This document shows positions 1-64,000 of a stretch of 64,000 nt of DNA, piece by piece. The DNA is from Ignavibacteriota bacterium (GTDB taxonomy: Bacteria > Bacteroidota > Ignavibacteria > UBA10030 > UBA6906). The position numbers were made by a program, and so were the translations under genes. The DNA lies in contig CAWDEM010000008.1 of NCBI GenBank assembly GCA_963801355.1, forward strand, positions 2,240,001-2,304,000, in the 5' to 3' direction. Numbering within the stretch: position 1 is the first letter of the stretch; each line of letters starts with the position of its first letter. The notes under the pieces are model-generated. The model ran no database searches and was not told the DNA's origin. It saw only the letters and a program-made list of their open reading frames with translations.

Positions 1-650
1 CGTACCGGTACGATCTCCTGAATCATCTGCTCAGCGGAGGAATTGACGTATACTGGCGGCGCAGGGCCGTTGAGTCTCTGCGGGAAATCGCACCGCAGCG
101 GATCGTCGATGTGGCCACGGGCACCGCGGATTTTGCCATCGCCACCCTTCGCCTCCATCCCCGCGAAGTGATCGGCATCGATATCGCAGAACAGATGCTG
201 ACAATCGGCCGGGAGAAAATCGCACGCAAGGGCCTCCAATCTCTTGTCACACTGTACACCGGAGAAGCCGAACAGCTGGATCTGCCTGACGGCAGTATGG
301 ACGCCTCGATCGTCGCGTTCGGTGCCAGAAACTTCGAACATCTTGAGAAGGGTTTGGGAGAAATGCGCAGGGTTCTCCGGCCGGGCGGACGGATCGTCGT
401 TCTGGAGTTTTCCCGGCCCCGGCGATTTCCTTTCAGGCAGATCTACTTATTCTATTTCCAGAGAATCCTCCCTCTTGTGGGAAGGGTTATTTCCAGGAGC
501 AAGGATGCCTACACGTATCTTCCCGATACGGTGATGCGGTTCCCGGAGGGAGAGGCTTTTGTGGACATCCTGCGCACAGTGGGATTCCGGAACATACAGC
601 AAGAGCGACTCACCTTCGGCATTGCGACAATCTACACGGGAGACAAATGA
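1..650 (+). CDS. menG: Demethylmenaquinone methyltransferase (UbiE/MenG), 5' end outside window
   Basis: The frame is open from nt 3: YRYDLLNHLLSGGIDVYWRRRA. It has the SAM motif DVATGTAD, plus AFGARN, EMRRVLRPGG and YTYLPDTV. Confidence 0.93.
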   Translation, partial: YRYDLLNHLLSGGIDVYWRRRAVESLREIAPQRIVDVATGTADFAIATLRLHPREVIGIDIAEQMLTIGREKIARKGLQSLVTLYTGEAEQLDLPDGSMDASIVAFGARNFEHLEKGLGEMRRVLRPGGRIVVLEFSRPRRFPFRQIYLFYFQRILPLVGRVISRSKDAYTYLPDTVMRFPEGEAFVDILRTVGFRNIQQERLTFGIATIYTGDK

Positions 651-1489
651 CCACCTCGGAGAGAATCATTCGCGTCGGCCACAGTCCGGATCCCGATGAT
701 GCATTTATGTTCTACGGCCTCGCAAGCGGCAAAGTGAAACTCGAAGGAATCGTCGTCGAACACATGCTCGAAGACATCCAGTCGTTGAATGTGCGCGCCC
801 TCCGCGGGGAACTGCCGGTCACCGCCATTTCCGCGCACACGTTCGCCTATGTCGCCAGCACGTACTGGATCATGCGCACCGGCGCCAGCATGGGTGAGGG
901 ATATGGCCCGGTGATCATCTCCCGGAAACACACGTCGCTGGAAGACCTCCGCGGAAAGACCGTCGGCACACCGGGACCGCTGACCACGGCGACATTGTTG
1001 TTCAAGACATTCACGACCGGCATTAAAAACGTGGATATGCCCTTCGACGCGATTATGGACGCTGTGGACAACGGAACCGTTGACGCGGGCCTCCTGATTC
1101 ACGAAGGCCAGATTACCTACGCCTCACTCGGCTACAACAAGATTCTGGATTTTGGTGAGTTCTGGGAGAAAGAGACGGGCGGCCTGCCGTTGCCGCTGGG
1201 GCTGGATGTGGTGCGCAAGGATCTGGGCATTGACCTCGCCCGGCGCCTGTCGCTCGGACTGAAGGAGAGCATTGCCTACGGCTACAGTCACCAGGACGAA
1301 TCCATTCCTTACGCCATGCGGTGGGGACGCGGCATCAACCGGGAACTGGGCGCCAAATTTGTGAAGATGTACGTCAGCCAGCTCACGATTGACATGGGAG
1401 AAAACGGTCGAAGGGGACTGGAGGAGTTGTTTGCCCGGGCACATGCAAAGGGATTGATACCGCCGGTGCCGGAGATCAAACTGGTGTGA
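647..1489 (+). CDS. mqnD: 1,4-dihydroxy-6-naphthoate synthase (MqnD family)
   Basis: Motifs GHSPDPDDAFMFY, ASMGEGYGP, LLIHEGQ and LPLPLG; ATGA overlap with menG; futalosine context. Confidence 0.88.
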   Translation: MTTSERIIRVGHSPDPDDAFMFYGLASGKVKLEGIVVEHMLEDIQSLNVRALRGELPVTAISAHTFAYVASTYWIMRTGASMGEGYGPVIISRKHTSLEDLRGKTVGTPGPLTTATLLFKTFTTGIKNVDMPFDAIMDAVDNGTVDAGLLIHEGQITYASLGYNKILDFGEFWEKETGGLPLPLGLDVVRKDLGIDLARRLSLGLKESIAYGYSHQDESIPYAMRWGRGINRELGAKFVKMYVSQLTIDMGENGRRGLEELFARAHAKGLIPPVPEIKLV

Positions 1490-1494
1490 TACAC

Positions 1495-1510
1495 AGGGGT
1501 CAGATCCCCT
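1495..1510. repeat. Short palindrome (GGGGTCAGACCCC-type) between convergent mqnD and mqnC
   Basis: AGGGG-TCAGAT-CCCCT; related to the copies at 9334-9367 and 63473-63485. Confidence 0.5.
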
Positions 1511-2601
1511 TATGCCTCCACGGGGGCTTTGTGCACTGCGAGTATTTCGTAGAGCGTCGTCCGCTGCGCGGCGTCAAACCCCGATTCATGGATGAGACGG
1601 ATGCATTCCTCCGTGTTCGTGGTATTCACAAAGTTGGCCGCGGCGTGCACATTCTCTTCCTGGAGCGTCCCTCCAAAATCATCAGCCCCGAAATGCAGTG
1701 CAATCTGTCCCACCTTCTTTCCTTCCGAAAACCATGACGCCTGGATGTGGGGGAAGTTGTCAAGGTAGATGCGTGAAAGCGCGATCATCCGGAGGTACCG
1801 CGTCGACGTGGCGTACCTCGGGATGATCTTTTCCAGCGGCGTATTCCCCGGCTTGAAGCTCCAGGGGATGAACGCCGTGAAGCCACCGGATTCATCCTGA
1901 AGATCCCTGATCACCTCGAGATGCTCGATGATATCTTCGTCTGTTTCAAGATGTCCGTACATCATGGTCGCCGTGGTCTTGAATCCGATCGTGTGCGCCA
2001 GGCGCATCACGTGCAACCAGTCGGCGCTGGTTCCCTTCTTGCTGCTGATCTTCTTTTTCACCCGGTCCGACAGAATCTCCGCACCACCGCCGGGAATCGT
2101 ACGCATGCCTGCTTCCCACAGGCGCTGAAGCACACCGTGCACAGGAAGCCCCGACACTTCAGCCATCATGAGAATCTCGGAAGTCGAAAAGAAATGCGGT
2201 TGCACACCGGGCACTTCCTTCACCGTCCGCTTCACCAATTCCAGATAGTACTCAAAGGGAAGTTGCGGATTCACGCCGCCCTGCAACAGCACCGTTGTCA
2301 CGCCCCGCGAGGCGGCGTCTTTGAAATTGGCGATCATCTGATCGACACTGTGTGTGTACTCCCCTTCGTCCCCGGGATGCCTGTAGAAGGCACAGAAGAT
2401 GCAATCAATAGTGCAGATATTCGAGTAGTTCGGGTTCGTATCGATCACGAATGTCACGCGGGGTTCCGGATTCCGGAGGAAGCGGGCTTCATTCGCCAGC
2501 TCGGCCAGGTCCAGCAACTCCGCATCACACAACAGCCAGAGTCCTTCCTTCCGGCTGATGCGGCGGCCCTCGCGTACTTTCGTATGAATGGATGGAAGCA
2601 T
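1510..2601 (-). CDS. mqnC: Cyclic dehypoxanthinyl futalosine synthase (radical SAM)
   Basis: CTIDCIFC motif, LLQGGVNP, PGGGAEIL, TATMMYGH, GFTAFIPW and HIQASW. Confidence 0.9.
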   Translation of the reverse strand: MLPSIHTKVREGRRISRKEGLWLLCDAELLDLAELANEARFLRNPEPRVTFVIDTNPNYSNICTIDCIFCAFYRHPGDEGEYTHSVDQMIANFKDAASRGVTTVLLQGGVNPQLPFEYYLELVKRTVKEVPGVQPHFFSTSEILMMAEVSGLPVHGVLQRLWEAGMRTIPGGGAEILSDRVKKKISSKKGTSADWLHVMRLAHTIGFKTTATMMYGHLETDEDIIEHLEVIRDLQDESGGFTAFIPWSFKPGNTPLEKIIPRYATSTRYLRMIALSRIYLDNFPHIQASWFSEGKKVGQIALHFGADDFGGTLQEENVHAAANFVNTTNTEECIRLIHESGFDAAQRTTLYEILAVHKAPVEA

Positions 2602-2612
2602 GGAGACGACAG

Positions 2613-2655
2613 TCCGGGGTCTAGGATTCGGGGTTCAGAGTCCGGGCGTTCGGGC
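2613..2655. repeat. Degenerate 7-bp tandem repeat spanning the mqnE-A stop codon
   Basis: TCCGGGG TCTAGGA TTCGGGG TTCAGAG TCCGGGC g TTCGGGC. Confidence 0.5.
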
Positions 2656-4528
2656 TCAGTGCATCCGTGTTGCGCAGCCTGACGAGCTCGACGTGCTGGA
2701 ATTCCCGGAAGAGGCGGATCGCCTGCCACTCACGCTCTCCCAGCCGGTAGTTGAGTCCCGCGAGATATTCGTGCGTTTCGGCATCCGTGAGTCCGATCCG
2801 CCGCCCATACGCCCCGGCAATCGCGACGAAATCCCTTTCACCTGCATCCAGCGCCGCTTCGACCGCGGCTTTCAGCGTCGTCTTGCGATCGGCTGAGAGT
2901 CCGCGCTGCATTGCCCATACGGCGAACACAAACGGGAGCTTCTGCCAGTTGTACCATTCGGCTGCGAGATCAAAAACCAGTTCGTATCCCCGCAGGCCGT
3001 ACTTGTTTCGCACGATGGCCTCATCACCGATGAGCAGAACGGCGTCGTAGCCGCGGAGATCATTGACCCCGCCGTGCATCCTCTCGAACGTCGCGTGCAC
3101 ACCGTACCGCTTCTCCAGGAGAGTGCGCAGCAACTGCACGGAGGTTGCGGTGTCGTTAACGATCCCGATCCGCTTCCCTTCGAGATCACGCCACCCCTCG
3201 TTGGAAAAGAGCATGACGCTTTTTACCTGATCACGCGATGCGACGCAGAAACCGATCGGTTCAAGGCGATCTTCCTGGGAAAGATAATCCATAAGAGAGA
3301 AGAGCCCGGCATCCATCATGCCCTTTGCGCTCAGCATTCCCATCCGGCGCGGAACCACATGGAGGAACTTTGTGTCCGGAATGGTGAGGTGGGCGTAGAA
3401 CGGGATCGAATTGAGATAGGGGATCTTGCCCACAACATGCTCGGCATAGAGCGTCAACGGATTATAATAGACATCCCTCTCGACAGGAACTTTGCCGGCT
3501 TCGCGGATGATGCGGATGATCTGGTCCTTTTTCAACGCCATGGGGCTCACGGCGCCGGCATCGTGCGCGATTTTCTCCCCACCGACGGTGCCATCCATAT
3601 CGTCCGCACCGAAATTCAGCGCAACGGAGGCCACTTCCTCCGTGAGCATGACCCAGTACGCCTTGATATGGGGGATATTGTCGAGCATCAGGCGCGATAC
3701 GGCAATGGTGCGGAGGTCGTCGACAGCCGACGTGAACCTGTGCCGCGGTTTGATGCCCGTTTCGCCCGGCTGGAACGCCAGTGGAATGAACGTAAGAAAA
3801 CCGCCGGTATCATCCTGGGCCTCACGGAGTCTCATCATGTGCACCAGCCGCTCTTCGATCGTCTCGATATGGCCGTACAACATGGTGCTGTTCGTGGGAA
3901 TCCCCAGCCGGTGCGCCGTCTTGTGAATGGCCAGCCACGCATCCGCCCCGATCTTTTGTGGGAACAGTTCCCTGCGCACACGCTCGGAAAACACCTCGGC
4001 TCCGCCCCCGGGCATCGTCCGCATCCCCGCAGCGTTCAACTGCCGAAGGATGTCCTCGATCGGCATCCTGAACTTTCTGCTGAAGAAGTCGATCTCCACC
4101 GCCGTAAACGCCTTGACGTCGGCATCGGGAAGGTGACGGTGAATGGTCTCAACGATGTCCAGATACCGCTCCCAGGGCCAATCCGCGGGCATCCCTCCCG
4201 TAATGTGGACTTCCTTGATATCCGGCGACAGGCGTGCGAGAATCTCCGCGGACGTCATTTCATATGCGCGGGCATCGCCCTTCTTCGCCGCAAAATCGCA
4301 GAATTTACACGACAGGACACAGACGTTCGTGTGTTCAATTTTCTGGTTGAGCACGAAGTAGACCGCATCGCCGCTTCTGGACTTCTGCACCGCATGCGCC
4401 ATCTTGCCGAGCGAGATGATGTCGGGCGTGCGGTACAGCACCAATCCATCCTCCGGCGACAGCCGTGTCCCACGCTGTATCTTCTCCCAGATGGGGAGCA
4501 GTGTACTATCTCGGAATGCAATCGTCAT
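2621..4528 (-). CDS. mqnE: Aminofutalosine synthase MqnE fused to chorismate dehydratase MqnA
   Basis: The N-terminal part has CVLSCKFC, KAFTAVEI, PGGGAEVF, HIKAYWVM and FGADDMDGT (MqnE). The C-terminal part has VGKIPYLNSIP, TSVQLL, LLIGDEA and LPFVFAVW (MqnA). Start set at ATG 4528 to avoid overlap with the upstream gene. Confidence 0.88.
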   Translation of the reverse strand: MTIAFRDSTLLPIWEKIQRGTRLSPEDGLVLYRTPDIISLGKMAHAVQKSRSGDAVYFVLNQKIEHTNVCVLSCKFCDFAAKKGDARAYEMTSAEILARLSPDIKEVHITGGMPADWPWERYLDIVETIHRHLPDADVKAFTAVEIDFFSRKFRMPIEDILRQLNAAGMRTMPGGGAEVFSERVRRELFPQKIGADAWLAIHKTAHRLGIPTNSTMLYGHIETIEERLVHMMRLREAQDDTGGFLTFIPLAFQPGETGIKPRHRFTSAVDDLRTIAVSRLMLDNIPHIKAYWVMLTEEVASVALNFGADDMDGTVGGEKIAHDAGAVSPMALKKDQIIRIIREAGKVPVERDVYYNPLTLYAEHVVGKIPYLNSIPFYAHLTIPDTKFLHVVPRRMGMLSAKGMMDAGLFSLMDYLSQEDRLEPIGFCVASRDQVKSVMLFSNEGWRDLEGKRIGIVNDTATSVQLLRTLLEKRYGVHATFERMHGGVNDLRGYDAVLLIGDEAIVRNKYGLRGYELVFDLAAEWYNWQKLPFVFAVWAMQRGLSADRKTTLKAAVEAALDAGERDFVAIAGAYGRRIGLTDAETHEYLAGLNYRLGEREWQAIRLFREFQHVELVRLRNTDALSPNARTLNPES

Positions 4529-4565
4529 AGCTCGGTCTGCCTGATGGAACATCGGAAACGGAACG

Positions 4566-6353
4566 TTAGTGCCAGATCTTCCCCCACAGCGAGTCAACCC
4601 GGTGCAAAACTTCTTCGGTCATCTCCAGCCGTTTGGGGTATCCCGGTTTCCAGGTCGCGTCGATCCCCAGTACTCCCCTATAGACGGGCGAGATGCCCAA
4701 CAATTCCTGGTGTGTGAAGAGTACGTCACGTTCAGCGTCAAAACGGGTAAACAACCCCCAGAGAGAGTTTTCCCGGTCGTAGATGTCCACGTCCTCGCTG
4801 ACTGCGGCCACGATGGCGATGTGGGCGAGCGCCGGATGGGCAACGAGCACACGGACAACATCCCTCCCCTGCCCGCGCACCTTCACCAGCAACAGCGCCT
4901 CATCAACGAGGTTGACATCGGCGATCGCCGGGTGTGCGGCCCGTGCCGCATCAACTGCCGGAGGGCCGGAGAGTGGTTTCCACCGGGCCATCGGCGGGCG
5001 CGGCGACAGCTTCCGTGTGGCATCGAGAATCATCTTGCTCCCGAGATTCATCGTTGCGCTGGTGAAGTCAAGGGTATCGAGCGGCACACGGGGTATCATC
5101 AGAAAATCGAAATGCGGATCGAAATGATCGCGCACTTCCTTCAGCACTTCGCTGAAATCGCGGACGTTCACCCCTGCACTTACCAGCACCATGCACTTTG
5201 TCAGGGAAAGCTGTGCCATTCCCAGAAGCCCGAGTGCGGTCTTCATGGCTTCCTTGCCGTACCGTTGATCCACGGACACGACGAGAAGATTGTGGAATCC
5301 CGCCTCGTAATACGCCCAGAGGGAGGAGAGCTCCGCATGCAGCACCCGGGCAAGCGGACCGAGTATCAACTGGGTGGCGTCCCCGAGAAACTTGTCCTCC
5401 ATCGGCGGAATGCCCACCACCGTCGCCGGATAGACGGGATTCCGTTTCCGGGTGACCGCTGATACATGAAAGACCGGGAATTCGGCAGCATGGGAGTAAT
5501 GCCCGAAGTGGTCACCAAACGGGCCCTCCATGCGCCGTTCTCCCGGGCGGACCACGCCCTCGAGTATGAATTCGGCATGTGCGGGAACATCGATGCTGAT
5601 CGAGCGCCCCCGTGTGAATTCCGTCCGTCGCCCGCGCAGGAATCCGGCAAACATCGCCTCGTCGATATTCTCCGGCAGGGGCGCCACAGTGGCCAGCAAA
5701 AACGCAGGATCGGTACCCAGGGCCACAGCCAGCTCCAGCGGTTTTCCCATCTTTTCCGCCTGTACAAAATGGAACCCGCCGCCCTTCTGAATCTGCCAGT
5801 GCATGCCGGTGGTTGCCTTATCAAAGACGTGCATGCGGTACATACCAACGTTGCGTTTGCCCGTCCGCGGATCATAGGTGACAACCTGCGGCAATGTCAC
5901 GAACCGCCCGCCGTCTTCGGGCCAGCAGGTCAGCACGGGTAGCAGGTCAAGATCGGGTGATTCAACCACCTGCTGGGCAAGCCCGGCCCGGATGCGCCGG
6001 ACCGGCGCGGCGAGGAACCGCCGCGCAAAGCGCCGGTGCGCCACAAGCGTCCCGGGTTTCGGGGGAAGCATCTCCTCAATGAAACGGATCAACTCCAGTC
6101 CGAGCTGTTCGGGATGCTTCTGCAAAGCAAGTTCGCACCGATGTTCGCTTGCGAGCGTGTTAATAAGGACGGGATAGGGCGAACCTTTCACCCGCTCGAA
6201 CAGCAACGCGGGCCTGCGTTCTTTGATCGCACGCTGCGCGATCGCCGTCATCTCAAGGACCGGATCGACTTCGAACGCCACGCGTTGCAGTTCGCCTACA
6301 CTCTCCAGGTACCCGGCAAAATCCCCTATGGTTTCGAATGCCGCGGGTTTCAC
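4566..6353 (-). CDS. UbiD-family decarboxylase (menaquinone biosynthesis, MqnL-like)
   Basis: WPEDGGRFVT, RNVGMYRM, EGPFGDHFGHY, GIPPMED and DTLD...GSKMILDAT; adjacent to ubiX. Confidence 0.88.
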   Translation of the reverse strand: MKPAAFETIGDFAGYLESVGELQRVAFEVDPVLEMTAIAQRAIKERRPALLFERVKGSPYPVLINTLASEHRCELALQKHPEQLGLELIRFIEEMLPPKPGTLVAHRRFARRFLAAPVRRIRAGLAQQVVESPDLDLLPVLTCWPEDGGRFVTLPQVVTYDPRTGKRNVGMYRMHVFDKATTGMHWQIQKGGGFHFVQAEKMGKPLELAVALGTDPAFLLATVAPLPENIDEAMFAGFLRGRRTEFTRGRSISIDVPAHAEFILEGVVRPGERRMEGPFGDHFGHYSHAAEFPVFHVSAVTRKRNPVYPATVVGIPPMEDKFLGDATQLILGPLARVLHAELSSLWAYYEAGFHNLLVVSVDQRYGKEAMKTALGLLGMAQLSLTKCMVLVSAGVNVRDFSEVLKEVRDHFDPHFDFLMIPRVPLDTLDFTSATMNLGSKMILDATRKLSPRPPMARWKPLSGPPAVDAARAAHPAIADVNLVDEALLLVKVRGQGRDVVRVLVAHPALAHIAIVAAVSEDVDIYDRENSLWGLFTRFDAERDVLFTHQELLGISPVYRGVLGIDATWKPGYPKRLEMTEEVLHRVDSLWGKIWH

Positions 6354-6901
6354 TCAAACTCCTTCGCACGCCAGCCGGGGGATGTGTGCACACCAATCTG
6401 ATCGAGCACTTTGTTCGTGAACGCGCCGACATAGTCGTCCACGGATTTCGGGAGGTGATACATCGGGGGAGAAATCGGCATGATGACCGCACCATAGCCG
6501 GAAAGCCGCGCACACTGCTCCAGTGCAAGCGTCGACATCGGCGTCTCGCGGACGCAGACGACGAGTGTGATCCTTTCTTTCAGACACACCTGCGCGGTGC
6601 GTGTGATCAGTGTATCGCCCAAGCCGGAAGCGATTTTTCCGATCGTCGATGTGGACGCGGGAATGATCACGAATGCATCAAACGGATTCGACCCGGAAGC
6701 GGGAGGGGCGGTCAGGTCATCATCGGCGAAGGAACGGCGGATGTAGGGCGCCAGATCTTTCTCCCCCATCTGCAGTTCATCGCGCAACAGGACTTTCCCC
6801 CATTTCGACACGATGAGGAATTTGTCACCGGTGCACTTCCTGAGAAAATCCAGTGCGTACACCGCACCGGAGGAGCCTGTGATCCCGACGATGCATTTCA
6901 T
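6350..6901 (-). CDS. ubiX: Flavin prenyltransferase UbiX
   Basis: VGITGSSGA, ASGS, LKER and RETP motifs. Confidence 0.92.
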   Translation of the reverse strand: MKCIVGITGSSGAVYALDFLRKCTGDKFLIVSKWGKVLLRDELQMGEKDLAPYIRRSFADDDLTAPPASGSNPFDAFVIIPASTSTIGKIASGLGDTLITRTAQVCLKERITLVVCVRETPMSTLALEQCARLSGYGAVIMPISPPMYHLPKSVDDYVGAFTNKVLDQIGVHTSPGWRAKEFE

Positions 6902-7731
6902 AGCCAGACCCCCACACCAACCATTGCCAGCACGGAAAGACCCGCCACCGCATTGATCTTGAAGAACGCCAGCTCCACATCGTCCGCTTTCTTCTGTTCG
7001 ATGTACAGCAGGAAGCCCGTCAGGAGCAGGAGCGGAAGCGCCAGCAGGGAAAGCACCGACTGGAAGAAGAGCATCACGAGAACAACAAATGCCGCGAGGT
7101 GCAGGTACGCGGAATACCGGAGTGCCCGCTTCCGGCCGAAGCGCGAGGGGAAGGAATAGAGCGACTCCTTGCGGTCGAACTCTTCGTCGAGGGTGGAATA
7201 GATGATGTCGAAACCCGCCACCCAGAGGAGCGTGAATAACGAGAGGAGCGCGGGAGCAAGCAGTCGGTCGAACGACGGCGACAACGCGAACCAGCCGCCC
7301 AGGGGCCCCATCGCCAGACCCATCCCGACGCCGAAGTGGGCGAGCGGTGTGTAGCGCTTCATTGTGGGATAGACGACGAAGACAGCGAGCGGAATCGGGG
7401 ACATCATCAGGCAGAACGGATCGATGAGGTAGGCGGCACCGAAATAGAGGGTGGCTCCTGCCGCCAGCACGCCGACGGCTTCCTGCAGCATCATCCGGCC
7501 GCTCGGGAGGTCGCGTGCAGCTGTCCGCGGGTTGCGCGCATCGATGTGCCGGTCAATGATCCGGTTCAAAGCAAACGCCACCGTACGTGCGCCGGTTGCC
7601 GCGGCGAGCACCAGCACGACGATCCCGATGCCGGGGATCTCTCCGGACGACGCGAGAAGCATGCCGGAGAATATCAACGGAAGAGAAAAAAGGGTGTGTT
7701 CAATCTTGACAAACGAGAAGTACTTACGCAC
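6898..7731 (-). CDS. UbiA-family prenyltransferase (MqnP-like)
   Basis: VKIEHTLFSLP, NRIIDRHIDARNPRT and WVAGFDIIY; hydrophobic. GTG 7731 is preceded by GGGAG (ORF track start 7743). Confidence 0.85.
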   Translation of the reverse strand: MRKYFSFVKIEHTLFSLPLIFSGMLLASSGEIPGIGIVVLVLAAATGARTVAFALNRIIDRHIDARNPRTAARDLPSGRMMLQEAVGVLAAGATLYFGAAYLIDPFCLMMSPIPLAVFVVYPTMKRYTPLAHFGVGMGLAMGPLGGWFALSPSFDRLLAPALLSLFTLLWVAGFDIIYSTLDEEFDRKESLYSFPSRFGRKRALRYSAYLHLAAFVVLVMLFFQSVLSLLALPLLLLTGFLLYIEQKKADDVELAFFKINAVAGLSVLAMVGVGVWL

Positions 7732-7733
7732 GA

Positions 7734-9287
7734 CTACTCCCACTCGATCGTCGCTGGTGGTTTGGAGCTGATGTCGTAGACAACCCGGTTGATGCCCCGC
7801 ACCTCATTCGTGATGCGCGAAGAAATCGCCGCAAGAACATCGTGCGGGAGGCGCGACCAATCCGCCGTCATGCCATCCACGCTGCTCACCGCACGGATGG
7901 CGACGGCGTTCTCGTACGTGCGACCGTCACCCATGACGCCCACGGATTTCACCGGGAGGAGAACCACGAATCCCTGCCAGATAGTCCGGTACAGGCCCGC
8001 CTTCTTGACTTCCTCGATGAAAATGGCCTCCGCTGCGCGCAGGAGCTCGAGCCGTTCACGCGTGACGCTCCCCAGAATGCGTACCGCAAGTCCCGGCCCG
8101 GGGAAGGGATGCCGCCAGATCAATTCCTCCGGCAAACCCAATGCCGTGCCGACCTCCCGCACTTCGTCTTTGAACAGTTCGCGGAAGGGCTCGACCAGCT
8201 TCATCCGCATCCGCCTGGGAAGCCCGCCGACATTGTGATGCGACTTGATCGTGACGGATGGTCCGCGGAAGGACGTGGATTCAATCACATCGGGATACAG
8301 GGTTCCCTGCGCGAGAAACTGCACGTTGCCGATGCTCCGCGCCTTCTGCTCGAAGACGTCGATGAAGAGTTTGCCGATGATCTTGCGCTTCCGTTCGGGA
8401 CTCGTCACACCGCGGAGGCCCGTAAGAAAGCGCTTCGTGGCATCAACGTAGTCAAGACGCATCCGGAACGTGTCGCGAAATGTCGCAACCACCGCTTCCG
8501 ATTCCCCCTGCCGCATCAACCCGTTGTTGATGTGGATGCAGAAGAGCTGGTCACCAACCGCTTTGTGCAACAGCACCGCTGCAACGGAAGAATCCACTCC
8601 ACCGCTCAAGGCACAGATGACTTTCCCTTTCCCGACCGTCGCACGGATATCCTCAATCGCAGAGTTGATGAACGAAGCGGAGCTCCAACCGCCGCGACAA
8701 CCGCAAATGCGATAGAGGAAGTTCTTCAGCACATCCCTGCCCCCCGGCGTATGGACAACTTCGGGGTGAAACTGGACGCCATAAATCTTCTTTGCAGCAT
8801 TCCTGATTGCGCAGATCGGCGCGTTGACGGTGTGCCCGATAGCTTCGAACCCCGCGGGCATGGATATCAGATGGTCCCCGTGACTCATCCATACCGGCAT
8901 GCCCCGGCGGTCCTCCTGAGAGAACCCCGAGAAGAGATCGGAAGAATCGTCGATTACGAACCTCGCCTGGCCGTATTCACGCCGCGCGGCCTTGTCCACC
9001 GCACCACCCAGCTGACGGCCCATGAGCTGCAGGCCGTAACAGATACCGAGAATCGGTATCCCCATCTCGAAAAGCCCGGGCGAAGATATCGGGGCACCCT
9101 TTTCATAGGTGCTATGCGGGCTTCCGGAAAGAATGATGCCTTTGGGCCGAAGCTGCTTGATCCTTTCCGGTGGTGTATTGAAAGGGTGCAGTTCGGAGTA
9201 GACGCCGAGCTCCCTGACGCGACGGGCGATCAATTGCGAATACTGGGAGCCGTAATCAAGGATGAGTACAAGCTCTGGGTGGGTCAT
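7734..9287 (-). CDS. guaA: GMP synthase (glutamine-hydrolysing)
   Basis: [35 protein letters not shown] and KPPATIEWE. Confidence 0.98.
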
Positions 9288-9292
9288 GCAAA

Positions 9293-9321
9293 AATATAAC
9301 GATTTTGGCAGTGGAGAACAA
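9293..9321 (-). promoter_or_regulatory. Sigma70-like promoter for the guaA-mqn operon
   Basis: Minus strand TTGTTC-17 nt-TATATT, then 5 nt to the guaA ATG. Confidence 0.55.
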
Positions 9322-9333
9322 CGTGCGGAATAT

Positions 9334-9367
9334 GGGGTCAGACCCCCGACAGTAGGAGTCTGACCCC
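9334..9367. repeat. Inverted pair of 13-bp REP-like palindromes (stem-loop) downstream of the arcE-like gene
   Basis: GGGGTCAGACCCC (9334-9346) and GGAGTCTGACCCC (9355-9367) are 12/13 complementary. Confidence 0.65.
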
Positions 9368-9393
9368 TTTCCTTCTACTTCTCCTCTTTCCTT

Positions 9394-10740
9394 CTACTTC
9401 TTCCGCCGGCGGCGTGCAAGATGCCTGGCCATGAAGCCGTCAAGAATCTGGGCCAGATCCGGCTTCGTGGTTTCCTGAAGTGCATACGTCACCCGGACGG
9501 AGGGCTTCCGGATCGCAATGACCCGGCGCAGATCAATCGGGGTCCCGATGATTACTGCATCACACGGAACTTGCTCGATGGTGGCCTCAAGATCGTTCAT
9601 CTGCTCCTTGCCGTACCCCATGGCGGGCAACAGCGCTCCCGTCGACGGGTACTTCTTGAAAGTGTCGGCAATGGAACGAACGGCGTACGGCCGGGGATCA
9701 ATGATCTCGGATGCCCCGAACTGTCGCGCGGCAAGCACTCCCGCGCCGTATTTCATGTCTCCGTGGGTCAGCGTCGGACCGTCTTCAATGACAAGCACGC
9801 GTTTTCCCGTAATGACCGAAGGGTCATCTACGGTGATCGGCGAGGCGGCACGGACAATTGTGGCCGACGGATTCATCGCAGATGCATGCGCGACGACCGT
9901 CTCAATTCCTTCTTTGGTGGCTGAATCCACCTTGTTCACCACGATGACATCGGCCAGCCGTACGTTGGTCGCGCCGGGATAGTAGCTGATTTCGTGCCCC
10001 GGACGGTGGGGGTCCACTACCGTAATCGTCAGGTCCGGTTTGTAGAACGAGGTATCGTTGTTGCCGCCGTCCCACACGATGACATCCGCCTCTTTTTCTG
10101 CCTGCCGCAGAATCGCTTCATAATCCACACCCGCGTAAATGATTGTCCCTTCGACAATGTGCGGCTCGTATTCTTCCATCTCCTCCACCGTGCACTGGTG
10201 GGTACGCAGGTCCTCGATGGAGGCATACCGTTGGACTTTTTGTTTCACGAGATCCCCGTAGGGCATGGGATGACGCACGGCAACAACGCACTTGCCCTTG
10301 CTCCGCAGGTGGCTGCAGACACGGCGTGATGTTTGACTCTTGCCCGAACCTGTGCGGACGGCCACCACGGCGATCACCGGCACGCGGGACGGAATCATCG
10401 TCCGGTCCGCACCCAGGAGCGTGAAGTCGGCGCCACAGGCATTCACCAGCGTCGCCTTCCCCATGACATACTGGAAGGAGACATCCGAATACGAGAACAC
10501 CACCTGCTCGACTTTCCACTTTTTGATCAGCGCCGGGAGGTCGGACTCCGGGTGGATGGGGATTCCCCTGGGATAGAGAGGGCCGGCCAGCTTGGCCGGG
10601 TACTTCCGGCCGGCGATATTTGGAATCTGGGTTGCAGTGAAGGCGACGACGTCAACACTCCGGTTCTTGCGATACAGCGTATTGAAGTTGTGAAAATCCC
10701 GCCCCGCTGCGCCCATGATGAGAATACGTGTTCTTGGCAT
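9394..10740 (-). CDS. P-loop protein of the cyclic 2,3-diphosphoglycerate synthetase-like family; probable arginine synthetase (ArcE-like)
   Basis: IMGAAGRDFHNFN, RTGSGKSQT, RHPMPYG, WDGGNND, EDGPTLTHG and LPAMGYG; directly downstream of OTC and carbamate kinase. Confidence 0.75.
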   Translation of the reverse strand: MPRTRILIMGAAGRDFHNFNTLYRKNRSVDVVAFTATQIPNIAGRKYPAKLAGPLYPRGIPIHPESDLPALIKKWKVEQVVFSYSDVSFQYVMGKATLVNACGADFTLLGADRTMIPSRVPVIAVVAVRTGSGKSQTSRRVCSHLRSKGKCVVAVRHPMPYGDLVKQKVQRYASIEDLRTHQCTVEEMEEYEPHIVEGTIIYAGVDYEAILRQAEKEADVIVWDGGNNDTSFYKPDLTITVVDPHRPGHEISYYPGATNVRLADVIVVNKVDSATKEGIETVVAHASAMNPSATIVRAASPITVDDPSVITGKRVLVIEDGPTLTHGDMKYGAGVLAARQFGASEIIDPRPYAVRSIADTFKKYPSTGALLPAMGYGKEQMNDLEATIEQVPCDAVIIGTPIDLRRVIAIRKPSVRVTYALQETTKPDLAQILDGFMARHLARRRRKK

Positions 10741-10801
10741 GTGGAGACTCCGCTTGGAATAGTGCTTCGAGTTACGATGTTCGGTTATAACGGCCCGGGA
10801 A

Positions 10802-11755
10802 TCAGGTCAGCACGTCCCCCCGCACAATGTGCGTACCACCGTGACCATGGATCGCGTCAATAAGATGTTCGTGATTGGTGATGATTGCCTCGCTGCCCCC
10901 CCGTTCGACAAAGACCATCGCCGCATGGATTTTCGGACCCATGCTTCCCGGAGGGAACTGTCCCGCGTTCATATGCGTCGCGCATTCCGCGAGCGTGAGA
11001 CGGTCGACCGCACGCTGGGAAGGTTTCTTGAAATCCAGACAGACCCTTTCCACTTCCGTCGCGATCGCCAGAACATCGGCTCCCAGTTGCCACGCCAGGA
11101 TGGCCGACGTATGATCTTTGTCGATCACCGCCTCAACTCCTTTTGAAAGATCATGATCGTTAAACACCGGGATGCCGCCACCGCCGCCGGCGATAACAAC
11201 GAATCCGCGGTCCACACACGCCCGGATGGCGTCCAGCTCAATAATCTCCTTCGGCTCCGGGGAAGACACGACCCGGCGATAGCCCCGTGATGAATCTTCG
11301 ACGATCGCCCAGTCGAACAGGTCGCGGTACCGTTCCGCCACCTCTTTTGTATAGAATGGCCCGATGGGTTTTGTGGGGCTCGTGAATGCGCGGTCCTTGC
11401 TGTCGACCAGCACCTGGGTCACCAGCGACACGACGGGCACACGGAGTCCCTCCTGCTGCATGGCCTGCCACATAGCATACTGCAGCACATAGCCGATTTC
11501 TCCCTGTGTCGCCGCGACACAGCAATCCAGAGGAAGCCGGTAGGCATGGGCTGCGGCATATTCGGTACGCGTGAGCATGGCGCCCACCTGCGGGCCGTTG
11601 CCGTGCGTCAGCACAACGCGGTGCCCGGCCTTGATCAGGTGCACGATCGCGACCGCAGTGCACACCGCGTTCTCGAACTGCTCCTGCGCGGTCCCTTTCT
11701 GGCCGGGACGGATCAATGCATTGCCGCCGACCGCCACAAGGATGAGCTTGGACAT
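10802..11755 (-). CDS. arcC: Carbamate kinase
   Basis: VAVGGNAL, THGNGPQVG, PTKPIGPFY, GYRRVVSSP, GGGGIPV, AVIDKD and GSMGPK. Confidence 0.96.
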   Translation of the reverse strand: MSKLILVAVGGNALIRPGQKGTAQEQFENAVCTAVAIVHLIKAGHRVVLTHGNGPQVGAMLTRTEYAAAHAYRLPLDCCVAATQGEIGYVLQYAMWQAMQQEGLRVPVVSLVTQVLVDSKDRAFTSPTKPIGPFYTKEVAERYRDLFDWAIVEDSSRGYRRVVSSPEPKEIIELDAIRACVDRGFVVIAGGGGGIPVFNDHDLSKGVEAVIDKDHTSAILAWQLGADVLAIATEVERVCLDFKKPSQRAVDRLTLAECATHMNAGQFPPGSMGPKIHAAMVFVERGGSEAIITNHEHLIDAIHGHGGTHIVRGDVLT

Positions 11756-11756
11756 T

Positions 11757-12713
11757 CTAGTTCCGCAGCAACTCGAACATGATTGCCTTCTGCACGTGCA
11801 ATCTGTTCTCCGCCTCCTGGAACACCACGGAATTCGGCGAATCGATCACCTCGTCGGTGACTTCCTCACCGCGATGTGCCGGAAGGCAGTGCATGAACAA
11901 CGCATCCGGTTTCGCGTGTGAAAAGAGATCCCGGTTGACCTGATAGGCTGCAAAGATGCTGCGCCGTTCTTCCACCTCGGCTTCCTGCCCCATACTCGTC
12001 CACGTATCGGTATAGATCATGTCGGCATCCCGCGCCGCTTCAATCGGGTCGGCGGTCCACGTAACGGTGGCCCCCGTCTCCGCCGCAATCACCAGGGTGC
12101 GTTCCAGGACTTTCGGATCCGGCCTGTGGGACTCCGGCGTGCCGATGAACAGCGTGGTGCCCAGTTTGGCCCCCAGGAGCATAAGGGAATGTGCAACGTT
12201 GTTCCCGTCACCGATGTAGCTCAGCTTCAGGTTCTTGAGGTTCTTGTGATACTCCGTCACCGTGAAGAAATCGGCCATGGCCTGGCAGGGATGCTCCAGA
12301 TCGGTGAGTCCGTTGATCACCGGAATGCCGGCGTGAGCCGCAAGCGACACGCAGATGTCATGTCCGAACGTCCGGATCATGATGCCGTCAACCATGCGTT
12401 CCAGATTTTTGGCCACATCAAAGACGGACTCCCGTTTCCCCAGATTGATGTCGGCCGGTGTGAGCAGGAGGGAATCACCCCCCAGCTGCTTGATGCCGAC
12501 GGTGAATGTCGTCCGTGTCCGCAACGAGGGTTTCTCGAAAATCAGCGCCATCATCTTTCCGTCCAGCGCCTTGCGGTAACGTCTGGGATGCGCTTTCATA
12601 TCGGCTGTGAGCCGGAACAGCGCCTTGATCTCAGGGATCGAGAGATCGTCAATGGACAGAAAGTCCCTTCCCTGGAGTTTCTTCTTGAGCATTTTCCTGA
12701 CGTTCTTTTTCAC
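11757..12713 (-). CDS. argF: Ornithine carbamoyltransferase
   Basis: FEKPSLRT, HPCQ, GDGNN, DTWTSMG, HCLP and AENR; GTG start with AGGAG upstream. Confidence 0.93.
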   Translation of the reverse strand: MKKNVRKMLKKKLQGRDFLSIDDLSIPEIKALFRLTADMKAHPRRYRKALDGKMMALIFEKPSLRTRTTFTVGIKQLGGDSLLLTPADINLGKRESVFDVAKNLERMVDGIMIRTFGHDICVSLAAHAGIPVINGLTDLEHPCQAMADFFTVTEYHKNLKNLKLSYIGDGNNVAHSLMLLGAKLGTTLFIGTPESHRPDPKVLERTLVIAAETGATVTWTADPIEAARDADMIYTDTWTSMGQEAEVEERRSIFAAYQVNRDLFSHAKPDALFMHCLPAHRGEEVTDEVIDSPNSVVFQEAENRLHVQKAIMFELLRN

Positions 12714-12898
12714 GGATGTTCTCCTGGATGTGAAAAGTATTCCTTAAAGCTCAAATAGTGTGCCCAATGTCCATGGGGGTTTAAATTTCAGATTCGCGGA
12801 TTTCACATATGCCCATCCTGTGCTTTCCCAACTCTGGGAATGGGCTCCATTGAAATATACAGAAATCATTCTCCGGAAGGAACCCTATCACGCCTCGC

Positions 12899-12927
12899 TT
12901 GGAAAAAAGTGGCCATCTGCGTATCTT
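12899..12927 (+). promoter_or_regulatory. Sigma70-like promoter for gcvP
   Basis: TTGGAA-17 nt-TATCTT. Confidence 0.45.
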
Positions 12928-12959
12928 TCTGACCCCAACCATGAAGAGCGAAGAACACC

Positions 12960-15845
12960 ATGTCAATAGCGTTTGAGGCAAATGAGCAGTTTGTGAACCG
13001 TCATATCGGCCCGGATCCGGCAGCGGTCGCCCGGATGCTCGAAGTTGTCGGGTCGAAGACTCTCGAAGAATTTATCAATTCTGTGGTCCCCCCCGCGCTC
13101 CGCAGCAAGACACAACTCAACATCGGTGCTCCGCTGACGGAAGCCGCGTTTCTTCTCGAAGCACGGCGCGTGGCGGCAATGAACGCCTCCTGCCGGTCTC
13201 TTGTCGGAATGGGCTACTACGGCACGATCACCCCGGGGGTGATCCTCCGGAACGTCCTCGAGAACCCCGGCTGGTACACGGCGTACACACCGTACCAGGC
13301 GGAGATAGCCCAGGGCCGGCTGGAGGCGCTCCTCAACTATCAGACAATGGTGGTCGATCTCACGGGAATGGAGATTGCCAACGCGTCTTTGCTCGATGAG
13401 GCAACGGCCGCAGCGGAAGCGATGACGATGTTCCATGCCATCAACGGGCGCCCCGCACACGGCGTCTTTGTTGTTTCGCGCGATTGCCATCCGCAAACGA
13501 TTGCGGTCGTGCAAACCCGCGCGAAACATCTCGGCATACGCGTTGAAGTCAGCGACCATGACGAGTATGCGTTCGATGCCGGAGTCTTCGGCCTGTTGCT
13601 GCAATACCCGGCGACCGACGGCGCCGTTGTGGACTACCGCGCGGTGGTCGACAGGGCGCACACCGCCGGAGCACACGTTGTCGTCGCCACTGATCTGCTT
13701 GCACTGACGTTGCTCACGCCTCCCGGCGAGTTCGGGGCGGATGCGGCGGTTGGCTCCACACAACGCTTTGGCGTGCCCATGGGATACGGCGGCCCGCATG
13801 CGGCATTTCTCGCAACACGCGACACGTTCAAGCGCCACATGCCGGGACGCATCATCGGTGTGTCGGTCGATGCTCAAGGGCAACCTGCTCTCCGGATGGC
13901 CCTCCAGACACGCGAGCAACATATCCGCAGGGAAAAAGCCACATCGAATATCTGCACCGCCCAGGTTCTCCTCGCGGTCATGGCGGGCATGTACGCGGTC
14001 TATCACGGACCGGACGGGCTGAGGCGCATCGCCACCAGAATTCATGAGCAGGCACGGACCCTCGCACATGCACTGGGTGAAGAGGGTCATCGGGTATGGC
14101 ACGCCGACTTCTTTGATACGCTCCGCATTACCCCGGCGACAACGCACCTGGCAGCCATCCGCAGATACGCCGAATCGTTCGGCTACAATTTCCGGTACTT
14201 TGATGACGGCAGCGCCGGCATCGCCCTGGATGAGCTGACGACACAGAAAGAACTGGGAGATATTCTCACCATTTTCTCCAGCGGCCGCCACGGCGAACCC
14301 GATATCGTGCGCGCTGCGGCGTCGCTGCAACCGGGCTATCACGGCACCAACCCGAGATCCTCGGCGTATCTGACACACCCGGTCTTCCACCGCCATCATG
14401 CCGAGACGGAAATGCTGCGATACGTTCACGGCCTCGAGGCCAGGGACCTCAGCCTCAACGTGAGCATGATTCCGCTGGGTTCGTGCACGATGAAGCTGAA
14501 TGCAACGACCGAGATGCTCCCCATCACCTGGCCGGAGTTCGCATCCCTGCATCCCTTCGCCCCGTCAGAACAGGCAGCGGGTTTTCGCGAAGTGTTCCGT
14601 CAACTCTCGAACTGGCTGGCCGATATCACGGGGTTCGCTGATGTCTCACTCCAGCCCAACGCCGGCGCACAGGGGGAGTATACGGGTCTGCTCGTCATCC
14701 GCGCTTTCCACGAGGCGCGCGGGGAGGCACACCGGAATATCTGCCTCATCCCGGCTTCCGCTCACGGCACGAACCCGGCGAGCGCCGTGATGGCCGGCAT
14801 GGAAGTGGTCATTGTGAAGTGCGACGCGGAAGGAAACATTGATGTCGCTGATCTGACCGCCAGAGCGCAGGAACACGCGTCGGGTCTCGCGGCACTCATG
14901 GTCACGTACCCCTCGACCCATGGAGTCTTTGAAGCGGCGATACAAGATATCTGCAATACCGTCCACGCTCATGGGGGTCAGGTGTACATGGATGGTGCGA
15001 ATATGAATGCCCAGGTCGGACTCTGTCGACCCGCCGAACTCGGGGCGGACGTATGTCACCTCAACCTGCACAAGACATTCAGCATCCCCCACGGCGGAGG
15101 CGGTCCGGGCATGGGACCCATTGCCGTGGCCCGGCATCTTGCACCGTTTCTGCCCGGCCACCCGGTCGTCTCCACGGGTGGCGACAAAGCCATCGGCCCC
15201 GTTTCCGCGGCACCCTACGGAAGTGCCGATGTCGTCCTGATATCCTGGGCATACATCGCCATGATGGGTAGCGAGGGACTGACACGCGCCACCGTCCTCG
15301 CGATCTTGAATGCAAACTACATGGCGAAGCGACTCTCGCAACACTACCCGGTGTTGTTCACCGGTGCCAACGGTCGTGTCGCCCATGAGTTCATCATCGA
15401 TCTGCGTCAATTCAAGGAGTCGGCTGGTATTGAGGCCGAAGACGTAGCAAAGCGGCTCATGGATTATGGATTCCACGCACCGACCGTCTCGTTCCCGGTC
15501 GCGGGCACGCTCATGATCGAACCGACGGAAAGTGAAACGCTGGAAGAGCTGGATCGTTTTTGCGATGCGCTGGTCTCGATTCGCCGGGAGATCCAGGCGA
15601 TCGAAGAGGGCAAAGCCGACAGGCAGCAGAATGTGCTGAAGAATGCACCTCACACGGCACAGGCCGTCATCAGCGACAACTGGTCCATGCCGTACAGCAG
15701 GGAACAGGCTGCCTACCCTGCCCCCTGGTTACGCAGACAGAAATTCTGGCCGGCGGTCGGACGTATCAACAATCCCTACGGCGACAGGAATCTGGTGTGC
15801 ACATGCCCGCCGGTAGAGGACTACGGGCGGGCACACACGACGTGA
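12960..15845 (+). CDS. gcvP: Glycine dehydrogenase (single-chain P protein)
   Basis: [36 protein letters not shown] and HLNLHKTF (PLP lysine). Confidence 0.98.
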
Positions 15846-15904
15846 GCAGAGCATCCGGAGGACTGCCGCGGAGCGGTACCCCGGAACTCAGGGTAGGCAA
15901 GAGA

Positions 15905-15936
15905 AAGGGCGGCCGGTCGGCCGCCCTTCGTATTTT
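15905..15936. terminator. Hairpin between convergent gcvP and gcvH, probably a bidirectional terminator
   Basis: AAGGGCGGCC-GGTC-GGCCGCCCTT followed by CGTATTTT. Confidence 0.7.
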
Positions 15937-15954
15937 AAGAGCGCATAGTAATGA

Positions 15955-16335
15955 TTACTTGCCGATGCTGGCCTTGTATGCGGCGGCATCCATGAGATCC
16001 TTCAGTTCACCGGTATTTGCTATCCTGACTTTCACCATCCACCCTTTGCCGTACGGGTCCTTGTTGACCAATTCGGGGGTCGCAGCAAGCTCGCCGTTGG
16101 CTTCCAGGATCTGACCGCTGACCGGCGCGTACAGATCAGAAACGGCTTTCACCGCCTCGATCGTACCGAACGACTCCCCCTTCTTCACTGTTTTGCCCGT
16201 CGCGGGGAGTTCGACGAAGACCACATCGCCGAGCTCGCCCTGCGCGTGATCGGTAATGCCCACCGTTCCCGTCGTCCCCTCGACAAGAATCCATTCATGA
16301 TCTTTAGTGTACTTCAGATTCTCAGGAAGCGTCAT
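15955..16335 (-). CDS. gcvH: Glycine cleavage system H protein
   Basis: YTKDHEW, GITDHAQ, IEAVKA (lipoyl Lys) and [10 protein letters not shown]. Confidence 0.97.
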
Positions 16336-16374
16336 GGTCTCATCCTTTCATAGTGTTTCTTGTCACCCCGGAAT

Positions 16375-17721
16375 TCAGCCTTCGGGGATGAACTCAAAGC
16401 TCTCGAGGAAGCCTGTATCAAATGTTCCCCTGCGGAATCGTTCGTCCATCATCACCTGACGATGGAAGGGGATGGTTGTTTTGATCCCTTCAATGGTAAA
16501 CTCATCCAGGGCGCTGGCCATTTTGGCGATGGCCCCGTCCCGCGTCCGCGCGAATACCACGAGTTTCGCAATAAGGGAATCATAATACGGCGGCACGTGA
16601 TAGCCCGTATAACAGTGCGTATCCACCCGTACGCCGAATCCGCCCGGCATGTGGAAGTCGGTGATCTTCCCCGGACTGGGCCGGAAGTCGTTGGAGGGAT
16701 CCTCTGCGTTGATACGGCATTCGATGGCGTGCCCGCGGTGCGGGATCTTCTTGCGCGGCAGACGCTCGCCCGCAGCCACCTGCAACTGGAGCTTCACAAG
16801 ATCATAGCCGGTCACCTGCTCGGTGACGGGATGCTCCACCTGGATCCTGGTGTTCATCTCCATGAAATAAAAGTTCTTGTCTTTGTCGACAAGAAATTCG
16901 ATTGTCCCGGCATTCTCATATCCGACCGCCCTGCACCCTTTGATTGCCGCATCGCCCATCTTTCGCCTCAGGACTTCATCAACCAGGGGTGACGGAGCCT
17001 CTTCGATGAGTTTCTGGTGCCGCCGTTGAACGGAACAGTCGCGCTCGCCGAAATGAATGACGTTCCCGTGCTGGTCGCCGAAGACCTGGATTTCGACGTG
17101 GTGGGGTTGATCAACGAATTTCTCAATGTAGAGGCCGGGATTGGCAAACGCCTGCTCCGCTTCGTGCGCCGCGGTCTTCAATGCGGCATCCATCTCCGCT
17201 TCCTCGCGCACGACGCGCATGCCCCTGCCTCCGCCTCCAGCCACGGCCTTGATGATTACCGGATACCCGATGACCCTGGCAATCTCCGCCGCTTCCCCCG
17301 GCGTGGCCACAATGCCGTCGCTACCGGGCACAACAGGGACCCCCGCTTTCTTCATGGCCTCCTTTGCCAGTGCCTTGTCACCCATGGCCGCGATCATCTG
17401 GGGACTCGGGCCTATGAATTTGATACCCGAGGAGGAACAGATTTCGGCAAAGCCCGCATTCTCCGCAAGAAAACCATACCCCGGGTGGATCGCATCAGCG
17501 TTCGTGATTTCGGCAGCAGCAATAATGCGCGGAATTTTCAGATAGCTCTCTTTTGCCGCGGCCGGGCCGATGCAGACGGCTTCGTCGGCAAACCGCACAT
17601 GGAGGGAATCACGATCAGCCTGTGAATAGACGGCAACGGTCTTCACCCCGAACTGCTTGCACACACGGATGATGCGCAACGCAATTTCGCCGCGGTTGGC
17701 AATCAGTACTTTCGTGAACAC
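16375..17721 (-). CDS. accC: Biotin carboxylase
   Basis: [30 protein letters not shown] and [14 protein letters not shown]. Confidence 0.97.
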
Positions 17722-17747
17722 GAGGGGGGCTCCGGATTTCTGCCGGG

Positions 17748-18242
17748 TTACGGTTTTTCAATCAGGAAGAGCACCTGATCGTATTCCACCGGTTGCGCGT
17801 TTTCCACCATTACCTTGGCGACTCTGCCGGCGACATCTGACTCGATCTCATTCATCAGCTTCATCGCTTCGACAATACACAGCACGGTTCCGGGTTGAAC
17901 CTCAGTCCCGACCTGAACAAACGGCGCGGCATCAGGCGCAGGCGCCCGATAGAATGTGCCGACAATAGGCGAACGGATTTCCATCCTCGTGTCTGCCGGG
18001 GTCGGAGGAGGGAGAGCAGCAGCCTGTCCCGCAGCCGGAACAGGTGCCGGAGCAGTGACTGCAGAGGGCGGTGCGGCATGACGGTAAGCATCCGGCGTCC
18101 AGACCGGTGGCGCAGGTGGAACTGCCATGCGCTGCGGATGTTTTGCAACGCGGACCTTCTTCCCTTCCTCCTCTATCTCAATTTCATCCACGTCACTGTC
18201 GGAAAGGAGCTTGACAAGCTTTTTGATGAGGCTCAGATCCAT
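17748..18242 (-). CDS. accB: Biotin carboxyl carrier protein
   Basis: Pro/Ala linker, SPIVGTFY and EAMKLMNEI. Confidence 0.97.
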
Positions 18243-18265
18243 GAGATCTCCAGGCTTCGTGAGGG

Positions 18266-18829
18266 TTAGTTCTTGACCCGCTCGATGTAGCCTCCGGTTC
18301 GAGTGTCAATCTTGATGGTATCCCCCTCGTTCACAAACAAAGGCACGTTCACGGTGGCGCCGGTCTCCACCTTTGCAGGCTTCGTTCCCGCATTGGCGCT
18401 GTCGCCACGTACACCGGGGACGGTCTCCGTAACCTTCAACTCCACCGTGATCGGGATTTCTATGCCCGTGATGTCCGTGCCGTTGAACAATATGTCCACC
18501 GACTCGCCATCCTTGAGAAATCCCGCCCCGTCACCAATCTGCTCCCGGGACACGGTCATCTGATCATAGGTTTCCTTGTCCATGAACACATACCCGCTGC
18601 CGTCATGGTACAGGAACTGGTATTCTTTCCGTTCTATACGTATGATCTCGACGGCCTCACCGGCGCGGAACCTGTTTTCGAGGACCTTCCCGCTCTTCAG
18701 GTTCTTCAATTTCGTGCGCACGAACGCGCGCCAATTGCCAGGATTCACATGCTGGAATTCGACAATGGTCCAAAGTTCGTTGTTGTACTTGATCACCAAA
18801 CCGGGTCGGAAGTCAGAAGTCGAGGGCAT
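18266..18829 (-). CDS. efp: Elongation factor P
   Basis: [32 protein letters not shown] and IDTRTG; the tip loop reads PGNW. Confidence 0.96.
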
Positions 18830-18871
18830 AAATACTGGAAATAGTGAAGGAAAGTGTCAAAAGTGAACTAA

Positions 18872-18900
18872 ACGATACCAATTCTGCCCTCAAATGTCAA
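18872..18900 (-). promoter_or_regulatory. Sigma70-like promoter for efp-accB-accC-gcvH
   Basis: Minus strand TTGACA-17 nt-TATCGT. Confidence 0.6.
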
Positions 18901-18918
18901 GGAAACCACCGAAAACTG

Positions 18919-18947
18919 TTGATTCCCTTCACAAAATCGTGTATTCT
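18919..18947 (+). promoter_or_regulatory. Sigma70-like promoter for the small lipoprotein gene
   Basis: TTGATT-17 nt-TATTCT, 6 nt before ATG 18954. Confidence 0.5.
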
Positions 18948-18953
18948 TGAAGC

Positions 18954-19286
18954 ATGCGCATCCTCGCCACCTGTTTCATTTGCCTTCTCATGTCCGCCTG
19001 CCGGGTCGGGCGAGAACCGGACGGGACGCTTGACCGGGAATCCTACCTGGCGGTGTACTGCGATCTGATCCAGGAATCGTTGCGTGGAAAGAATGCAGGC
19101 ACTGACCCGCGGACAGCTATGCAGAATGCCGAGCGGGTTCTGGCGACTCACGGCACGACACGAGCCGAATTCGACAGCACAACAAGATGGTACAACGCCG
19201 ATGTCAACCGCTGGAAGCTCTTCTTTGACGACGCAGCGAAGGAACTTGAATCCCGGGAGCTTTCCAACCCCCGGACGCCCCGGTAG
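18954..19286 (+). CDS. Small hypothetical lipoprotein (DUF4296-like)
   Basis: Hydrophobic N-terminus with LMSAC lipobox; helical pattern VLATHGTT..EFDST..WY; fills the gap between efp and purM. Confidence 0.65.
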   Translation: MRILATCFICLLMSACRVGREPDGTLDRESYLAVYCDLIQESLRGKNAGTDPRTAMQNAERVLATHGTTRAEFDSTTRWYNADVNRWKLFFDDAAKELESRELSNPRTPR

Positions 19287-19294
19287 CCCTGCAC

Positions 19295-20290
19295 CTACCG
19301 GACCTCTCCCATGACGATCGGATGTTCACGTCTGCGACGCAACGCGAGAAGCATGGCATCCGCCTGCCTCGAAGGCACAACCATAATCATCCCGACCCCA
19401 AGGTTGAACGTCCTCCGCATGTCTTCCTCCGGAACATCGCCCACGCGTTGCATCAGCTTGAAGATCACCGGGCGTTCCCAGGCATCCCAATCAATGCGGA
19501 GCGACATCCCCGCGGGAACCACCCGCATAGTATTCCCCACAATGCCCCCACCCGTGATGTGCGACAACCCGTGAACAGCATAGCGTTCCAGAAGTGGTCT
19601 GACAACGTGGAGGTAAGAGCGGTGCACGGCGAGCAAGGCATCGGCGAGAGTAGTCCCGAGATCGGGCACCCGCGCATGGATATCGTACGTACCGAGCAGC
19701 ACAGCCCGCGCGAGAGAAAAACCGTTCGTGTGCAGGCCGGTCGAGGGTAGTCCGATCAAAACGTCCCCCCGCCTGATCCGGCGGCCGTCAACGATTTTCC
19801 TTTTCTCGACGACACCGACGATTGTACCCGCAAGGTCATAGTCCTCCCCATTGTACATTCCCGGCATTTCGGCAGTCTCCCCACCCACCAGCGCACAGCC
19901 GTTTTCCTTGCATGCTTTTGCGAACCCGGCGATGACCTCGGTGGCTATCGCAAGGTCCAGCTTGCCCGTGGCAAAATAGTCCAGGAAGAACAGCGGGGAG
20001 GCACCACACGCCAGGATGTCATTGACGCAGTGGTTGACCAGGTCCTGGCCGACCGTGTCATGCCGTCCTGCAAGGCGGGCAACCAGGAGTTTTGTGCCGA
20101 CGCCATCAACACTCGAGACAAGCACCGGTGATTTTACACGGGGAAAACGCGCATCATAGAATGCACCAAACGTTCCGATATCGCGAAGCACGGCGGGAGT
20201 GAATGTCGACCGGACAGAGCGCTTGATACGCCGGACAAATTCGTTGCCTGCGGCGATATCGACGCCTGCCTGTGCATAGGTCGTTGCCAT
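19295..20290 (-). CDS. purM: Phosphoribosylformylglycinamidine cyclo-ligase
   Basis: YAQAGVDI, DGVGTK, GGETAEMPG, GLHTNG, HITGGG and TFNLGVG. Confidence 0.97.
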   Translation of the reverse strand: MATTYAQAGVDIAAGNEFVRRIKRSVRSTFTPAVLRDIGTFGAFYDARFPRVKSPVLVSSVDGVGTKLLVARLAGRHDTVGQDLVNHCVNDILACGASPLFFLDYFATGKLDLAIATEVIAGFAKACKENGCALVGGETAEMPGMYNGEDYDLAGTIVGVVEKRKIVDGRRIRRGDVLIGLPSTGLHTNGFSLARAVLLGTYDIHARVPDLGTTLADALLAVHRSYLHVVRPLLERYAVHGLSHITGGGIVGNTMRVVPAGMSLRIDWDAWERPVIFKLMQRVGDVPEEDMRRTFNLGVGMIMVVPSRQADAMLLALRRRREHPIVMGEVR

Positions 20291-20329
20291 GAGAACTCCG
20301 AAGGGGATAGGCGAAAGACATCCAGGCAG

Positions 20330-20358
20330 ATTGTATGCAGAATTGGCGGAAATTGCAA
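20330..20358 (-). promoter_or_regulatory. Sigma70-like promoter for purM
   Basis: Minus strand TTGCAA-17 nt-TACAAT. Confidence 0.6.
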
Positions 20359-20400
20359 GGAGGTCGCAGTGCGAGGGTCACAGTCCGACCCTGAGGTGGT

Positions 20401-20429
20401 TTGCGATTCACGTTCCCCACCGGTATATT
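20401..20429 (+). promoter_or_regulatory. Sigma70-like promoter for the FAH-family gene (and possibly valS)
   Basis: TTGCGA-17 nt-TATATT. Confidence 0.55.
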
Positions 20430-20466
20430 CTTCAACACTCCACACAGCAACCATCCGGGCGGACAC

Positions 20467-21141
20467 ATGACCACTTTGCACTTCAAGGATAGCTCTATGA
20501 CGCTGCCGGCAGGCAAGCTCATCTGTCTCGGCCGCAACTATGTCGAGCACGCTAAAGAGATGAACGCCGATCCCCCCAAAGAACCCGTCCTCTTTTTGAA
20601 ACCGTCAACCGCCATACTCCCTTCCGGCGGGACTATCGTCATCCCCCCCTTCTCCCGCGAACTCCACCACGAAGTGGAGCTGGTGGCCCTCATTACAAGG
20701 GCGGGCAGCAAGATTCCGAGGAGCGATGCAATGAACCATATCGGAGGATATGCGGTCGGCCTCGACATGACGCTTCGCGACGTTCAGGCGGACGCCAAGA
20801 AGAAAGGGCTTCCCTGGAGTGTCTCCAAAGGATTTGACACCTCGGCTCCGCTCTCCGCGTTTGTCACGAGCGACTCCGTCGGTGACCCCCACAATCTGGA
20901 CATCTCGCTCTCTGTCAACGGCACCGTCAGACAGCACTCGTGCACCCGCAATATGATCTTCCGGCTCGACGAAGTTGTGGCCTATGTTTCTTCAATTTTC
21001 ACGCTGGAACCGGGGGATCTGATTTTTACGGGAACCCCCGAGGGTGTGGGCCCCGTGAACCCGGGCGACGTCATTTCCGCCGAAATCGAGGGAATAGGCT
21101 CTCTTACCGCCACTGTCGGCGCGTTCGCCGGCGTGCGTTGA
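20467..21141 (+). CDS. Fumarylacetoacetate hydrolase family protein (YcgM/FAHD1-like)
   Basis: CLGRNYVEH, HHEVEL, LDMTLRD, KGFDT and GDLIFTGTPEGVG; start moved to ATG 20467, downstream of the promoter. Confidence 0.92.
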   Translation: MTTLHFKDSSMTLPAGKLICLGRNYVEHAKEMNADPPKEPVLFLKPSTAILPSGGTIVIPPFSRELHHEVELVALITRAGSKIPRSDAMNHIGGYAVGLDMTLRDVQADAKKKGLPWSVSKGFDTSAPLSAFVTSDSVGDPHNLDISLSVNGTVRQHSCTRNMIFRLDEVVAYVSSIFTLEPGDLIFTGTPEGVGPVNPGDVISAEIEGIGSLTATVGAFAGVR

Positions 21142-21202
21142 TAATCATGGGGCAAAGCGGTAGATTGATTTTTATCCCGAAACAAACCGTTGGAGCAACT
21201 GA

Positions 21203-23971
21203 TTGTCAGAACTGCCACAGGATTCGTCACTGCCGAAGGTCTACTCCCCCAGCGAAGTGGAGGAGAAATGGTATGACTACTGGGAGAAGAATCACCTCTT
21301 CCGGTCCCGCGTGAACCCCGCGAAGAAACCTTATACGATCGTCATACCCCCCCCCAACGTCACCGGTGTGCTCCACATGGGGCACATCCTGAACAACACA
21401 CTGCAGGACGCTTTTATACGGTACCATCGCATGATGGGAGACGAATCGTGCTGGATACCGGGAACGGACCATGCGGGCATAGCCACTCAGAACGTCGTGG
21501 AACGTTCCCTCACGAAAGAAGGGAAGACCCGGCATGACCTCGGACGTGAGCGATTTGTCGAACGGGTGTGGGAGTGGCGGAAACAGTATGGCGGTGTGAT
21601 CATCAAGCAATTGCGCAAGCTCGGGGCCTCCTGTGACTGGGAACGTGAACGATTTACCATGGATGAGAGCCTTTCCGCGGCGGTGCGCGAGGTCTTTGTG
21701 CGTCTCTACGAGGAGGGATTAATCTACCGGGGGGAATACATCGTCAACTGGTGCCCCAAGGACCATACCGCCATCAGTGACGATGAAGTAAACTTCTTTG
21801 AGCAGAAGGGAAAACTCTACTATATAAAGTACCCTATCCTCAGCGATGACACATCGGCACCCACAGGCAAACACCTCACGGTTGCGACGACCCGCCCGGA
21901 GACGATGCTGGGTGACACTGCAGTAGCCGTCAACCCCAAGGACGAACGGTACGCCCACCTCGTGGGAAAGAAGGTGCTTCTCCCCCTGACTGACCGCGAG
22001 ATACCGATCATTGCTGACATGTTCGTCGATCCCGCATTCGGCACAGGAATGGTGAAGGTGACGCCTGCGCACGACCCAAACGACTTCATGATTGGTCAAC
22101 GCCACAACCTTCCTCAGATCAACATCTTCGATATTTCTGCCAGAATCAACGAGAACGCACCGCGTAAATACCGCGGCAAAGACCGCTATGACGCCCGCCG
22201 GCAGGTGCTTGAGGATCTTGAAAAAGAAGGCTTGCTGGCCAGAACGGAAGAACATCTGCACAATGTCGGTCGGTGCTACCGGTGCGATACCGTTATCGAA
22301 CCGTATCTTTCGGACCAGTGGTTTGTACGGATGAAACCGCTCGCAGAACCGGCATTGAAGGTTGTAACAGACGGGACAATTCGTTTCTATCCCGACCGGT
22401 GGGTAAAAGTCTACGACCACTGGATGGAGAACATCCGGGATTGGTGCATCTCTCGACAGCTCTGGTGGGGACACCGCATTCCCGTCTGGTTCTGCCAGGG
22501 AGAAGGCACACGGCCCGGGTGCCCGGAACCGATCGTCCGTCGCACCGCTCCCGATCGTTGTCCGACATGCGGCAGCGCACATCTCCGCCAGGATGACGAT
22601 GTTCTCGACACGTGGTTTTCCTCCTGGCTCTGGCCGTTCTCGGTGCACGACTGGCCTCTTGAGAAAGAACTCGGCAAGGCGGAAGACCTGGGGTATTATT
22701 TTCCGACGAGCACACTGGTCACCGCCCCGGATATCATCTTCTTCTGGGTTGCCCGGATGATCATGGCGAGCCTCAAGTTCGGACCAAGCTTCACGGGGAG
22801 TAGTGATCCGGCAAAGAACATTCCGTTCCACGACGTCTACTTCACCAGCCTGGTGCGGGACGACAAGGGGCGCAAGATGTCGAAATCGCTCGGGAATTCT
22901 CCCGAGCCGCTGGATTTGATCGCGGAATTCGGCGCGGACGCGGTGCGGTTCACCATTCTCTATCTCGCGCCCCTCGGGCAGGATATTCTCTACTCGCGCG
23001 AGAAGAACGAGCTGGGCCGCAACTTTGCAAACAAAATCTGGAACGCCGGCCGGTTCCTGCTTATGAACCGTGACCAGATCGGGGAAGCTGCCCGCACGCC
23101 GGCATCGAGAGAATGCAATCTCGAACACCTTGACCTTGCCGACCGCTGGATCCTTTCACGGCTGCACTCCACGACCGCGGGGGTGTTCGGGGGGCTGAAG
23201 GAGTACGAGATCAACAAAATCTCCAAGAGCGTGTACGATTTCTTCTGGCATGACTACTGTGACTGGTATATCGAGATGGTGAAGTCGCGCCTGTACGGCA
23301 ACGAGCCAGACAACGTCAAACAGGCTGTCATCACACGTGCACTCGATATCTACGATGCAGCATTGCGCTTGCTGCACCCCCTCATGCCGTTCGTCACCGA
23401 AGAACTCTGGCAAAACATCCGCCGGCGGGGGCCAGTGGAATCCATTATGCATGCCCAGCTCCTCGCGGCCGATCCATCCTTCATCGCCCCGGATGTCGAA
23501 CAGGAAATGGCGTTCGTGCAGAGAGTCATTGAATCCCTGCGGACACTCCGGAGCGAAATGAGCATCCCTCCGTCGAAGGAAATCGCGCTCCAGATGCGTG
23601 TCAGCCACGGCCACTCGTCTGAAAGCGTACGGCGCTACGAAGGCTATCTGCAGCGGCTGGCCCGGGTGACTTCATTGACGTTTTTGAAGGCCGGTGGCCG
23701 GCCGGGCGTCGCAGCCAGCGCCGTCGTGGACGGCGAAGAACTGTTCGTGCCGCTGGAAGGGGTGATCGACCTTGACGTGGAACGCGCCCGCGTGCAGAAG
23801 GAGGTCGACCGGGTCGGTTCCATGCTGGAAGGGGTCCGCCGGAAATTGAACAACGAGAGCTTCATCGAAAAAGCCCCGAAGGAAGTCATTGACAGGGAGA
23901 GAGAGAAGCTGGAGGCCTTCGCCCGCACGATGGAGAAGCTCGAGAAGAACCTGGAAATGCTGAAATCGTGA
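21203..23971 (+). CDS. valS: Valine--tRNA ligase
   Basis: [36 protein letters not shown] and a C-terminal coiled coil; TTG start with GGAG upstream. Confidence 0.98.
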
Positions 23972-23983
23972 ACCGGACCCGGC

Positions 23984-25384
23984 ATGGCGCACACCCGCAT
24001 CACCAATGACATTCGCGATCAACTCCGGTCCATTGCCGGAGCCGACGCCGTGACATCCGACCACAACGACCTTGTGACCTACGGCCAGGATGAGACCGAA
24101 GATCTGCTGTTCGAGCCGGAGGTCGTCGTCAAGCCGGGCACGACGCAACAGGTTTCCGCGATCATGGCGCTGGCAACCCGTCACCGCATTCCCGTGACTC
24201 CGCGCGCTGGCGGCACAGGGCTCTCCGGCGGGGCACTCCCGGTGCAGGGGGGTATCCTCCTCTCCATGGAACGGTTCAACCGCATCCTGGAGATCGACGA
24301 ACGCAATCTGCAGGTGGTGGTCGAACCGGGGGTGATAACCCAGAAGTTGCAGGAGGCGGTTGAGGAGCTGGGTTTGTACTATCCCCCGGACCCTGCTTCC
24401 CGGGGGAGCTGTCACATCGGCGGGAACCTGGCGGAATGCGCCGGCGGTCCCCATGCCGTGAAATACGGCGTCACAAAAGACTACGTTCTCGGCATCGAAG
24501 CGGTGTTGCCTGACGGTGTGATCTTCACGACCGGCGCCCGCGTATTGAAGAATGTCACAGGATACAATCTTACACAGCTGATCATCGGAAGTGAAGGGAC
24601 CCTTGCCGTCATCACGAAGGTCATCCTCCGCCTCATCCCCCTTCCCAGGCACCGCAAAGTTTTGCTTGTGGCGTTTGGCTCGCTGGACGACGCCGCATCG
24701 GCGGTTGTAACGATCTTCCAGCGCGGCATTACACCATCCGCGCTGGAATTCCTGGAACGGGCCGCGGTGAAGGCGGCCGAAGAGCGCCAGGGCAAACACT
24801 TCCCCAATGGTGAGGCAGCCGCACAACTCCTCATTGAAGTCGACGGCTACCATGAAGAGCCACTGTCAGAGGAAGTCCAGGCCATCGCGGAGGCAGTGGA
24901 AGCCCACCATGCAGTCGATGTCCTGCTTGCCGAAGACCGTGCCAAAGTCGAGGAGGTGTGGGCCCTGCGGCGGGGTATCGGGGAAGCCGTGAAGTCGATC
25001 TCGGCCTACCGCGAGGAAGACACCGTCGTGCCGCGTGCCAGGCTTCCGGAGTTGGTTTCGGGGGCGAAGAAAATCTGCGGTGCGCACGGTCTGACGACGA
25101 TATGCTACGGCCATGCCGGTGACGGCAATGTGCACATCAATATCTTGAAAGACCAGATGGATCAACACACCTGGGAGCGGGTGATCGACCCGGCGATACG
25201 GGAGCTGTTTGCTTTCGTTGTCTCCCTGGGCGGCACACTCTCGGCCGAACACGGTATCGGCTACTCGCAAAAAGCTTACTTACCCCTCGCCGTCTCCGCA
25301 ACGGAGCTGCGGCTCATGAAGGGGATCAAGCACCTCTTCGACCCCGGGGGCATTCTGAATCCGGGGAAGGTGTTTCCGGACTGA
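23984..25384 (+). CDS. FAD-linked oxidase, GlcD/D-2-hydroxyacid dehydrogenase family
   Basis: [46 protein letters not shown] and LNPGK. Confidence 0.9.
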
Positions 25385-25386
25385 CG

Positions 25387-25414
25387 TTGCATCTTCGTTT
25401 CTTTCGGCTATATT
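25387..25414 (+). promoter_or_regulatory. Sigma70-like promoter for deoC
   Basis: TTGCAT-16 nt-TATATT, 7 nt before ATG 25422. Confidence 0.5.
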
Positions 25415-25421
25415 AGGCACT

Positions 25422-26312
25422 ATGAACCGCGAAGTTATTGAACGCGTCATCCGTGAGGTCGTGGCGGAAAAATTCGGGCCAGTAAACGGTAGGTCCTGCA
25501 CGGACGGCTGCAAGGACGGCGTGTGCACAGACGGGTTATGCGTCGTGCATAACGCCGAAGGGGTCAGGAACATTCTGAACAACGGCGCTTCCCGCATCAG
25601 CGCCGGAGGGGGCATTGAAGCCGCCGGAGGAGTTTCTGCGGATCTTGCACGCATGATAGACCACACGCTTCTGAAGCCCGAAGCGACCCCCGCCGAGATC
25701 GAGAAGCTCTGTGAGGAGGCACGAAAATACTCATTCGCCAGCGTGTGCATCAATGCAGGTTACGTGCCTCTTTGTGCCCGCCTGCTGCGCGGCACCCCGG
25801 TGCGTGTCTGTACGGTCATCGGCTTCCCCCTCGGAGCAACATCGACGGCGGCGAAAGCGTTTGAAACCGAACAGGCGATTCGCGACGGTGCACAGGAAGT
25901 GGATATGGTGATCAATATCGGGATGCTCAAGTCCGGCGACACGGTCTACGTCGAGCGCGACATCGCCGCAGTCGTCAATGCCGCCCGCCGTCACAGAGTG
26001 CTGACAAAAGTGATCATCGAAGCCGCGCTGCTTACCGACGAAGAAAAAATCAAGGCCTGCCTCCTGGTGAAAAAGGCAGGCGCGGATTTCGTAAAGACTT
26101 CCACGGGTTTTGCGAAAGGCGGCGCCACCGCCGGAGATATCGCATTGATGCGACGGGTGGTCGGCACTGCGATGGGCGTCAAGGCTGCCGGCGGAGTCCG
26201 CAGCCGGGAAGACGCACTGGCAATGGTCGCCAGCGGCGCAGACCGCATCGGGGCGAGCGCAAGTGTCCGTATCGTCGGTGGCGACGCCGGCGAATCCCCA
26301 AAGGCCGCGTAA
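25422..26312 (+). CDS. deoC: Deoxyribose-phosphate aldolase with ~70-aa N-terminal extension
   Basis: [34 protein letters not shown] and GADRIG. Confidence 0.95.
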
Positions 26313-26878
26313 TGTCCAGAAGACAACCGCAACAGAGTCGCCCGTGGCTTCCGTTGACCCTGCTGGTCGCCGCGCTTCTGGCCGGGTGCTCGACTTCCCG
26401 GCACGCAACCGACGACCGCGACCGGGATGCCGCCGAAGAAGTGCGCGCCGCCGAAGCAACATTCCGGCCGTCAGACCACGACCCCGTGCAGGCAGCGGCG
26501 CCGACGGCACTTCCCTTCCCCACCGATACTGCACGGACCGAGCCCACCAATACCCCCGAACTGCCGGCGTCAGGCGAAATGACACAGGGCTACAGGGTAC
26601 AGGCCTTTGCGACAAGGAATATTGACGAGGCACAGGTGAAGAAGGTGGAGCTTGAAGGGCTGTTTCCGGGCGAATGGTTCTATCTGGACTATGCCTCACC
26701 GAGCTACAAAATCCGCGCGGGGAATTTCACCACGAGGTTCGAAGCGGACCGCTTTGCGCGTATGATGATCGAGCAGGGTTTTCCCGAGGCCTGGGTGGTA
26801 CCGGAAAGAGTCTTCAAGAACATCGGGCGGCGCCCTGTGCAACCACCTCAGCCATCGGAGCAGCCGGAGGTGAAGTAG
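26312..26878 (+). CDS. SPOR-domain lipoprotein
   Basis: LLAGC lipobox; GYRVQ...YKIRAGNF..R.EA...AWVV pattern. Confidence 0.82.
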   Translation: MSRRQPQQSRPWLPLTLLVAALLAGCSTSRHATDDRDRDAAEEVRAAEATFRPSDHDPVQAAAPTALPFPTDTARTEPTNTPELPASGEMTQGYRVQAFATRNIDEAQVKKVELEGLFPGEWFYLDYASPSYKIRAGNFTTRFEADRFARMMIEQGFPEAWVVPERVFKNIGRRPVQPPQPSEQPEVK

Positions 26879-26924
26879 TCCAATCGACCTGGTGGATCCA
26901 CCTCCACACTTGCCGATTCCCTGC

Positions 26925-28652
26925 TCAAGGGAATTTCACCTGAACACCCCCGACACTCCACCGCGCACGCACCTTAACTGTATCGGGATACACAGTGAAC
27001 CGCGCGCCTGGTTCAAACGGATACGGCACACCTGCCCGGTAGACTCCATCCCCTTCAAGATCCTCGAATGCCTCGATGCCGTAGCGGCCTTCAGGGAGGT
27101 CGCCGACCTGGAATTTCCCGGGCCTGTCGATGCGATGCACGAAGCTTCGCTGGGGCTTGACATCCGTCGTCTTCACTATGAGCACCAGCGGATGTTCCCC
27201 GCTCGCACCTTCCAGAGTCCCTTCGATCGAGCCGAGCGCCCGGGTATCCAGGGTCTGAAAGTGCAATACGAATAGTGAATCGCGCCAGTGCGTACCCCTG
27301 CTGTCACGCACCGAATCGAGCGGAAGCCGGAGTGTGTACCACGCGAGCGGCCGGAGCGGTGCAGAAGGAATGACGAGAAGTTCTGCGGACGTCCGCGGAC
27401 GGACTTCAACCGGCACCGTGAGAGACAACGTGTCAAGCAACGAAAAGCCGTGGATGATGCCGGACAGATCGACCGGCAGCCGGAAGTCCACCGCAAATTG
27501 CGGGCGCAACTGGATTGCCCGTGCACTGTCGGCGACTCCCCGGATACCCGGATAGGGCTTGAGCGTGTCAGGCACCGACGGGCCGCTGAATGTCGACGAT
27601 GCGTTATTGGTATCCAGCCGGTTGCCGGCACCATCCACTACTCCCCGCACGACCAGTCTGTATGCCGCCGTGCTGTCCAACGGGCCGACGGTCTCGATTC
27701 CCGCAAGAGCCAGGTTCCCCATATTCTGGTACTGCGCACCGATGGGGACGGCAGCGGCCGACGCAGTGTCAAAGAGCGAAAACAACGCCTGAGGAAATGT
27801 TACGGTATCGACGGGTTCACTGAATCGGACCAGCAGATGGCGGCGGTCCACGGCCGTGACGCTTGCCAGGAATGGGCGCGTCGTATCTTCCTTCGACATG
27901 CGGAACCAGAGGTTACGCACTTCCGGCTTGTTGCCGTCCAGAACCGGATCTTCCGTGGCCACTCCGAACTGATCGATCTCACGGTCGTATAACAGATTGC
28001 GGTACTCGTCACGCACAGCCATAACCCGGTAGGTGCCGAACGCGACATTGTTCAATCCGAAGCTCCCGTCTTTTCCCGTCTGCACGATGTATTGTGGACG
28101 CGTATGTCCGGGGTTGAGCGTGTCGGGGAGGATTGCATGCAGGCTATAGGCGAAAATCATTACACCCTCGGGGTGCTCATCAAAAACCCGGCCGCTGATT
28201 CTGCCGGTATCAATGGAGTCGCCGGTGCTGAACGCCAGCGTGTACGCATGGGCCATCGCGTTTCCTCCATGCGCCGGCAGGTCCGTCACGTCAGTTCCCA
28301 CGGTGAGCACGTAGGTGGTATTTTCCCGGAGCCGTTCGGGAAAGCGGATGGTCACTTCGGTTCCGCTCCAATCGAATTCCGGTTGTCCGACGTACGGGGA
28401 GATAAACACCGCTTCCTCCACCGTACGGCGCTCAACGTACTCGCTGAACTCAAGGTCGATCTGCGAGGGCGTGATCCGGGTGGCATTGCTGTCCGGGTAG
28501 GTCCTGATAATGTACGGGGGGGTGGTGTCGGGCGGCCCTCCGGAAGGCAACACCTGTCCGGCACAACCGTTCAACAGCGCAGCTGCGCCAAACGCAAGGC
28601 ACAGCGAGACGAACGATGCCGACGGAACCCGGCGTGCGATGACTGAGTTCAA
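26925..28652 (-). CDS. Ig-like (Big_5) domain lipoprotein
   Basis: LNGC lipobox followed by PSGGPPDTTPP, FSEYV and FSTGDSID; repeated beta-rich modules. Confidence 0.8.
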   Translation of the reverse strand: MNSVIARRVPSASFVSLCLAFGAAALLNGCAGQVLPSGGPPDTTPPYIIRTYPDSNATRITPSQIDLEFSEYVERRTVEEAVFISPYVGQPEFDWSGTEVTIRFPERLRENTTYVLTVGTDVTDLPAHGGNAMAHAYTLAFSTGDSIDTGRISGRVFDEHPEGVMIFAYSLHAILPDTLNPGHTRPQYIVQTGKDGSFGLNNVAFGTYRVMAVRDEYRNLLYDREIDQFGVATEDPVLDGNKPEVRNLWFRMSKEDTTRPFLASVTAVDRRHLLVRFSEPVDTVTFPQALFSLFDTASAAAVPIGAQYQNMGNLALAGIETVGPLDSTAAYRLVVRGVVDGAGNRLDTNNASSTFSGPSVPDTLKPYPGIRGVADSARAIQLRPQFAVDFRLPVDLSGIIHGFSLLDTLSLTVPVEVRPRTSAELLVIPSAPLRPLAWYTLRLPLDSVRDSRGTHWRDSLFVLHFQTLDTRALGSIEGTLEGASGEHPLVLIVKTTDVKPQRSFVHRIDRPGKFQVGDLPEGRYGIEAFEDLEGDGVYRAGVPYPFEPGARFTVYPDTVKVRARWSVGGVQVKFP

Positions 28653-29710
28653 TTCCGCGCTCTTGCCTTTCTGTACTTACGCACGTTCTGCACGTGCTCG
28701 GCGTAGGTCCTGGAAAACCAGTGTCCGCCCAGAGTGTTGGCGACGAAGAACAGGTATCCGTGCTGCCGGGGATAGAGTGCTGCGAGCATGGCGGCCTTCC
28801 CCGGATTGTTCACCGGCCCGGGCGGCAAACCCGGATACAGGTACGTGTTGTACGGATCTGCGATCCGGAGATCGGCGTAGAGAACGCGCCGGGGTCCATC
28901 CGGGAAAATATACTGCAGCGTTGGATCAGCTTCAAGCTTCATGCCGAGACGGAGGCGATTGTGGTAGACACCTGCAATAAGCGGCCGCTCATCGGCGAGT
29001 ACCGCTTCCCCTTCCACAATGGATGCGAAGGTCACGGCCTGGCGAACGGTCCACCCGAACTCCTTCGCCCGGGATTCCAATGTATCATTGAAGAACCGTT
29101 TGAACTCATTCACCTGCCGCTCCACAATCTCCCTCTCGTCCTGTTCCCACATCAGCCGATAGGTCTCCGGCAAGAGATAGCCTTCCAGCGAACCGCCCTC
29201 CAGGCCGTAGCCTCTGACGACGTCGGGGTCGTTGACTATGCTCATGTACCTGGCGCTGTCGATCCCGACGGCTCGCGCAAACAGCCGTGCCTGCAAACGG
29301 GCTCGCAACCCTTCGGGGATAGTGACACCGATGAGCTCGGTGTTGCGCCCGTCGCGCAGCGAGAGGAAGATGTCGAGATTGGACATCCCGGAGTGAAAGC
29401 GATACTTCCCCGCCTGCAACCGTTCTGTGCCGCCGGCGAGGCGGGCGGTCACCCGGAACAGGAGACGGCTGCGAATGATCCCCTTCCGTTCGAGGGAATC
29501 CATAATCGTGTGAAACGTGGCGCCGCGCGAAACAAACACCATGCGCTCCGCCTGGTCAGAAAAAGTGTTGGGCCAGTACAGCGCGTACAACAGGATTGCA
29601 CCGGCCGAAAGGACCAGGACAGCACAAGCAAGAAGAACATACCGCCCGGCGCGAGAGGGAGGCGGCGAGATCGTGTTCAGTCGGGATGGCGGTGGCGGGA
29701 TCGTGTTCAC
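28649..29710 (-). CDS. mltG: Endolytic transglycosylase MltG
   Basis: N-terminal TM helix, TIPEG, LEGYLLPETY, ASIVEGE, NRL..GMKLEADPT and YNTY..PGLPPGPVNNPG. Confidence 0.95.
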   Translation of the reverse strand: MNTIPPPPSRLNTISPPPSRAGRYVLLACAVLVLSAGAILLYALYWPNTFSDQAERMVFVSRGATFHTIMDSLERKGIIRSRLLFRVTARLAGGTERLQAGKYRFHSGMSNLDIFLSLRDGRNTELIGVTIPEGLRARLQARLFARAVGIDSARYMSIVNDPDVVRGYGLEGGSLEGYLLPETYRLMWEQDEREIVERQVNEFKRFFNDTLESRAKEFGWTVRQAVTFASIVEGEAVLADERPLIAGVYHNRLRLGMKLEADPTLQYIFPDGPRRVLYADLRIADPYNTYLYPGLPPGPVNNPGKAAMLAALYPRQHGYLFFVANTLGGHWFSRTYAEHVQNVRKYRKARARN

Positions 29711-30705
29711 GCGAGCTCCAGCCCGGCGACAGCCGTCAGATCAAGGGGCGAATAGATGCCGCGCATCCGTTTCATCCAACCGACATACGCGATCATGGCG
29801 CCATTATCCATGCAGTACTCCAGACGGGGAGTGAACATCTGCAGCCCTCGTTCGGCGCAGGCGGCACCCAGGGATGAACGGAGGCCGGCGTTGGCGGACA
29901 CTCCCCCAGCAATCGCCACTGCGTGAGCGCCTGTCATCCCCGCCGCCCGCAAGGTCTTCTGGACAAGCACATCGACAACGGAATGTTGAAAGCTGGCACA
30001 GAGGTTGGCAAGTGCTGCATCGGTGGCGGGAGCACCGTGATCCCGCAGATGATAGAGCACGGCGGTTTTGACGCCGCTGAAACTGAAGTCCAGCGTGTCC
30101 GGCCCGAGAAATGCCCGGGGAAACCTGATTGCGCGGGGATTTCCCGCGGCTGCGAGAGCGTCAATGCGCGGCCCGCCGGGATACCCCAGACCGAGCATCT
30201 TTGCCACCTTGTCGAACGCTTCGCCCGCGGCATCGTCGCGCGTTTGCCCGAGAACCTGATGCCTGAATGGTTCTTCGACATACACCAGCATCGTATGTCC
30301 CCCGGACACGATCAGCGAAAGAAACGGGAAGGCCGGGGCAGGATCCTGCAGCAACACCGAGTAGAGGTGCCCTTCCATATGGTTGACTCCCACAAACGGG
30401 ACACCGAGACCATAGGCAAGGGCCTTCCCGAAATTCAGACCGACCAGGAGGGCGCCGACCAGGCCGGGGCCGAATGTCGCAGCGACCGCGCTCAGGTCTT
30501 CCTTCCTGCAACCCGCCGTATCCAGAGCTTCCTGAACCACCTGCATAATGAGGCGCTGATGAGCACGCGAGGCCAACTCCGGGACCACACCCCCGAATTT
30601 CCTGTGAACATACTGTGAAGAAATGACGTTCGCATCGACCCGGCCATCCCGCACGACAGCCGCCGATGTTTCATCACATGATGTCTCAATCCCGAGGACG
30701 GTCAT
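29707..30705 (-). CDS. tsaD: tRNA N6-adenosine threonylcarbamoyltransferase
   Basis: LGIETSCDETS, GGVVPELASRAH, HMEGH, SGGHT, DDAAGEAFDK and DNGAMI. Confidence 0.97.
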   Translation of the reverse strand: MTVLGIETSCDETSAAVVRDGRVDANVISSQYVHRKFGGVVPELASRAHQRLIMQVVQEALDTAGCRKEDLSAVAATFGPGLVGALLVGLNFGKALAYGLGVPFVGVNHMEGHLYSVLLQDPAPAFPFLSLIVSGGHTMLVYVEEPFRHQVLGQTRDDAAGEAFDKVAKMLGLGYPGGPRIDALAAAGNPRAIRFPRAFLGPDTLDFSFSGVKTAVLYHLRDHGAPATDAALANLCASFQHSVVDVLVQKTLRAAGMTGAHAVAIAGGVSANAGLRSSLGAACAERGLQMFTPRLEYCMDNGAMIAYVGWMKRMRGIYSPLDLTAVAGLELA

Positions 30706-30711
30706 GAGATT

Positions 30712-30740
30712 ATTGTACGGAAAGAGGCCGCGACATTCAA
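30712..30740 (-). promoter_or_regulatory. Sigma70-like promoter for tsaD-mltG
   Basis: Minus strand TTGAAT-17 nt-TACAAT, 6 nt before ATG. Confidence 0.6.
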
Positions 30741-30758
30741 GAAAACCGATGAAAAACC

Positions 30759-30787
30759 TTGCTTCTCTGGCCTCCGTTGGTTATATT
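30759..30787 (+). promoter_or_regulatory. Sigma70-like promoter for rpmB
   Basis: TTGCTT-17 nt-TATATT; GAGGTG RBS downstream. Confidence 0.6.
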
Positions 30788-30815
30788 AAAATGATTGACA
30801 AATTGAGGTGAGAAG

Positions 30816-31007
30816 ATGGCACGTGTGTGTGATATTTGCGGCAAGAAACCAATGAGCGGCAACAACATTTCGCATGCGCATAATCTTACGCGCAGGCGCT
30901 GGATGCCGAACCTGCAGGAGGTCCGCGCAAATGTCAATGGCCGTACGCGCCGGATGACGGTCTGCACGAACTGCCTGAAATCCAACAAGGTGACGAAAGC
31001 CGCCTGA
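30816..31007 (+). CDS. rpmB: 50S ribosomal protein L28
   Basis: [28 protein letters not shown]...VCTNCLK. Confidence 0.97.
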
Positions 31008-31029
31008 CGATTCGCGCTCCTGACAGCAC

Positions 31030-31063
31030 GAAAGCCATCAAACAGACCCTGATGGCTTTTTTC
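31030..31063 (+). terminator. Intrinsic terminator after rpmB
   Basis: AAAGCCATCA-9 nt-TGATGGCTTT followed by TTT. Confidence 0.8.
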
Positions 31064-31090
31064 GTTTGTCCCCTCTTCCGGCAGCCGGTC

Positions 31091-31723
31091 ATGCCCAAAC
31101 TACAATTCGAACTCAATCTCCCGAACCAGCTGACGCTGTTGCGGATTGCGCTGACTCCCGTGTTTGTCGCATTCCTGCTCTCGGATTCGGTGGTACTGCG
31201 CCAGCTTTCTCTCCTCGTCTTTGTCATCGCGGCCATCACCGATTGGTACGACGGTTGGATTGCAAGGAGGTTGGGATTTTCCACGCGCTGGGGAAAATTC
31301 CTCGATCCCCTGGCCGACAAAATCCTCTCCTCCGCCGCCTTGCTCTCGTATGTCAGCCTGGGGCTTGTCGACGCGTGGATGGTCTGGGTCGTGATCTTCC
31401 GGGACTTCCTGATGACCGGCCTCCGGAGTTATGCCGAACTTCAAGACCGTCCCATTGTCACCTCCTGGGGGGCCCAGGCAAAGACGTTTGGGGAGTTTGT
31501 CGTCATCTACTATATCCTGATCCTCTATGTCCTCAAAAGCATCCCGGTGGTGTATCAGGAATGGGGCTTCACCATTGACGCTCTGATGCACCCCCAGGTT
31601 CTCTTCGGCATGATGCTTCTGGTCACACTTTCCACGGTGGGGACCGGGATAGCCTACCTGTTCGACAACAGAAAGTTGATCCGTGAACTCCTCGAATACC
31701 TCCACTGGCGGAAACCTGCCTGA
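31091..31723 (+). CDS. pgsA: CDP-diacylglycerol--glycerol-3-phosphate 3-phosphatidyltransferase
   Basis: NLPNQLTLLR and TDWYDG.IAR...GKFLDPLADK; start moved to ATG 31091, past the terminator. Confidence 0.92.
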   Translation: MPKLQFELNLPNQLTLLRIALTPVFVAFLLSDSVVLRQLSLLVFVIAAITDWYDGWIARRLGFSTRWGKFLDPLADKILSSAALLSYVSLGLVDAWMVWVVIFRDFLMTGLRSYAELQDRPIVTSWGAQAKTFGEFVVIYYILILYVLKSIPVVYQEWGFTIDALMHPQVLFGMMLLVTLSTVGTGIAYLFDNRKLIRELLEYLHWRKPA

Positions 31724-32261
31724 GGGCACCCCCCGGCACATTCCCTTTTTGCCGAACCTTATTGCGACAGGGTTGTTCGCCGGGTATATCCCCTGGGCGT
31801 CCGGCACGTTTGGAACGCTTGTCGGCGTGCTCTTCTATCTTCTCCCCGGTGCCGAGCATCCCCTCGTGCTGGGCATAATGGCCGTGCTCGGGTTCTTTGT
31901 CGGGGCCTGGGCTTCCGCGCGCGTCGCAGCGGTGGTCGGCCACCGACTCACCCGGAGCGCTGAGAAAGCCAAGCAGATGTTCCAGGAGGGAGAACATCTG
32001 ACGGCCGATCCATCAATTGTGGTGATCGATGAGATCGTCGGCATCTGGATCACGTATCTCTTTCTGCCGAAAACCATACCGGTGATAGTGATTGGATTTC
32101 TTGCATTCCGCATGTTCGACATTCTCAAGCCGCAACCGGCCCGGCGCCTGGAGAGTATTCCCCACGGCTGGGGCATTATGCTCGACGACGTCATCGCGGG
32201 CATCTATGCAAACATCGCAACACAGATAGTCTGGTACCTCTGGCGAACACTCGGACTATAA
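31683..32261 (+). CDS. pgpA: Phosphatidylglycerophosphatase A
   Basis: ASGTFGT, DPSIVVIDEIVG, FRMFDILKP and GWGIMLDDVIAG. Confidence 0.93.
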   Translation: MNSSNTSTGGNLPEGTPRHIPFLPNLIATGLFAGYIPWASGTFGTLVGVLFYLLPGAEHPLVLGIMAVLGFFVGAWASARVAAVVGHRLTRSAEKAKQMFQEGEHLTADPSIVVIDEIVGIWITYLFLPKTIPVIVIGFLAFRMFDILKPQPARRLESIPHGWGIMLDDVIAGIYANIATQIVWYLWRTLGL

Positions 32262-33524
32262 ATGACTGCAGAAATTCTCACGATTGGCGACGAACTGCTC
32301 ATCGGCCAGGTGATCAACACCAATCAGGCCTATATCGCGGAACAGCTGAACCTGATCAACATTCGCGTGGCACGCATGCAGACTGTGGGCGATGAGATAG
32401 ACGAAGTGCTGGCGGCATTCCGCTCTGCGTGGGACGCGTACGATGTCGTCATCGTCACAGGGGGGCTCGGACCGACACATGACGATATTACGAAGAAGGC
32501 GGTGTGCCGATTTTTCGATACGGACCTCATCAGCAGCGAGACCGTGCGTCGCCACATCCAGGAACTCTGGAAACGCCGGAACATGCGGTGGACCCTGTCG
32601 TCTGAAGAGCAGACGATGGTGCCCCGGAAGGCGGCATTGGTCGACAATCCACTTGGCACCGCTGCGGGTTTCGTATTCACAGACGGAACGAAGAGGTTCA
32701 TCGTCCTCCCGGGCGTGCCGTATGAAATGAAGGAGATGATGGTCCGGTCGGTGATCCCGATGCTCCTTCCGCTGGTGGGGGGAATGTCGATACGGCACCG
32801 CACGGTGAGAACCACCGGCATCGCCGAGAGCATGCTGGCCGAGCGCCTGGGAGATATCGATGCCTTACTGGAAGGAGCGAAGCTGGCCTTCCTGCCGGCA
32901 CCCACCGGTGTGCGGCTCCGGATCACTGTGCATGACACTGCCCCCGGAGCGGCCGAGCAGAGGGTGCGGGAAATCGAGGACCGCATCCGCGCACGCGCGG
33001 GGGAGTTCATCTACGGCGTTGACCACGAAGAGCTGGAGGAAGTCCTGGGGAGGATTCTCACTGAACGAAGACTGTCCATTGCCGTGGCCGAATCGTGTAC
33101 CGGCGGAATGATCTTGAACAGGCTGACAAATGTCAGCGGCAGTTCAGCGTACGTCGAACGTGGCGTGGTGTGCTATAGCAACCGTTCGAAGATGGAACTT
33201 CTGGGCGTGCCGGAGCGACTGCTCACGCATCATGGTGCCGTGAGCAAGGAAGTCGCTGTAGCAATGGCCGCCGGCATTCGTCGCATCGCTGGAACAGACA
33301 TCGGCCTCTCCACCACGGGCATCGCCGGACCAACAGGCGGCACTGAGGAAAAGCCGGTGGGATTGGTCTGGATCGGCTATGCAAATGCCGCTGCGGCTTT
33401 TGCGGTCGAACACCGGTTCGGAGGAACGCGCGCCCTGATCAAAGAACGGGCTTCGCAGGCTGCACTCGATCTGGTACGGAAAAGCATCACAACGGGGAAG
33501 GAAAACAGTCGTGACATCGCGTGA
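32262..33524 (+). CDS. cinA: CinA (molybdopterin-binding-like domain plus PncC NMN deamidase)
   Basis: IGDELLIG, GGLGPTHDDIT, LPGVPYEM, AESCTGG and TGIAGP. Confidence 0.95.
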   Translation: MTAEILTIGDELLIGQVINTNQAYIAEQLNLINIRVARMQTVGDEIDEVLAAFRSAWDAYDVVIVTGGLGPTHDDITKKAVCRFFDTDLISSETVRRHIQELWKRRNMRWTLSSEEQTMVPRKAALVDNPLGTAAGFVFTDGTKRFIVLPGVPYEMKEMMVRSVIPMLLPLVGGMSIRHRTVRTTGIAESMLAERLGDIDALLEGAKLAFLPAPTGVRLRITVHDTAPGAAEQRVREIEDRIRARAGEFIYGVDHEELEEVLGRILTERRLSIAVAESCTGGMILNRLTNVSGSSAYVERGVVCYSNRSKMELLGVPERLLTHHGAVSKEVAVAMAAGIRRIAGTDIGLSTTGIAGPTGGTEEKPVGLVWIGYANAAAAFAVEHRFGGTRALIKERASQAALDLVRKSITTGKENSRDIA

Positions 33525-34743
33525 ACGCATCCTTGCGGCTCTCCACCATCGTCAGCCTGACCGCGTGCCGGTCGATTTCTCCGGTCACCGGTCGTCCGGC
33601 ATCCACGCAATCGCCTATGCCCGTTTGCGCAAGTACCTCGGTCTTCCCGAGCGGCCGATCCGCGTGTACGACATCATCCAGCAAATGGCGGTTGTCGACG
33701 AGGATATCCTGGCCCTTGCCGGCGCGGATACCATCGAACTCGGACGCGCCTTTGCGACAGAGGACCGGTGGTGGCATGACTGGGTTCTCCCTGACGGGAC
33801 TCCCTGCCAGGTTCCTATCTGGGTCACTCCCGAACGGGATGGTGCACGGTGGGTGTTGCGGTCGGCGAGCGGCCGGATCCTTGCACAAATGCCTGACGGC
33901 GCGCTCTATTTTGAACAGACATATTACCCGTTCCTTGATGGGGTCGAGAACTTCGACGCCTTCCCCGAGGTGTTTGCGGAGTCAATGTGGACAGGCATAG
34001 CGTCCCCTCCCGGACCGATCGCCGACGGCCCGGACGGCACACGCGCGTTCATCGAAGGGGCGAAGGGACTGCGTGCAGGTACGGACAGGGCTATCCTTGC
34101 ACTGTTCGGAGGCAATCTCCTGGAGGTCGGTCAGTTCATGTACCGGAATGACAATTTCTTCATGCTCCTTGCCGGCGAACCCGAGCGGGCCCATGATTTC
34201 CTGGAACACGTGGTGGAATACCACCTCCGCAATCTTGAGAGTTTTCTCGGAAAGATCGGTCCGTTCGTCGACATCATCGTCTTCGGCGATGATCTCGGGA
34301 TGCAGACAGGGCCGCAGCTCTCGCCGGCCATGTACAGGGAATTCTTCAAACCCCGGCATGCGCGGATGTGGAAACGCGCGAAGGAACTGGCCCCTGTTAA
34401 GGTCATGCTGCACAGCTGCGGTGGAGTGCGGGAGTTGCTGCCGGATCTCATCGATGCCGGCCTTGACGCCATCAATCCGGTGCAGATTTCCTGCCGGGGA
34501 ATGGAAGCGGCGGGGTTAAAGCGGGACTTCGGAGACCGCATCACCTTCTGGGGAGGCGGTTGTGACACGCGGGAGGTTCTTTCGCGCGGAACGCCGGCAA
34601 TGGTCCGTGCACATGTACACGATCAGATCCGCGCACTGCATCATGAGGGCGGCTTTGTGTTCCAGCAGGTGCACAACATCCTGGCGGATGTCCCGCCCGC
34701 CAATATCGTAGCGATGTTCGAGGCGGTGCGCACAGCACAATAA
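33511..34743 (+). CDS. Uroporphyrinogen decarboxylase-like / MtaA-CmuA superfamily protein
   Basis: MTSRERI.AAL....PDRVPVD, GDDLG.Q, HSCG, NPVQ, FWGGGCD and HNI..DVPP.NI. Confidence 0.85.
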   Translation: MTSRERILAALHHRQPDRVPVDFSGHRSSGIHAIAYARLRKYLGLPERPIRVYDIIQQMAVVDEDILALAGADTIELGRAFATEDRWWHDWVLPDGTPCQVPIWVTPERDGARWVLRSASGRILAQMPDGALYFEQTYYPFLDGVENFDAFPEVFAESMWTGIASPPGPIADGPDGTRAFIEGAKGLRAGTDRAILALFGGNLLEVGQFMYRNDNFFMLLAGEPERAHDFLEHVVEYHLRNLESFLGKIGPFVDIIVFGDDLGMQTGPQLSPAMYREFFKPRHARMWKRAKELAPVKVMLHSCGGVRELLPDLIDAGLDAINPVQISCRGMEAAGLKRDFGDRITFWGGGCDTREVLSRGTPAMVRAHVHDQIRALHHEGGFVFQQVHNILADVPPANIVAMFEAVRTAQ

Positions 34744-34749
34744 TTTCGC

Positions 34750-34807
34750 TTGACAAAGAGCAGTCGACGGTGTACCTTGAGGTGACTAAAGTCATCAAAT
34801 GACTTTA
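34750..34807 (+). promoter_or_regulatory. Sigma70 promoter plus palindromic operator candidate
   Basis: TTGACA (34750)-17 nt-TACCTT (34773); inverted repeat TAAAGTCAT-CAA-ATGACTTTA at 34787-34807. Confidence 0.75.
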
Positions 34808-34827
34808 CCACTTACCGTGCTTGTCGC

Positions 34828-35550
34828 GTGAACACCCGACTGCAACGCACAGGGCTACCCGATCAGTTGGCAGAACGGCTCCAGCGGCTCATCGCGGAGA
34901 GGCACCTGCAGCCGGGTGCCCGCCTCCCTCCGATGAGCGCACTCGCTGTCCGCTTCCGTGTCGGATACCCCACCCTCCGCGAAGGACTCAAGAAACTCGA
35001 AGCACTCGGCGTCATCTCCATCCACCACGGATCCGGGGTGTACGTTCGTCAACCCGTCACCGGCATTTTTCTGGTTAACCCCATTTCCGCAGCAAGCGAG
35101 CCAACCCGAAAGGTCCTTCTGGATCTCATCGAAGCCCGTGGGGCCGTGGAGATGGGCACTATCGGGCTCGCCGCCGAAAGAATAACTCCCGCACAATCAG
35201 CGCAGTTGGAGCGTCTCCTCGAAGAGGCGCTCCGTAACCTCGAGGACCATCAGGAGCTCAACCGCATTAACATGCAGATTCATCTCTGCATCGCAGCGGC
35301 CTCCGGCAATTCCGTGCTGACACACCTCCTGGAGGTAATTCTGAACATGTTCAAAGAGCAGCAGCGCCTGCTGCTCGACATCCGCGGCTTTCCGCGGAGC
35401 GACTATGAACAGCATGTGCGGCTCGTCGATGCCGTACGGCACCGCCATAAAGCATTGGCCCTCACACGCATGCGCAAACATCTCGACGGATTCCGGCAGG
35501 CCGTCCTTGACTTGGACAGCACTCACACCAATTCCACAGAAAGACGCTAA
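34828..35550 (+). CDS. GntR/FadR-family transcriptional regulator
   Basis: N-terminal wHTH (PGARLP...LREGLKKLE..G.....HGSGVYV) and FCD-type C-terminus (IH..IAAASGN, H..LVDA). Confidence 0.92.
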   Translation: MNTRLQRTGLPDQLAERLQRLIAERHLQPGARLPPMSALAVRFRVGYPTLREGLKKLEALGVISIHHGSGVYVRQPVTGIFLVNPISAASEPTRKVLLDLIEARGAVEMGTIGLAAERITPAQSAQLERLLEEALRNLEDHQELNRINMQIHLCIAAASGNSVLTHLLEVILNMFKEQQRLLLDIRGFPRSDYEQHVRLVDAVRHRHKALALTRMRKHLDGFRQAVLDLDSTHTNSTERR

Positions 35551-35551
35551 C

Positions 35552-38530
35552 ATGGCGACGGACATTCTGCGACGCGCACTGTTGTGCGGCCTCACGGCAG
35601 TCACGTTCTCCGGTGCGGCGTTCAGCCAGTTCGGCAAAGTGACCGGTATCATCACCGACCGCGCAACCCGCGAACCGCTCATCGGAGCAAATGTCACACT
35701 CTCTGGGACCACGGCCGGCGCTTCCACAAATACCCAGGGCGAATACTTCGTTCTCCGCGTTACCCCCGGAGTGTATATATTGCGCGTATCGCTGCTCGGA
35801 TATCACGAAGCCACGGTGAAGAACGTCAAGGTGAGTATCGACCTCTCCACACACATCAACGTCGCCCTCGATGAACAGAGCGTGGAAATCGGAGAAGAGG
35901 TGGTCATCACCGCGGAACGCCCGGTGATCCAGAAAGACGCCACCTCCAGCACGCTGTATGTCGACGCCGCCACGATATCCGCCCTGCCGGTCTCGGATGC
36001 CCGGGAGGGTATCCTCGTCCAGAGCGGCGTGTTCTTCGACCCGATCCCCGTCATGGGAGGCCTGGGCGGATCCGGCAGAGGCGAAACCCGCTATGCTGTC
36101 CGCGGCGGTACCCAGCAGGAGGTGAAGTGGTTCTACGACGGGGTGCGGACCGGCGCCCTCATCGAGGGCCGCGCCGATCGCGGCGGTTCGTACACCGGGG
36201 TCAACTTGAATGCCGTCCAGGAAATCCAAGTGCTCACGGGCGGCTTCAGCGCGGAATATGGTGACGCCCAGTCAGGTATCGTGAATGTCGTCACCAAAGA
36301 AGGGGGAGGCGGATATTCCGGATCGGTGGAATACATCCACGGCTTCGCCGGACAACACCATTTCGGCCCGTATCTGTACGACCAGACCTCTCAGAAAGAG
36401 TTCCTGGACCACCGCGTGCCCGACGGCTCACTGGACCCTGCATGGTGGACTCCATACCGGCAGCGCCAGATATATGACTACACGAACATTTCCGATCATA
36501 CGGTATATCTCAGCTTTGGCGGACCGATCTATCAAACCACCGGTGGCAAGGGAGCATTTTTTCTCTCAGCAGCCCTCAAGCGAGAAGCGTATGTTTTTCC
36601 CCACCCACGGGATACGCGGAACAATGAAAACGTCATGGGAAATTTTTCGTTCCAGCTCCAGCCGGAAATGAAACTCCGTGTCACCGGCCTCTTGGCCCAC
36701 GAAGCACACGCGACACTCCAGGAGAACGGCGACTTCGTCATGCAGGCAAAATATTACCGGGGCTGGGGATCCCTGCTTGACACCTATACCTACAGCGGCT
36801 CCGCCCAACTCACACACACGCTGTCGCCCTCACTCTTCTATGAGGCCAAACTCAGCGGCTTCCTGTTTGACAGCCGGGAGACTCCCAGCGACTATATCGC
36901 ACTCGGAGAGAGCAAGAACCCCGACTTGTTCGGGTTCCAGCGGTACGACGGCTATCAGAGCGAGCCTTTCGATGCGTACTCCTACATTCTCAACAACCAC
37001 CTGCAGAACGGTGATCTCTCCTTCACCGGCAGCGTCAGCTGGCAGGCAGACCAGGCAAATCTTCTCAAAGGGGGAGTGGAGTTTCATTATAACACGCTGG
37101 CGGAAAAGGAAGTCAGCCGGTGGCCTTCCTTTACCACAGAGCGTGCGCTCTGGCTGAACCGCGGTCTCCACGAGACCTATCATCCCCTGCAGCTTTCGGC
37201 GTATCTTCAGGACAAGATGGAATTCGAGAGCATGATCCTCAGCCTGGGAGTACGATACGACTACTTCAATCCGAATCGTGACTGGTTCTGGGGCAACAAC
37301 CTCTACAATCTCAGCATCGATCCCGAGTATTCGGTCGCACAGGACCCCGACCGGGATCAGATCGATTCTCTCGGACATGTGAAGTACGCGTTTGACAATG
37401 TGCTCAAGAAATCCCGGACCCCCTCCCCCACCTATCACATGGTCAGCCCGCGCCTCGGGGTATCCTTCCCCATCACGGAGAATACCGTCCTGCGCTTCAA
37501 CTACGGCCACTTCTACCAGATGCCGCCTCTGGACTGGTTGTATGAGTTCAATTATTTCCGTCCCATTTACATCGTGAAAAGCATTCAGGCGGAATTGGGC
37601 AATCCCAACCCGCGCCACATCCCTTCTGCCGATGGCGACCCGGAACGCGTAGTGCTCCTGACCAATCAACCCCTGCGTCCGATGAAGACGGTGTCTTTCG
37701 AAGCGGGTATCAAACACAACTTCAACGATATCGTTGTGCTGGATGTCGTGGGATTCTACAAAGACGTGACAGACCAGACGTACTCGCGGCAGGGAATCTT
37801 TGACCGTCGCATTTACGGATACGATCCCTTCAGCCGGACCACCACCACGAACACATTCTATTCCAGCTTGCTGTCAGGGGACTACGGTGACGCGCAAGGA
37901 TTCGAAGTGACCCTCCGGTCCCTCTTCAGCAATGTGGTGATGTTTGACCTGAACTACAGCTTTTCACGATCCCTGCAGGGCCGGGCATCGCCGGCGAGAA
38001 TCAATTATGACTCTCTCGGATTGACAACGTTTGTGTATGATACAGACGTTAACAGAAGGATCCCCGTGGAATCTCATTTCAGCCGCCCGCACATTGTTCG
38101 GGCAAACGTGTTGCTACGGTATCCTCAAGATGCGGGGGAGTCTTTCCTGTCAGATATTCTCCGCGATGCCAGCGCCAGCATTCTGTATCGTTTCACCAGC
38201 GGGCAGACGTTCACGTACCTCGGGCCGAACGACCCGCCCGACACATATGACAACCAGAGGTATCCTGTTTCACATACCGTTGACCTCCGCCTCGATAAAT
38301 CACTCCGGTTGGGGGGAAACCACGAGGTGAGTGTTTCGCTCCGTATCACCAACCTGTTGAACACAAAGAACGTGCGCTCCCTCGGTGACATTTTCTATGA
38401 TCCCAACGCGATAAAGAAATTTGTCGACACCGGCGAGGTCACGACAGTTGACGGTGCAGGGTACGACATCTCCTGGCAGACGTGGTACGAAACACGCCGC
38501 TTCTATTTGAGCGCGCGATACGTGTTCTAA
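35552..38530 (+). CDS. TonB-dependent receptor (non-SusC type) with N-terminal carboxypeptidase-regulatory-like domain
   Basis: Signal peptide; GKVTG.ITD..T.EPLIGANV; EEVVITAERPVI; plug motif TGGFSAEYG.AQSG.VNVVTK; SPRLGVSFPI; C-terminal Phe. Start moved to ATG 35552. Confidence 0.92.
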   Translation: MATDILRRALLCGLTAVTFSGAAFSQFGKVTGIITDRATREPLIGANVTLSGTTAGASTNTQGEYFVLRVTPGVYILRVSLLGYHEATVKNVKVSIDLSTHINVALDEQSVEIGEEVVITAERPVIQKDATSSTLYVDAATISALPVSDAREGILVQSGVFFDPIPVMGGLGGSGRGETRYAVRGGTQQEVKWFYDGVRTGALIEGRADRGGSYTGVNLNAVQEIQVLTGGFSAEYGDAQSGIVNVVTKEGGGGYSGSVEYIHGFAGQHHFGPYLYDQTSQKEFLDHRVPDGSLDPAWWTPYRQRQIYDYTNISDHTVYLSFGGPIYQTTGGKGAFFLSAALKREAYVFPHPRDTRNNENVMGNFSFQLQPEMKLRVTGLLAHEAHATLQENGDFVMQAKYYRGWGSLLDTYTYSGSAQLTHTLSPSLFYEAKLSGFLFDSRETPSDYIALGESKNPDLFGFQRYDGYQSEPFDAYSYILNNHLQNGDLSFTGSVSWQADQANLLKGGVEFHYNTLAEKEVSRWPSFTTERALWLNRGLHETYHPLQLSAYLQDKMEFESMILSLGVRYDYFNPNRDWFWGNNLYNLSIDPEYSVAQDPDRDQIDSLGHVKYAFDNVLKKSRTPSPTYHMVSPRLGVSFPITENTVLRFNYGHFYQMPPLDWLYEFNYFRPIYIVKSIQAELGNPNPRHIPSADGDPERVVLLTNQPLRPMKTVSFEAGIKHNFNDIVVLDVVGFYKDVTDQTYSRQGIFDRRIYGYDPFSRTTTTNTFYSSLLSGDYGDAQGFEVTLRSLFSNVVMFDLNYSFSRSLQGRASPARINYDSLGLTTFVYDTDVNRRIPVESHFSRPHIVRANVLLRYPQDAGESFLSDILRDASASILYRFTSGQTFTYLGPNDPPDTYDNQRYPVSHTVDLRLDKSLRLGGNHEVSVSLRITNLLNTKNVRSLGDIFYDPNAIKKFVDTGEVTTVDGAGYDISWQTWYETRRFYLSARYVF

Positions 38531-38541
38531 CGGAGACCGGC

Positions 38542-40374
38542 ATGACCTCTCGATTGTACATTGTTCTGATCTGCGCGGTAGCCCTCCTGGCCAGGGAAGG
38601 CATGCACGCGCAAACCCGCACCCCCGAGTTCCGTGTTCACGATCGTGGCGAGCTCTGGGAAACCATGAAAGACAACGGCCTGATCGGTGCACCGAATCCG
38701 ACCAACCGGTTTGAATACTATCCCAGCATGGATTGGCCAGGCGGACCGCACATTCTGGTCAGCAAAGACGAACAACGTTCCTATAATTACCAGGCCGGCA
38801 TGTGGATGGGTGGCAAGAAGGCCGGAGGTCAGCTGTTCTTCACTGAAAACGGCCCATTCACATTCGTTGACAACGGCACATTCTCGGCAATCACCAAAAA
38901 AACCAATTTCTTTGGTTCTCCCGGGTTCAACCCGGAGGAAGCGGAGGAAACCATAACCGCCGAATGGACGACAACAGAAGGCATGCGCGTCAAACGCACA
39001 AGCCGCAGCTGGAGCTCTCCCCCGTACAACAACTTTATACTCATCGAGTATCTGGTGACGAATCTGAACTCCTCCGCTGTCTCCGACCTTTTCCTCGGAT
39101 TCCCCTATCTCCTCCGCCCCAGTTACCAGGATTTTGTAGTACACAACGGTTGGGGAGACGATTTGAACCGTGCCGATGATCTCCCTGGGTTTGATTCCAC
39201 TCTCGCCCTGATGTATGTATATGATGACACGCCGAATTTCAGCATCCCGTCGGATGTCGGCAACTATTGGTCGAAAGCCGACGAACTCCGCACCACCGGC
39301 TTCGCCGGAGTGGCATTGATCTTCGCTGACGCTGCGACGGGCGGACGCGCGCAACCGGCCAACATCCTCTCCGCCCAGTTGTTGGGCAACGAACGGAACC
39401 TGACGCTCAGCAGTGTAACGCCGGCGAAGTTGTACGATGTGCTCACAGGAGCGGACCGGTCTCTTCAGGCTGCCTCAGATCTGCGCCTTTGCCCGTTCAT
39501 GCTGATGTCCTGCGGACCCTATACCGTCGCTCCCAACGGCATAGTCAAAATCGTCCTCGCCCAGGCGGTGAATGGCCTGCCTTTGAGTGATGCTGTTCTC
39601 GGGCTTGCGATGCAGCCTTCGCTCCCGGCAGGACTCGACTTATTGAAGGCAAGCATTTCCCGGGCTCGTGATGTGCAGGCTGGCAACAATCGTCTCCCCG
39701 CATTCCCTCCTCCCTCGCCGGACGCCGAGTATATCGCTTTGCCGACATCCCGGTCAATCTCCCTGACCTGGCCGCCGCTTGAGGATGTCTACGCCAATGC
39801 CGTGAGCGGTGCACGCAATTTCCGCGGCTACAAGGTGTATCGTAGTTCCCGGAGCTTCGTGGGCCCGTTCACGCTCATGCGGACGATTAATGCCCGCAAC
39901 CCGACCGACCGCACACGGTTCTATGACGCTGCCCTGGGCAGGTGGCGCGTGCTCGACCAATCCATCGATCTGGGCGTGACATATTTCTATGCCGTCACGT
40001 CGTTTGACAGTCTGGACAACGAAAGTGGCCTGACGAACAGGAATGAACTGGGGATCGCCGCCACAAGTCCCCCCGCCGCGTCCGCTTCCGATGTCCGTGT
40101 CTTTCCGAATCCGTTCCGCGGTGTCTCCGGCTTCCCCACCCGCGGAGAGGAGAGCTCCATTGTATGGACCAACCTCCCCGGTCTCGCGACAATCCGCATC
40201 TTCACCTCGAGCGGCGAGCTGGTGAAAACCATCAAACAGGAAAGCCTTACCTCCGGACAGGTGGTGTGGGATCAGTTATCCGATGCACGCCAGCGCGTAG
40301 CTCCGGGGATTTTCTTCTGGACGGTGGAGTCTCCCGTCGGAAGCTCCCACGGCACTCTGGTGATCATCAAGTGA
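38542..40374 (+). CDS. Secreted protein of unknown function with FN3-like module and T9SS/FlgD-like C-terminal domain
   Basis: Signal peptide ending AQ; LTW...F.GYKVYRS...YFYAVTSFD...ES (FN3-like); VFPNPF...FT.SGELVKTI...WD...PGIFFW...LVIIK. Confidence 0.8.
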   Translation: MTSRLYIVLICAVALLAREGMHAQTRTPEFRVHDRGELWETMKDNGLIGAPNPTNRFEYYPSMDWPGGPHILVSKDEQRSYNYQAGMWMGGKKAGGQLFFTENGPFTFVDNGTFSAITKKTNFFGSPGFNPEEAEETITAEWTTTEGMRVKRTSRSWSSPPYNNFILIEYLVTNLNSSAVSDLFLGFPYLLRPSYQDFVVHNGWGDDLNRADDLPGFDSTLALMYVYDDTPNFSIPSDVGNYWSKADELRTTGFAGVALIFADAATGGRAQPANILSAQLLGNERNLTLSSVTPAKLYDVLTGADRSLQAASDLRLCPFMLMSCGPYTVAPNGIVKIVLAQAVNGLPLSDAVLGLAMQPSLPAGLDLLKASISRARDVQAGNNRLPAFPPPSPDAEYIALPTSRSISLTWPPLEDVYANAVSGARNFRGYKVYRSSRSFVGPFTLMRTINARNPTDRTRFYDAALGRWRVLDQSIDLGVTYFYAVTSFDSLDNESGLTNRNELGIAATSPPAASASDVRVFPNPFRGVSGFPTRGEESSIVWTNLPGLATIRIFTSSGELVKTIKQESLTSGQVVWDQLSDARQRVAPGIFFWTVESPVGSSHGTLVIIK

Positions 40375-40384
40375 GGCATGCGCC

Positions 40385-41326
40385 ATGACTCGAATATTCG
40401 CTCTGCTCTTTCTCACCCTCGTCGGTCCCGCTGCGCTTGCACAGTTCGACTACGGGTTCGAGTTTTCGAAAGCGGGAACCGCCGGTCTTCAGGCGCTCAA
40501 GATACTGCCGGGGGCGCGCGACGCCGCGCTGGCGGGCGCCATGGTCTCTCTCGCCAACGATGCCACAGCGGTATTCATCAATCCCGGGGGGCTGGCATTC
40601 GTGGATCAATCAGAAGCAGTGGTCTCACATGTTTCCTGGCTTGCCGGCAGCCGCACCGACGCAGCGGTCCTCGCAACTCCCTTCGCGGGTTTCGTGTTTG
40701 CCCTGAGCGCTGTCCGGTTCGGCATCGAGGAGTTCGAGGAAACCACCGTCCGTCAGCCGATGGGCACCGGCCGTATGGTGTCAGCCGGCGATCTGGTGAT
40801 CGGACTGGGGGCAGCCCGCCGGTTCTCTGACAAGCTGACAATCGGGCTCCAGCTCAAATACGTGCGGGAATCCCTCGACCATGACGCCGTGAACAACATC
40901 CTCTTTGACGTCGGGTCCATCTACTACACCGGCTTCCATAATCTCCGCCTCGGTTTTGCGGTGCAGCACTTCGGGCCGGACATGAAGATCATCGACCAGA
41001 AATTCCGCTCCCCCCTGCTCTTCCGCGTGGGTGCCGGTGAGGATGTGACATGGGGGGATGACCATCGTCTGACCACTGCAGTCGATCTCGTGCACCCCAC
41101 TGACAACAACGAGTGGGTCAACTGGGGCGTGGAATACGAGATGTTCAGTACCCTCAGCCTGCGCACAGGATACCGGTTTGATGTGGAGCGAGGCAAATGG
41201 AGCTTCGGTGCGGGCGTCCGGCCACCCGAGGTTGCCGGCATCGCCCTCGGTGTCGACTATGCATATTCGCACTTCGATGCAACATTCGGGGCCATTCACC
41301 AGTTCACGGTTGCCATCGCTTTTTGA
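40385..41326 (+). CDS. PorV/PorQ-family outer-membrane beta-barrel
   Basis: KAGTAG...LKI.PGAR.AAL.GA...NDATAVFINPGGL, the typical PorV/FadL-like N-terminus; alternating strands; DYAY; terminal Phe. Confidence 0.85.
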   Translation: MTRIFALLFLTLVGPAALAQFDYGFEFSKAGTAGLQALKILPGARDAALAGAMVSLANDATAVFINPGGLAFVDQSEAVVSHVSWLAGSRTDAAVLATPFAGFVFALSAVRFGIEEFEETTVRQPMGTGRMVSAGDLVIGLGAARRFSDKLTIGLQLKYVRESLDHDAVNNILFDVGSIYYTGFHNLRLGFAVQHFGPDMKIIDQKFRSPLLFRVGAGEDVTWGDDHRLTTAVDLVHPTDNNEWVNWGVEYEMFSTLSLRTGYRFDVERGKWSFGAGVRPPEVAGIALGVDYAYSHFDATFGAIHQFTVAIAF

Positions 41327-41338
41327 GACAGAGTGGGA

Positions 41339-44173
41339 ATGAAGATGACGAGCAGGACTATGTGGCTGTTGTGCCTTCTCCTGAGCGGGGTCGGCAGTTC
41401 CGCTCACGCGCAGTTCGATCGTCCATGGCAAATCTATCTCGTGCCGTCTTCACACATTGATGTCGGCTATACGGCCCCCGTCGGGCAGGTCCTGCAAGAC
41501 CATCTGCGCTACCTTGACACTGTCGTGGTCTGGACGGAACGAACGAACGGCAATCTTCCCGGTGAGCAGTTTCGCTGGACTATCGAGATTCCATGGGTGG
41601 TGGAGGCGTATCAGCAACATCGCACTGCCGCGCAGGTCGAACGTCTGATGGCGTGCGTGCGACGCGGTGAGGTTGAGATCGGCGGGATGTACTTCGGCCT
41701 GCAAACCGATTTGTGCGGCAACGAGGAACTCGTGCGTTCGCTCATATTTTCCCAGGAGATGCGCAATACGTACAACATTCCCGTCCGCACGGCATTCATC
41801 AACGACACTCCCGGTTTGACCTGGTCGCTCGCACAGCTCATGCCGAAGGCGGGAATACAATATCTGTCGGTGGCAATGAACTCATTCCTGTCCGACTTCT
41901 ACACAACGACGACGCTGCCCAATCTCTTCCATGTGCAGGCGCAGAACGGTGAGAAGCTCTTGGTGTGGCGTTCCATCGACAAGACGTGGGCGTACCTTGA
42001 GGGGAGCGTGACCTGTGCAGTCTATGCACCCGGGCCGGCGATTATGCAAACGAATCTCACCAAGTTTCTCCAGGCATTGGCGGGCAGCGGCTATCCATAC
42101 AACGAAGTGATGATCAACTGCGCCACCGGTGACAACGGCGCCCCTAATTTCACGATTGTCAACAATGCCAAGGATTGGAACGGTACATTCCCCAACGCAC
42201 GAATCCAGATAAGTACCGCGACAGCATTTTTTGATACTATGGTGGCCCGCCATGCCGCACAGATCCCGGTGTACAGCGGCGATGCGCCAAACTGGTGGTC
42301 ATGGCTTTTTGCCCCGTCCGCAACAGGCGGCAACGTGCTCTCCCGGAACGCCCATATGCTCCTTCCCGCTGCCGAAACCTTCGCTACCTTCGCTGCACAG
42401 AAGGATCCCGCGTTCATGATCACGCCGACAACACTGCGCAACGCCTACATCAACAATCTGACGTTTGAAGATCATAACCTCGGGGCGAACTATGCAGGGG
42501 GCAACGAGCCCTTCTGGGTTCTTAAGATGGGCTGGATCAACGCCGCGGTCGATACCGGCACGGCCGTTCTGGACCGGGCCATCGATGCGATTGGGCGAAG
42601 CATTCCCACGGGGACAACACCAGCGATAGCGGTATTCAATCCTCTTGCATGGGAACGTTCGATACCTGTGACGCTCACCGCATCACAGGTGACCTCCCTT
42701 GGGGTATGTGACATCCAAGAAGAATCGACGGGAGCGATGGTGCCCGCGCAGCTATTGCATGACGGTTCACTCTGCTTTATCGCAGCGCACGTCCCCTCGG
42801 TCGGCTATGCGGTCTATCGTATTGTGCCGAAGACAGAACCTTTCCTCCCGCCGCGTCCGCTTGCGGGATACACGGTAGAAAACGCATCATACCGGGTGGA
42901 TGTGGATCCAGCGACGGGCGGAGTGCTCTCCCTGATCGACAAGGGCACCGGCAGAGAGATTGTCTCCGGTGCAGGTCAGTTCAATCAGTACCGCTACAAC
43001 AACACTTTTTCCCCCTCAGGGATGACGATCCGCGCTTCGGATAGCGGATCCGTCTTGCAGTCCATCACGCTTCAAGGATCAGCACAGGGAACGAGCATGT
43101 TCGCCACGACTGTTGCCCTGTATGAAGCCATTAAGCGTCTGGAAATGCGCAGTGTGTACAACAAACTCATTCCGACCTCAACTGAGACGGTGGATTTCCA
43201 TTTCTCCTTTGCCGTGCCATCGCCGCAGATGAGATACGAAATACCGTTCGGCGACGTCAGGCTGTTCGCTGATGAGCTGAGCGGATTCAGCGTGAAACAC
43301 TACGCCTTCGGCCAGTGGCTGGATGTCGTGTCGGGCACGAACGATTTTGCCGCCGTGCTCGCCGTAAAGAACGCCTCAGTGACAGCTCATCCAAGCGGGA
43401 CATTTGAGGGCAACGTGCGCATCATGGTCTCCTACAACGATGCAGCATCAGCGTACCGCGCCGGTGTGGGACAGGTGCCCATGGACTTTTCGTTGACGAC
43501 CGCGTCAGGTTATTTCGCGGACTCCTCTATGCGCCATGCATATTCGTTCAGTGCGCCGGCACCGGTCCGGATCTTGCCTGCCGGCCAAAAGGGGACGCTG
43601 GGCGGCGGACGTCACTCTTTCCTGAGCGTCACGCCGGCGTGTCTCCTGCTCTCGACGGTAAAACCACCCGTGAGCGGAACCGGCTGCATCGTGCGTCTCT
43701 TCAATCCGCTTGATCACGCGGTCCCCGCAGTCTTGAAGTTCTCCGCTGCGGTACTGTCCGCGCGTGAGACGTCTCTGTTGGAAGTCGACGGTGCCACACT
43801 GGTATTCCGGCACGACTCTGTGTTTGCAGTATGGAACCCGTATGAAGTAAAAACCCTGCGCGTGCAACTTGCAGAGCCGACGTCCGCAGGACAATTCGAG
43901 GATGTCCCAGGCACATTCGATCTCGAACAGAATTATCCAAATCCTTTTAACCCGAGTACGACCATACGATTCTCAATTGTGGATCCACAATTCACCATTG
44001 TGAAGGTGTACGATCTGCTGGGGCGGGAGGTGGCGGTGCTCGTGAATGAACAGGTACCACCAGGACAACATGCTGTTGCATTCGATGCATCGCGACTTGC
44101 CAGCGGCACCTACGTGTGCCGGCTCCAGTCGGGAACGCACATCTCCACCATCAAAATGATGCTCGTCCGGTGA
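41339..44173 (+). CDS. GH38-like glycoside hydrolase with T9SS type A C-terminal domain
   Basis: Signal peptide (..SAHA-Q), SHIDVGYT, FRWTIE, NDTPG; CTD QNYPNPFNP...VYDLLGREV...LASGTY...KMMLVR. Start could be 41333, 41339 or 41345. Confidence 0.82.
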   Translation: MKMTSRTMWLLCLLLSGVGSSAHAQFDRPWQIYLVPSSHIDVGYTAPVGQVLQDHLRYLDTVVVWTERTNGNLPGEQFRWTIEIPWVVEAYQQHRTAAQVERLMACVRRGEVEIGGMYFGLQTDLCGNEELVRSLIFSQEMRNTYNIPVRTAFINDTPGLTWSLAQLMPKAGIQYLSVAMNSFLSDFYTTTTLPNLFHVQAQNGEKLLVWRSIDKTWAYLEGSVTCAVYAPGPAIMQTNLTKFLQALAGSGYPYNEVMINCATGDNGAPNFTIVNNAKDWNGTFPNARIQISTATAFFDTMVARHAAQIPVYSGDAPNWWSWLFAPSATGGNVLSRNAHMLLPAAETFATFAAQKDPAFMITPTTLRNAYINNLTFEDHNLGANYAGGNEPFWVLKMGWINAAVDTGTAVLDRAIDAIGRSIPTGTTPAIAVFNPLAWERSIPVTLTASQVTSLGVCDIQEESTGAMVPAQLLHDGSLCFIAAHVPSVGYAVYRIVPKTEPFLPPRPLAGYTVENASYRVDVDPATGGVLSLIDKGTGREIVSGAGQFNQYRYNNTFSPSGMTIRASDSGSVLQSITLQGSAQGTSMFATTVALYEAIKRLEMRSVYNKLIPTSTETVDFHFSFAVPSPQMRYEIPFGDVRLFADELSGFSVKHYAFGQWLDVVSGTNDFAAVLAVKNASVTAHPSGTFEGNVRIMVSYNDAASAYRAGVGQVPMDFSLTTASGYFADSSMRHAYSFSAPAPVRILPAGQKGTLGGGRHSFLSVTPACLLLSTVKPPVSGTGCIVRLFNPLDHAVPAVLKFSAAVLSARETSLLEVDGATLVFRHDSVFAVWNPYEVKTLRVQLAEPTSAGQFEDVPGTFDLEQNYPNPFNPSTTIRFSIVDPQFTIVKVYDLLGREVAVLVNEQVPPGQHAVAFDASRLASGTYVCRLQSGTHISTIKMMLVR

Positions 44174-44181
44174 GAACAACT

Positions 44182-45501
44182 ATGACACGGATCGCCGTCG
44201 GTCTCTCTGCCGCGGCGTTCATACTGCTCCTCGTCTGGGATGCGGGAGGAGAACGGCAACGGGACGACGGGCGACTGCACATCCGGTATTGGACTATCAT
44301 CGGGATGAAGGAAATCATTCCGTACTTCGCACGGTCCTTCGGCGATACCCAGGATCGCATTGTCGTTGATACAACCCCTATTCCCTGGCAGGAACATGAG
44401 AAGAAGATACTGACCTCGATCGTGAGCGGCAATCCACCCGACGTTGTCAACCAGATGACTCCGGTTGCCAAGTGGGCGTCGCGGCTGGCGCTGGTGCCGC
44501 TGGATGAGTATATTCGCCGGGATCATTTCGACACCACTATGTTTTTTAAGTCTCTCTGGGAGGAGATGCGCTATCGCGGTCGGATCTACGGCATCCCGGT
44601 CTACTCCGGATCGTATGCCCTCTTTTATAACAGAACGCTCTTCCGTGAGGCGGGCCTCGATCCCGACAAACCCCCGCACACATGGGAGGACGTTTTCGCA
44701 TTGAACAAGCGGTTCGTCAGGAGGGACGCCCGCGGGCATCTGCTCAGGATGGGGTTCATCCCCAACTACGGCAACGTCCAGACCTTCATGTTAATGGCCT
44801 GGCAGCAAGGAGCCTCTTTCGTGAGCCCCGACGGTACGCGGATTCAGGTCGCCGATTCTTCGGTGGTACATGCACTGCAGTGGGTGCAGCGGTTTTACGC
44901 TGAGTATGACCAGCGGGATATCGCAGCGTTCCTCGGCGGACTCGGGTTTGCAGATCAACACGGCTTCATCGCGGGAAAGGTCGCGATGATGATCCTTGAC
45001 AGCAGTTTTCCCGATCAGATTCGCGCTTACAAACCGGGGCTGGACTACGGTGTGGCCATGATCCCGACGTTTCCCGGAGATCCCACGGCGTCCGTTTCCG
45101 GCAGCTGGTGGCTGGGAATTCCTCGGGGGGCAAAACACCCCGAGGAAGCCTGGCAGTTCATCAAACACGCCGTCACCAAAGAATCCCAGCTGCTGGAAAT
45201 TGAAAAGACTGAGGAAAGTCTGTTCCCTGCAAACCGTCTCGCCGCGGAGGATCCCCGGTTCATGAACACGCCGGCCCGGGAGGTGTTCGTGCGTATGATG
45301 GAGTTCTCGCATTCGCCATCAATCGTCCCCCTTGCCCACGATATGTTCTGGCGCGAGATCTCTGGCGCACAGGAACGGGTTATCCACAATCTGCAATCCC
45401 CCGACGAGGCCCTGCGCCAGGCGGAACGGCAGATCCAGGCCATCCTCGACGATGCACGGGATTACGACCTGTATGTGCATACTCATGCGGGAGGAGAGTA
45501 A
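44182..45501 (+). CDS. ABC transporter sugar-binding protein (family 1)
   Basis: N-terminal hydrophobic helix, SGNPPDV, YGIP...LFYN..LF..AGL..PP.TW and F..GKVAM. Confidence 0.9.
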   Translation: MTRIAVGLSAAAFILLLVWDAGGERQRDDGRLHIRYWTIIGMKEIIPYFARSFGDTQDRIVVDTTPIPWQEHEKKILTSIVSGNPPDVVNQMTPVAKWASRLALVPLDEYIRRDHFDTTMFFKSLWEEMRYRGRIYGIPVYSGSYALFYNRTLFREAGLDPDKPPHTWEDVFALNKRFVRRDARGHLLRMGFIPNYGNVQTFMLMAWQQGASFVSPDGTRIQVADSSVVHALQWVQRFYAEYDQRDIAAFLGGLGFADQHGFIAGKVAMMILDSSFPDQIRAYKPGLDYGVAMIPTFPGDPTASVSGSWWLGIPRGAKHPEEAWQFIKHAVTKESQLLEIEKTEESLFPANRLAAEDPRFMNTPAREVFVRMMEFSHSPSIVPLAHDMFWREISGAQERVIHNLQSPDEALRQAERQIQAILDDARDYDLYVHTHAGGE

Positions 45502-46425
45502 ATGAAAGGGATCGACACAACCTGGATGCGCACGCCGCGCCGCAGGCAGGAAGCCTTCCTGGGTATCCTCTTTGCATCGCCGTGGCTTGTCGGATTCCTG
45601 GTGTTCGGCCTCTATCCGATGATTATGTCGCTGTACTTCAGCCTCTGCCGGTATGATGTGCTGCGCATCCCTCAGTTCATCGGACTTGGCAACTATCACA
45701 CACTCCTTGCACGCGATCCGTATTTTTGGACGGCGGTAGAGAACACCCTCTCTTATGCCCTCGTGCGCACACCGCTTTGCGTCGCCGGTTCGCTGTTCCT
45801 CGCCGTGCTGATCAATCGTGCCACGCGCGGTGCGCGGCTCTACCGGACGGTCTTCTTCCTCCCATCCATCGTCTCCGGCGTGGTTGTTTCTGTTCTCTGG
45901 CTCTGGCTCCTGAATCCCCAGTACGGGCTCATCAACTCGGCTCTCCAGTTGGTCGGCATCAACGGGCCGCTCTGGTTGCAGAGCCCCGAGTGGTCCAAGC
46001 CATCCCTTGTCCTTATGAGCCTCTGGTCGATCGGCGGCGGCCGGATGATCGTGTTCCTCGCCGCCCTCCAGACTGTGCCGCAGCATCTGTATGAGGTTGT
46101 CGACCTGGATGGGGGAGGTGCATGGCAGAAGTTCCGGCACGTCACCTTGCCCATGATTTCACCGGTGCTGTTTTTGTGGATTGTACTGGAAGTCATCTTT
46201 TCGTTTCAGGTGTTCACAGAATCCTATGTCATGACCAAAGGCGGACCGCTCAACTCCACGCTGTTCTATAATCTGTATCTGTACTACAAGGCGTTTGATG
46301 ATTTCGACATGGGATACGCCTCCGCACTTGCATGGCTCCTGCTCCTGTTCTCAGTGGTCGTCACTGTGGTGCAGTTCAAAGTCGGAAAACGGTGGGTGTA
46401 CTACGAAGCCGGCCGGGGGTCTTGA
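45502..46425 (+). CDS. Carbohydrate ABC transporter permease
   Basis: FIGL.NY, GLIN, LAALQ.VP..LYE...LDG...W.KF.HVTLP and GYASA. Confidence 0.93.
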   Translation: MKGIDTTWMRTPRRRQEAFLGILFASPWLVGFLVFGLYPMIMSLYFSLCRYDVLRIPQFIGLGNYHTLLARDPYFWTAVENTLSYALVRTPLCVAGSLFLAVLINRATRGARLYRTVFFLPSIVSGVVVSVLWLWLLNPQYGLINSALQLVGINGPLWLQSPEWSKPSLVLMSLWSIGGGRMIVFLAALQTVPQHLYEVVDLDGGGAWQKFRHVTLPMISPVLFLWIVLEVIFSFQVFTESYVMTKGGPLNSTLFYNLYLYYKAFDDFDMGYASALAWLLLLFSVVVTVVQFKVGKRWVYYEAGRGS

Positions 46426-46428
46426 GCG

Positions 46429-47265
46429 ATGACGCATCGACACAAAGGATGGAAACAGCTGGGGCTGTACACCGTACTGACGGCGTTCGGCGCCTTGTTC
46501 CTGATTCCCTTTCTGTGGGTGCTTTCGACTTCGCTCAAGGGCAATGAGCAAATCTTTACCATTCCCCCGCAGTGGATTCCGTTGCGGCTCCACTGGGAGA
46601 ACTACACGGAAATTTTCCGGCGCATGCCGGTGCTCCTGTATCTGAAGAACTCTGTGATTGTAACGGTGTTGCAGATGGTCGGCATCGTGGGTTCGAGCTC
46701 TCTGGTCGCGTATGCCTTCGCCATCCTCCGGTGGCCGGGCCGGAATCTCCTGTTTGGCGTCCTTCTTGCGACAATGATGCTTCCGATGCAGGTGACAATG
46801 ATCCCGGTGTTCGTGCTCTTCAAGCAACTCGGTTGGCTGGACACATTCAAGCCACTGGTCGTGCCGGCGTTCCTGGGCGGGGGCGCATTCAACATCTTCT
46901 TGCTGCGCCAGTTCTTCCTGGGCATTCCAGGAGAAATTGCCGACGCTGCCCGCATCGACGGATGCTCGGAATTCCGCATCTACTGGAACATCATGCTGCC
47001 CCTGGCCTCGCCCGCACTGGCAACGGTCGCCATCATGACCTTCATGTTCTCATGGAACGATTTCCTCGGACCGCTCATCTATCTGTCCGAAAAGGACAAG
47101 AGCACGTTGGCACTGGGTTTATCAATGTTCGTCGGACAGCAAACAAGTGAGTGGGCACTGCTGATGGCAGCTTCCATATTGATGATGCTTCCGATGGTGG
47201 CAGTCTTTTTCTTCTTCCAGAAATATATCATCCAGGGCTTCACTATGAGCGGACTCAAAGGATGA
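46429..47265 (+). CDS. Carbohydrate ABC transporter permease
   Basis: FLLRQFF..IP.E..DAARIDG, WNDFL.PL and FQKY...G....GLKG. Confidence 0.93.
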   Translation: MTHRHKGWKQLGLYTVLTAFGALFLIPFLWVLSTSLKGNEQIFTIPPQWIPLRLHWENYTEIFRRMPVLLYLKNSVIVTVLQMVGIVGSSSLVAYAFAILRWPGRNLLFGVLLATMMLPMQVTMIPVFVLFKQLGWLDTFKPLVVPAFLGGGAFNIFLLRQFFLGIPGEIADAARIDGCSEFRIYWNIMLPLASPALATVAIMTFMFSWNDFLGPLIYLSEKDKSTLALGLSMFVGQQTSEWALLMAASILMMLPMVAVFFFFQKYIIQGFTMSGLKG

Positions 47266-50200
47266 ATCGGTACGCAAGGGTTCTCGTGGCCGTCATGGCC
47301 GTCGGGGTCGTCAGCACCGGATATGCGACCGCCCAGCAGACAATGCGGCTGTCGTTGCGGAATGATGGCTCTGTTCCTGCCTGGCTGGTGGCAGGACCAT
47401 TTGAACAGGGAATCGAAGGGTTCGGCCAATGGCGGTCTGTCGATGCGATCGGCGAAGATTCCGTCAGGCCCCGGACAGGAGGTTTCCTCTCCGCACCTCT
47501 GGTGCAGGGCGGCTCCACAACCTGGGCAGTCCAGTCAGTGGACGCACGCGGCTATCTCGATCTGAATAGTTCGGTGGGGTGGTCGATACCCGGCCGGACG
47601 CCCGAGCAGGTCTGGTGGACGAAAGCGGCATATGCGTATGTCAAAATGGAATCCGCGTCGGCGCGGAAATTGCATCTGTTGGTCGGCACGAACTCACAGC
47701 TCGTGGTCTTCATCAATGGTACGACGGTCCATCAGTTTTCCGGTCAACGGGATGCCGTTCCCGATGACGATACGGTGGACCTCCCCATCGCTGCCGGTGT
47801 CAATCATCTGCTCATGAAGATCGGCAATACCCACAAGAATCACCGGTCACCGTTCTTCGGCGGGATCAGCTTCGGGTGGGGAAGCTATTGCCGACTGCTG
47901 ACGCGCGACGGACAGGTTCCTCAGGATATCACCATCACATTCGACGATGTGCCTTCAGGCCCGCTGATGCAGCTCCACTCCACCTTCTTCTTCCGCAAGA
48001 GTGGCAATGCCCTCCAACAACGGCATGACCTTGAGATCTTTTCTCCCGGCGAGGATTCCACCGCCGGAAGCCTTGTCATGGTGGCGAACGGGCAGACCGT
48101 CCGGCATGCGCTTCCCTCCCTGCAGTGGGGGTGGAACCGTGTTCCATTGTGGCACGCGGCCCAAACAGCCAACACGCCTGCAAGCTTCCGTCTGGAAATC
48201 GGCACCAAGGGCATCACTCATTCTGACACCCTTCGCGCGGAACAGCGGTACGAACTCCAGCTGGTGTTCCTGACCCACACCGACATCGGCTACACACATC
48301 CCCAGCCGGTGGTGAAGGAGTTGCACTGTGCCGCACTTGATGAAGTGCTGGCCCTCTGCAGGAAACATCCCGATTTTCGCTGGACGATTGAAACGGTCTG
48401 GCAGCTCGAGCAATATCAACAATCGCGTTCGAAAGCAGCCATACAGGAATTGTACCGCTACATGCGCGAGGGACGTATAGCCCTATCCCCTGTCTCCACC
48501 AATCCATACACCGGCTGGGTGAGTGAGGAGGAGATGATCCGGGCAATGTATCCCGGCCGCGATGTTCAGCAGCTCCTGGGGATCTCGACGCCCGGTGCCG
48601 TGTACAATGACGTGCCGGGTCTTGCATGGATGATGCCTCGTATTCTCTCGGACGCCGGTGTCCGGCTCATCCTGTGTGGACTGAACGAGGTCTACGGCGG
48701 ATATGCACTGCAGCGCGCACTTCCGAAGGCCTTCCTTTGGGAAGGCGGCGATGGCACGCGTCTCGCAGTGTACAGGAATGAGACCTACACGGAAGGGACC
48801 GACTATGGACTGGAGCACGACCCGCCCGTAATTGCCCACCGCATGTGGGAGCGCCTCCTCCGCCTCCGGGCCTCGAGGGAAGACCGTCGGATGGTCCTGC
48901 TCAACTCCGCCTGGTTTGACAACGGTCCGCCCGCCGCCCACCAGTTCGAAGCGGCAAGGAAGTGGAACGCCGAGTATGCCTATCCGCGATTTGTCGTCAC
49001 GACACTGGCGGACGCAGCGAAGGCTTTCATCCGTGACTATGCACATGCTCTTCCGGTGTTGAGGGGAGATTGGACATCGTCATGGGACATGCTCTACCAG
49101 GGAGAACCTGAACGCGTGGCAAGGGAGCGGGCAACACAGCAAAGCCTCATTGCGGCCGAGGCCCTCGATGCCCTCACCACGGTCATCCGACCAGAGGTGG
49201 TGCCGGCCACAAAGGCCGCAGACAACGCCTATGCAGCACTGTTGGAGTACAGCGGCCATGGCAGCGGCTTGGAGGCCGGGTTTGGCACCCCTGGTGAGAA
49301 TGCCCTGACGATGCAGATGCGCGAGCAGTACCTCCGAAATGCCGGCAGCATTACGGCGGAGCTGTACTACCGTGCGCTCACTCGGATCATCCGGGCTGAA
49401 GAAGCGTTCGACGCCGAAGGGATCATCGCGGTGAACCCACTGTCGTGGCAATGCACCGTGCCAGTTGAAATCGAGCTTAAAGACTCCTCAGATCATCAGC
49501 TCGAGCTGACCGACCCTCTGACGGGTCGAATGGTCCCCAGCTTCCGGATGGGCCATCGGCTTTCCTTCGTGGCACCAGATCTTCCTCCGATGGGATTCCG
49601 CAAATTCTTTACCTCATCTGGAAAGCAGGGAACCCCCGCCCCGGATAGCCAGGATCTGAGACTCACTGGTTCATACATCGAAAACAGGGCTTATCGTATC
49701 ACCTTTGATCCACACGGAGGACTGGTCACATCGATTGTTGACAAGCGCAGCGGCATCGAGCTGCTCTCCTCCCGTGGCATGCCGTTCAACGAACCCATGG
49801 TCCAGACGGGTGTTGCGGGACGCGGATATAGACCGGCGAGCGGAGAAAACGGTCAGTGTACCGTTACCGACGAACGCCCGGTCCGACTCGTCCTCTCGAT
49901 TCTGCGTCCCGGTAGAGTTATCGAAAAAACGGAGTATATATTATGGACCGGTGTCGATCGGGTTGACCTCCTCCACACCGTGAACCTGGAGCAACTCCGG
50001 CCCCCAAAGGAGGTCGAAGTGTACGCTGCGGCGTTTCCGTTCGCGTTCGCAGGCTCATCTGTCGCGTTCATGGACCTTCTGGGGGGAGTTGCACGAGTCC
50101 CAGACCAACGTCTCCCGGGAGCACTGAACGATATCTACTCCATCAGGCGGTCTGCCGCGGTGACAGATGGCCGCACGTGCATCGCACTTGCCGCAGTTGA

Positions 50201-50717
50201 CAGCCGGATTCTCTTTTGGAAGAGAGACTCGCTCACCGGGGGTTCTGTCCTCATGGTCAACCTGGTCAACAATTTCCCACTCGAGTGGAACAGAAACGAG
50301 GCGAACGCAGGCCGCCTGCGCCTCCGGTTCGCGTTCAGGAGCATGCCGGGATCCTACGATGCAGATGGAACAGCGCGCTTCGGTTGGGAGGTACAGACTA
50401 ACTTTTTTGCACGGACCACGTTATTGCGAAAAGCACCAGCGCAAATGAGCTATCTTGCGGTTGCAGGCAGAAATGCCTTGCTCACCGGCCTGAAATGCGG
50501 AACTTCATCCGACGACATTGTCCTCCGCATAACAAATGTCAGCCCTGACAGCGCAACGGATGCAACCGTTACTTCACCGTTCCTGTTGCCTGCTGACATA
50601 TCCAGGGCCTCGTTGCTGGAAACAAACAGGAAGCGGTCCGGCAGCTCCGGACCAGGCTTGCGTGTCAGGCTGCAACCGTCCGAAACACAGACTGTCATTC
50701 TGCGAAAAAAGCGTTAA
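47262..50717 (+). CDS. GH38-like glycoside hydrolase with N-terminal beta-sandwich domain; signal peptide, no CTD
   Basis: Signal ..YATA-QQ; WLVAGPF module; THTDIGYT, FRWTIE, NDVPG, DNGP and GDWT..W; ATGA-coupled to the permease. Confidence 0.8.
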   Translation: MNRYARVLVAVMAVGVVSTGYATAQQTMRLSLRNDGSVPAWLVAGPFEQGIEGFGQWRSVDAIGEDSVRPRTGGFLSAPLVQGGSTTWAVQSVDARGYLDLNSSVGWSIPGRTPEQVWWTKAAYAYVKMESASARKLHLLVGTNSQLVVFINGTTVHQFSGQRDAVPDDDTVDLPIAAGVNHLLMKIGNTHKNHRSPFFGGISFGWGSYCRLLTRDGQVPQDITITFDDVPSGPLMQLHSTFFFRKSGNALQQRHDLEIFSPGEDSTAGSLVMVANGQTVRHALPSLQWGWNRVPLWHAAQTANTPASFRLEIGTKGITHSDTLRAEQRYELQLVFLTHTDIGYTHPQPVVKELHCAALDEVLALCRKHPDFRWTIETVWQLEQYQQSRSKAAIQELYRYMREGRIALSPVSTNPYTGWVSEEEMIRAMYPGRDVQQLLGISTPGAVYNDVPGLAWMMPRILSDAGVRLILCGLNEVYGGYALQRALPKAFLWEGGDGTRLAVYRNETYTEGTDYGLEHDPPVIAHRMWERLLRLRASREDRRMVLLNSAWFDNGPPAAHQFEAARKWNAEYAYPRFVVTTLADAAKAFIRDYAHALPVLRGDWTSSWDMLYQGEPERVARERATQQSLIAAEALDALTTVIRPEVVPATKAADNAYAALLEYSGHGSGLEAGFGTPGENALTMQMREQYLRNAGSITAELYYRALTRIIRAEEAFDAEGIIAVNPLSWQCTVPVEIELKDSSDHQLELTDPLTGRMVPSFRMGHRLSFVAPDLPPMGFRKFFTSSGKQGTPAPDSQDLRLTGSYIENRAYRITFDPHGGLVTSIVDKRSGIELLSSRGMPFNEPMVQTGVAGRGYRPASGENGQCTVTDERPVRLVLSILRPGRVIEKTEYILWTGVDRVDLLHTVNLEQLRPPKEVEVYAAAFPFAFAGSSVAFMDLLGGVARVPDQRLPGALNDIYSIRRSAAVTDGRTCIALAAVDSRILFWKRDSLTGGSVLMVNLVNNFPLEWNRNEANAGRLRLRFAFRSMPGSYDADGTARFGWEVQTNFFARTTLLRKAPAQMSYLAVAGRNALLTGLKCGTSSDDIVLRITNVSPDSATDATVTSPFLLPADISRASLLETNRKRSGSSGPGLRVRLQPSETQTVILRKKR

Positions 50718-50838
50718 CATTCAAGAACACACGACAATCCCGAGAGAGGAGGGCTTGAGTAAGCCATTGCGAACTGGTATGTGACGACCATGGTTCGGTT
50801 TTTCCCCATTCCATCCACTCAACACAAGGAGGCTGTCC

Positions 50839-51681
50839 ATGAACTGGAAAAGGCTTGGTACAACGCTGTCGATACTCCTGCTGCCCCTGCTGCTCACGCG
50901 CTGTCTGATCACGCAGGTGCAGCAGCCGACGGCCGCGACAGCCAATAGCAACATCACGGTTACCGTCACCATCAAGGATGATATTGTGCCGGAGAGCAAT
51001 CCCCATAAGGGCGTTCTCTGCGTGCTGGCACCGACCGACTGGAGTTTCGTGTCCGGTACCTACACGGCTCAACTGGACAATGGCTCGGCACTCGGCAATG
51101 GTACGATCGCCCTGGCCACAAACTGGGCGGATTCCGCGACACAGGTGGTCCCGCCTCCAGCCGGGTACAAGTGGATCGGGCTTCTCTCCAGCACGGGCTA
51201 TACGTATCCCGATACCATCTTTGTGGACGCCGCGGTGGTGTTGAAGGTGGGAGCAAAGAACGGTGTGTACAATCTCGGGTACTTCACTACAAAGAACACG
51301 ACAGATCTCATCACGCACCTCGGTCCGCCGGACTTCTGGGCCGATACGGCGATGAACTTCAAGATTACCGTGACCGGAGGAACGTCTGTCGAGGAGAAAT
51401 CTCTGAACCGGGTCCCGGACTCATATGGACTCTCCCAGAATTTCCCCAATCCATTCAATCCGTCAACCTCCATCCGGTTCGACCTCAAAGAACGTTCGAC
51501 CGTACGCTTGTCGATCTTCGATGTTACCGGTCGTGAGATTGAAACGCTCGTCGATGGAGTGCGGGAAGCCGGGTCGTATGAAGTCTCGTTTTCTCCTGAA
51601 TTCCTGTCCAGCGGCGTGTACCTCTACCGTCTGCGAACGGGAGACTTCATCAAGACGTTGAAGATGGTCTATTCAAAGTAA
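50839..51681 (+). CDS. Small secreted protein with T9SS type A CTD and possible lipobox
   Basis: AAGGAGG RBS; LLLTRC; beta-rich core; QNFPNPFNP...FDVTGREI...LSSGVY.YRL...KMVYSK. Confidence 0.85.
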   Translation: MNWKRLGTTLSILLLPLLLTRCLITQVQQPTAATANSNITVTVTIKDDIVPESNPHKGVLCVLAPTDWSFVSGTYTAQLDNGSALGNGTIALATNWADSATQVVPPPAGYKWIGLLSSTGYTYPDTIFVDAAVVLKVGAKNGVYNLGYFTTKNTTDLITHLGPPDFWADTAMNFKITVTGGTSVEEKSLNRVPDSYGLSQNFPNPFNPSTSIRFDLKERSTVRLSIFDVTGREIETLVDGVREAGSYEVSFSPEFLSSGVYLYRLRTGDFIKTLKMVYSK

Positions 51682-51775
51682 CCTGTACCGTTGAACTCCC
51701 GCGAGGGCTGTGTCGCGTGCGCAGATGCGGCCAGCCCTCGCGGTACGAACAACCACTCTTCTCCAAAGGCGACGC

Positions 51776-53833
51776 ATGGTACCCACAGTCCTCGACTGCG
51801 CAAGCGACCCGCTCACCCACAGGTTCGGAGACATGTTCAACCTCCCAGGTCTGACGAACTTCCTCGGCTGCGTTCAAACCGATTTGGATATTACGGGGAT
51901 CAGGAGTCTGAATTTCCCTCCGTATGCGACATCGGACACCCTCACGGGAGCTCTCTACATCGATGGGAGGTTTTTTAAAGCGACGGCGGCTCCAATCACG
52001 TTCGTTTGGTATCCTGATCGCATCGAACGGACCGCCGAGTCAGGAGGATTCCGGTTTCATTCGGTCACCATTCTCGCGGTAGGAGAAATGGCGGTGCTCG
52101 TCCGTCTCGAAATCGAGAACCTTTCAGGGGTCGCACGCTCGCTGACCCTGAAGTATGGTCTTCGAGGAGGAGTCACACGCGTGGATACGGCATGGACCAA
52201 CGCCATCCCCCCATCGGAAGACGATAACCGTGTGGCGCTCGATCCCGCACGAGGAGTCCTGCTGTTTTCCGCAGCCGCAAGCCGGGCGGTATCATGCCAG
52301 GGGATCCTCCCCGCCCCCACAGAAACCACGGCCAGGTCAATGACGCTGCGTCTGGCGCTTGCCCCCGGCGCGAAGTCCGTTGTGACGTATGTCAATGCCA
52401 TCGGTGGTACCGCCGAAGAAGCAGCCGCTCTGTATCAGCGCGTTGCGGCTCATCCGGAACAGATGATTGCCGGGGCACGGGAAAACTGGAATCAGGAGCT
52501 CGCCGCCGTCTTCACACCCGGCAACAACCGGTATTCCGGATCACTTCCCATGCTCGAGACAACCGACAGAGACATCGCCCGCATCTACCATGCAGGCATC
52601 CTTGGCGTCATTTCCTTCAAACGCGACACGCCATTCTCGGTCATCGGCCGGGCGTATGATACCCTCATGCCTAAATGGTGGCAAACGACGACTTTCATAT
52701 GGGACTATAGTCTGAGTGCTCTTGTCCACGCCCTCCTCGACCCCGAAGTGATGCGTAAGTATATCCAGCTCTGGATCAAAAGCGATATTCATACGCATTT
52801 TGGGACGGAGTACCTGACGGGCGGATCCGTCGGGCCCTGGTACTCGGTCAACGATTCTGCCATGGTGAGTCTTGCGCGGGAGTATATCCGGTGGACAGGC
52901 AATCGCTCGTGGTTGACGGAACAGGTGTCCGGGCGACCGGTGTTGGAGTATCTGACTGAGTACGCAACGAACTGGAAGCAGTTCCGCCAGCCAGGCGGGC
53001 TCGCCGATTACGGTGGCTTGTTAAATCTCCTGGAATGCGTGAGCACGTATGTGCATCAGGTGGCAAGCATGAACGCCGCCAACGTATTCAGCCTCCGGAC
53101 CACCGCCGAGTTACAGGAGCTCATGGGCGACAGTTCCCGAGCGCGACTTCTGCGGCAGGAGGCCGGCGAACTGCTCGGCAACATCCTTCGCCTCTACAAT
53201 GCCAAGAGAGGATCCTGGTATGCCCGGTTCCCCGATGGTTCTCTTGTCGATGTCCGTCACTGCTACGATTTTTTCACCGTGATGAATACCATCGGCGACG
53301 ATCTGAGCGTGAGCCAGCGCGAGGAGATGGTCGAATTCTTCCGGCGGGAACTCCAGGAATCGACCTGGATGCGTGCACTTTCCTGCGACGACGATGATGC
53401 GCTGTTCAGCGCCCGCCCCGATCATCAATGGAATGGAGCATATCCTGCATGGCCTCCACAGTCACTGCTGGCACTCTATCGTGCGGGGAAAGCAGACCTG
53501 GCTTTTCAATGGATGAAAGGACTGGCCCGCTCGGCAAACCAGGGACCCTTTGGCCAGGCGCAATTCGTCGATCCCACCGTCCCCGCCGATGGGGGAGGTG
53601 CACGAAAGGCCCCGATCGAGTGTCCCTATATTACCGACTGGACGGTGTCAAGCGGCGGCAGCTGGGTGAGTGCAATCGTTGAAGGGCTTTTTGGTGTTCG
53701 TGCCCCGATGCACGGACACCTTGAGGCTACCCCGGCGTTCAGTTCGTTTGACCCCAAGGCGGAGCTCCACAACCTCCCGTACCAGGGAAGACTGTACAAC
53801 GTATCCCGCGCCGGAGTGCGTTCAACGACGTGA
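51776..53833 (+). CDS. Putative (alpha/alpha)6-barrel glycoside hydrolase, family unassigned
   Basis: Beta-rich N-half and a helical C-half with aromatic/acidic motifs (FIWDY, YSVND, NLLEC, RPDH); glycan-locus context; no signal peptide. Start uncertain (ORF track 51710). Confidence 0.6.
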   Translation: MVPTVLDCASDPLTHRFGDMFNLPGLTNFLGCVQTDLDITGIRSLNFPPYATSDTLTGALYIDGRFFKATAAPITFVWYPDRIERTAESGGFRFHSVTILAVGEMAVLVRLEIENLSGVARSLTLKYGLRGGVTRVDTAWTNAIPPSEDDNRVALDPARGVLLFSAAASRAVSCQGILPAPTETTARSMTLRLALAPGAKSVVTYVNAIGGTAEEAAALYQRVAAHPEQMIAGARENWNQELAAVFTPGNNRYSGSLPMLETTDRDIARIYHAGILGVISFKRDTPFSVIGRAYDTLMPKWWQTTTFIWDYSLSALVHALLDPEVMRKYIQLWIKSDIHTHFGTEYLTGGSVGPWYSVNDSAMVSLAREYIRWTGNRSWLTEQVSGRPVLEYLTEYATNWKQFRQPGGLADYGGLLNLLECVSTYVHQVASMNAANVFSLRTTAELQELMGDSSRARLLRQEAGELLGNILRLYNAKRGSWYARFPDGSLVDVRHCYDFFTVMNTIGDDLSVSQREEMVEFFRRELQESTWMRALSCDDDDALFSARPDHQWNGAYPAWPPQSLLALYRAGKADLAFQWMKGLARSANQGPFGQAQFVDPTVPADGGGARKAPIECPYITDWTVSSGGSWVSAIVEGLFGVRAPMHGHLEATPAFSSFDPKAELHNLPYQGRLYNVSRAGVRSTT

Positions 53834-56733
53834 TCCCGAAGTCAGGCAGCCTGCAGATTTGTGCACTTCCATTTCTCCGACGCCGCGAAGGCCGCCTCGT
53901 TCAGGCTATTCGTGTCCGCTGCACTGCCCCACAAGGTGTGACTGACTATCGCTGGACGCTTCGCGCCATCCGTGGCACCCTGCAGGAAGAATTTCCCTTA
54001 CAGGGAGAAGAGACGCAGATCGTGTTTCTCCCTGAACCGGAGACTCCCGGTGAAACAACTTTCCTCGCAACGTGGGGGGATACACACGAGTCGCTTCTCC
54101 TGCATATGAGTCCGGTCCGCCGATGGACAGTGCACCTTGTTCTGCATTCGCACACGGATCTTGGATTTACTGCTCCTGTGTCAGATGTCGCACAACTGCA
54201 CAATAACAACACCGATCGTGCAATAGAGCTTTGTCGGGAAACCGCACATCTCCCTGAGGGTCTGCGCTTCAGGTGGACATGCGAAGTGACCTGGCAGGTG
54301 CAGAATTACATACGCGATCGTACACCCGGACAGGTTGCCGCCCTGATGCAACTGGTGCGGGCGGGAGAGATCGGTGTCGGCGCCCTGTACAGCGGAGAAC
54401 TTACCGGACTCCTCGGACACGAGGAGTCCGTCCGGTCACTGGCGTATGCAGGTTTCCTCAGGCACCGGTATGGCATTCCCTGTGATACAGCGATGCTTTG
54501 CGACGTGCCGGGATGCACCGCCGGACTTGTGCAAATTATGGCGAAATCAGGGGTGTCGGGCCTTATCGTCGCCGACAACAACTTCATGGCTCCCTTCCTG
54601 CCGCGCACAAACCTCCCTCGCCCATTTATGTGGAGAGGAAGCGATAACACGGATGTCCTGTGCTGGTTCACCGATCATCCGTTCTACGCGTATGTCGAAG
54701 GAGAGTATTACGGTTTCCTGGAAGACCTGCGCAAAGCGGAACAGATGCTCGGGGACAAACTCCTCGCCCTTGAAGAACAGGGGTACCCGTACGACCGCTT
54801 CCAGATCCAGTATGCCTTCGACAACGCGCCCATCACATCTGTTCCTGCGGAAATCGTGCGCGAGTGGGCCGCGCATTGGGAGTATCCGAAGGTTCTCCTC
54901 TCCACCGCGAGAGAGTTCCTTGCGGCCATGAGACAGGAGCATGAACCTACCCTTCCCCGGCGCTCGGGCGATTGGTCCGATTGGTGGGGGGGAATCGTCA
55001 CTGGCTTCCCGGCCGATGAGGCCCTTGCGCGCGAATATCATGAGCGGGCCCCCGCCATCGAGACGCTCTCAACACACCTTGTGCTCCACGCAAACGGAAT
55101 CCCTCGACCCGATCCACGCGTAGCCCGCGTATACGATGGCCTCCTGGCCTTCGATGAGCACAGCGGCGGAGGTAATCTCTGGCGACCCGGAAACCGCGAA
55201 GAACAGGACCGCGCACTGCGCGAGGGATATGGCTTCCTCCATACAGCGATCGGCGAACTGGAAACGCTTCAACACGAAACGATGGATCTCCTGGCGGCCC
55301 ATGCCGCACAACCCGGAGCGGAAAACCGCGTCGGAATATACAATCCCTCAGGAGTGGCGGTGTCCCGTTACGTGGATATCACCCAAGCCGGAAGAGCACG
55401 CCGGGGGGTTCTTGCACATGATGTGCCGCCGTACGGCTATCGTCTGTTTCCAGCAGAACAACTCGTCACGACGGCGGGTCGCACGGCGAATCCAGTCCGC
55501 GCCCGGGCAGATGCAAACGCCGTGTACCTGGAAAGCCCGGCATGCACCGTGACTATCGACCGGAAAAGCGGCCGATGGATCTCGTACCTGGTCAAGGACG
55601 CCCCCGGCGAGCTCGTCCCGCCTGGAGAGGCACCGAATACTCCTTGTGTGTACGTCGTGCGCCCGGCATGCGAGATAGTGCTGGGCAAATACATTCCGGA
55701 TTTGTATGACGGCACATCGCATCCGGGCAGCTTTGTTCCCTGGCCTGCAGCCTCAGTCCCGGCATTGACGTGGGGTGACGACTTCCAGGGCAGTGCTATG
55801 TGTTCCGTGGAACACCGGATAGAGGGTATCCCCTGGATGATTCAGCAGTATCGCCTCAGCGAGCACCATGCCGGGGTTTCCATCGTCAACACGTTGCTGC
55901 GCACATGCGTCACCCAGCCTGCGCTGCGATCGGCGCTCACGGATTTTCTGCCTGCCAGCGGCGTGATGTACTTCCATTTCCCCTTCGTATTGCTCGAACC
56001 ATATGTCGAATATGAAGCGCCCGGGAAAATTCTTCGGCCCGCCGAGGAGCAATTCCCCGGCTCGTGCCACGACTTCGTGGCTGTCCAACGCTGGTGCGCT
56101 CTCCGGAACCCACGCGGCGGAGTGCTTCTCACTCTTCCCGATACCCCGTTGATCGATATCGGCAGCGTGGGCCTCCTCAGGTTCAAAGCACGTCTCGACA
56201 GCCACCCATCGGCATTGTTCGTCCGCGCAGTGACATTGAAGGATTGGGGCGGGCCGGATGAATCACCGTACACACATACACATGATTTTGTCTTCCGGTT
56301 CGGCGTCTCATTCATCGCCGATGATCCTGCCGGGCAGCCGGACATGACATTCCGAGCTCAGGCGCATCGCCGTGCCGTCCAGGACACAACACCATTGCTG
56401 CAGTTCGTTCCTCGCCCCGGAGAACCGGGCAGCGGACCCGGCGACGTTCACCGGTTTCTTGCCGTCACGCCTGATACTGTTGAAGTGCTGACGATGAAAC
56501 CAGCGGAAGCAGGCAACGGATGGATCATCCGTCTGCGCGAAGCGACAGGGGTTCGAACGGAGGCGCACCTGGTGTTTCCGGGGTTGCGCATCCTTGCTTG
56601 CCGGACGGCAATGATGACCGAAGAACCGGGTCTTCCTGTTCCTTTCACCGACAATGAGGTGACCATACAGTGTGCCCCGTTTGCTATCGTCACACTCTTG
56701 CTGGAACTCGTCCCCCGGATGCACCATGTCTGA
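53830..56733 (+). CDS. GH38-like glycoside hydrolase, no signal peptide
   Basis: HSHTDLGFT, FRWTCE, CDVPG, DNAP, GDWSDWW, FDEHS and C-terminal KPAE.G.G.I.RLRE. Confidence 0.82.
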   Translation: MIPKSGSLQICALPFLRRREGRLVQAIRVRCTAPQGVTDYRWTLRAIRGTLQEEFPLQGEETQIVFLPEPETPGETTFLATWGDTHESLLLHMSPVRRWTVHLVLHSHTDLGFTAPVSDVAQLHNNNTDRAIELCRETAHLPEGLRFRWTCEVTWQVQNYIRDRTPGQVAALMQLVRAGEIGVGALYSGELTGLLGHEESVRSLAYAGFLRHRYGIPCDTAMLCDVPGCTAGLVQIMAKSGVSGLIVADNNFMAPFLPRTNLPRPFMWRGSDNTDVLCWFTDHPFYAYVEGEYYGFLEDLRKAEQMLGDKLLALEEQGYPYDRFQIQYAFDNAPITSVPAEIVREWAAHWEYPKVLLSTAREFLAAMRQEHEPTLPRRSGDWSDWWGGIVTGFPADEALAREYHERAPAIETLSTHLVLHANGIPRPDPRVARVYDGLLAFDEHSGGGNLWRPGNREEQDRALREGYGFLHTAIGELETLQHETMDLLAAHAAQPGAENRVGIYNPSGVAVSRYVDITQAGRARRGVLAHDVPPYGYRLFPAEQLVTTAGRTANPVRARADANAVYLESPACTVTIDRKSGRWISYLVKDAPGELVPPGEAPNTPCVYVVRPACEIVLGKYIPDLYDGTSHPGSFVPWPAASVPALTWGDDFQGSAMCSVEHRIEGIPWMIQQYRLSEHHAGVSIVNTLLRTCVTQPALRSALTDFLPASGVMYFHFPFVLLEPYVEYEAPGKILRPAEEQFPGSCHDFVAVQRWCALRNPRGGVLLTLPDTPLIDIGSVGLLRFKARLDSHPSALFVRAVTLKDWGGPDESPYTHTHDFVFRFGVSFIADDPAGQPDMTFRAQAHRRAVQDTTPLLQFVPRPGEPGSGPGDVHRFLAVTPDTVEVLTMKPAEAGNGWIIRLREATGVRTEAHLVFPGLRILACRTAMMTEEPGLPVPFTDNEVTIQCAPFAIVTLLLELVPRMHHV

Positions 56734-57910
56734 TCGACATTCTTTCGTAGGCTTCCGCAATGCGGTAGCAGAAATCGCCGCGCCAGAGGCCAAACGCCGG
56801 CTCGTTGACGGGTACCTGAAGGATCTCGAATATCCGGTGTTCGAGGGGGACAGCAGCGTAATCCTTCTGTACCGCGGTCGCGCCGATGCGGTGCATATCG
56901 CGGGCGATATGACACACTGGGTTGAGTCGCTTCCATTCACGCGGATATCCGGGACAGATCTGTTCTGGTTCCGCGGGACGTATGAACCCGATGCACGGCT
57001 GGAGTACGTCCTGCAAGTGTCTGGTGCAGAGGCACCGATCACCGATCCCCTGAACCCGTATGCTGTACACGGATTTGTATTGAATTCCGAGCTCGCCATG
57101 CCTCGATACCGCAGGCATCGGATGTTTGAGCCGTACAAAGACGGCCGGAAAGGTGGTTTCGAATTGTTGCACGAATACACTCTTCCGGCTGGAGTGTTGC
57201 CGTATTCTCATACCATCCACGTATACACGCCTCCAGAGTACACGCAAATGGAGCGTCGATTTCCCTGCGTCTATTTTCAGGATGGCCGGGACTACATCGA
57301 GTACGGCATTGCGCCACTCGTCCTCCACACGCTCATCCAGTCGGGCCGCATCGAACCTCTGATCGGAGTCTTTGTGACACCGCCGAATCTCCATCTCCCT
57401 CAAACGCCGAACAGGACGAACGAATACGGGATGAGTGCGGAGTATGTCGAATTTTTCACGGAGGAACTCCGTGTATGGGTGGATGCGCATTTCCGCACCG
57501 TGTGCGATCGCTCCGCGCGCCTCGTGGTCGGCGATTCATACGGAGGGCTGATATCAATAACAATCGGGTTGCGTCGACCGGACATTTTCGGGATAGCATA
57601 CTCGCAGTCCGGTTATATGTCATTCAAAAAGGATCTGCTCCTCCAGGAAGTGGCCGGCACAGAGCCTGTCCGCGGCCGTTTCTATCTGGATTGCGGAACA
57701 TACGAACAGTGCGTGGGCCGCGGGATTGTTCCCGATGAGGAAGGCGACTTCCTTGCTGCAAATCGTCGTATGGCCCGGCTCATGCAACACAAGCATATCG
57801 ACATGGTGTACCGGGAATACCACGAGGGGCATACATGGGGAAATTGGCGGGGCCATCTACATGACGCGTTGGAACATTTCTTCGGCTCAACGCGTGAAAG
57901 GGGTACATAG
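56726..57910 (+). CDS. Fes/CE1-like alpha/beta esterase with N-terminal E-set (CBM48-like) domain
   Basis: V.IAGD...W and RLEY...DPLNP; VYTPP.Y, QDG, nucleophile GDSYGG and EGHTW..W. Confidence 0.85.
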   Translation: MSDRHSFVGFRNAVAEIAAPEAKRRLVDGYLKDLEYPVFEGDSSVILLYRGRADAVHIAGDMTHWVESLPFTRISGTDLFWFRGTYEPDARLEYVLQVSGAEAPITDPLNPYAVHGFVLNSELAMPRYRRHRMFEPYKDGRKGGFELLHEYTLPAGVLPYSHTIHVYTPPEYTQMERRFPCVYFQDGRDYIEYGIAPLVLHTLIQSGRIEPLIGVFVTPPNLHLPQTPNRTNEYGMSAEYVEFFTEELRVWVDAHFRTVCDRSARLVVGDSYGGLISITIGLRRPDIFGIAYSQSGYMSFKKDLLLQEVAGTEPVRGRFYLDCGTYEQCVGRGIVPDEEGDFLAANRRMARLMQHKHIDMVYREYHEGHTWGNWRGHLHDALEHFFGSTRERGT

Positions 57911-57912
57911 CG

Positions 57913-58830
57913 ATGCGCTTTGGCATGGATTTCGGCGGGACAAACATCAAGGCAGGAGTGTTTGATGAGAACGGGCAAACGCTGCTGCTCCGCATGCGAC
58001 CACTGAAGGGGTTCACGGCATCGCCAACACTCCTCCAGGACGTGATCGCCTTTGCAGAAGAGGTCATCGGTGATCGAGATGTCCGTGCCGGGGGCCTGGC
58101 GATCAAGGGAATGGTGGATGTCGAGCACGGCGTGGTACGGGATGACATCGGCGCAGGATCGCTCCTCGCCGGCCTGCCGCTGCGTGAGGAGTTCTCATCG
58201 CGCCTGCAGATTCCCTTCGCCGTGGACAACGACGCCCGGGCCTATGCATGGGGGGAATGGCGATTCGGTGCAGGCAAAGGTGCACGCACCATGGTGTGCA
58301 TGACATTCGGGACCGGACTCGGATGCGCCGTTGTAGCACGTGGTCATCCGTACACCGGAACAGACGCACTCGGGGGGCTTCTGGGAGGACACATCAGCAT
58401 CGATCGCAACGGTCCCGAATGCCCGTGCGGGCATCGGGGCTGCCTGGAACTCTATTGTTCCGCCACTGCGCTCCGTCGCCGTATCGTCGCAGCACATCCG
58501 GAGTGCGGGACGGAATCATCCGACGCACTCGCCTCTTTCTTCAGTGGCATCCGGGCGCAACGGCCCGAGTACCGTTCCACATTTGACGCTATCGTGGAGG
58601 ACTTTGCCGCAGGCATTGTGAATGTCGTGCATGCCTATTCCCCCGATGTGGTGGTCCTCGGCGGCGGCGTTCTGAAAAGCGCCGATCTGCTTCTCCCGGC
58701 GCTCACGATACTCGTGCACAGGCGCGCCTGGACCTTTCCACGGGGCATGGTGAAAGTCTTCGCATCCGCCCTGGGCGACGCGGCGGCCGCTGTGGGTGTG
58801 GCGTTTCATCAACATCTCAACCCATCGTAA
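57913..58830 (+). CDS. ROK-family sugar kinase
   Basis: GMDFGGTNIK, DNDA, FGTGLG, GH...CPCG.RGCLE and VLGGGV; no HTH. Confidence 0.92.
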   Translation: MRFGMDFGGTNIKAGVFDENGQTLLLRMRPLKGFTASPTLLQDVIAFAEEVIGDRDVRAGGLAIKGMVDVEHGVVRDDIGAGSLLAGLPLREEFSSRLQIPFAVDNDARAYAWGEWRFGAGKGARTMVCMTFGTGLGCAVVARGHPYTGTDALGGLLGGHISIDRNGPECPCGHRGCLELYCSATALRRRIVAAHPECGTESSDALASFFSGIRAQRPEYRSTFDAIVEDFAAGIVNVVHAYSPDVVVLGGGVLKSADLLLPALTILVHRRAWTFPRGMVKVFASALGDAAAAVGVAFHQHLNPS

Positions 58831-58849
58831 AGGAGCCGGTACAAGCACC

Positions 58850-60688
58850 ATGCAGACACCCGATCCATTCCTTGCACCGCTCCCCGATGAGCTGAAAGAT
58901 TTTCCCCGCGGACCTTACAACCGCTTTCCGGTCTTCTCCCCACGCCGAGGGGAAATTGAACGCGGCTTTGCCTCACTTGCACTCCGGATACAACACACCA
59001 TGCGCCGGGGGACTCGTGTTCTCGTCATCGATGGTTTCAACGGCGTCGACTGGAAACAGTTCCGGACATCATTGTCTATCGGACTTGGCGCACTCGGCAT
59101 CTCTGCCGCCTGGCACGCCATGGAAGAGAGCCTGAAGGCGCCGGAAACGATCGGGGAGCACCTCGCACCATTCCTCGGCGGTGATGACCCGCTGTTCGGA
59201 CGCGCCTATCCCTTCGGACCGGACCATCTCTTCGATGCGGAGAAAATCGCCAATCTCCGCACCACGGTGGCGCTGGCACGTTCTGAGGCTTCGCATTCCC
59301 TGACAATCGTCAGCGGGTGCTGTGCCGGCCTCGTGGAACTCTGGGATGAGCTCTGGTATCTGGATATCCCGAAAGACGTGGTTCAAGGGCGGGCGCGTAG
59401 CGGTCTGGTCACGAATCTCGGTGATGATCGGTCCCGGACGTTCGGAGAATTCTATAAACGCTCCTACTTCTGCGACTGGCCGATGCTCAACAGGATGAAG
59501 CGGCGGTTGCTTCCGGATATTGGTGTTTTCGTTGACGTGCAGGATTCTTCCACTCCAACAGCAATGACCGGCGGGGACTTTCGCGCAACGCTTCATGAGC
59601 TCGCCGAGTCTCCCTTCCGTGTCCGACCCTGGTTCTTCCCCGGACCATGGGGCGGCCAGTTCATGAAAGGGCACATGGGCCTCGATGCCACACAGCCAAA
59701 TTATGCCTGGTCATTTGAGCTCATCGTACCGGAGAACGGAATCACCCTGGAAAAGAATGGGAGCCGGCTGGAGTTTTCATTCGATCTCCTGATGTACGCC
59801 GAATATCGGAGGGTACTCGGCGAGGAAGGAGGCAGACAATTCCTGCATGAATGGCCTATTCGTCTCGACTATCTCGATACCATTGATGGTGGCCACCTCT
59901 CAACGCAGTGCCACCCCCGTCTCCGGTATGTTCAGACGCAGTTCGGTGAATCGTTCACTCAGGACGAAACGTACTACATCGTCAATGCACGTTCCGATGC
60001 CCGCGTCTTCATCGGGCTCACCGACGAGTGCGATCCCGCAGCGTTCAAGCATGCGCTGCAAACCTCCGCCCGTGATGGTCAGGAGGTACAGATCGACAGG
60101 TTCGTCCATAGCGAACCCAGCAAACCGCACGACCTCTTTCTCATTCCCAATGGGACCGTGCACTGCAGCGGAAGGGGAAATCTCGTCCTGGAGATAAGCG
60201 CGACGACGTACATCTTTACCTTCAAGATCTACGACTATCTGCGGAAGGACCTGAACGGCGAGCTTCGCCCGATCAATATCGATCGGGCATTTGACAACAT
60301 CCGGTTCGAGCGGCGGCCGGTATGGGTGCGAGAGAACCTCATCGCTCGCCCCCGACTGCTCAGAGAAGGACCCGGTTGGAAGGAGTACCTGCTGATGGAC
60401 AGGCCGGAGTTCTTCTACAATATTCATCGTCTGGAGTTCGAACATGAGTGCTCGTACTCCACGGACGACAGGGGATATGCAGTGAACCTTGTGGAGGGAG
60501 AGCAGATCAGTGTCATCGCCGCAAATGGCAACACGTACACACTCTCCTACCTCGAATCCATGCTCATCCCCGCCGCTGCAGGGCACGTCCGTTTGGTGAA
60601 CAAAGGAGAACGGCCCTGCAAGCTTGTTCTCGTGTACGTGCGCCCGGGTGTCGGCAACACTCTTCCACTGAACTCTCCGGCAACCTGA
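58850..60688 (+). CDS. Class I mannose-6-phosphate isomerase-like cupin with long N-terminal extension
   Basis: PGPWGGQ, LSTQCHP, QDETYY, GTVHCSG, LEIS and FK.YD; start moved to ATG 58850. Confidence 0.78.
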   Translation: MQTPDPFLAPLPDELKDFPRGPYNRFPVFSPRRGEIERGFASLALRIQHTMRRGTRVLVIDGFNGVDWKQFRTSLSIGLGALGISAAWHAMEESLKAPETIGEHLAPFLGGDDPLFGRAYPFGPDHLFDAEKIANLRTTVALARSEASHSLTIVSGCCAGLVELWDELWYLDIPKDVVQGRARSGLVTNLGDDRSRTFGEFYKRSYFCDWPMLNRMKRRLLPDIGVFVDVQDSSTPTAMTGGDFRATLHELAESPFRVRPWFFPGPWGGQFMKGHMGLDATQPNYAWSFELIVPENGITLEKNGSRLEFSFDLLMYAEYRRVLGEEGGRQFLHEWPIRLDYLDTIDGGHLSTQCHPRLRYVQTQFGESFTQDETYYIVNARSDARVFIGLTDECDPAAFKHALQTSARDGQEVQIDRFVHSEPSKPHDLFLIPNGTVHCSGRGNLVLEISATTYIFTFKIYDYLRKDLNGELRPINIDRAFDNIRFERRPVWVRENLIARPRLLREGPGWKEYLLMDRPEFFYNIHRLEFEHECSYSTDDRGYAVNLVEGEQISVIAANGNTYTLSYLESMLIPAAAGHVRLVNKGERPCKLVLVYVRPGVGNTLPLNSPAT

Positions 60689-60697
60689 CCAAGCACC

Positions 60698-61759
60698 ATG
60701 TATTGGCTTTGGGATCCTGACCCTGTCGCTTTCGCCATCACCGACTTTGGAGTGAGTTGGTACGGACTTCTCTGGGCACTGGGGTTCCTCTTCGCCCAGC
60801 GGCTTGTGATTCTCATGTACAGGAAGGAAGGGAAGCCGGGCCGCGATCTCGACGCTCTATTGGTCTATCTTATTGTTGGAACCGTTGTGGGAGCGCGTAT
60901 CGGCCACTGCCTCTTCTATGATCCGCTGTACTATGTTCACAATCCCCTTTCGGTCTTCAAGGTCTGGGAAGGAGGTCTCGCCAGTCATGGGGCAGCAGCC
61001 GGCCTTCTGACCGCCCTCTATGTCTTCTCCCGGCGCAAGAAAGACCAGCCATTCCTCTGGTTGGTCGACCGCGTCGCTGTAGCTGCCGCGCTTGTCGGAG
61101 GACTCGTGCGTATAGGGAATTTCATCAACTCGGAGGTTATCGGAACACCGACCCGCTGCTCCTTCGGTGTTGTGTTCGTTGCTCCCATTCATGAAGCAGT
61201 GCTCAGCTCAGATCCCTCCATCGCAGGTGTCGAAATCCGGCGGATCGACACTCTCGTGGAGTCGCCACCGGGGATTGTTCCTTTGAGCATCACCGTTTCC
61301 ACCCGCCCATCTAATCCTTCAGGCGAATGGCGCCTCGGAGTGCTTCAGCGCGTGCGTGCAGCTCTGCTCGCACATCCGTCAGCACGGTTGCACATCCAGC
61401 CAGAAGGACTCTCCGCCCCGTCGCTGCCGGGGCAAAACAACGCCACGGGCATGACCCTATTCGTCGCAGGTATCGCCCGTCATCCGGTCCAATTATATGA
61501 AGGAGCTGTGGGTCTTGTGCTCGCCCTGGTTCTTTTTCTTCTCTGGCGGAAACATCAATCACAGCTTCTGCATGGCTCCCTTTTCGGCTGGTACCTTGTT
61601 GCCATTTTCGCTTCGCGGTTCGTCCTCGAGTACCTCAAAGAATCCGTCACGCCCATCGAGGCTGGATGGCCGTTCAGCATCGGACAACTCCTCAGCATCC
61701 CTTTTGTACTGTCCGGGTTCTGGCTGCTTGTGCATCAGAATTGTCGAAGGCAAACATGA
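60698..61759 (+). CDS. lgt: Prolipoprotein diacylglyceryl transferase (long form with internal insertion)
   Basis: WYGL, GARIGH, EGGLASHG, RIGNFINSE, RHPVQLYE, RF..EY.K and GQLLSIPF. Confidence 0.93.
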   Translation: MYWLWDPDPVAFAITDFGVSWYGLLWALGFLFAQRLVILMYRKEGKPGRDLDALLVYLIVGTVVGARIGHCLFYDPLYYVHNPLSVFKVWEGGLASHGAAAGLLTALYVFSRRKKDQPFLWLVDRVAVAAALVGGLVRIGNFINSEVIGTPTRCSFGVVFVAPIHEAVLSSDPSIAGVEIRRIDTLVESPPGIVPLSITVSTRPSNPSGEWRLGVLQRVRAALLAHPSARLHIQPEGLSAPSLPGQNNATGMTLFVAGIARHPVQLYEGAVGLVLALVLFLLWRKHQSQLLHGSLFGWYLVAIFASRFVLEYLKESVTPIEAGWPFSIGQLLSIPFVLSGFWLLVHQNCRRQT

Positions 61760-62850
61760 CTCACAACGCAGGTCCACACGTGATTGTGGTCGGCACACGC
61801 GATCTCGGCCCCCAGTACACCGACAATCCCCACCGTATGATCGGCCAGGACGGTGCCTTTTCGATACCTTGCGGCCGGCAGACTTTCTGGTACTTCGGCG
61901 ATACTCTCGTGGGCCAACGGACGCCGAACGAAAGCCTCTGGTACCCCGGTGGGAAGGCCGTAGGCCCGGAGGATATGTCAGGCAAGCGTGGGATCGAACG
62001 GATGCTGAACAACACCGGACTTCTTCTCTCCGATGAGGATGGACAGAACGGTTTGGCCCATTATCAATATGTGTGTGATCTCAATGGAAACCTCCGTCCG
62101 CTCATACCACTTGAGAAAGGCGAAGATCCGGACAAACACCGCATCTGGTGCCTCCACGGCATCTGCCTCGCAAACAAAATGGTCCTCTTCTTCATCAAAG
62201 TGGAGATGCTTCCCGAAGGTCCGCTCCCGGTGAATTTCCGCGTCGTCGGTTCAGGAATGGCTGTGGGCGAAACTGGGGTGTGGCTGTTCCAACGCATCTA
62301 TCATGGCAACAGCTGCATCCTCTGGGGTGAACATGATCCTCATTTTGCCGCGGCGGTTCTCCGAACGGACGAGGTCCGGTGGCTGTGCCTCTACGGAGCG
62401 AAGCAAGGACATACCGGCATCCAATCCGCATTCCTTGCCCGGGTGCACCCAGAACAGATCGACCAGCCTTGGACGTACGAGTACCTGTCATCCCCCGTAC
62501 CATTGTGGAGTCCCCGGGTGGCTGACGCCATTCCGGTTTTTCACGACATGCCCAATGAACTGTCGGTCTCCTGGAATGCCCACCTCGGTGCGTACCTTGC
62601 CGTACATTCGCTTTGTCTGTCAGGGGACATTGTTGCCAGGACCGCACCATTCCCCTGGGGACCATGGAGTGCTCCTGCTGTGCTCTGGAGCGTTCGCCCC
62701 GAACGTCAACGCCCGCTTCCCTACCCCCCGCTGATTTATGCGGGGAAAGAGCATCCGTCGCTGAGCCGTGAGAACGGGAGGATCCTCTACATTACCTATG
62801 TCGAGTTCGAGGAGTACTTCCCCCATCTCGTAGAAATCACGCTGGCGTGA
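61756..62850 (+). CDS. DUF4185-family beta-propeller protein (GH183-like)
   Basis: GQDG, W.FGDT, LARV...YEY....W, ELSVSWN, ARTA..PWGPWS and Y...HP; ATGA-coupled to lgt; no signal peptide. Confidence 0.68.
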   Translation: MTHNAGPHVIVVGTRDLGPQYTDNPHRMIGQDGAFSIPCGRQTFWYFGDTLVGQRTPNESLWYPGGKAVGPEDMSGKRGIERMLNNTGLLLSDEDGQNGLAHYQYVCDLNGNLRPLIPLEKGEDPDKHRIWCLHGICLANKMVLFFIKVEMLPEGPLPVNFRVVGSGMAVGETGVWLFQRIYHGNSCILWGEHDPHFAAAVLRTDEVRWLCLYGAKQGHTGIQSAFLARVHPEQIDQPWTYEYLSSPVPLWSPRVADAIPVFHDMPNELSVSWNAHLGAYLAVHSLCLSGDIVARTAPFPWGPWSAPAVLWSVRPERQRPLPYPPLIYAGKEHPSLSRENGRILYITYVEFEEYFPHLVEITLA

Positions 62851-62867
62851 ACAAGGGAGCCACCGCC

Positions 62868-63455
62868 ATGCTTCGTCTTTTCATCGCAATCGCAACGCCC
62901 CCGTCTGCTCTCCCCTCCCTCGCGAAAGCCCGGGACATCCTTCGAGAATCCGGAGCTGACGTAAAGTGGGAACCCACAGAAAAACTCCATTGCACAGTCA
63001 AGTTTCTCGGAGACACACGCGAAGAACTGGTTCCATCCATCACGGACCGGTTGTCGCACATTGCCTCTGTAATCCCCCCGTTTCGTGTAAGTTATAGAGG
63101 CGTCGGTTGTTTCCCTGGGCCCCGGGACCCGCGCATTATCTGGGCCGGCATGGAAGATCCCGAAGGCACTCTGAAAGAGCTCTTCAGATCTGCCGACGAG
63201 GCAATGTCCACTCTCGGCTTCGAACGCGAACGCCGTGCCTTTCATCCCCATGTCACCCTGGGACGCGTCAGAGGCACACGCCGAATACGTGAATTGCTTG
63301 CATCAATGGAAACCGTTATCTTGGACAACCCTCCAGTTGCGATTCAAGACATTGAACTGGTCAAGAGCACCCTTGAGCCGGGCGGCTCACGGTATTCATT
63401 GGTGGCGGAGATGAATCTGGGGGAGGGAACTCAAGGTCCGAGGTCCAGGGTTTAG
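62868..63455 (+). CDS. thpR: RNA 2',3'-cyclic phosphodiesterase (2'-5' RNA ligase family)
   Basis: RLFIAI and two HxT motifs (HCTVKFLG, HPHVTLGR); ATG 62868 follows GGGAG (alternative start GTG 62847). Confidence 0.93.
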   Translation: MLRLFIAIATPPSALPSLAKARDILRESGADVKWEPTEKLHCTVKFLGDTREELVPSITDRLSHIASVIPPFRVSYRGVGCFPGPRDPRIIWAGMEDPEGTLKELFRSADEAMSTLGFERERRAFHPHVTLGRVRGTRRIRELLASMETVILDNPPVAIQDIELVKSTLEPGGSRYSLVAEMNLGEGTQGPRSRV

Positions 63456-63595
63456 CGGCTGGGGCAGGGCCAGGCGTCTGACCCCGAAATTGGATCACCC
63501 CATGATCCCGGAAACGCCACACGTATGGTTATTTTGGTGCAGCAACCGAAAAAATGGCAATTTCACGCTACTAATGGGAAACACCGGAGACAGTC

Positions 63596-64000
63596 ATGAC
63601 TGACGAGAAAGACGCAAAAGCGCAAGCACTGAAAATCGCAATCGAACAGATCGAAAAGCAGCACGGCAAAGGCTCCGTGATGCGCCTGGGGGAGGGTCCA
63701 ATTGCAGTGGTGGAGGTCATTTCGACGGGATCGATCTCTCTTGATGCCGCCCTCGGCATCGGCGGCATCCCGCGCGGACGCGTTATCGAAGTATTCGGAC
63801 CCGAATCCTCGGGCAAAACCACCCTGTGCCTCCACATGATTGCCGAGGCCCAACGCCGCGGAGGCATCGCTGCGTTCGTGGACGCCGAGCATGCCCTGGA
63901 TCTCAATTATGCCAAGAAGCTGGGCGTCGATACCAATAATCTCCTCCTCTCCCAGCCGGAGTTCGGCGAGCAGGCGCTTGAGATCGTGGAAACACTCGTG
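63596..64000 (+). CDS. recA: Recombinase RecA, 3' end outside window (absent from ORF track)
   Basis: Hand translation: [32 protein letters not shown]...[34 protein letters not shown]...FVDAEHALD...[12 protein letters not shown]. Confidence 0.98.

Follow-up and report, generated by a model that had tools for sequence, protein, structure and literature searches.

Uptake of glycans across the outer membrane is known mainly from the SusC/SusD systems of Bacteroidia. Sediments, soils and hot springs harbor abundant degraders from Ignavibacteriota, Rhodothermota, Calditrichota, Fidelibacterota and related groups. To our knowledge, receptor loci of Ignavibacteriota and their relatives are annotated merely as "TonB-dependent receptor + hypothetical protein". 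In SusC/SusD PULs, a TonB-dependent receptor (TBDR) with a carboxypeptidase-regulatory-like N-terminal domain is followed by the gene of a surface protein, the alpha-helical lipoprotein SusD; these two genes open a regulated locus for glycan use that also encodes secreted and periplasmic glycosidases.

Barrels that hold surface proteins are described in other systems. [quoted passage not shown] In SprB-SprF, which has a type B CTD, the genes of the cargo and of its dedicated small barrel are neighbors; the CTD probably escapes cleavage and the barrel has been proposed as cargo anchor. Finally, in the BAM complex of Bacteroidota, BamG, a 14-strand barrel of the FadL family, packs against a bigger barrel, and its loops hold a surface protein (excerpts of PMC12578637 and PMC12611786).

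Here we analyzed a window of 64,000 nucleotides from an Ignavibacteriota bacterium (contig CAWDEM010000008.1), in which a SusD-less triplet encodes a TBDR (35552..38530), a secreted partner protein (38542..40374) and a PorV/PorQ-family barrel (40385..41326). Comparison of related sequences shows that this triplet is kept in related sugar-degrading clusters of several phyla; it is probably a sugar-capture unit. As in SusC/SusD PULs, the receptor carries a carboxypeptidase-regulatory-like N-terminal domain, the gene of the predicted surface protein comes next, and the glycan locus headed by the pair is regulated and includes glycosidases of both secreted and periplasmic kinds. All features given below lie on the forward strand. 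The ORF list and the junction sequences agreed with the coordinates and spacing of the first-pass annotation, namely three co-directional ORFs separated by 11 and 10 nt. The tight spacing noted in the same annotation does not set the triplet apart in this window. The gene upstream ends 1 nt before the receptor start, the gene downstream begins 12 nt after the barrel end, and the entire run 34828..56733 is closely packed. Thus, spacing by itself is a weak argument.

The upstream gene (34828..35550) encodes a GntR/FCD-family transcription regulator (Pfam GntR 4.4e-16, FCD 1.6e-22). Downstream of the barrel lies a GH38 alpha-mannosidase-family protein with a signal peptide and a canonical type A CTD (41339..44173). 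It is followed by an ABC sugar importer (44116..47265; Pfam/NCBIfam), composed of a binding protein with a probable start at 44182 and two permeases (45502..46425 and 46429..47265). A second GH38-family protein (47151..50717, probable start around 47262) has a signal peptide and no CTD, and a third (53830..56733; Pfam) has no evident signal peptide. The locus also contains a DUF4961 protein with a canonical type A CTD (50839..51681; Pfam/NCBIfam) and, at its far end, a DUF4185 (GH183-type) protein (61666..62850; Pfam 6.1e-22). The absence of SusD noted in the first-pass annotation was borne out, with no SusD-type Pfam family among the 45 window ORFs scanned. T9SS core genes were likewise absent from the window; the proteins with canonical CTDs encoded in the locus point to the existence of a T9SS. 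Scanning for promoters and terminators gave nothing exceeding the shuffled expectation.

The receptor is a protein of 992 aa with a signal peptide (Pfam/NCBIfam and junction sequences). Its longest ORF begins at 35405, but the signal peptide begins at the ATG at 35552; the TAA stop lies at 38528-38530. CarbopepD_reg_2 (residues 30-118), Plug (residues 128-242) and TonB-dependent barrel domains were recognized, PF07715 (38.3 bits) and PF00593 (75.5 bits) both scoring over their cut-offs as expected for a generic TBDR. A TonB-box-like motif lies at residues 115-123, and orthologues carry the same type. It had been proposed that the receptor lacks SusC signatures. This holds for the whole protein, which, unlike the receptors of SusC/SusD PULs, falls below the cut-off of the SusC/RagA model TIGR04056 (65.6 against 368 bits), but not for its N-terminus: the match covers model positions 2-222 only, and the first ~240 residues resemble the SusC N-terminus (E 3e-18). 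No SusC chain was found among the PDB sequence matches of the receptor. The receptor is thus a TonB-dependent transporter with a SusC-like N-terminus and a non-SusC barrel.

The partner (ATG 38542, TGA 40372-40374) is a secreted protein of 610 aa without Pfam family. Its orthologues in 80 loci share 46-80% identity (median 55% across phyla). It is not a lipoprotein: the signal-peptide consensus terminates in A-Q, and a conserved Cys is absent there. No Pfam family matched at E<=0.01, and at E<=10 FlgD_ig alone appeared (0.17). The partner profile gave no match to PDB sequences at E<=1. By Pfam, NCBIfam and PDB sequence searches the partner falls into no known hydrolase family and is no SusD homologue, two identities that would have spoken against the reading of the first-pass annotation. 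No SusD Pfam match was found, the model is nearly all beta and no Cys is conserved where the signal peptide ends. In SusC/SusD PULs, by contrast, the corresponding protein is alpha-helical and a lipoprotein, whereas the partner is all-beta, has no lipobox and ends in a T9SS-type CTD.

An alignment-based AF2 model (pLDDT 77.2, pTM 0.75) showed a beta-sandwich N-domain, an FN3-like domain and the CTD; a single-sequence model was unusable (pLDDT 32.9). The N-domain (residues ~24-345, 38611..39576) is predicted to be an all-beta super-sandwich with strongly conserved polar loops. In Foldseek it best matched GH94 phosphorylases, in their N-terminal sandwich regions (TMq 0.27-0.31, ~380 columns). 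These TM-scores are low (<=0.31 on the query) and therefore the fold assignment is coarse; in the model, the sandwich is similar in fold to N-domains that are accessory parts of enzymes acting on glycans. The second domain (residues ~396-489, 39727..40008) appeared as an FN3-like beta-sandwich in the AF2 strands and in Foldseek matches to tandem FN3 structures, including 2gee and 3lpw. The FN3-like module of the first-pass annotation is thus visible in the predicted structure, but was undetected by Pfam, PF00041 (fn3) giving no match to the partner even at E<=10.

The orthologue alignment revealed numerous invariant Asp, Glu and His as well as aromatic residues in the N-domain. Judged from conservation, these Asp, Glu and His residues would likewise be compatible with an enzyme or with a metal site. 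The partner might then belong to an undescribed enzyme family and act at the surface, for instance as an endo-glycanase feeding the receptor, with the barrel as its dedicated secretion or anchoring partner and without any SusD analogue. We regard this explanation as rather unlikely. The density of invariant acidic, His and aromatic residues would fit it, as would the family-wide core D212, D228, D238 and E135 (in distant paralogues, D212 is retained in 15/17, D228 in 15/17 and E135 in 13/17) and the very high conservation of the partner across phyla. Moreover, the GH38 enzymes of the locus are presumably exo-type by family, so that an endo-activity could be wanted. However, the partner matched no catalytic Pfam or NCBIfam family and no PDB sequence, and its structural matches were non-catalytic N-domains, with no catalytic barrel aligned. 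In addition, the window and 34/80 of the related loci already encode DUF4185/GH183-type proteins, and the published family is endo-acting (PMC10115798).

Other origins of the partner were also considered. Alignment by hhalign with the three GH38 proteins and with a 707-aa unknown protein revealed no N-domain similarity, and derivation of the sandwich domain from a GH38 domain was rejected on these grounds. The partner is not PorZ, as it reached 27.3 bits against a cut-off of 260 and matched at the C-terminus only. In the ESM Atlas, the partner found only unnamed or uninformative clusters, and the named clusters had no N-domain match.

The partner CTD (residues ~515-610, 40084..40371) resembles a type A T9SS tail but carries an insertion behind the PNPF motif. 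Profile alignment shows homology with type A tails (hhalign against canonical CTDs of the locus: probability 91.5 and 90.6, the former for the GH38 CTD with E 8.8e-7). The extra stretch behind PNPF is missing from the NPST-type tails at 41339..44173 and 50839..51681, in agreement with the visible difference noted from the letters alone. It was found in 67/67 rows examined, from 98 aligned distant representatives of at least 550 aa. At E<=0.01, TIGR04183 recognized 35/44 partner orthologues (best 1.1e-5); the window's own partner reached neither TIGR04183 nor PF18962 (Por_Secre_tail) at this threshold. The top NCBIfam matches of the partner CTD were the C-termini of PorZ (1.2e-6) and PorU (1.6e-4).

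The conservation of this tail is unusual for the locus. Pairwise identity was 0.755 in the partner CTD versus 0.637 in the remainder of the protein. The corresponding values were 0.436 versus 0.541 for the GH38 protein in the same 19 sequences, and 0.511 versus 0.507 for the DUF4961 protein. Among the segments compared, the CTD also had the lowest mean distance (0.306). The partner thus carries a distinct CTD subtype whose conservation exceeds that of the remaining sequence; this does not apply to the canonical tails of its neighbors.

The third gene (ATG 40385) encodes an outer-membrane barrel of 313 aa. Its assignment to the PorV family in the first-pass annotation was upheld at family level: NF033709 (PorV/PorQ family) scored 171.5 bits over a cut-off of 90. 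The barrel stayed below the models for PorQ proper (NF033711, 59.9 against 220) and PorV proper (NF033710, 52.3 against 250), as well as PorP/SprF (TIGR03519, 16.9 bits against 90.55). Its profile matched F. johnsoniae PorV (6h3i_F, 7.2e-8), and its orthologues bear the NCBI label "PorV/PorQ family protein". Each locus contains exactly one PorV/PorQ-family gene, always directly after the special-CTD protein, and no barrel followed any of 103 canonical-CTD ORFs (0/103). A barrel as obligatory third member distinguishes these loci from SusC/SusD PULs.

Weak Pfam matches of the barrel to FadL/Toluene_X (E 0.0025) and UPF0164 point in another direction. The barrel could work as a channel of the FadL type that admits a hydrophobic moiety of the substrate, such as the lipid anchor of a lipoglycan, and would then not bind the CTD. 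PorV is itself described as a FadL homologue in an excerpt of PMC12578637, and the gene content of the locus could fit a lipoglycan target. Yet the PorV/PorQ family model was clearly passed, PorV was matched among solved structures, and such a channel leaves the constant position of the barrel after the special-CTD protein unexplained. This role is very improbable.

In total, 80 related loci, all of the same orthologous locus type, were compared. Relative to the partner, the TBDR lay upstream in 79/80 and the barrel downstream in 78/80, the three misses all being contig ends; the triplet is conserved, as the first-pass annotation had anticipated. In other words, the three genes are adjacent in every examinable related locus. 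The receptor orthologues (79/80 loci) share 45-84% identity. Median gaps within the triplet were 20 and 11 nt (78 loci each). The GH38/ABC-importer surroundings are rearranged about the triplet: ABC genes precede it in 35 loci and follow it in 30, and different genes come after the barrel (DUF4961-type 26, GH38a 20, GH38b 10, SBP 9). As all 80 loci are of one orthologous type, adjacency could partly reflect inheritance of a single operon. Distance correlations in a mirror-tree analysis were non-discriminating, since every pair correlated (partial r 0.44-0.68); the CTD-barrel value (partial r 0.50) did not exceed those of other triplet pairs.

These data also bear on a simpler role for the barrel. 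It might be a mere cargo-specific export helper, as SprF is for SprB, the partner being cleaved or released and acting away from the receptor, and the gene order reflecting co-expression. We hold this to be quite improbable. It would agree with the closely packed run 34828..56733, which makes spacing little informative, and with type B CTD cargo known to have clustered cognate barrel genes (passages of PMC10202324). Against it, conservation within the partner peaks in the CTD, in contrast to the tails of neighboring cargo, the receptor is never parted from the pair while other genes move, and the barrel failed the PorP/SprF model. Pairs of the SprB-SprF type have no receptor gene and carry a type B CTD; that of the partner is type-A-like.

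Gene context and conservation lead us to prefer, tentatively and at somewhat less than even confidence, a partner that is a surface accessory protein, anchored next to the receptor through its CTD on a dedicated barrel and serving a SusD-like or glycan-binding role. The partner would leave the cell across the outer membrane via the T9SS. Its CTD would remain uncleaved and be held by the dedicated barrel, as PorZ is on PorQ and PorU on PorV, a retention that conservation alone suggests. The sandwich domain would thereby be tethered at the cell surface, adjoining the receptor, where it may capture or present the glycan for import via TonB; the substrate is probably a polymer that contains mannose. 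Such capture would be the job that SusD or surface glycan-binding lipoproteins do in Bacteroidia. Periplasmic GH38 enzymes and the ABC importer would complete the pathway; downstream uptake by such an importer is a further difference from SusC/SusD PULs. The triplet would constitute one outer-membrane module of a conserved glycan-utilization locus (GH38, DUF4185/DUF4961, ABC importer).

The proposed tether is closest to PorQ-PorZ and PorV-PorU, which likewise combine a PorV/PorQ-family barrel with a surface protein, presumably anchored by a retained type-A-like CTD. The best matches of the partner CTD to PorZ and PorU C-termini, and the slightly higher score of the barrel for PorQ than for PorV, are in line with this resemblance. 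However, the pair described here stands outside the secretion machinery, in a substrate-specific locus adjoining a TBDR; its passenger is a sandwich plus FN3 protein rather than a propeller protein or a peptidase, and partner and barrel fall below the PorZ, PorU, PorQ and PorV equivalog cut-offs. SprB-SprF shares the side-by-side arrangement of cargo and barrel genes. BamG-BamH offers an architectural precedent, a small barrel, a large barrel and a surface-exposed protein above, although it belongs to a protein-insertion machine and the lipoprotein BamH is bound through its N-terminal region instead of a CTD.

According to a section of PMC5753385, susCD pairs are recorded in PULDB for Ignavibacteriae and Balneolaeota. 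The triplet would thus be an additional architecture in these lineages and not a substitute for a missing SusD. The alternative glycan-capture architecture put forward in the first-pass annotation is supported in part, as a conserved SusD-less triplet. No description of a triplet of TBDR, CTD protein and PorV/PorQ-family barrel was found in the full-text literature, covering main texts and few subscription journals. A broader generalization, which we consider possible although doubtful, is that insertion-bearing type-A-like tails form a class of retention signals read by cognate PorV/PorQ-family barrels, and that non-Bacteroidia FCB lineages use them to build SusD- and lipoprotein-independent "utilisomes" around TBDRs, the triplet being the first recognized example. 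If the triplet works as outlined above, type IX secretion would assemble an uptake complex, PorV/PorQ-like barrels would gain a role beyond the secretion machine and a large unannotated protein family would receive a name. The triplet would also serve as a simple metagenome marker for such loci.

At E<=0.001, the family search gave 2566 representatives, many of them probably matched via the tail alone. Submitters labeled the 80 loci as Ignavibacteriota (29), Bacteroidota (21), Rhodothermota (13), Fidelibacterota (4), Calditrichota (2), Balneolota (1) and Bacillota (1), with no label for nine, and the tree largely tracks these label groups. In 16/80 loci the triplet is preceded by a gene for a GntR homologue.

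The three genes lie on the forward strand in the order receptor, partner, barrel. The TonB-dependent receptor gene (992 aa) runs from an ATG at 35552 to a stop at 38530; its longest open reading frame opens further upstream, at 35405, but 35552 is where the signal peptide begins. The partner gene (38542..40374, 610 aa) follows after 11 nt and the barrel gene (40385..41326, 313 aa) after a further 10 nt. The ORF listing and the junction sequences thus reproduced the coordinates and gaps of the first-pass annotation. The tight spacing it had pointed out is real, but is not peculiar to the triplet, since the neighbours are equally packed. Indeed, 1 nt separates the end of the GntR/FCD regulator gene from the receptor gene, 12 nt separate the barrel gene from the next GH38 gene, and the packing continues as far as 56733. 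Between 33000 and 45000, no promoter-like or terminator-like signals were detected above shuffled expectation. For the ABC binding protein at 44116 and the second GH38 at 47151, the longest ORFs run into the preceding genes. Internal ATGs at about 44182 and 47262, respectively, each followed by a hydrophobic signal-like segment, are more likely to be the true starts.

Conservation of this arrangement was assayed in other assemblies. A word-indexed search returned 293 partner relatives at E ≤ 0.001, and the 120 matches listed were full length, with 53-84% identity. Of 135 stretches matched in a genome scan, 93 encode a partner relative, and the locus counts given here refer to the best 80 of these 93. 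A receptor orthologue is located immediately 5' of the partner in 79/80 loci and a barrel orthologue immediately 3' in 78/80. The missing receptor corresponds to a contig beginning inside the partner gene (L035), and the two missing barrels to contigs ending inside it (L006 and L050), so that the proposed conservation of the triplet as a unit was borne out. Compared with the window proteins, the receptors were 45-84% identical, the partners 46-80% and the barrels 44-76%. Median gaps, based on heuristic start codons in 78 loci each, were 20 nt (receptor-partner) and 11 nt (partner-barrel), and complete ORFs for all three genes were present in 62 loci.

All 80 loci belong to a single orthologous locus type, so that the adjacency reflects conservation inside a single ancient operon. 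The surroundings vary: ABC importer genes lie upstream of the triplet in 35 loci and downstream of it in 30; they were not seen in the other 15, which are mostly short contigs. Next to the barrel on its 3' side is a gene of the DUF4961 type (26 loci), the GH38-CTD gene (20), the second GH38 (10) or the binding protein (9). Two loci (L075 and L078) gave no tblastn match to the window GH38 genes, yet contain divergent GH38 and DUF4185 genes. Because the adjacency survived these rearrangements, the three genes very probably form one functional unit.

Submitter labels for the 80 loci were Ignavibacteriota (29), Bacteroidota (21), Rhodothermota (13), Fidelibacterota (4), Calditrichota (2), Balneolota (1), Bacillota (1) and none (9, including KSB1 and Zhuqueibacterota); L029 bears the label Melioribacter roseus. 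In a quick tree of 78 orthologues, sequences were mostly grouped by label (21 label changes against 34.7 in shuffles), and the window was placed with three "Bacteroidetes bacterium" contigs (support 100), beside a Rhodothermota group (support 82). One metagenome-assembled genome carries the whole triplet in two copies (L015 and L023), 89% identical in the N-domain, 91% in the FN3-like part, 97% in the CTD and 89% in the barrel.

A Pfam scan of the receptor revealed CarbopepD_reg_2 (residues 30-118), Plug (128-242) and a TonB-dependent barrel, and residues 115-123 form a TonB-box-like motif. The receptor had been described as lacking SusC signatures. This applies to the whole protein, which scores far under the SusC/RagA cut-off (65.6 against 368 bits), but not to its N-terminal ~240 residues, which are SusC-like (E 3e-18). 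SusC chains were absent among the matches of a PDB sequence search, and receptor homologues carry the plain source name "TonB-dependent receptor". As claimed earlier for SusD, no SusD-type family was detected in the 45 window ORFs scanned.

The third protein, described earlier as a PorV-family barrel, passed the PorV/PorQ family model with 171.5 bits for a cut-off of 90. Its profile matched the solved structure of F. johnsoniae PorV (E 7.2e-8), and NCBI names its orthologues "PorV/PorQ family protein". The models for PorV proper, PorQ proper and PorP/SprF were also assayed, and scores fell below the cut-off in each case (52.3/250, 59.9/220 and 16.9/90.55 bits, respectively).

The partner matched no Pfam family; up to E ≤ 10, the sole match was FlgD_ig at 0.17. 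The only NCBIfam matches were to the C-termini of PorZ (1.2e-6) and PorU (1.6e-4). The signal peptide contains no conserved lipobox cysteine, and Q24, the glutamine after the predicted cleavage site, was invariant in 44 orthologues. A glutamine occupies this position in receptor, partner and barrel alike; N-terminal pyroglutamate is common in secreted Bacteroidota proteins. A structural model built with 36 aligned homologues (pLDDT 77.2, pTM 0.75; 32.9 pLDDT for the single-sequence version) predicted an all-beta N-domain (from about residue 28 to 345), then a helical linker (348-380), followed by an FN3-like sandwich (396-489) and a C-terminal sandwich (519-608). Thus, the FN3-like module suggested by the first-pass annotation appears in the predicted structure, but corresponds to no Pfam family.

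The main alternative to a glycan-capturing partner is that it is an undescribed surface enzyme. In a Foldseek search of the PDB, the N-terminal part matched the sandwich at the N-terminus of GH94 phosphorylases (among them 1v7v and 3qde; TMq 0.27-0.31 over ~380 columns), a coarse fold assignment because of the low TM-scores, and the C-terminal part matched tandem FN3 domains. No catalytic-barrel counterpart to the model was found in the same search, and the partner profile had no sequence relatives among solved structures. An exhaustive search gave 2566 partner-related representatives at E ≤ 0.001, of which 358 passed 1e-10 and 22 passed 1e-30; many of the 2566 probably matched via the tail alone. 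Among 150 representatives listed, 98 had at least 550 aa, and the 67 of those 98 whose C-termini were compared ended in the same insertion-bearing tail subtype. Pfam analysis of 30 such proteins of at least 550 aa gave no family for 25, weak tail-type matches only for 3 and other domains for 2. Part of the set of residues invariant in the N-domain persisted in 17 distant full-length paralogues, with D212 and D228 retained in 15/17 and E135 and W157 in 13/17; R26, R79, Q196 and D197 (0/17) and H201 (2/17) were specific to the orthologues. The family thus resembles a shared scaffold whose specificity loops vary. This pattern fits a diversifying family of binding proteins, although an enzyme family would look alike; we consider the enzyme unlikely.

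The partner CTD (residues ~515-610) is related to canonical type A tails. Residues 519-610 aligned to the CTD of the neighbouring GH38 protein (41339..44173; profile-profile probability 91.5, E 8.8e-7) and, with a probability of 90.6, to that of the DUF4961 protein (50839..51681). The type A model TIGR04183 was matched by 35/44 partner orthologues (E ≤ 0.01), the PorU C-terminus by 31/44 and the PorZ C-terminus by 23/44. The reported difference from the canonical tails of the locus proved to be an insertion immediately past PNPF, which they lack. Conservation was compared for orthologues with at least 85% coverage and at least 40% identity to the window protein. In 19 sequences also having the GH38-CTD gene, pairwise identity was 0.755 for the partner CTD against 0.637 for the rest, and 0.436 against 0.541 for the GH38 protein. 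In 17 sequences with the DUF4961-CTD gene, these values were 0.740 against 0.612 for the partner and 0.511 against 0.507 for the DUF4961 protein. Over the 42 sequences in which the six genes under comparison were all present, mean distances were 0.306 for the CTD, 0.42 for the N-domain and 0.50 for the FN3-like part, while barrel and receptor gave 0.43 and 0.425, respectively. The CTD is the most conserved segment of the partner, as would be expected of a retained interaction module and not of a disposable export signal.

Each related locus contains exactly one barrel gene. None of the 103 canonical-CTD ORFs of the window and the related loci has the barrel gene behind it. By the same strict coordinate test, 62/80 partner-type CTD ORFs do, fewer than the 78/80 found for orthologues because ORFs were bounded stop to stop, contigs end and some gaps are longer. 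We rather favor the CTD and the barrel being a cognate pair. Precedents are described in PMC10202324: PorV and PorQ hold PorU and PorZ, respectively, both of which retain their CTDs; a PorV-like barrel may shield its cognate CTD from cleavage; and type B cargo genes are clustered with their PorP/SprF barrels. Similarly, according to PMC12578637 and PMC12611786, the FadL-family barrel BamG packs on BamA and its loops bind the surface protein BamH. By analogy, the partner would be exported by the T9SS and keep its tail, the dedicated barrel would tether it next to the receptor, and its sandwich domain would capture glycan for import. Gene order, family membership and conservation pattern are the directly observed part of this mechanism; the full chain is a tentative proposal.

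A receptor with an accessory protein is already known from SusC/SusD-type systems, and a barrel with a retained CTD from PorV/PorQ-type systems. Their combination, like the tail subtype and the partner family, appears not to have been described before: the full-text literature searched, which leaves most subscription journals outside its coverage, gave no account of a triplet of this kind. According to PMC5753385, PULDB contains susCD tandems from Ignavibacteriae and Balneolaeota; therefore, the triplet is an extra architecture in these lineages rather than one filling in for a SusD that is lacking.

The locus continues from 41339 to 62850 with three genes of the GH38 family, one DUF4185 gene, an esterase (PF00756), a ROK kinase and an ABC importer. 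A DUF4185 homologue occurs in 34/80 related loci, and in some loci the barrel is followed by a fused DUF4961+DUF4185+CTD protein. PMC10115798 describes the DUF4185 family as GH183 endo-D-arabinofuranases, with mycobacterial arabinogalactan and lipoarabinomannan as their substrates. Judging from gene content, an arabinomannan-like glycan may be targeted, with the cell envelopes of actinobacteria as one conceivable source. A URO-D-like gene (33511..34743) lies just 5' of the regulator and another is present in L078. The triplet flanks in L075 (2717..6663, 13038..13676) and L078 (993..3155, 13220..13864, 16986..18089) encode B12-binding-domain proteins, PocR-AraC regulators and HAD hydrolases. 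These genes resemble a corrinoid methyltransferase-like set inside the glycan locus, possibly for O-methylated sugars. Two large window proteins matched no Pfam or NCBIfam family; within the flanks examined, the first (51710..53833, 707 aa) recurs in 7/80 related loci and the second (58796..60688, 630 aa) in 0/80. Finally, a futalosine-type menaquinone set unrelated to the triplet (VitK2_biosynth, radical SAM MqnC/E-like, UbiD/UbiX-like and UbiA) occupies 647..7743.
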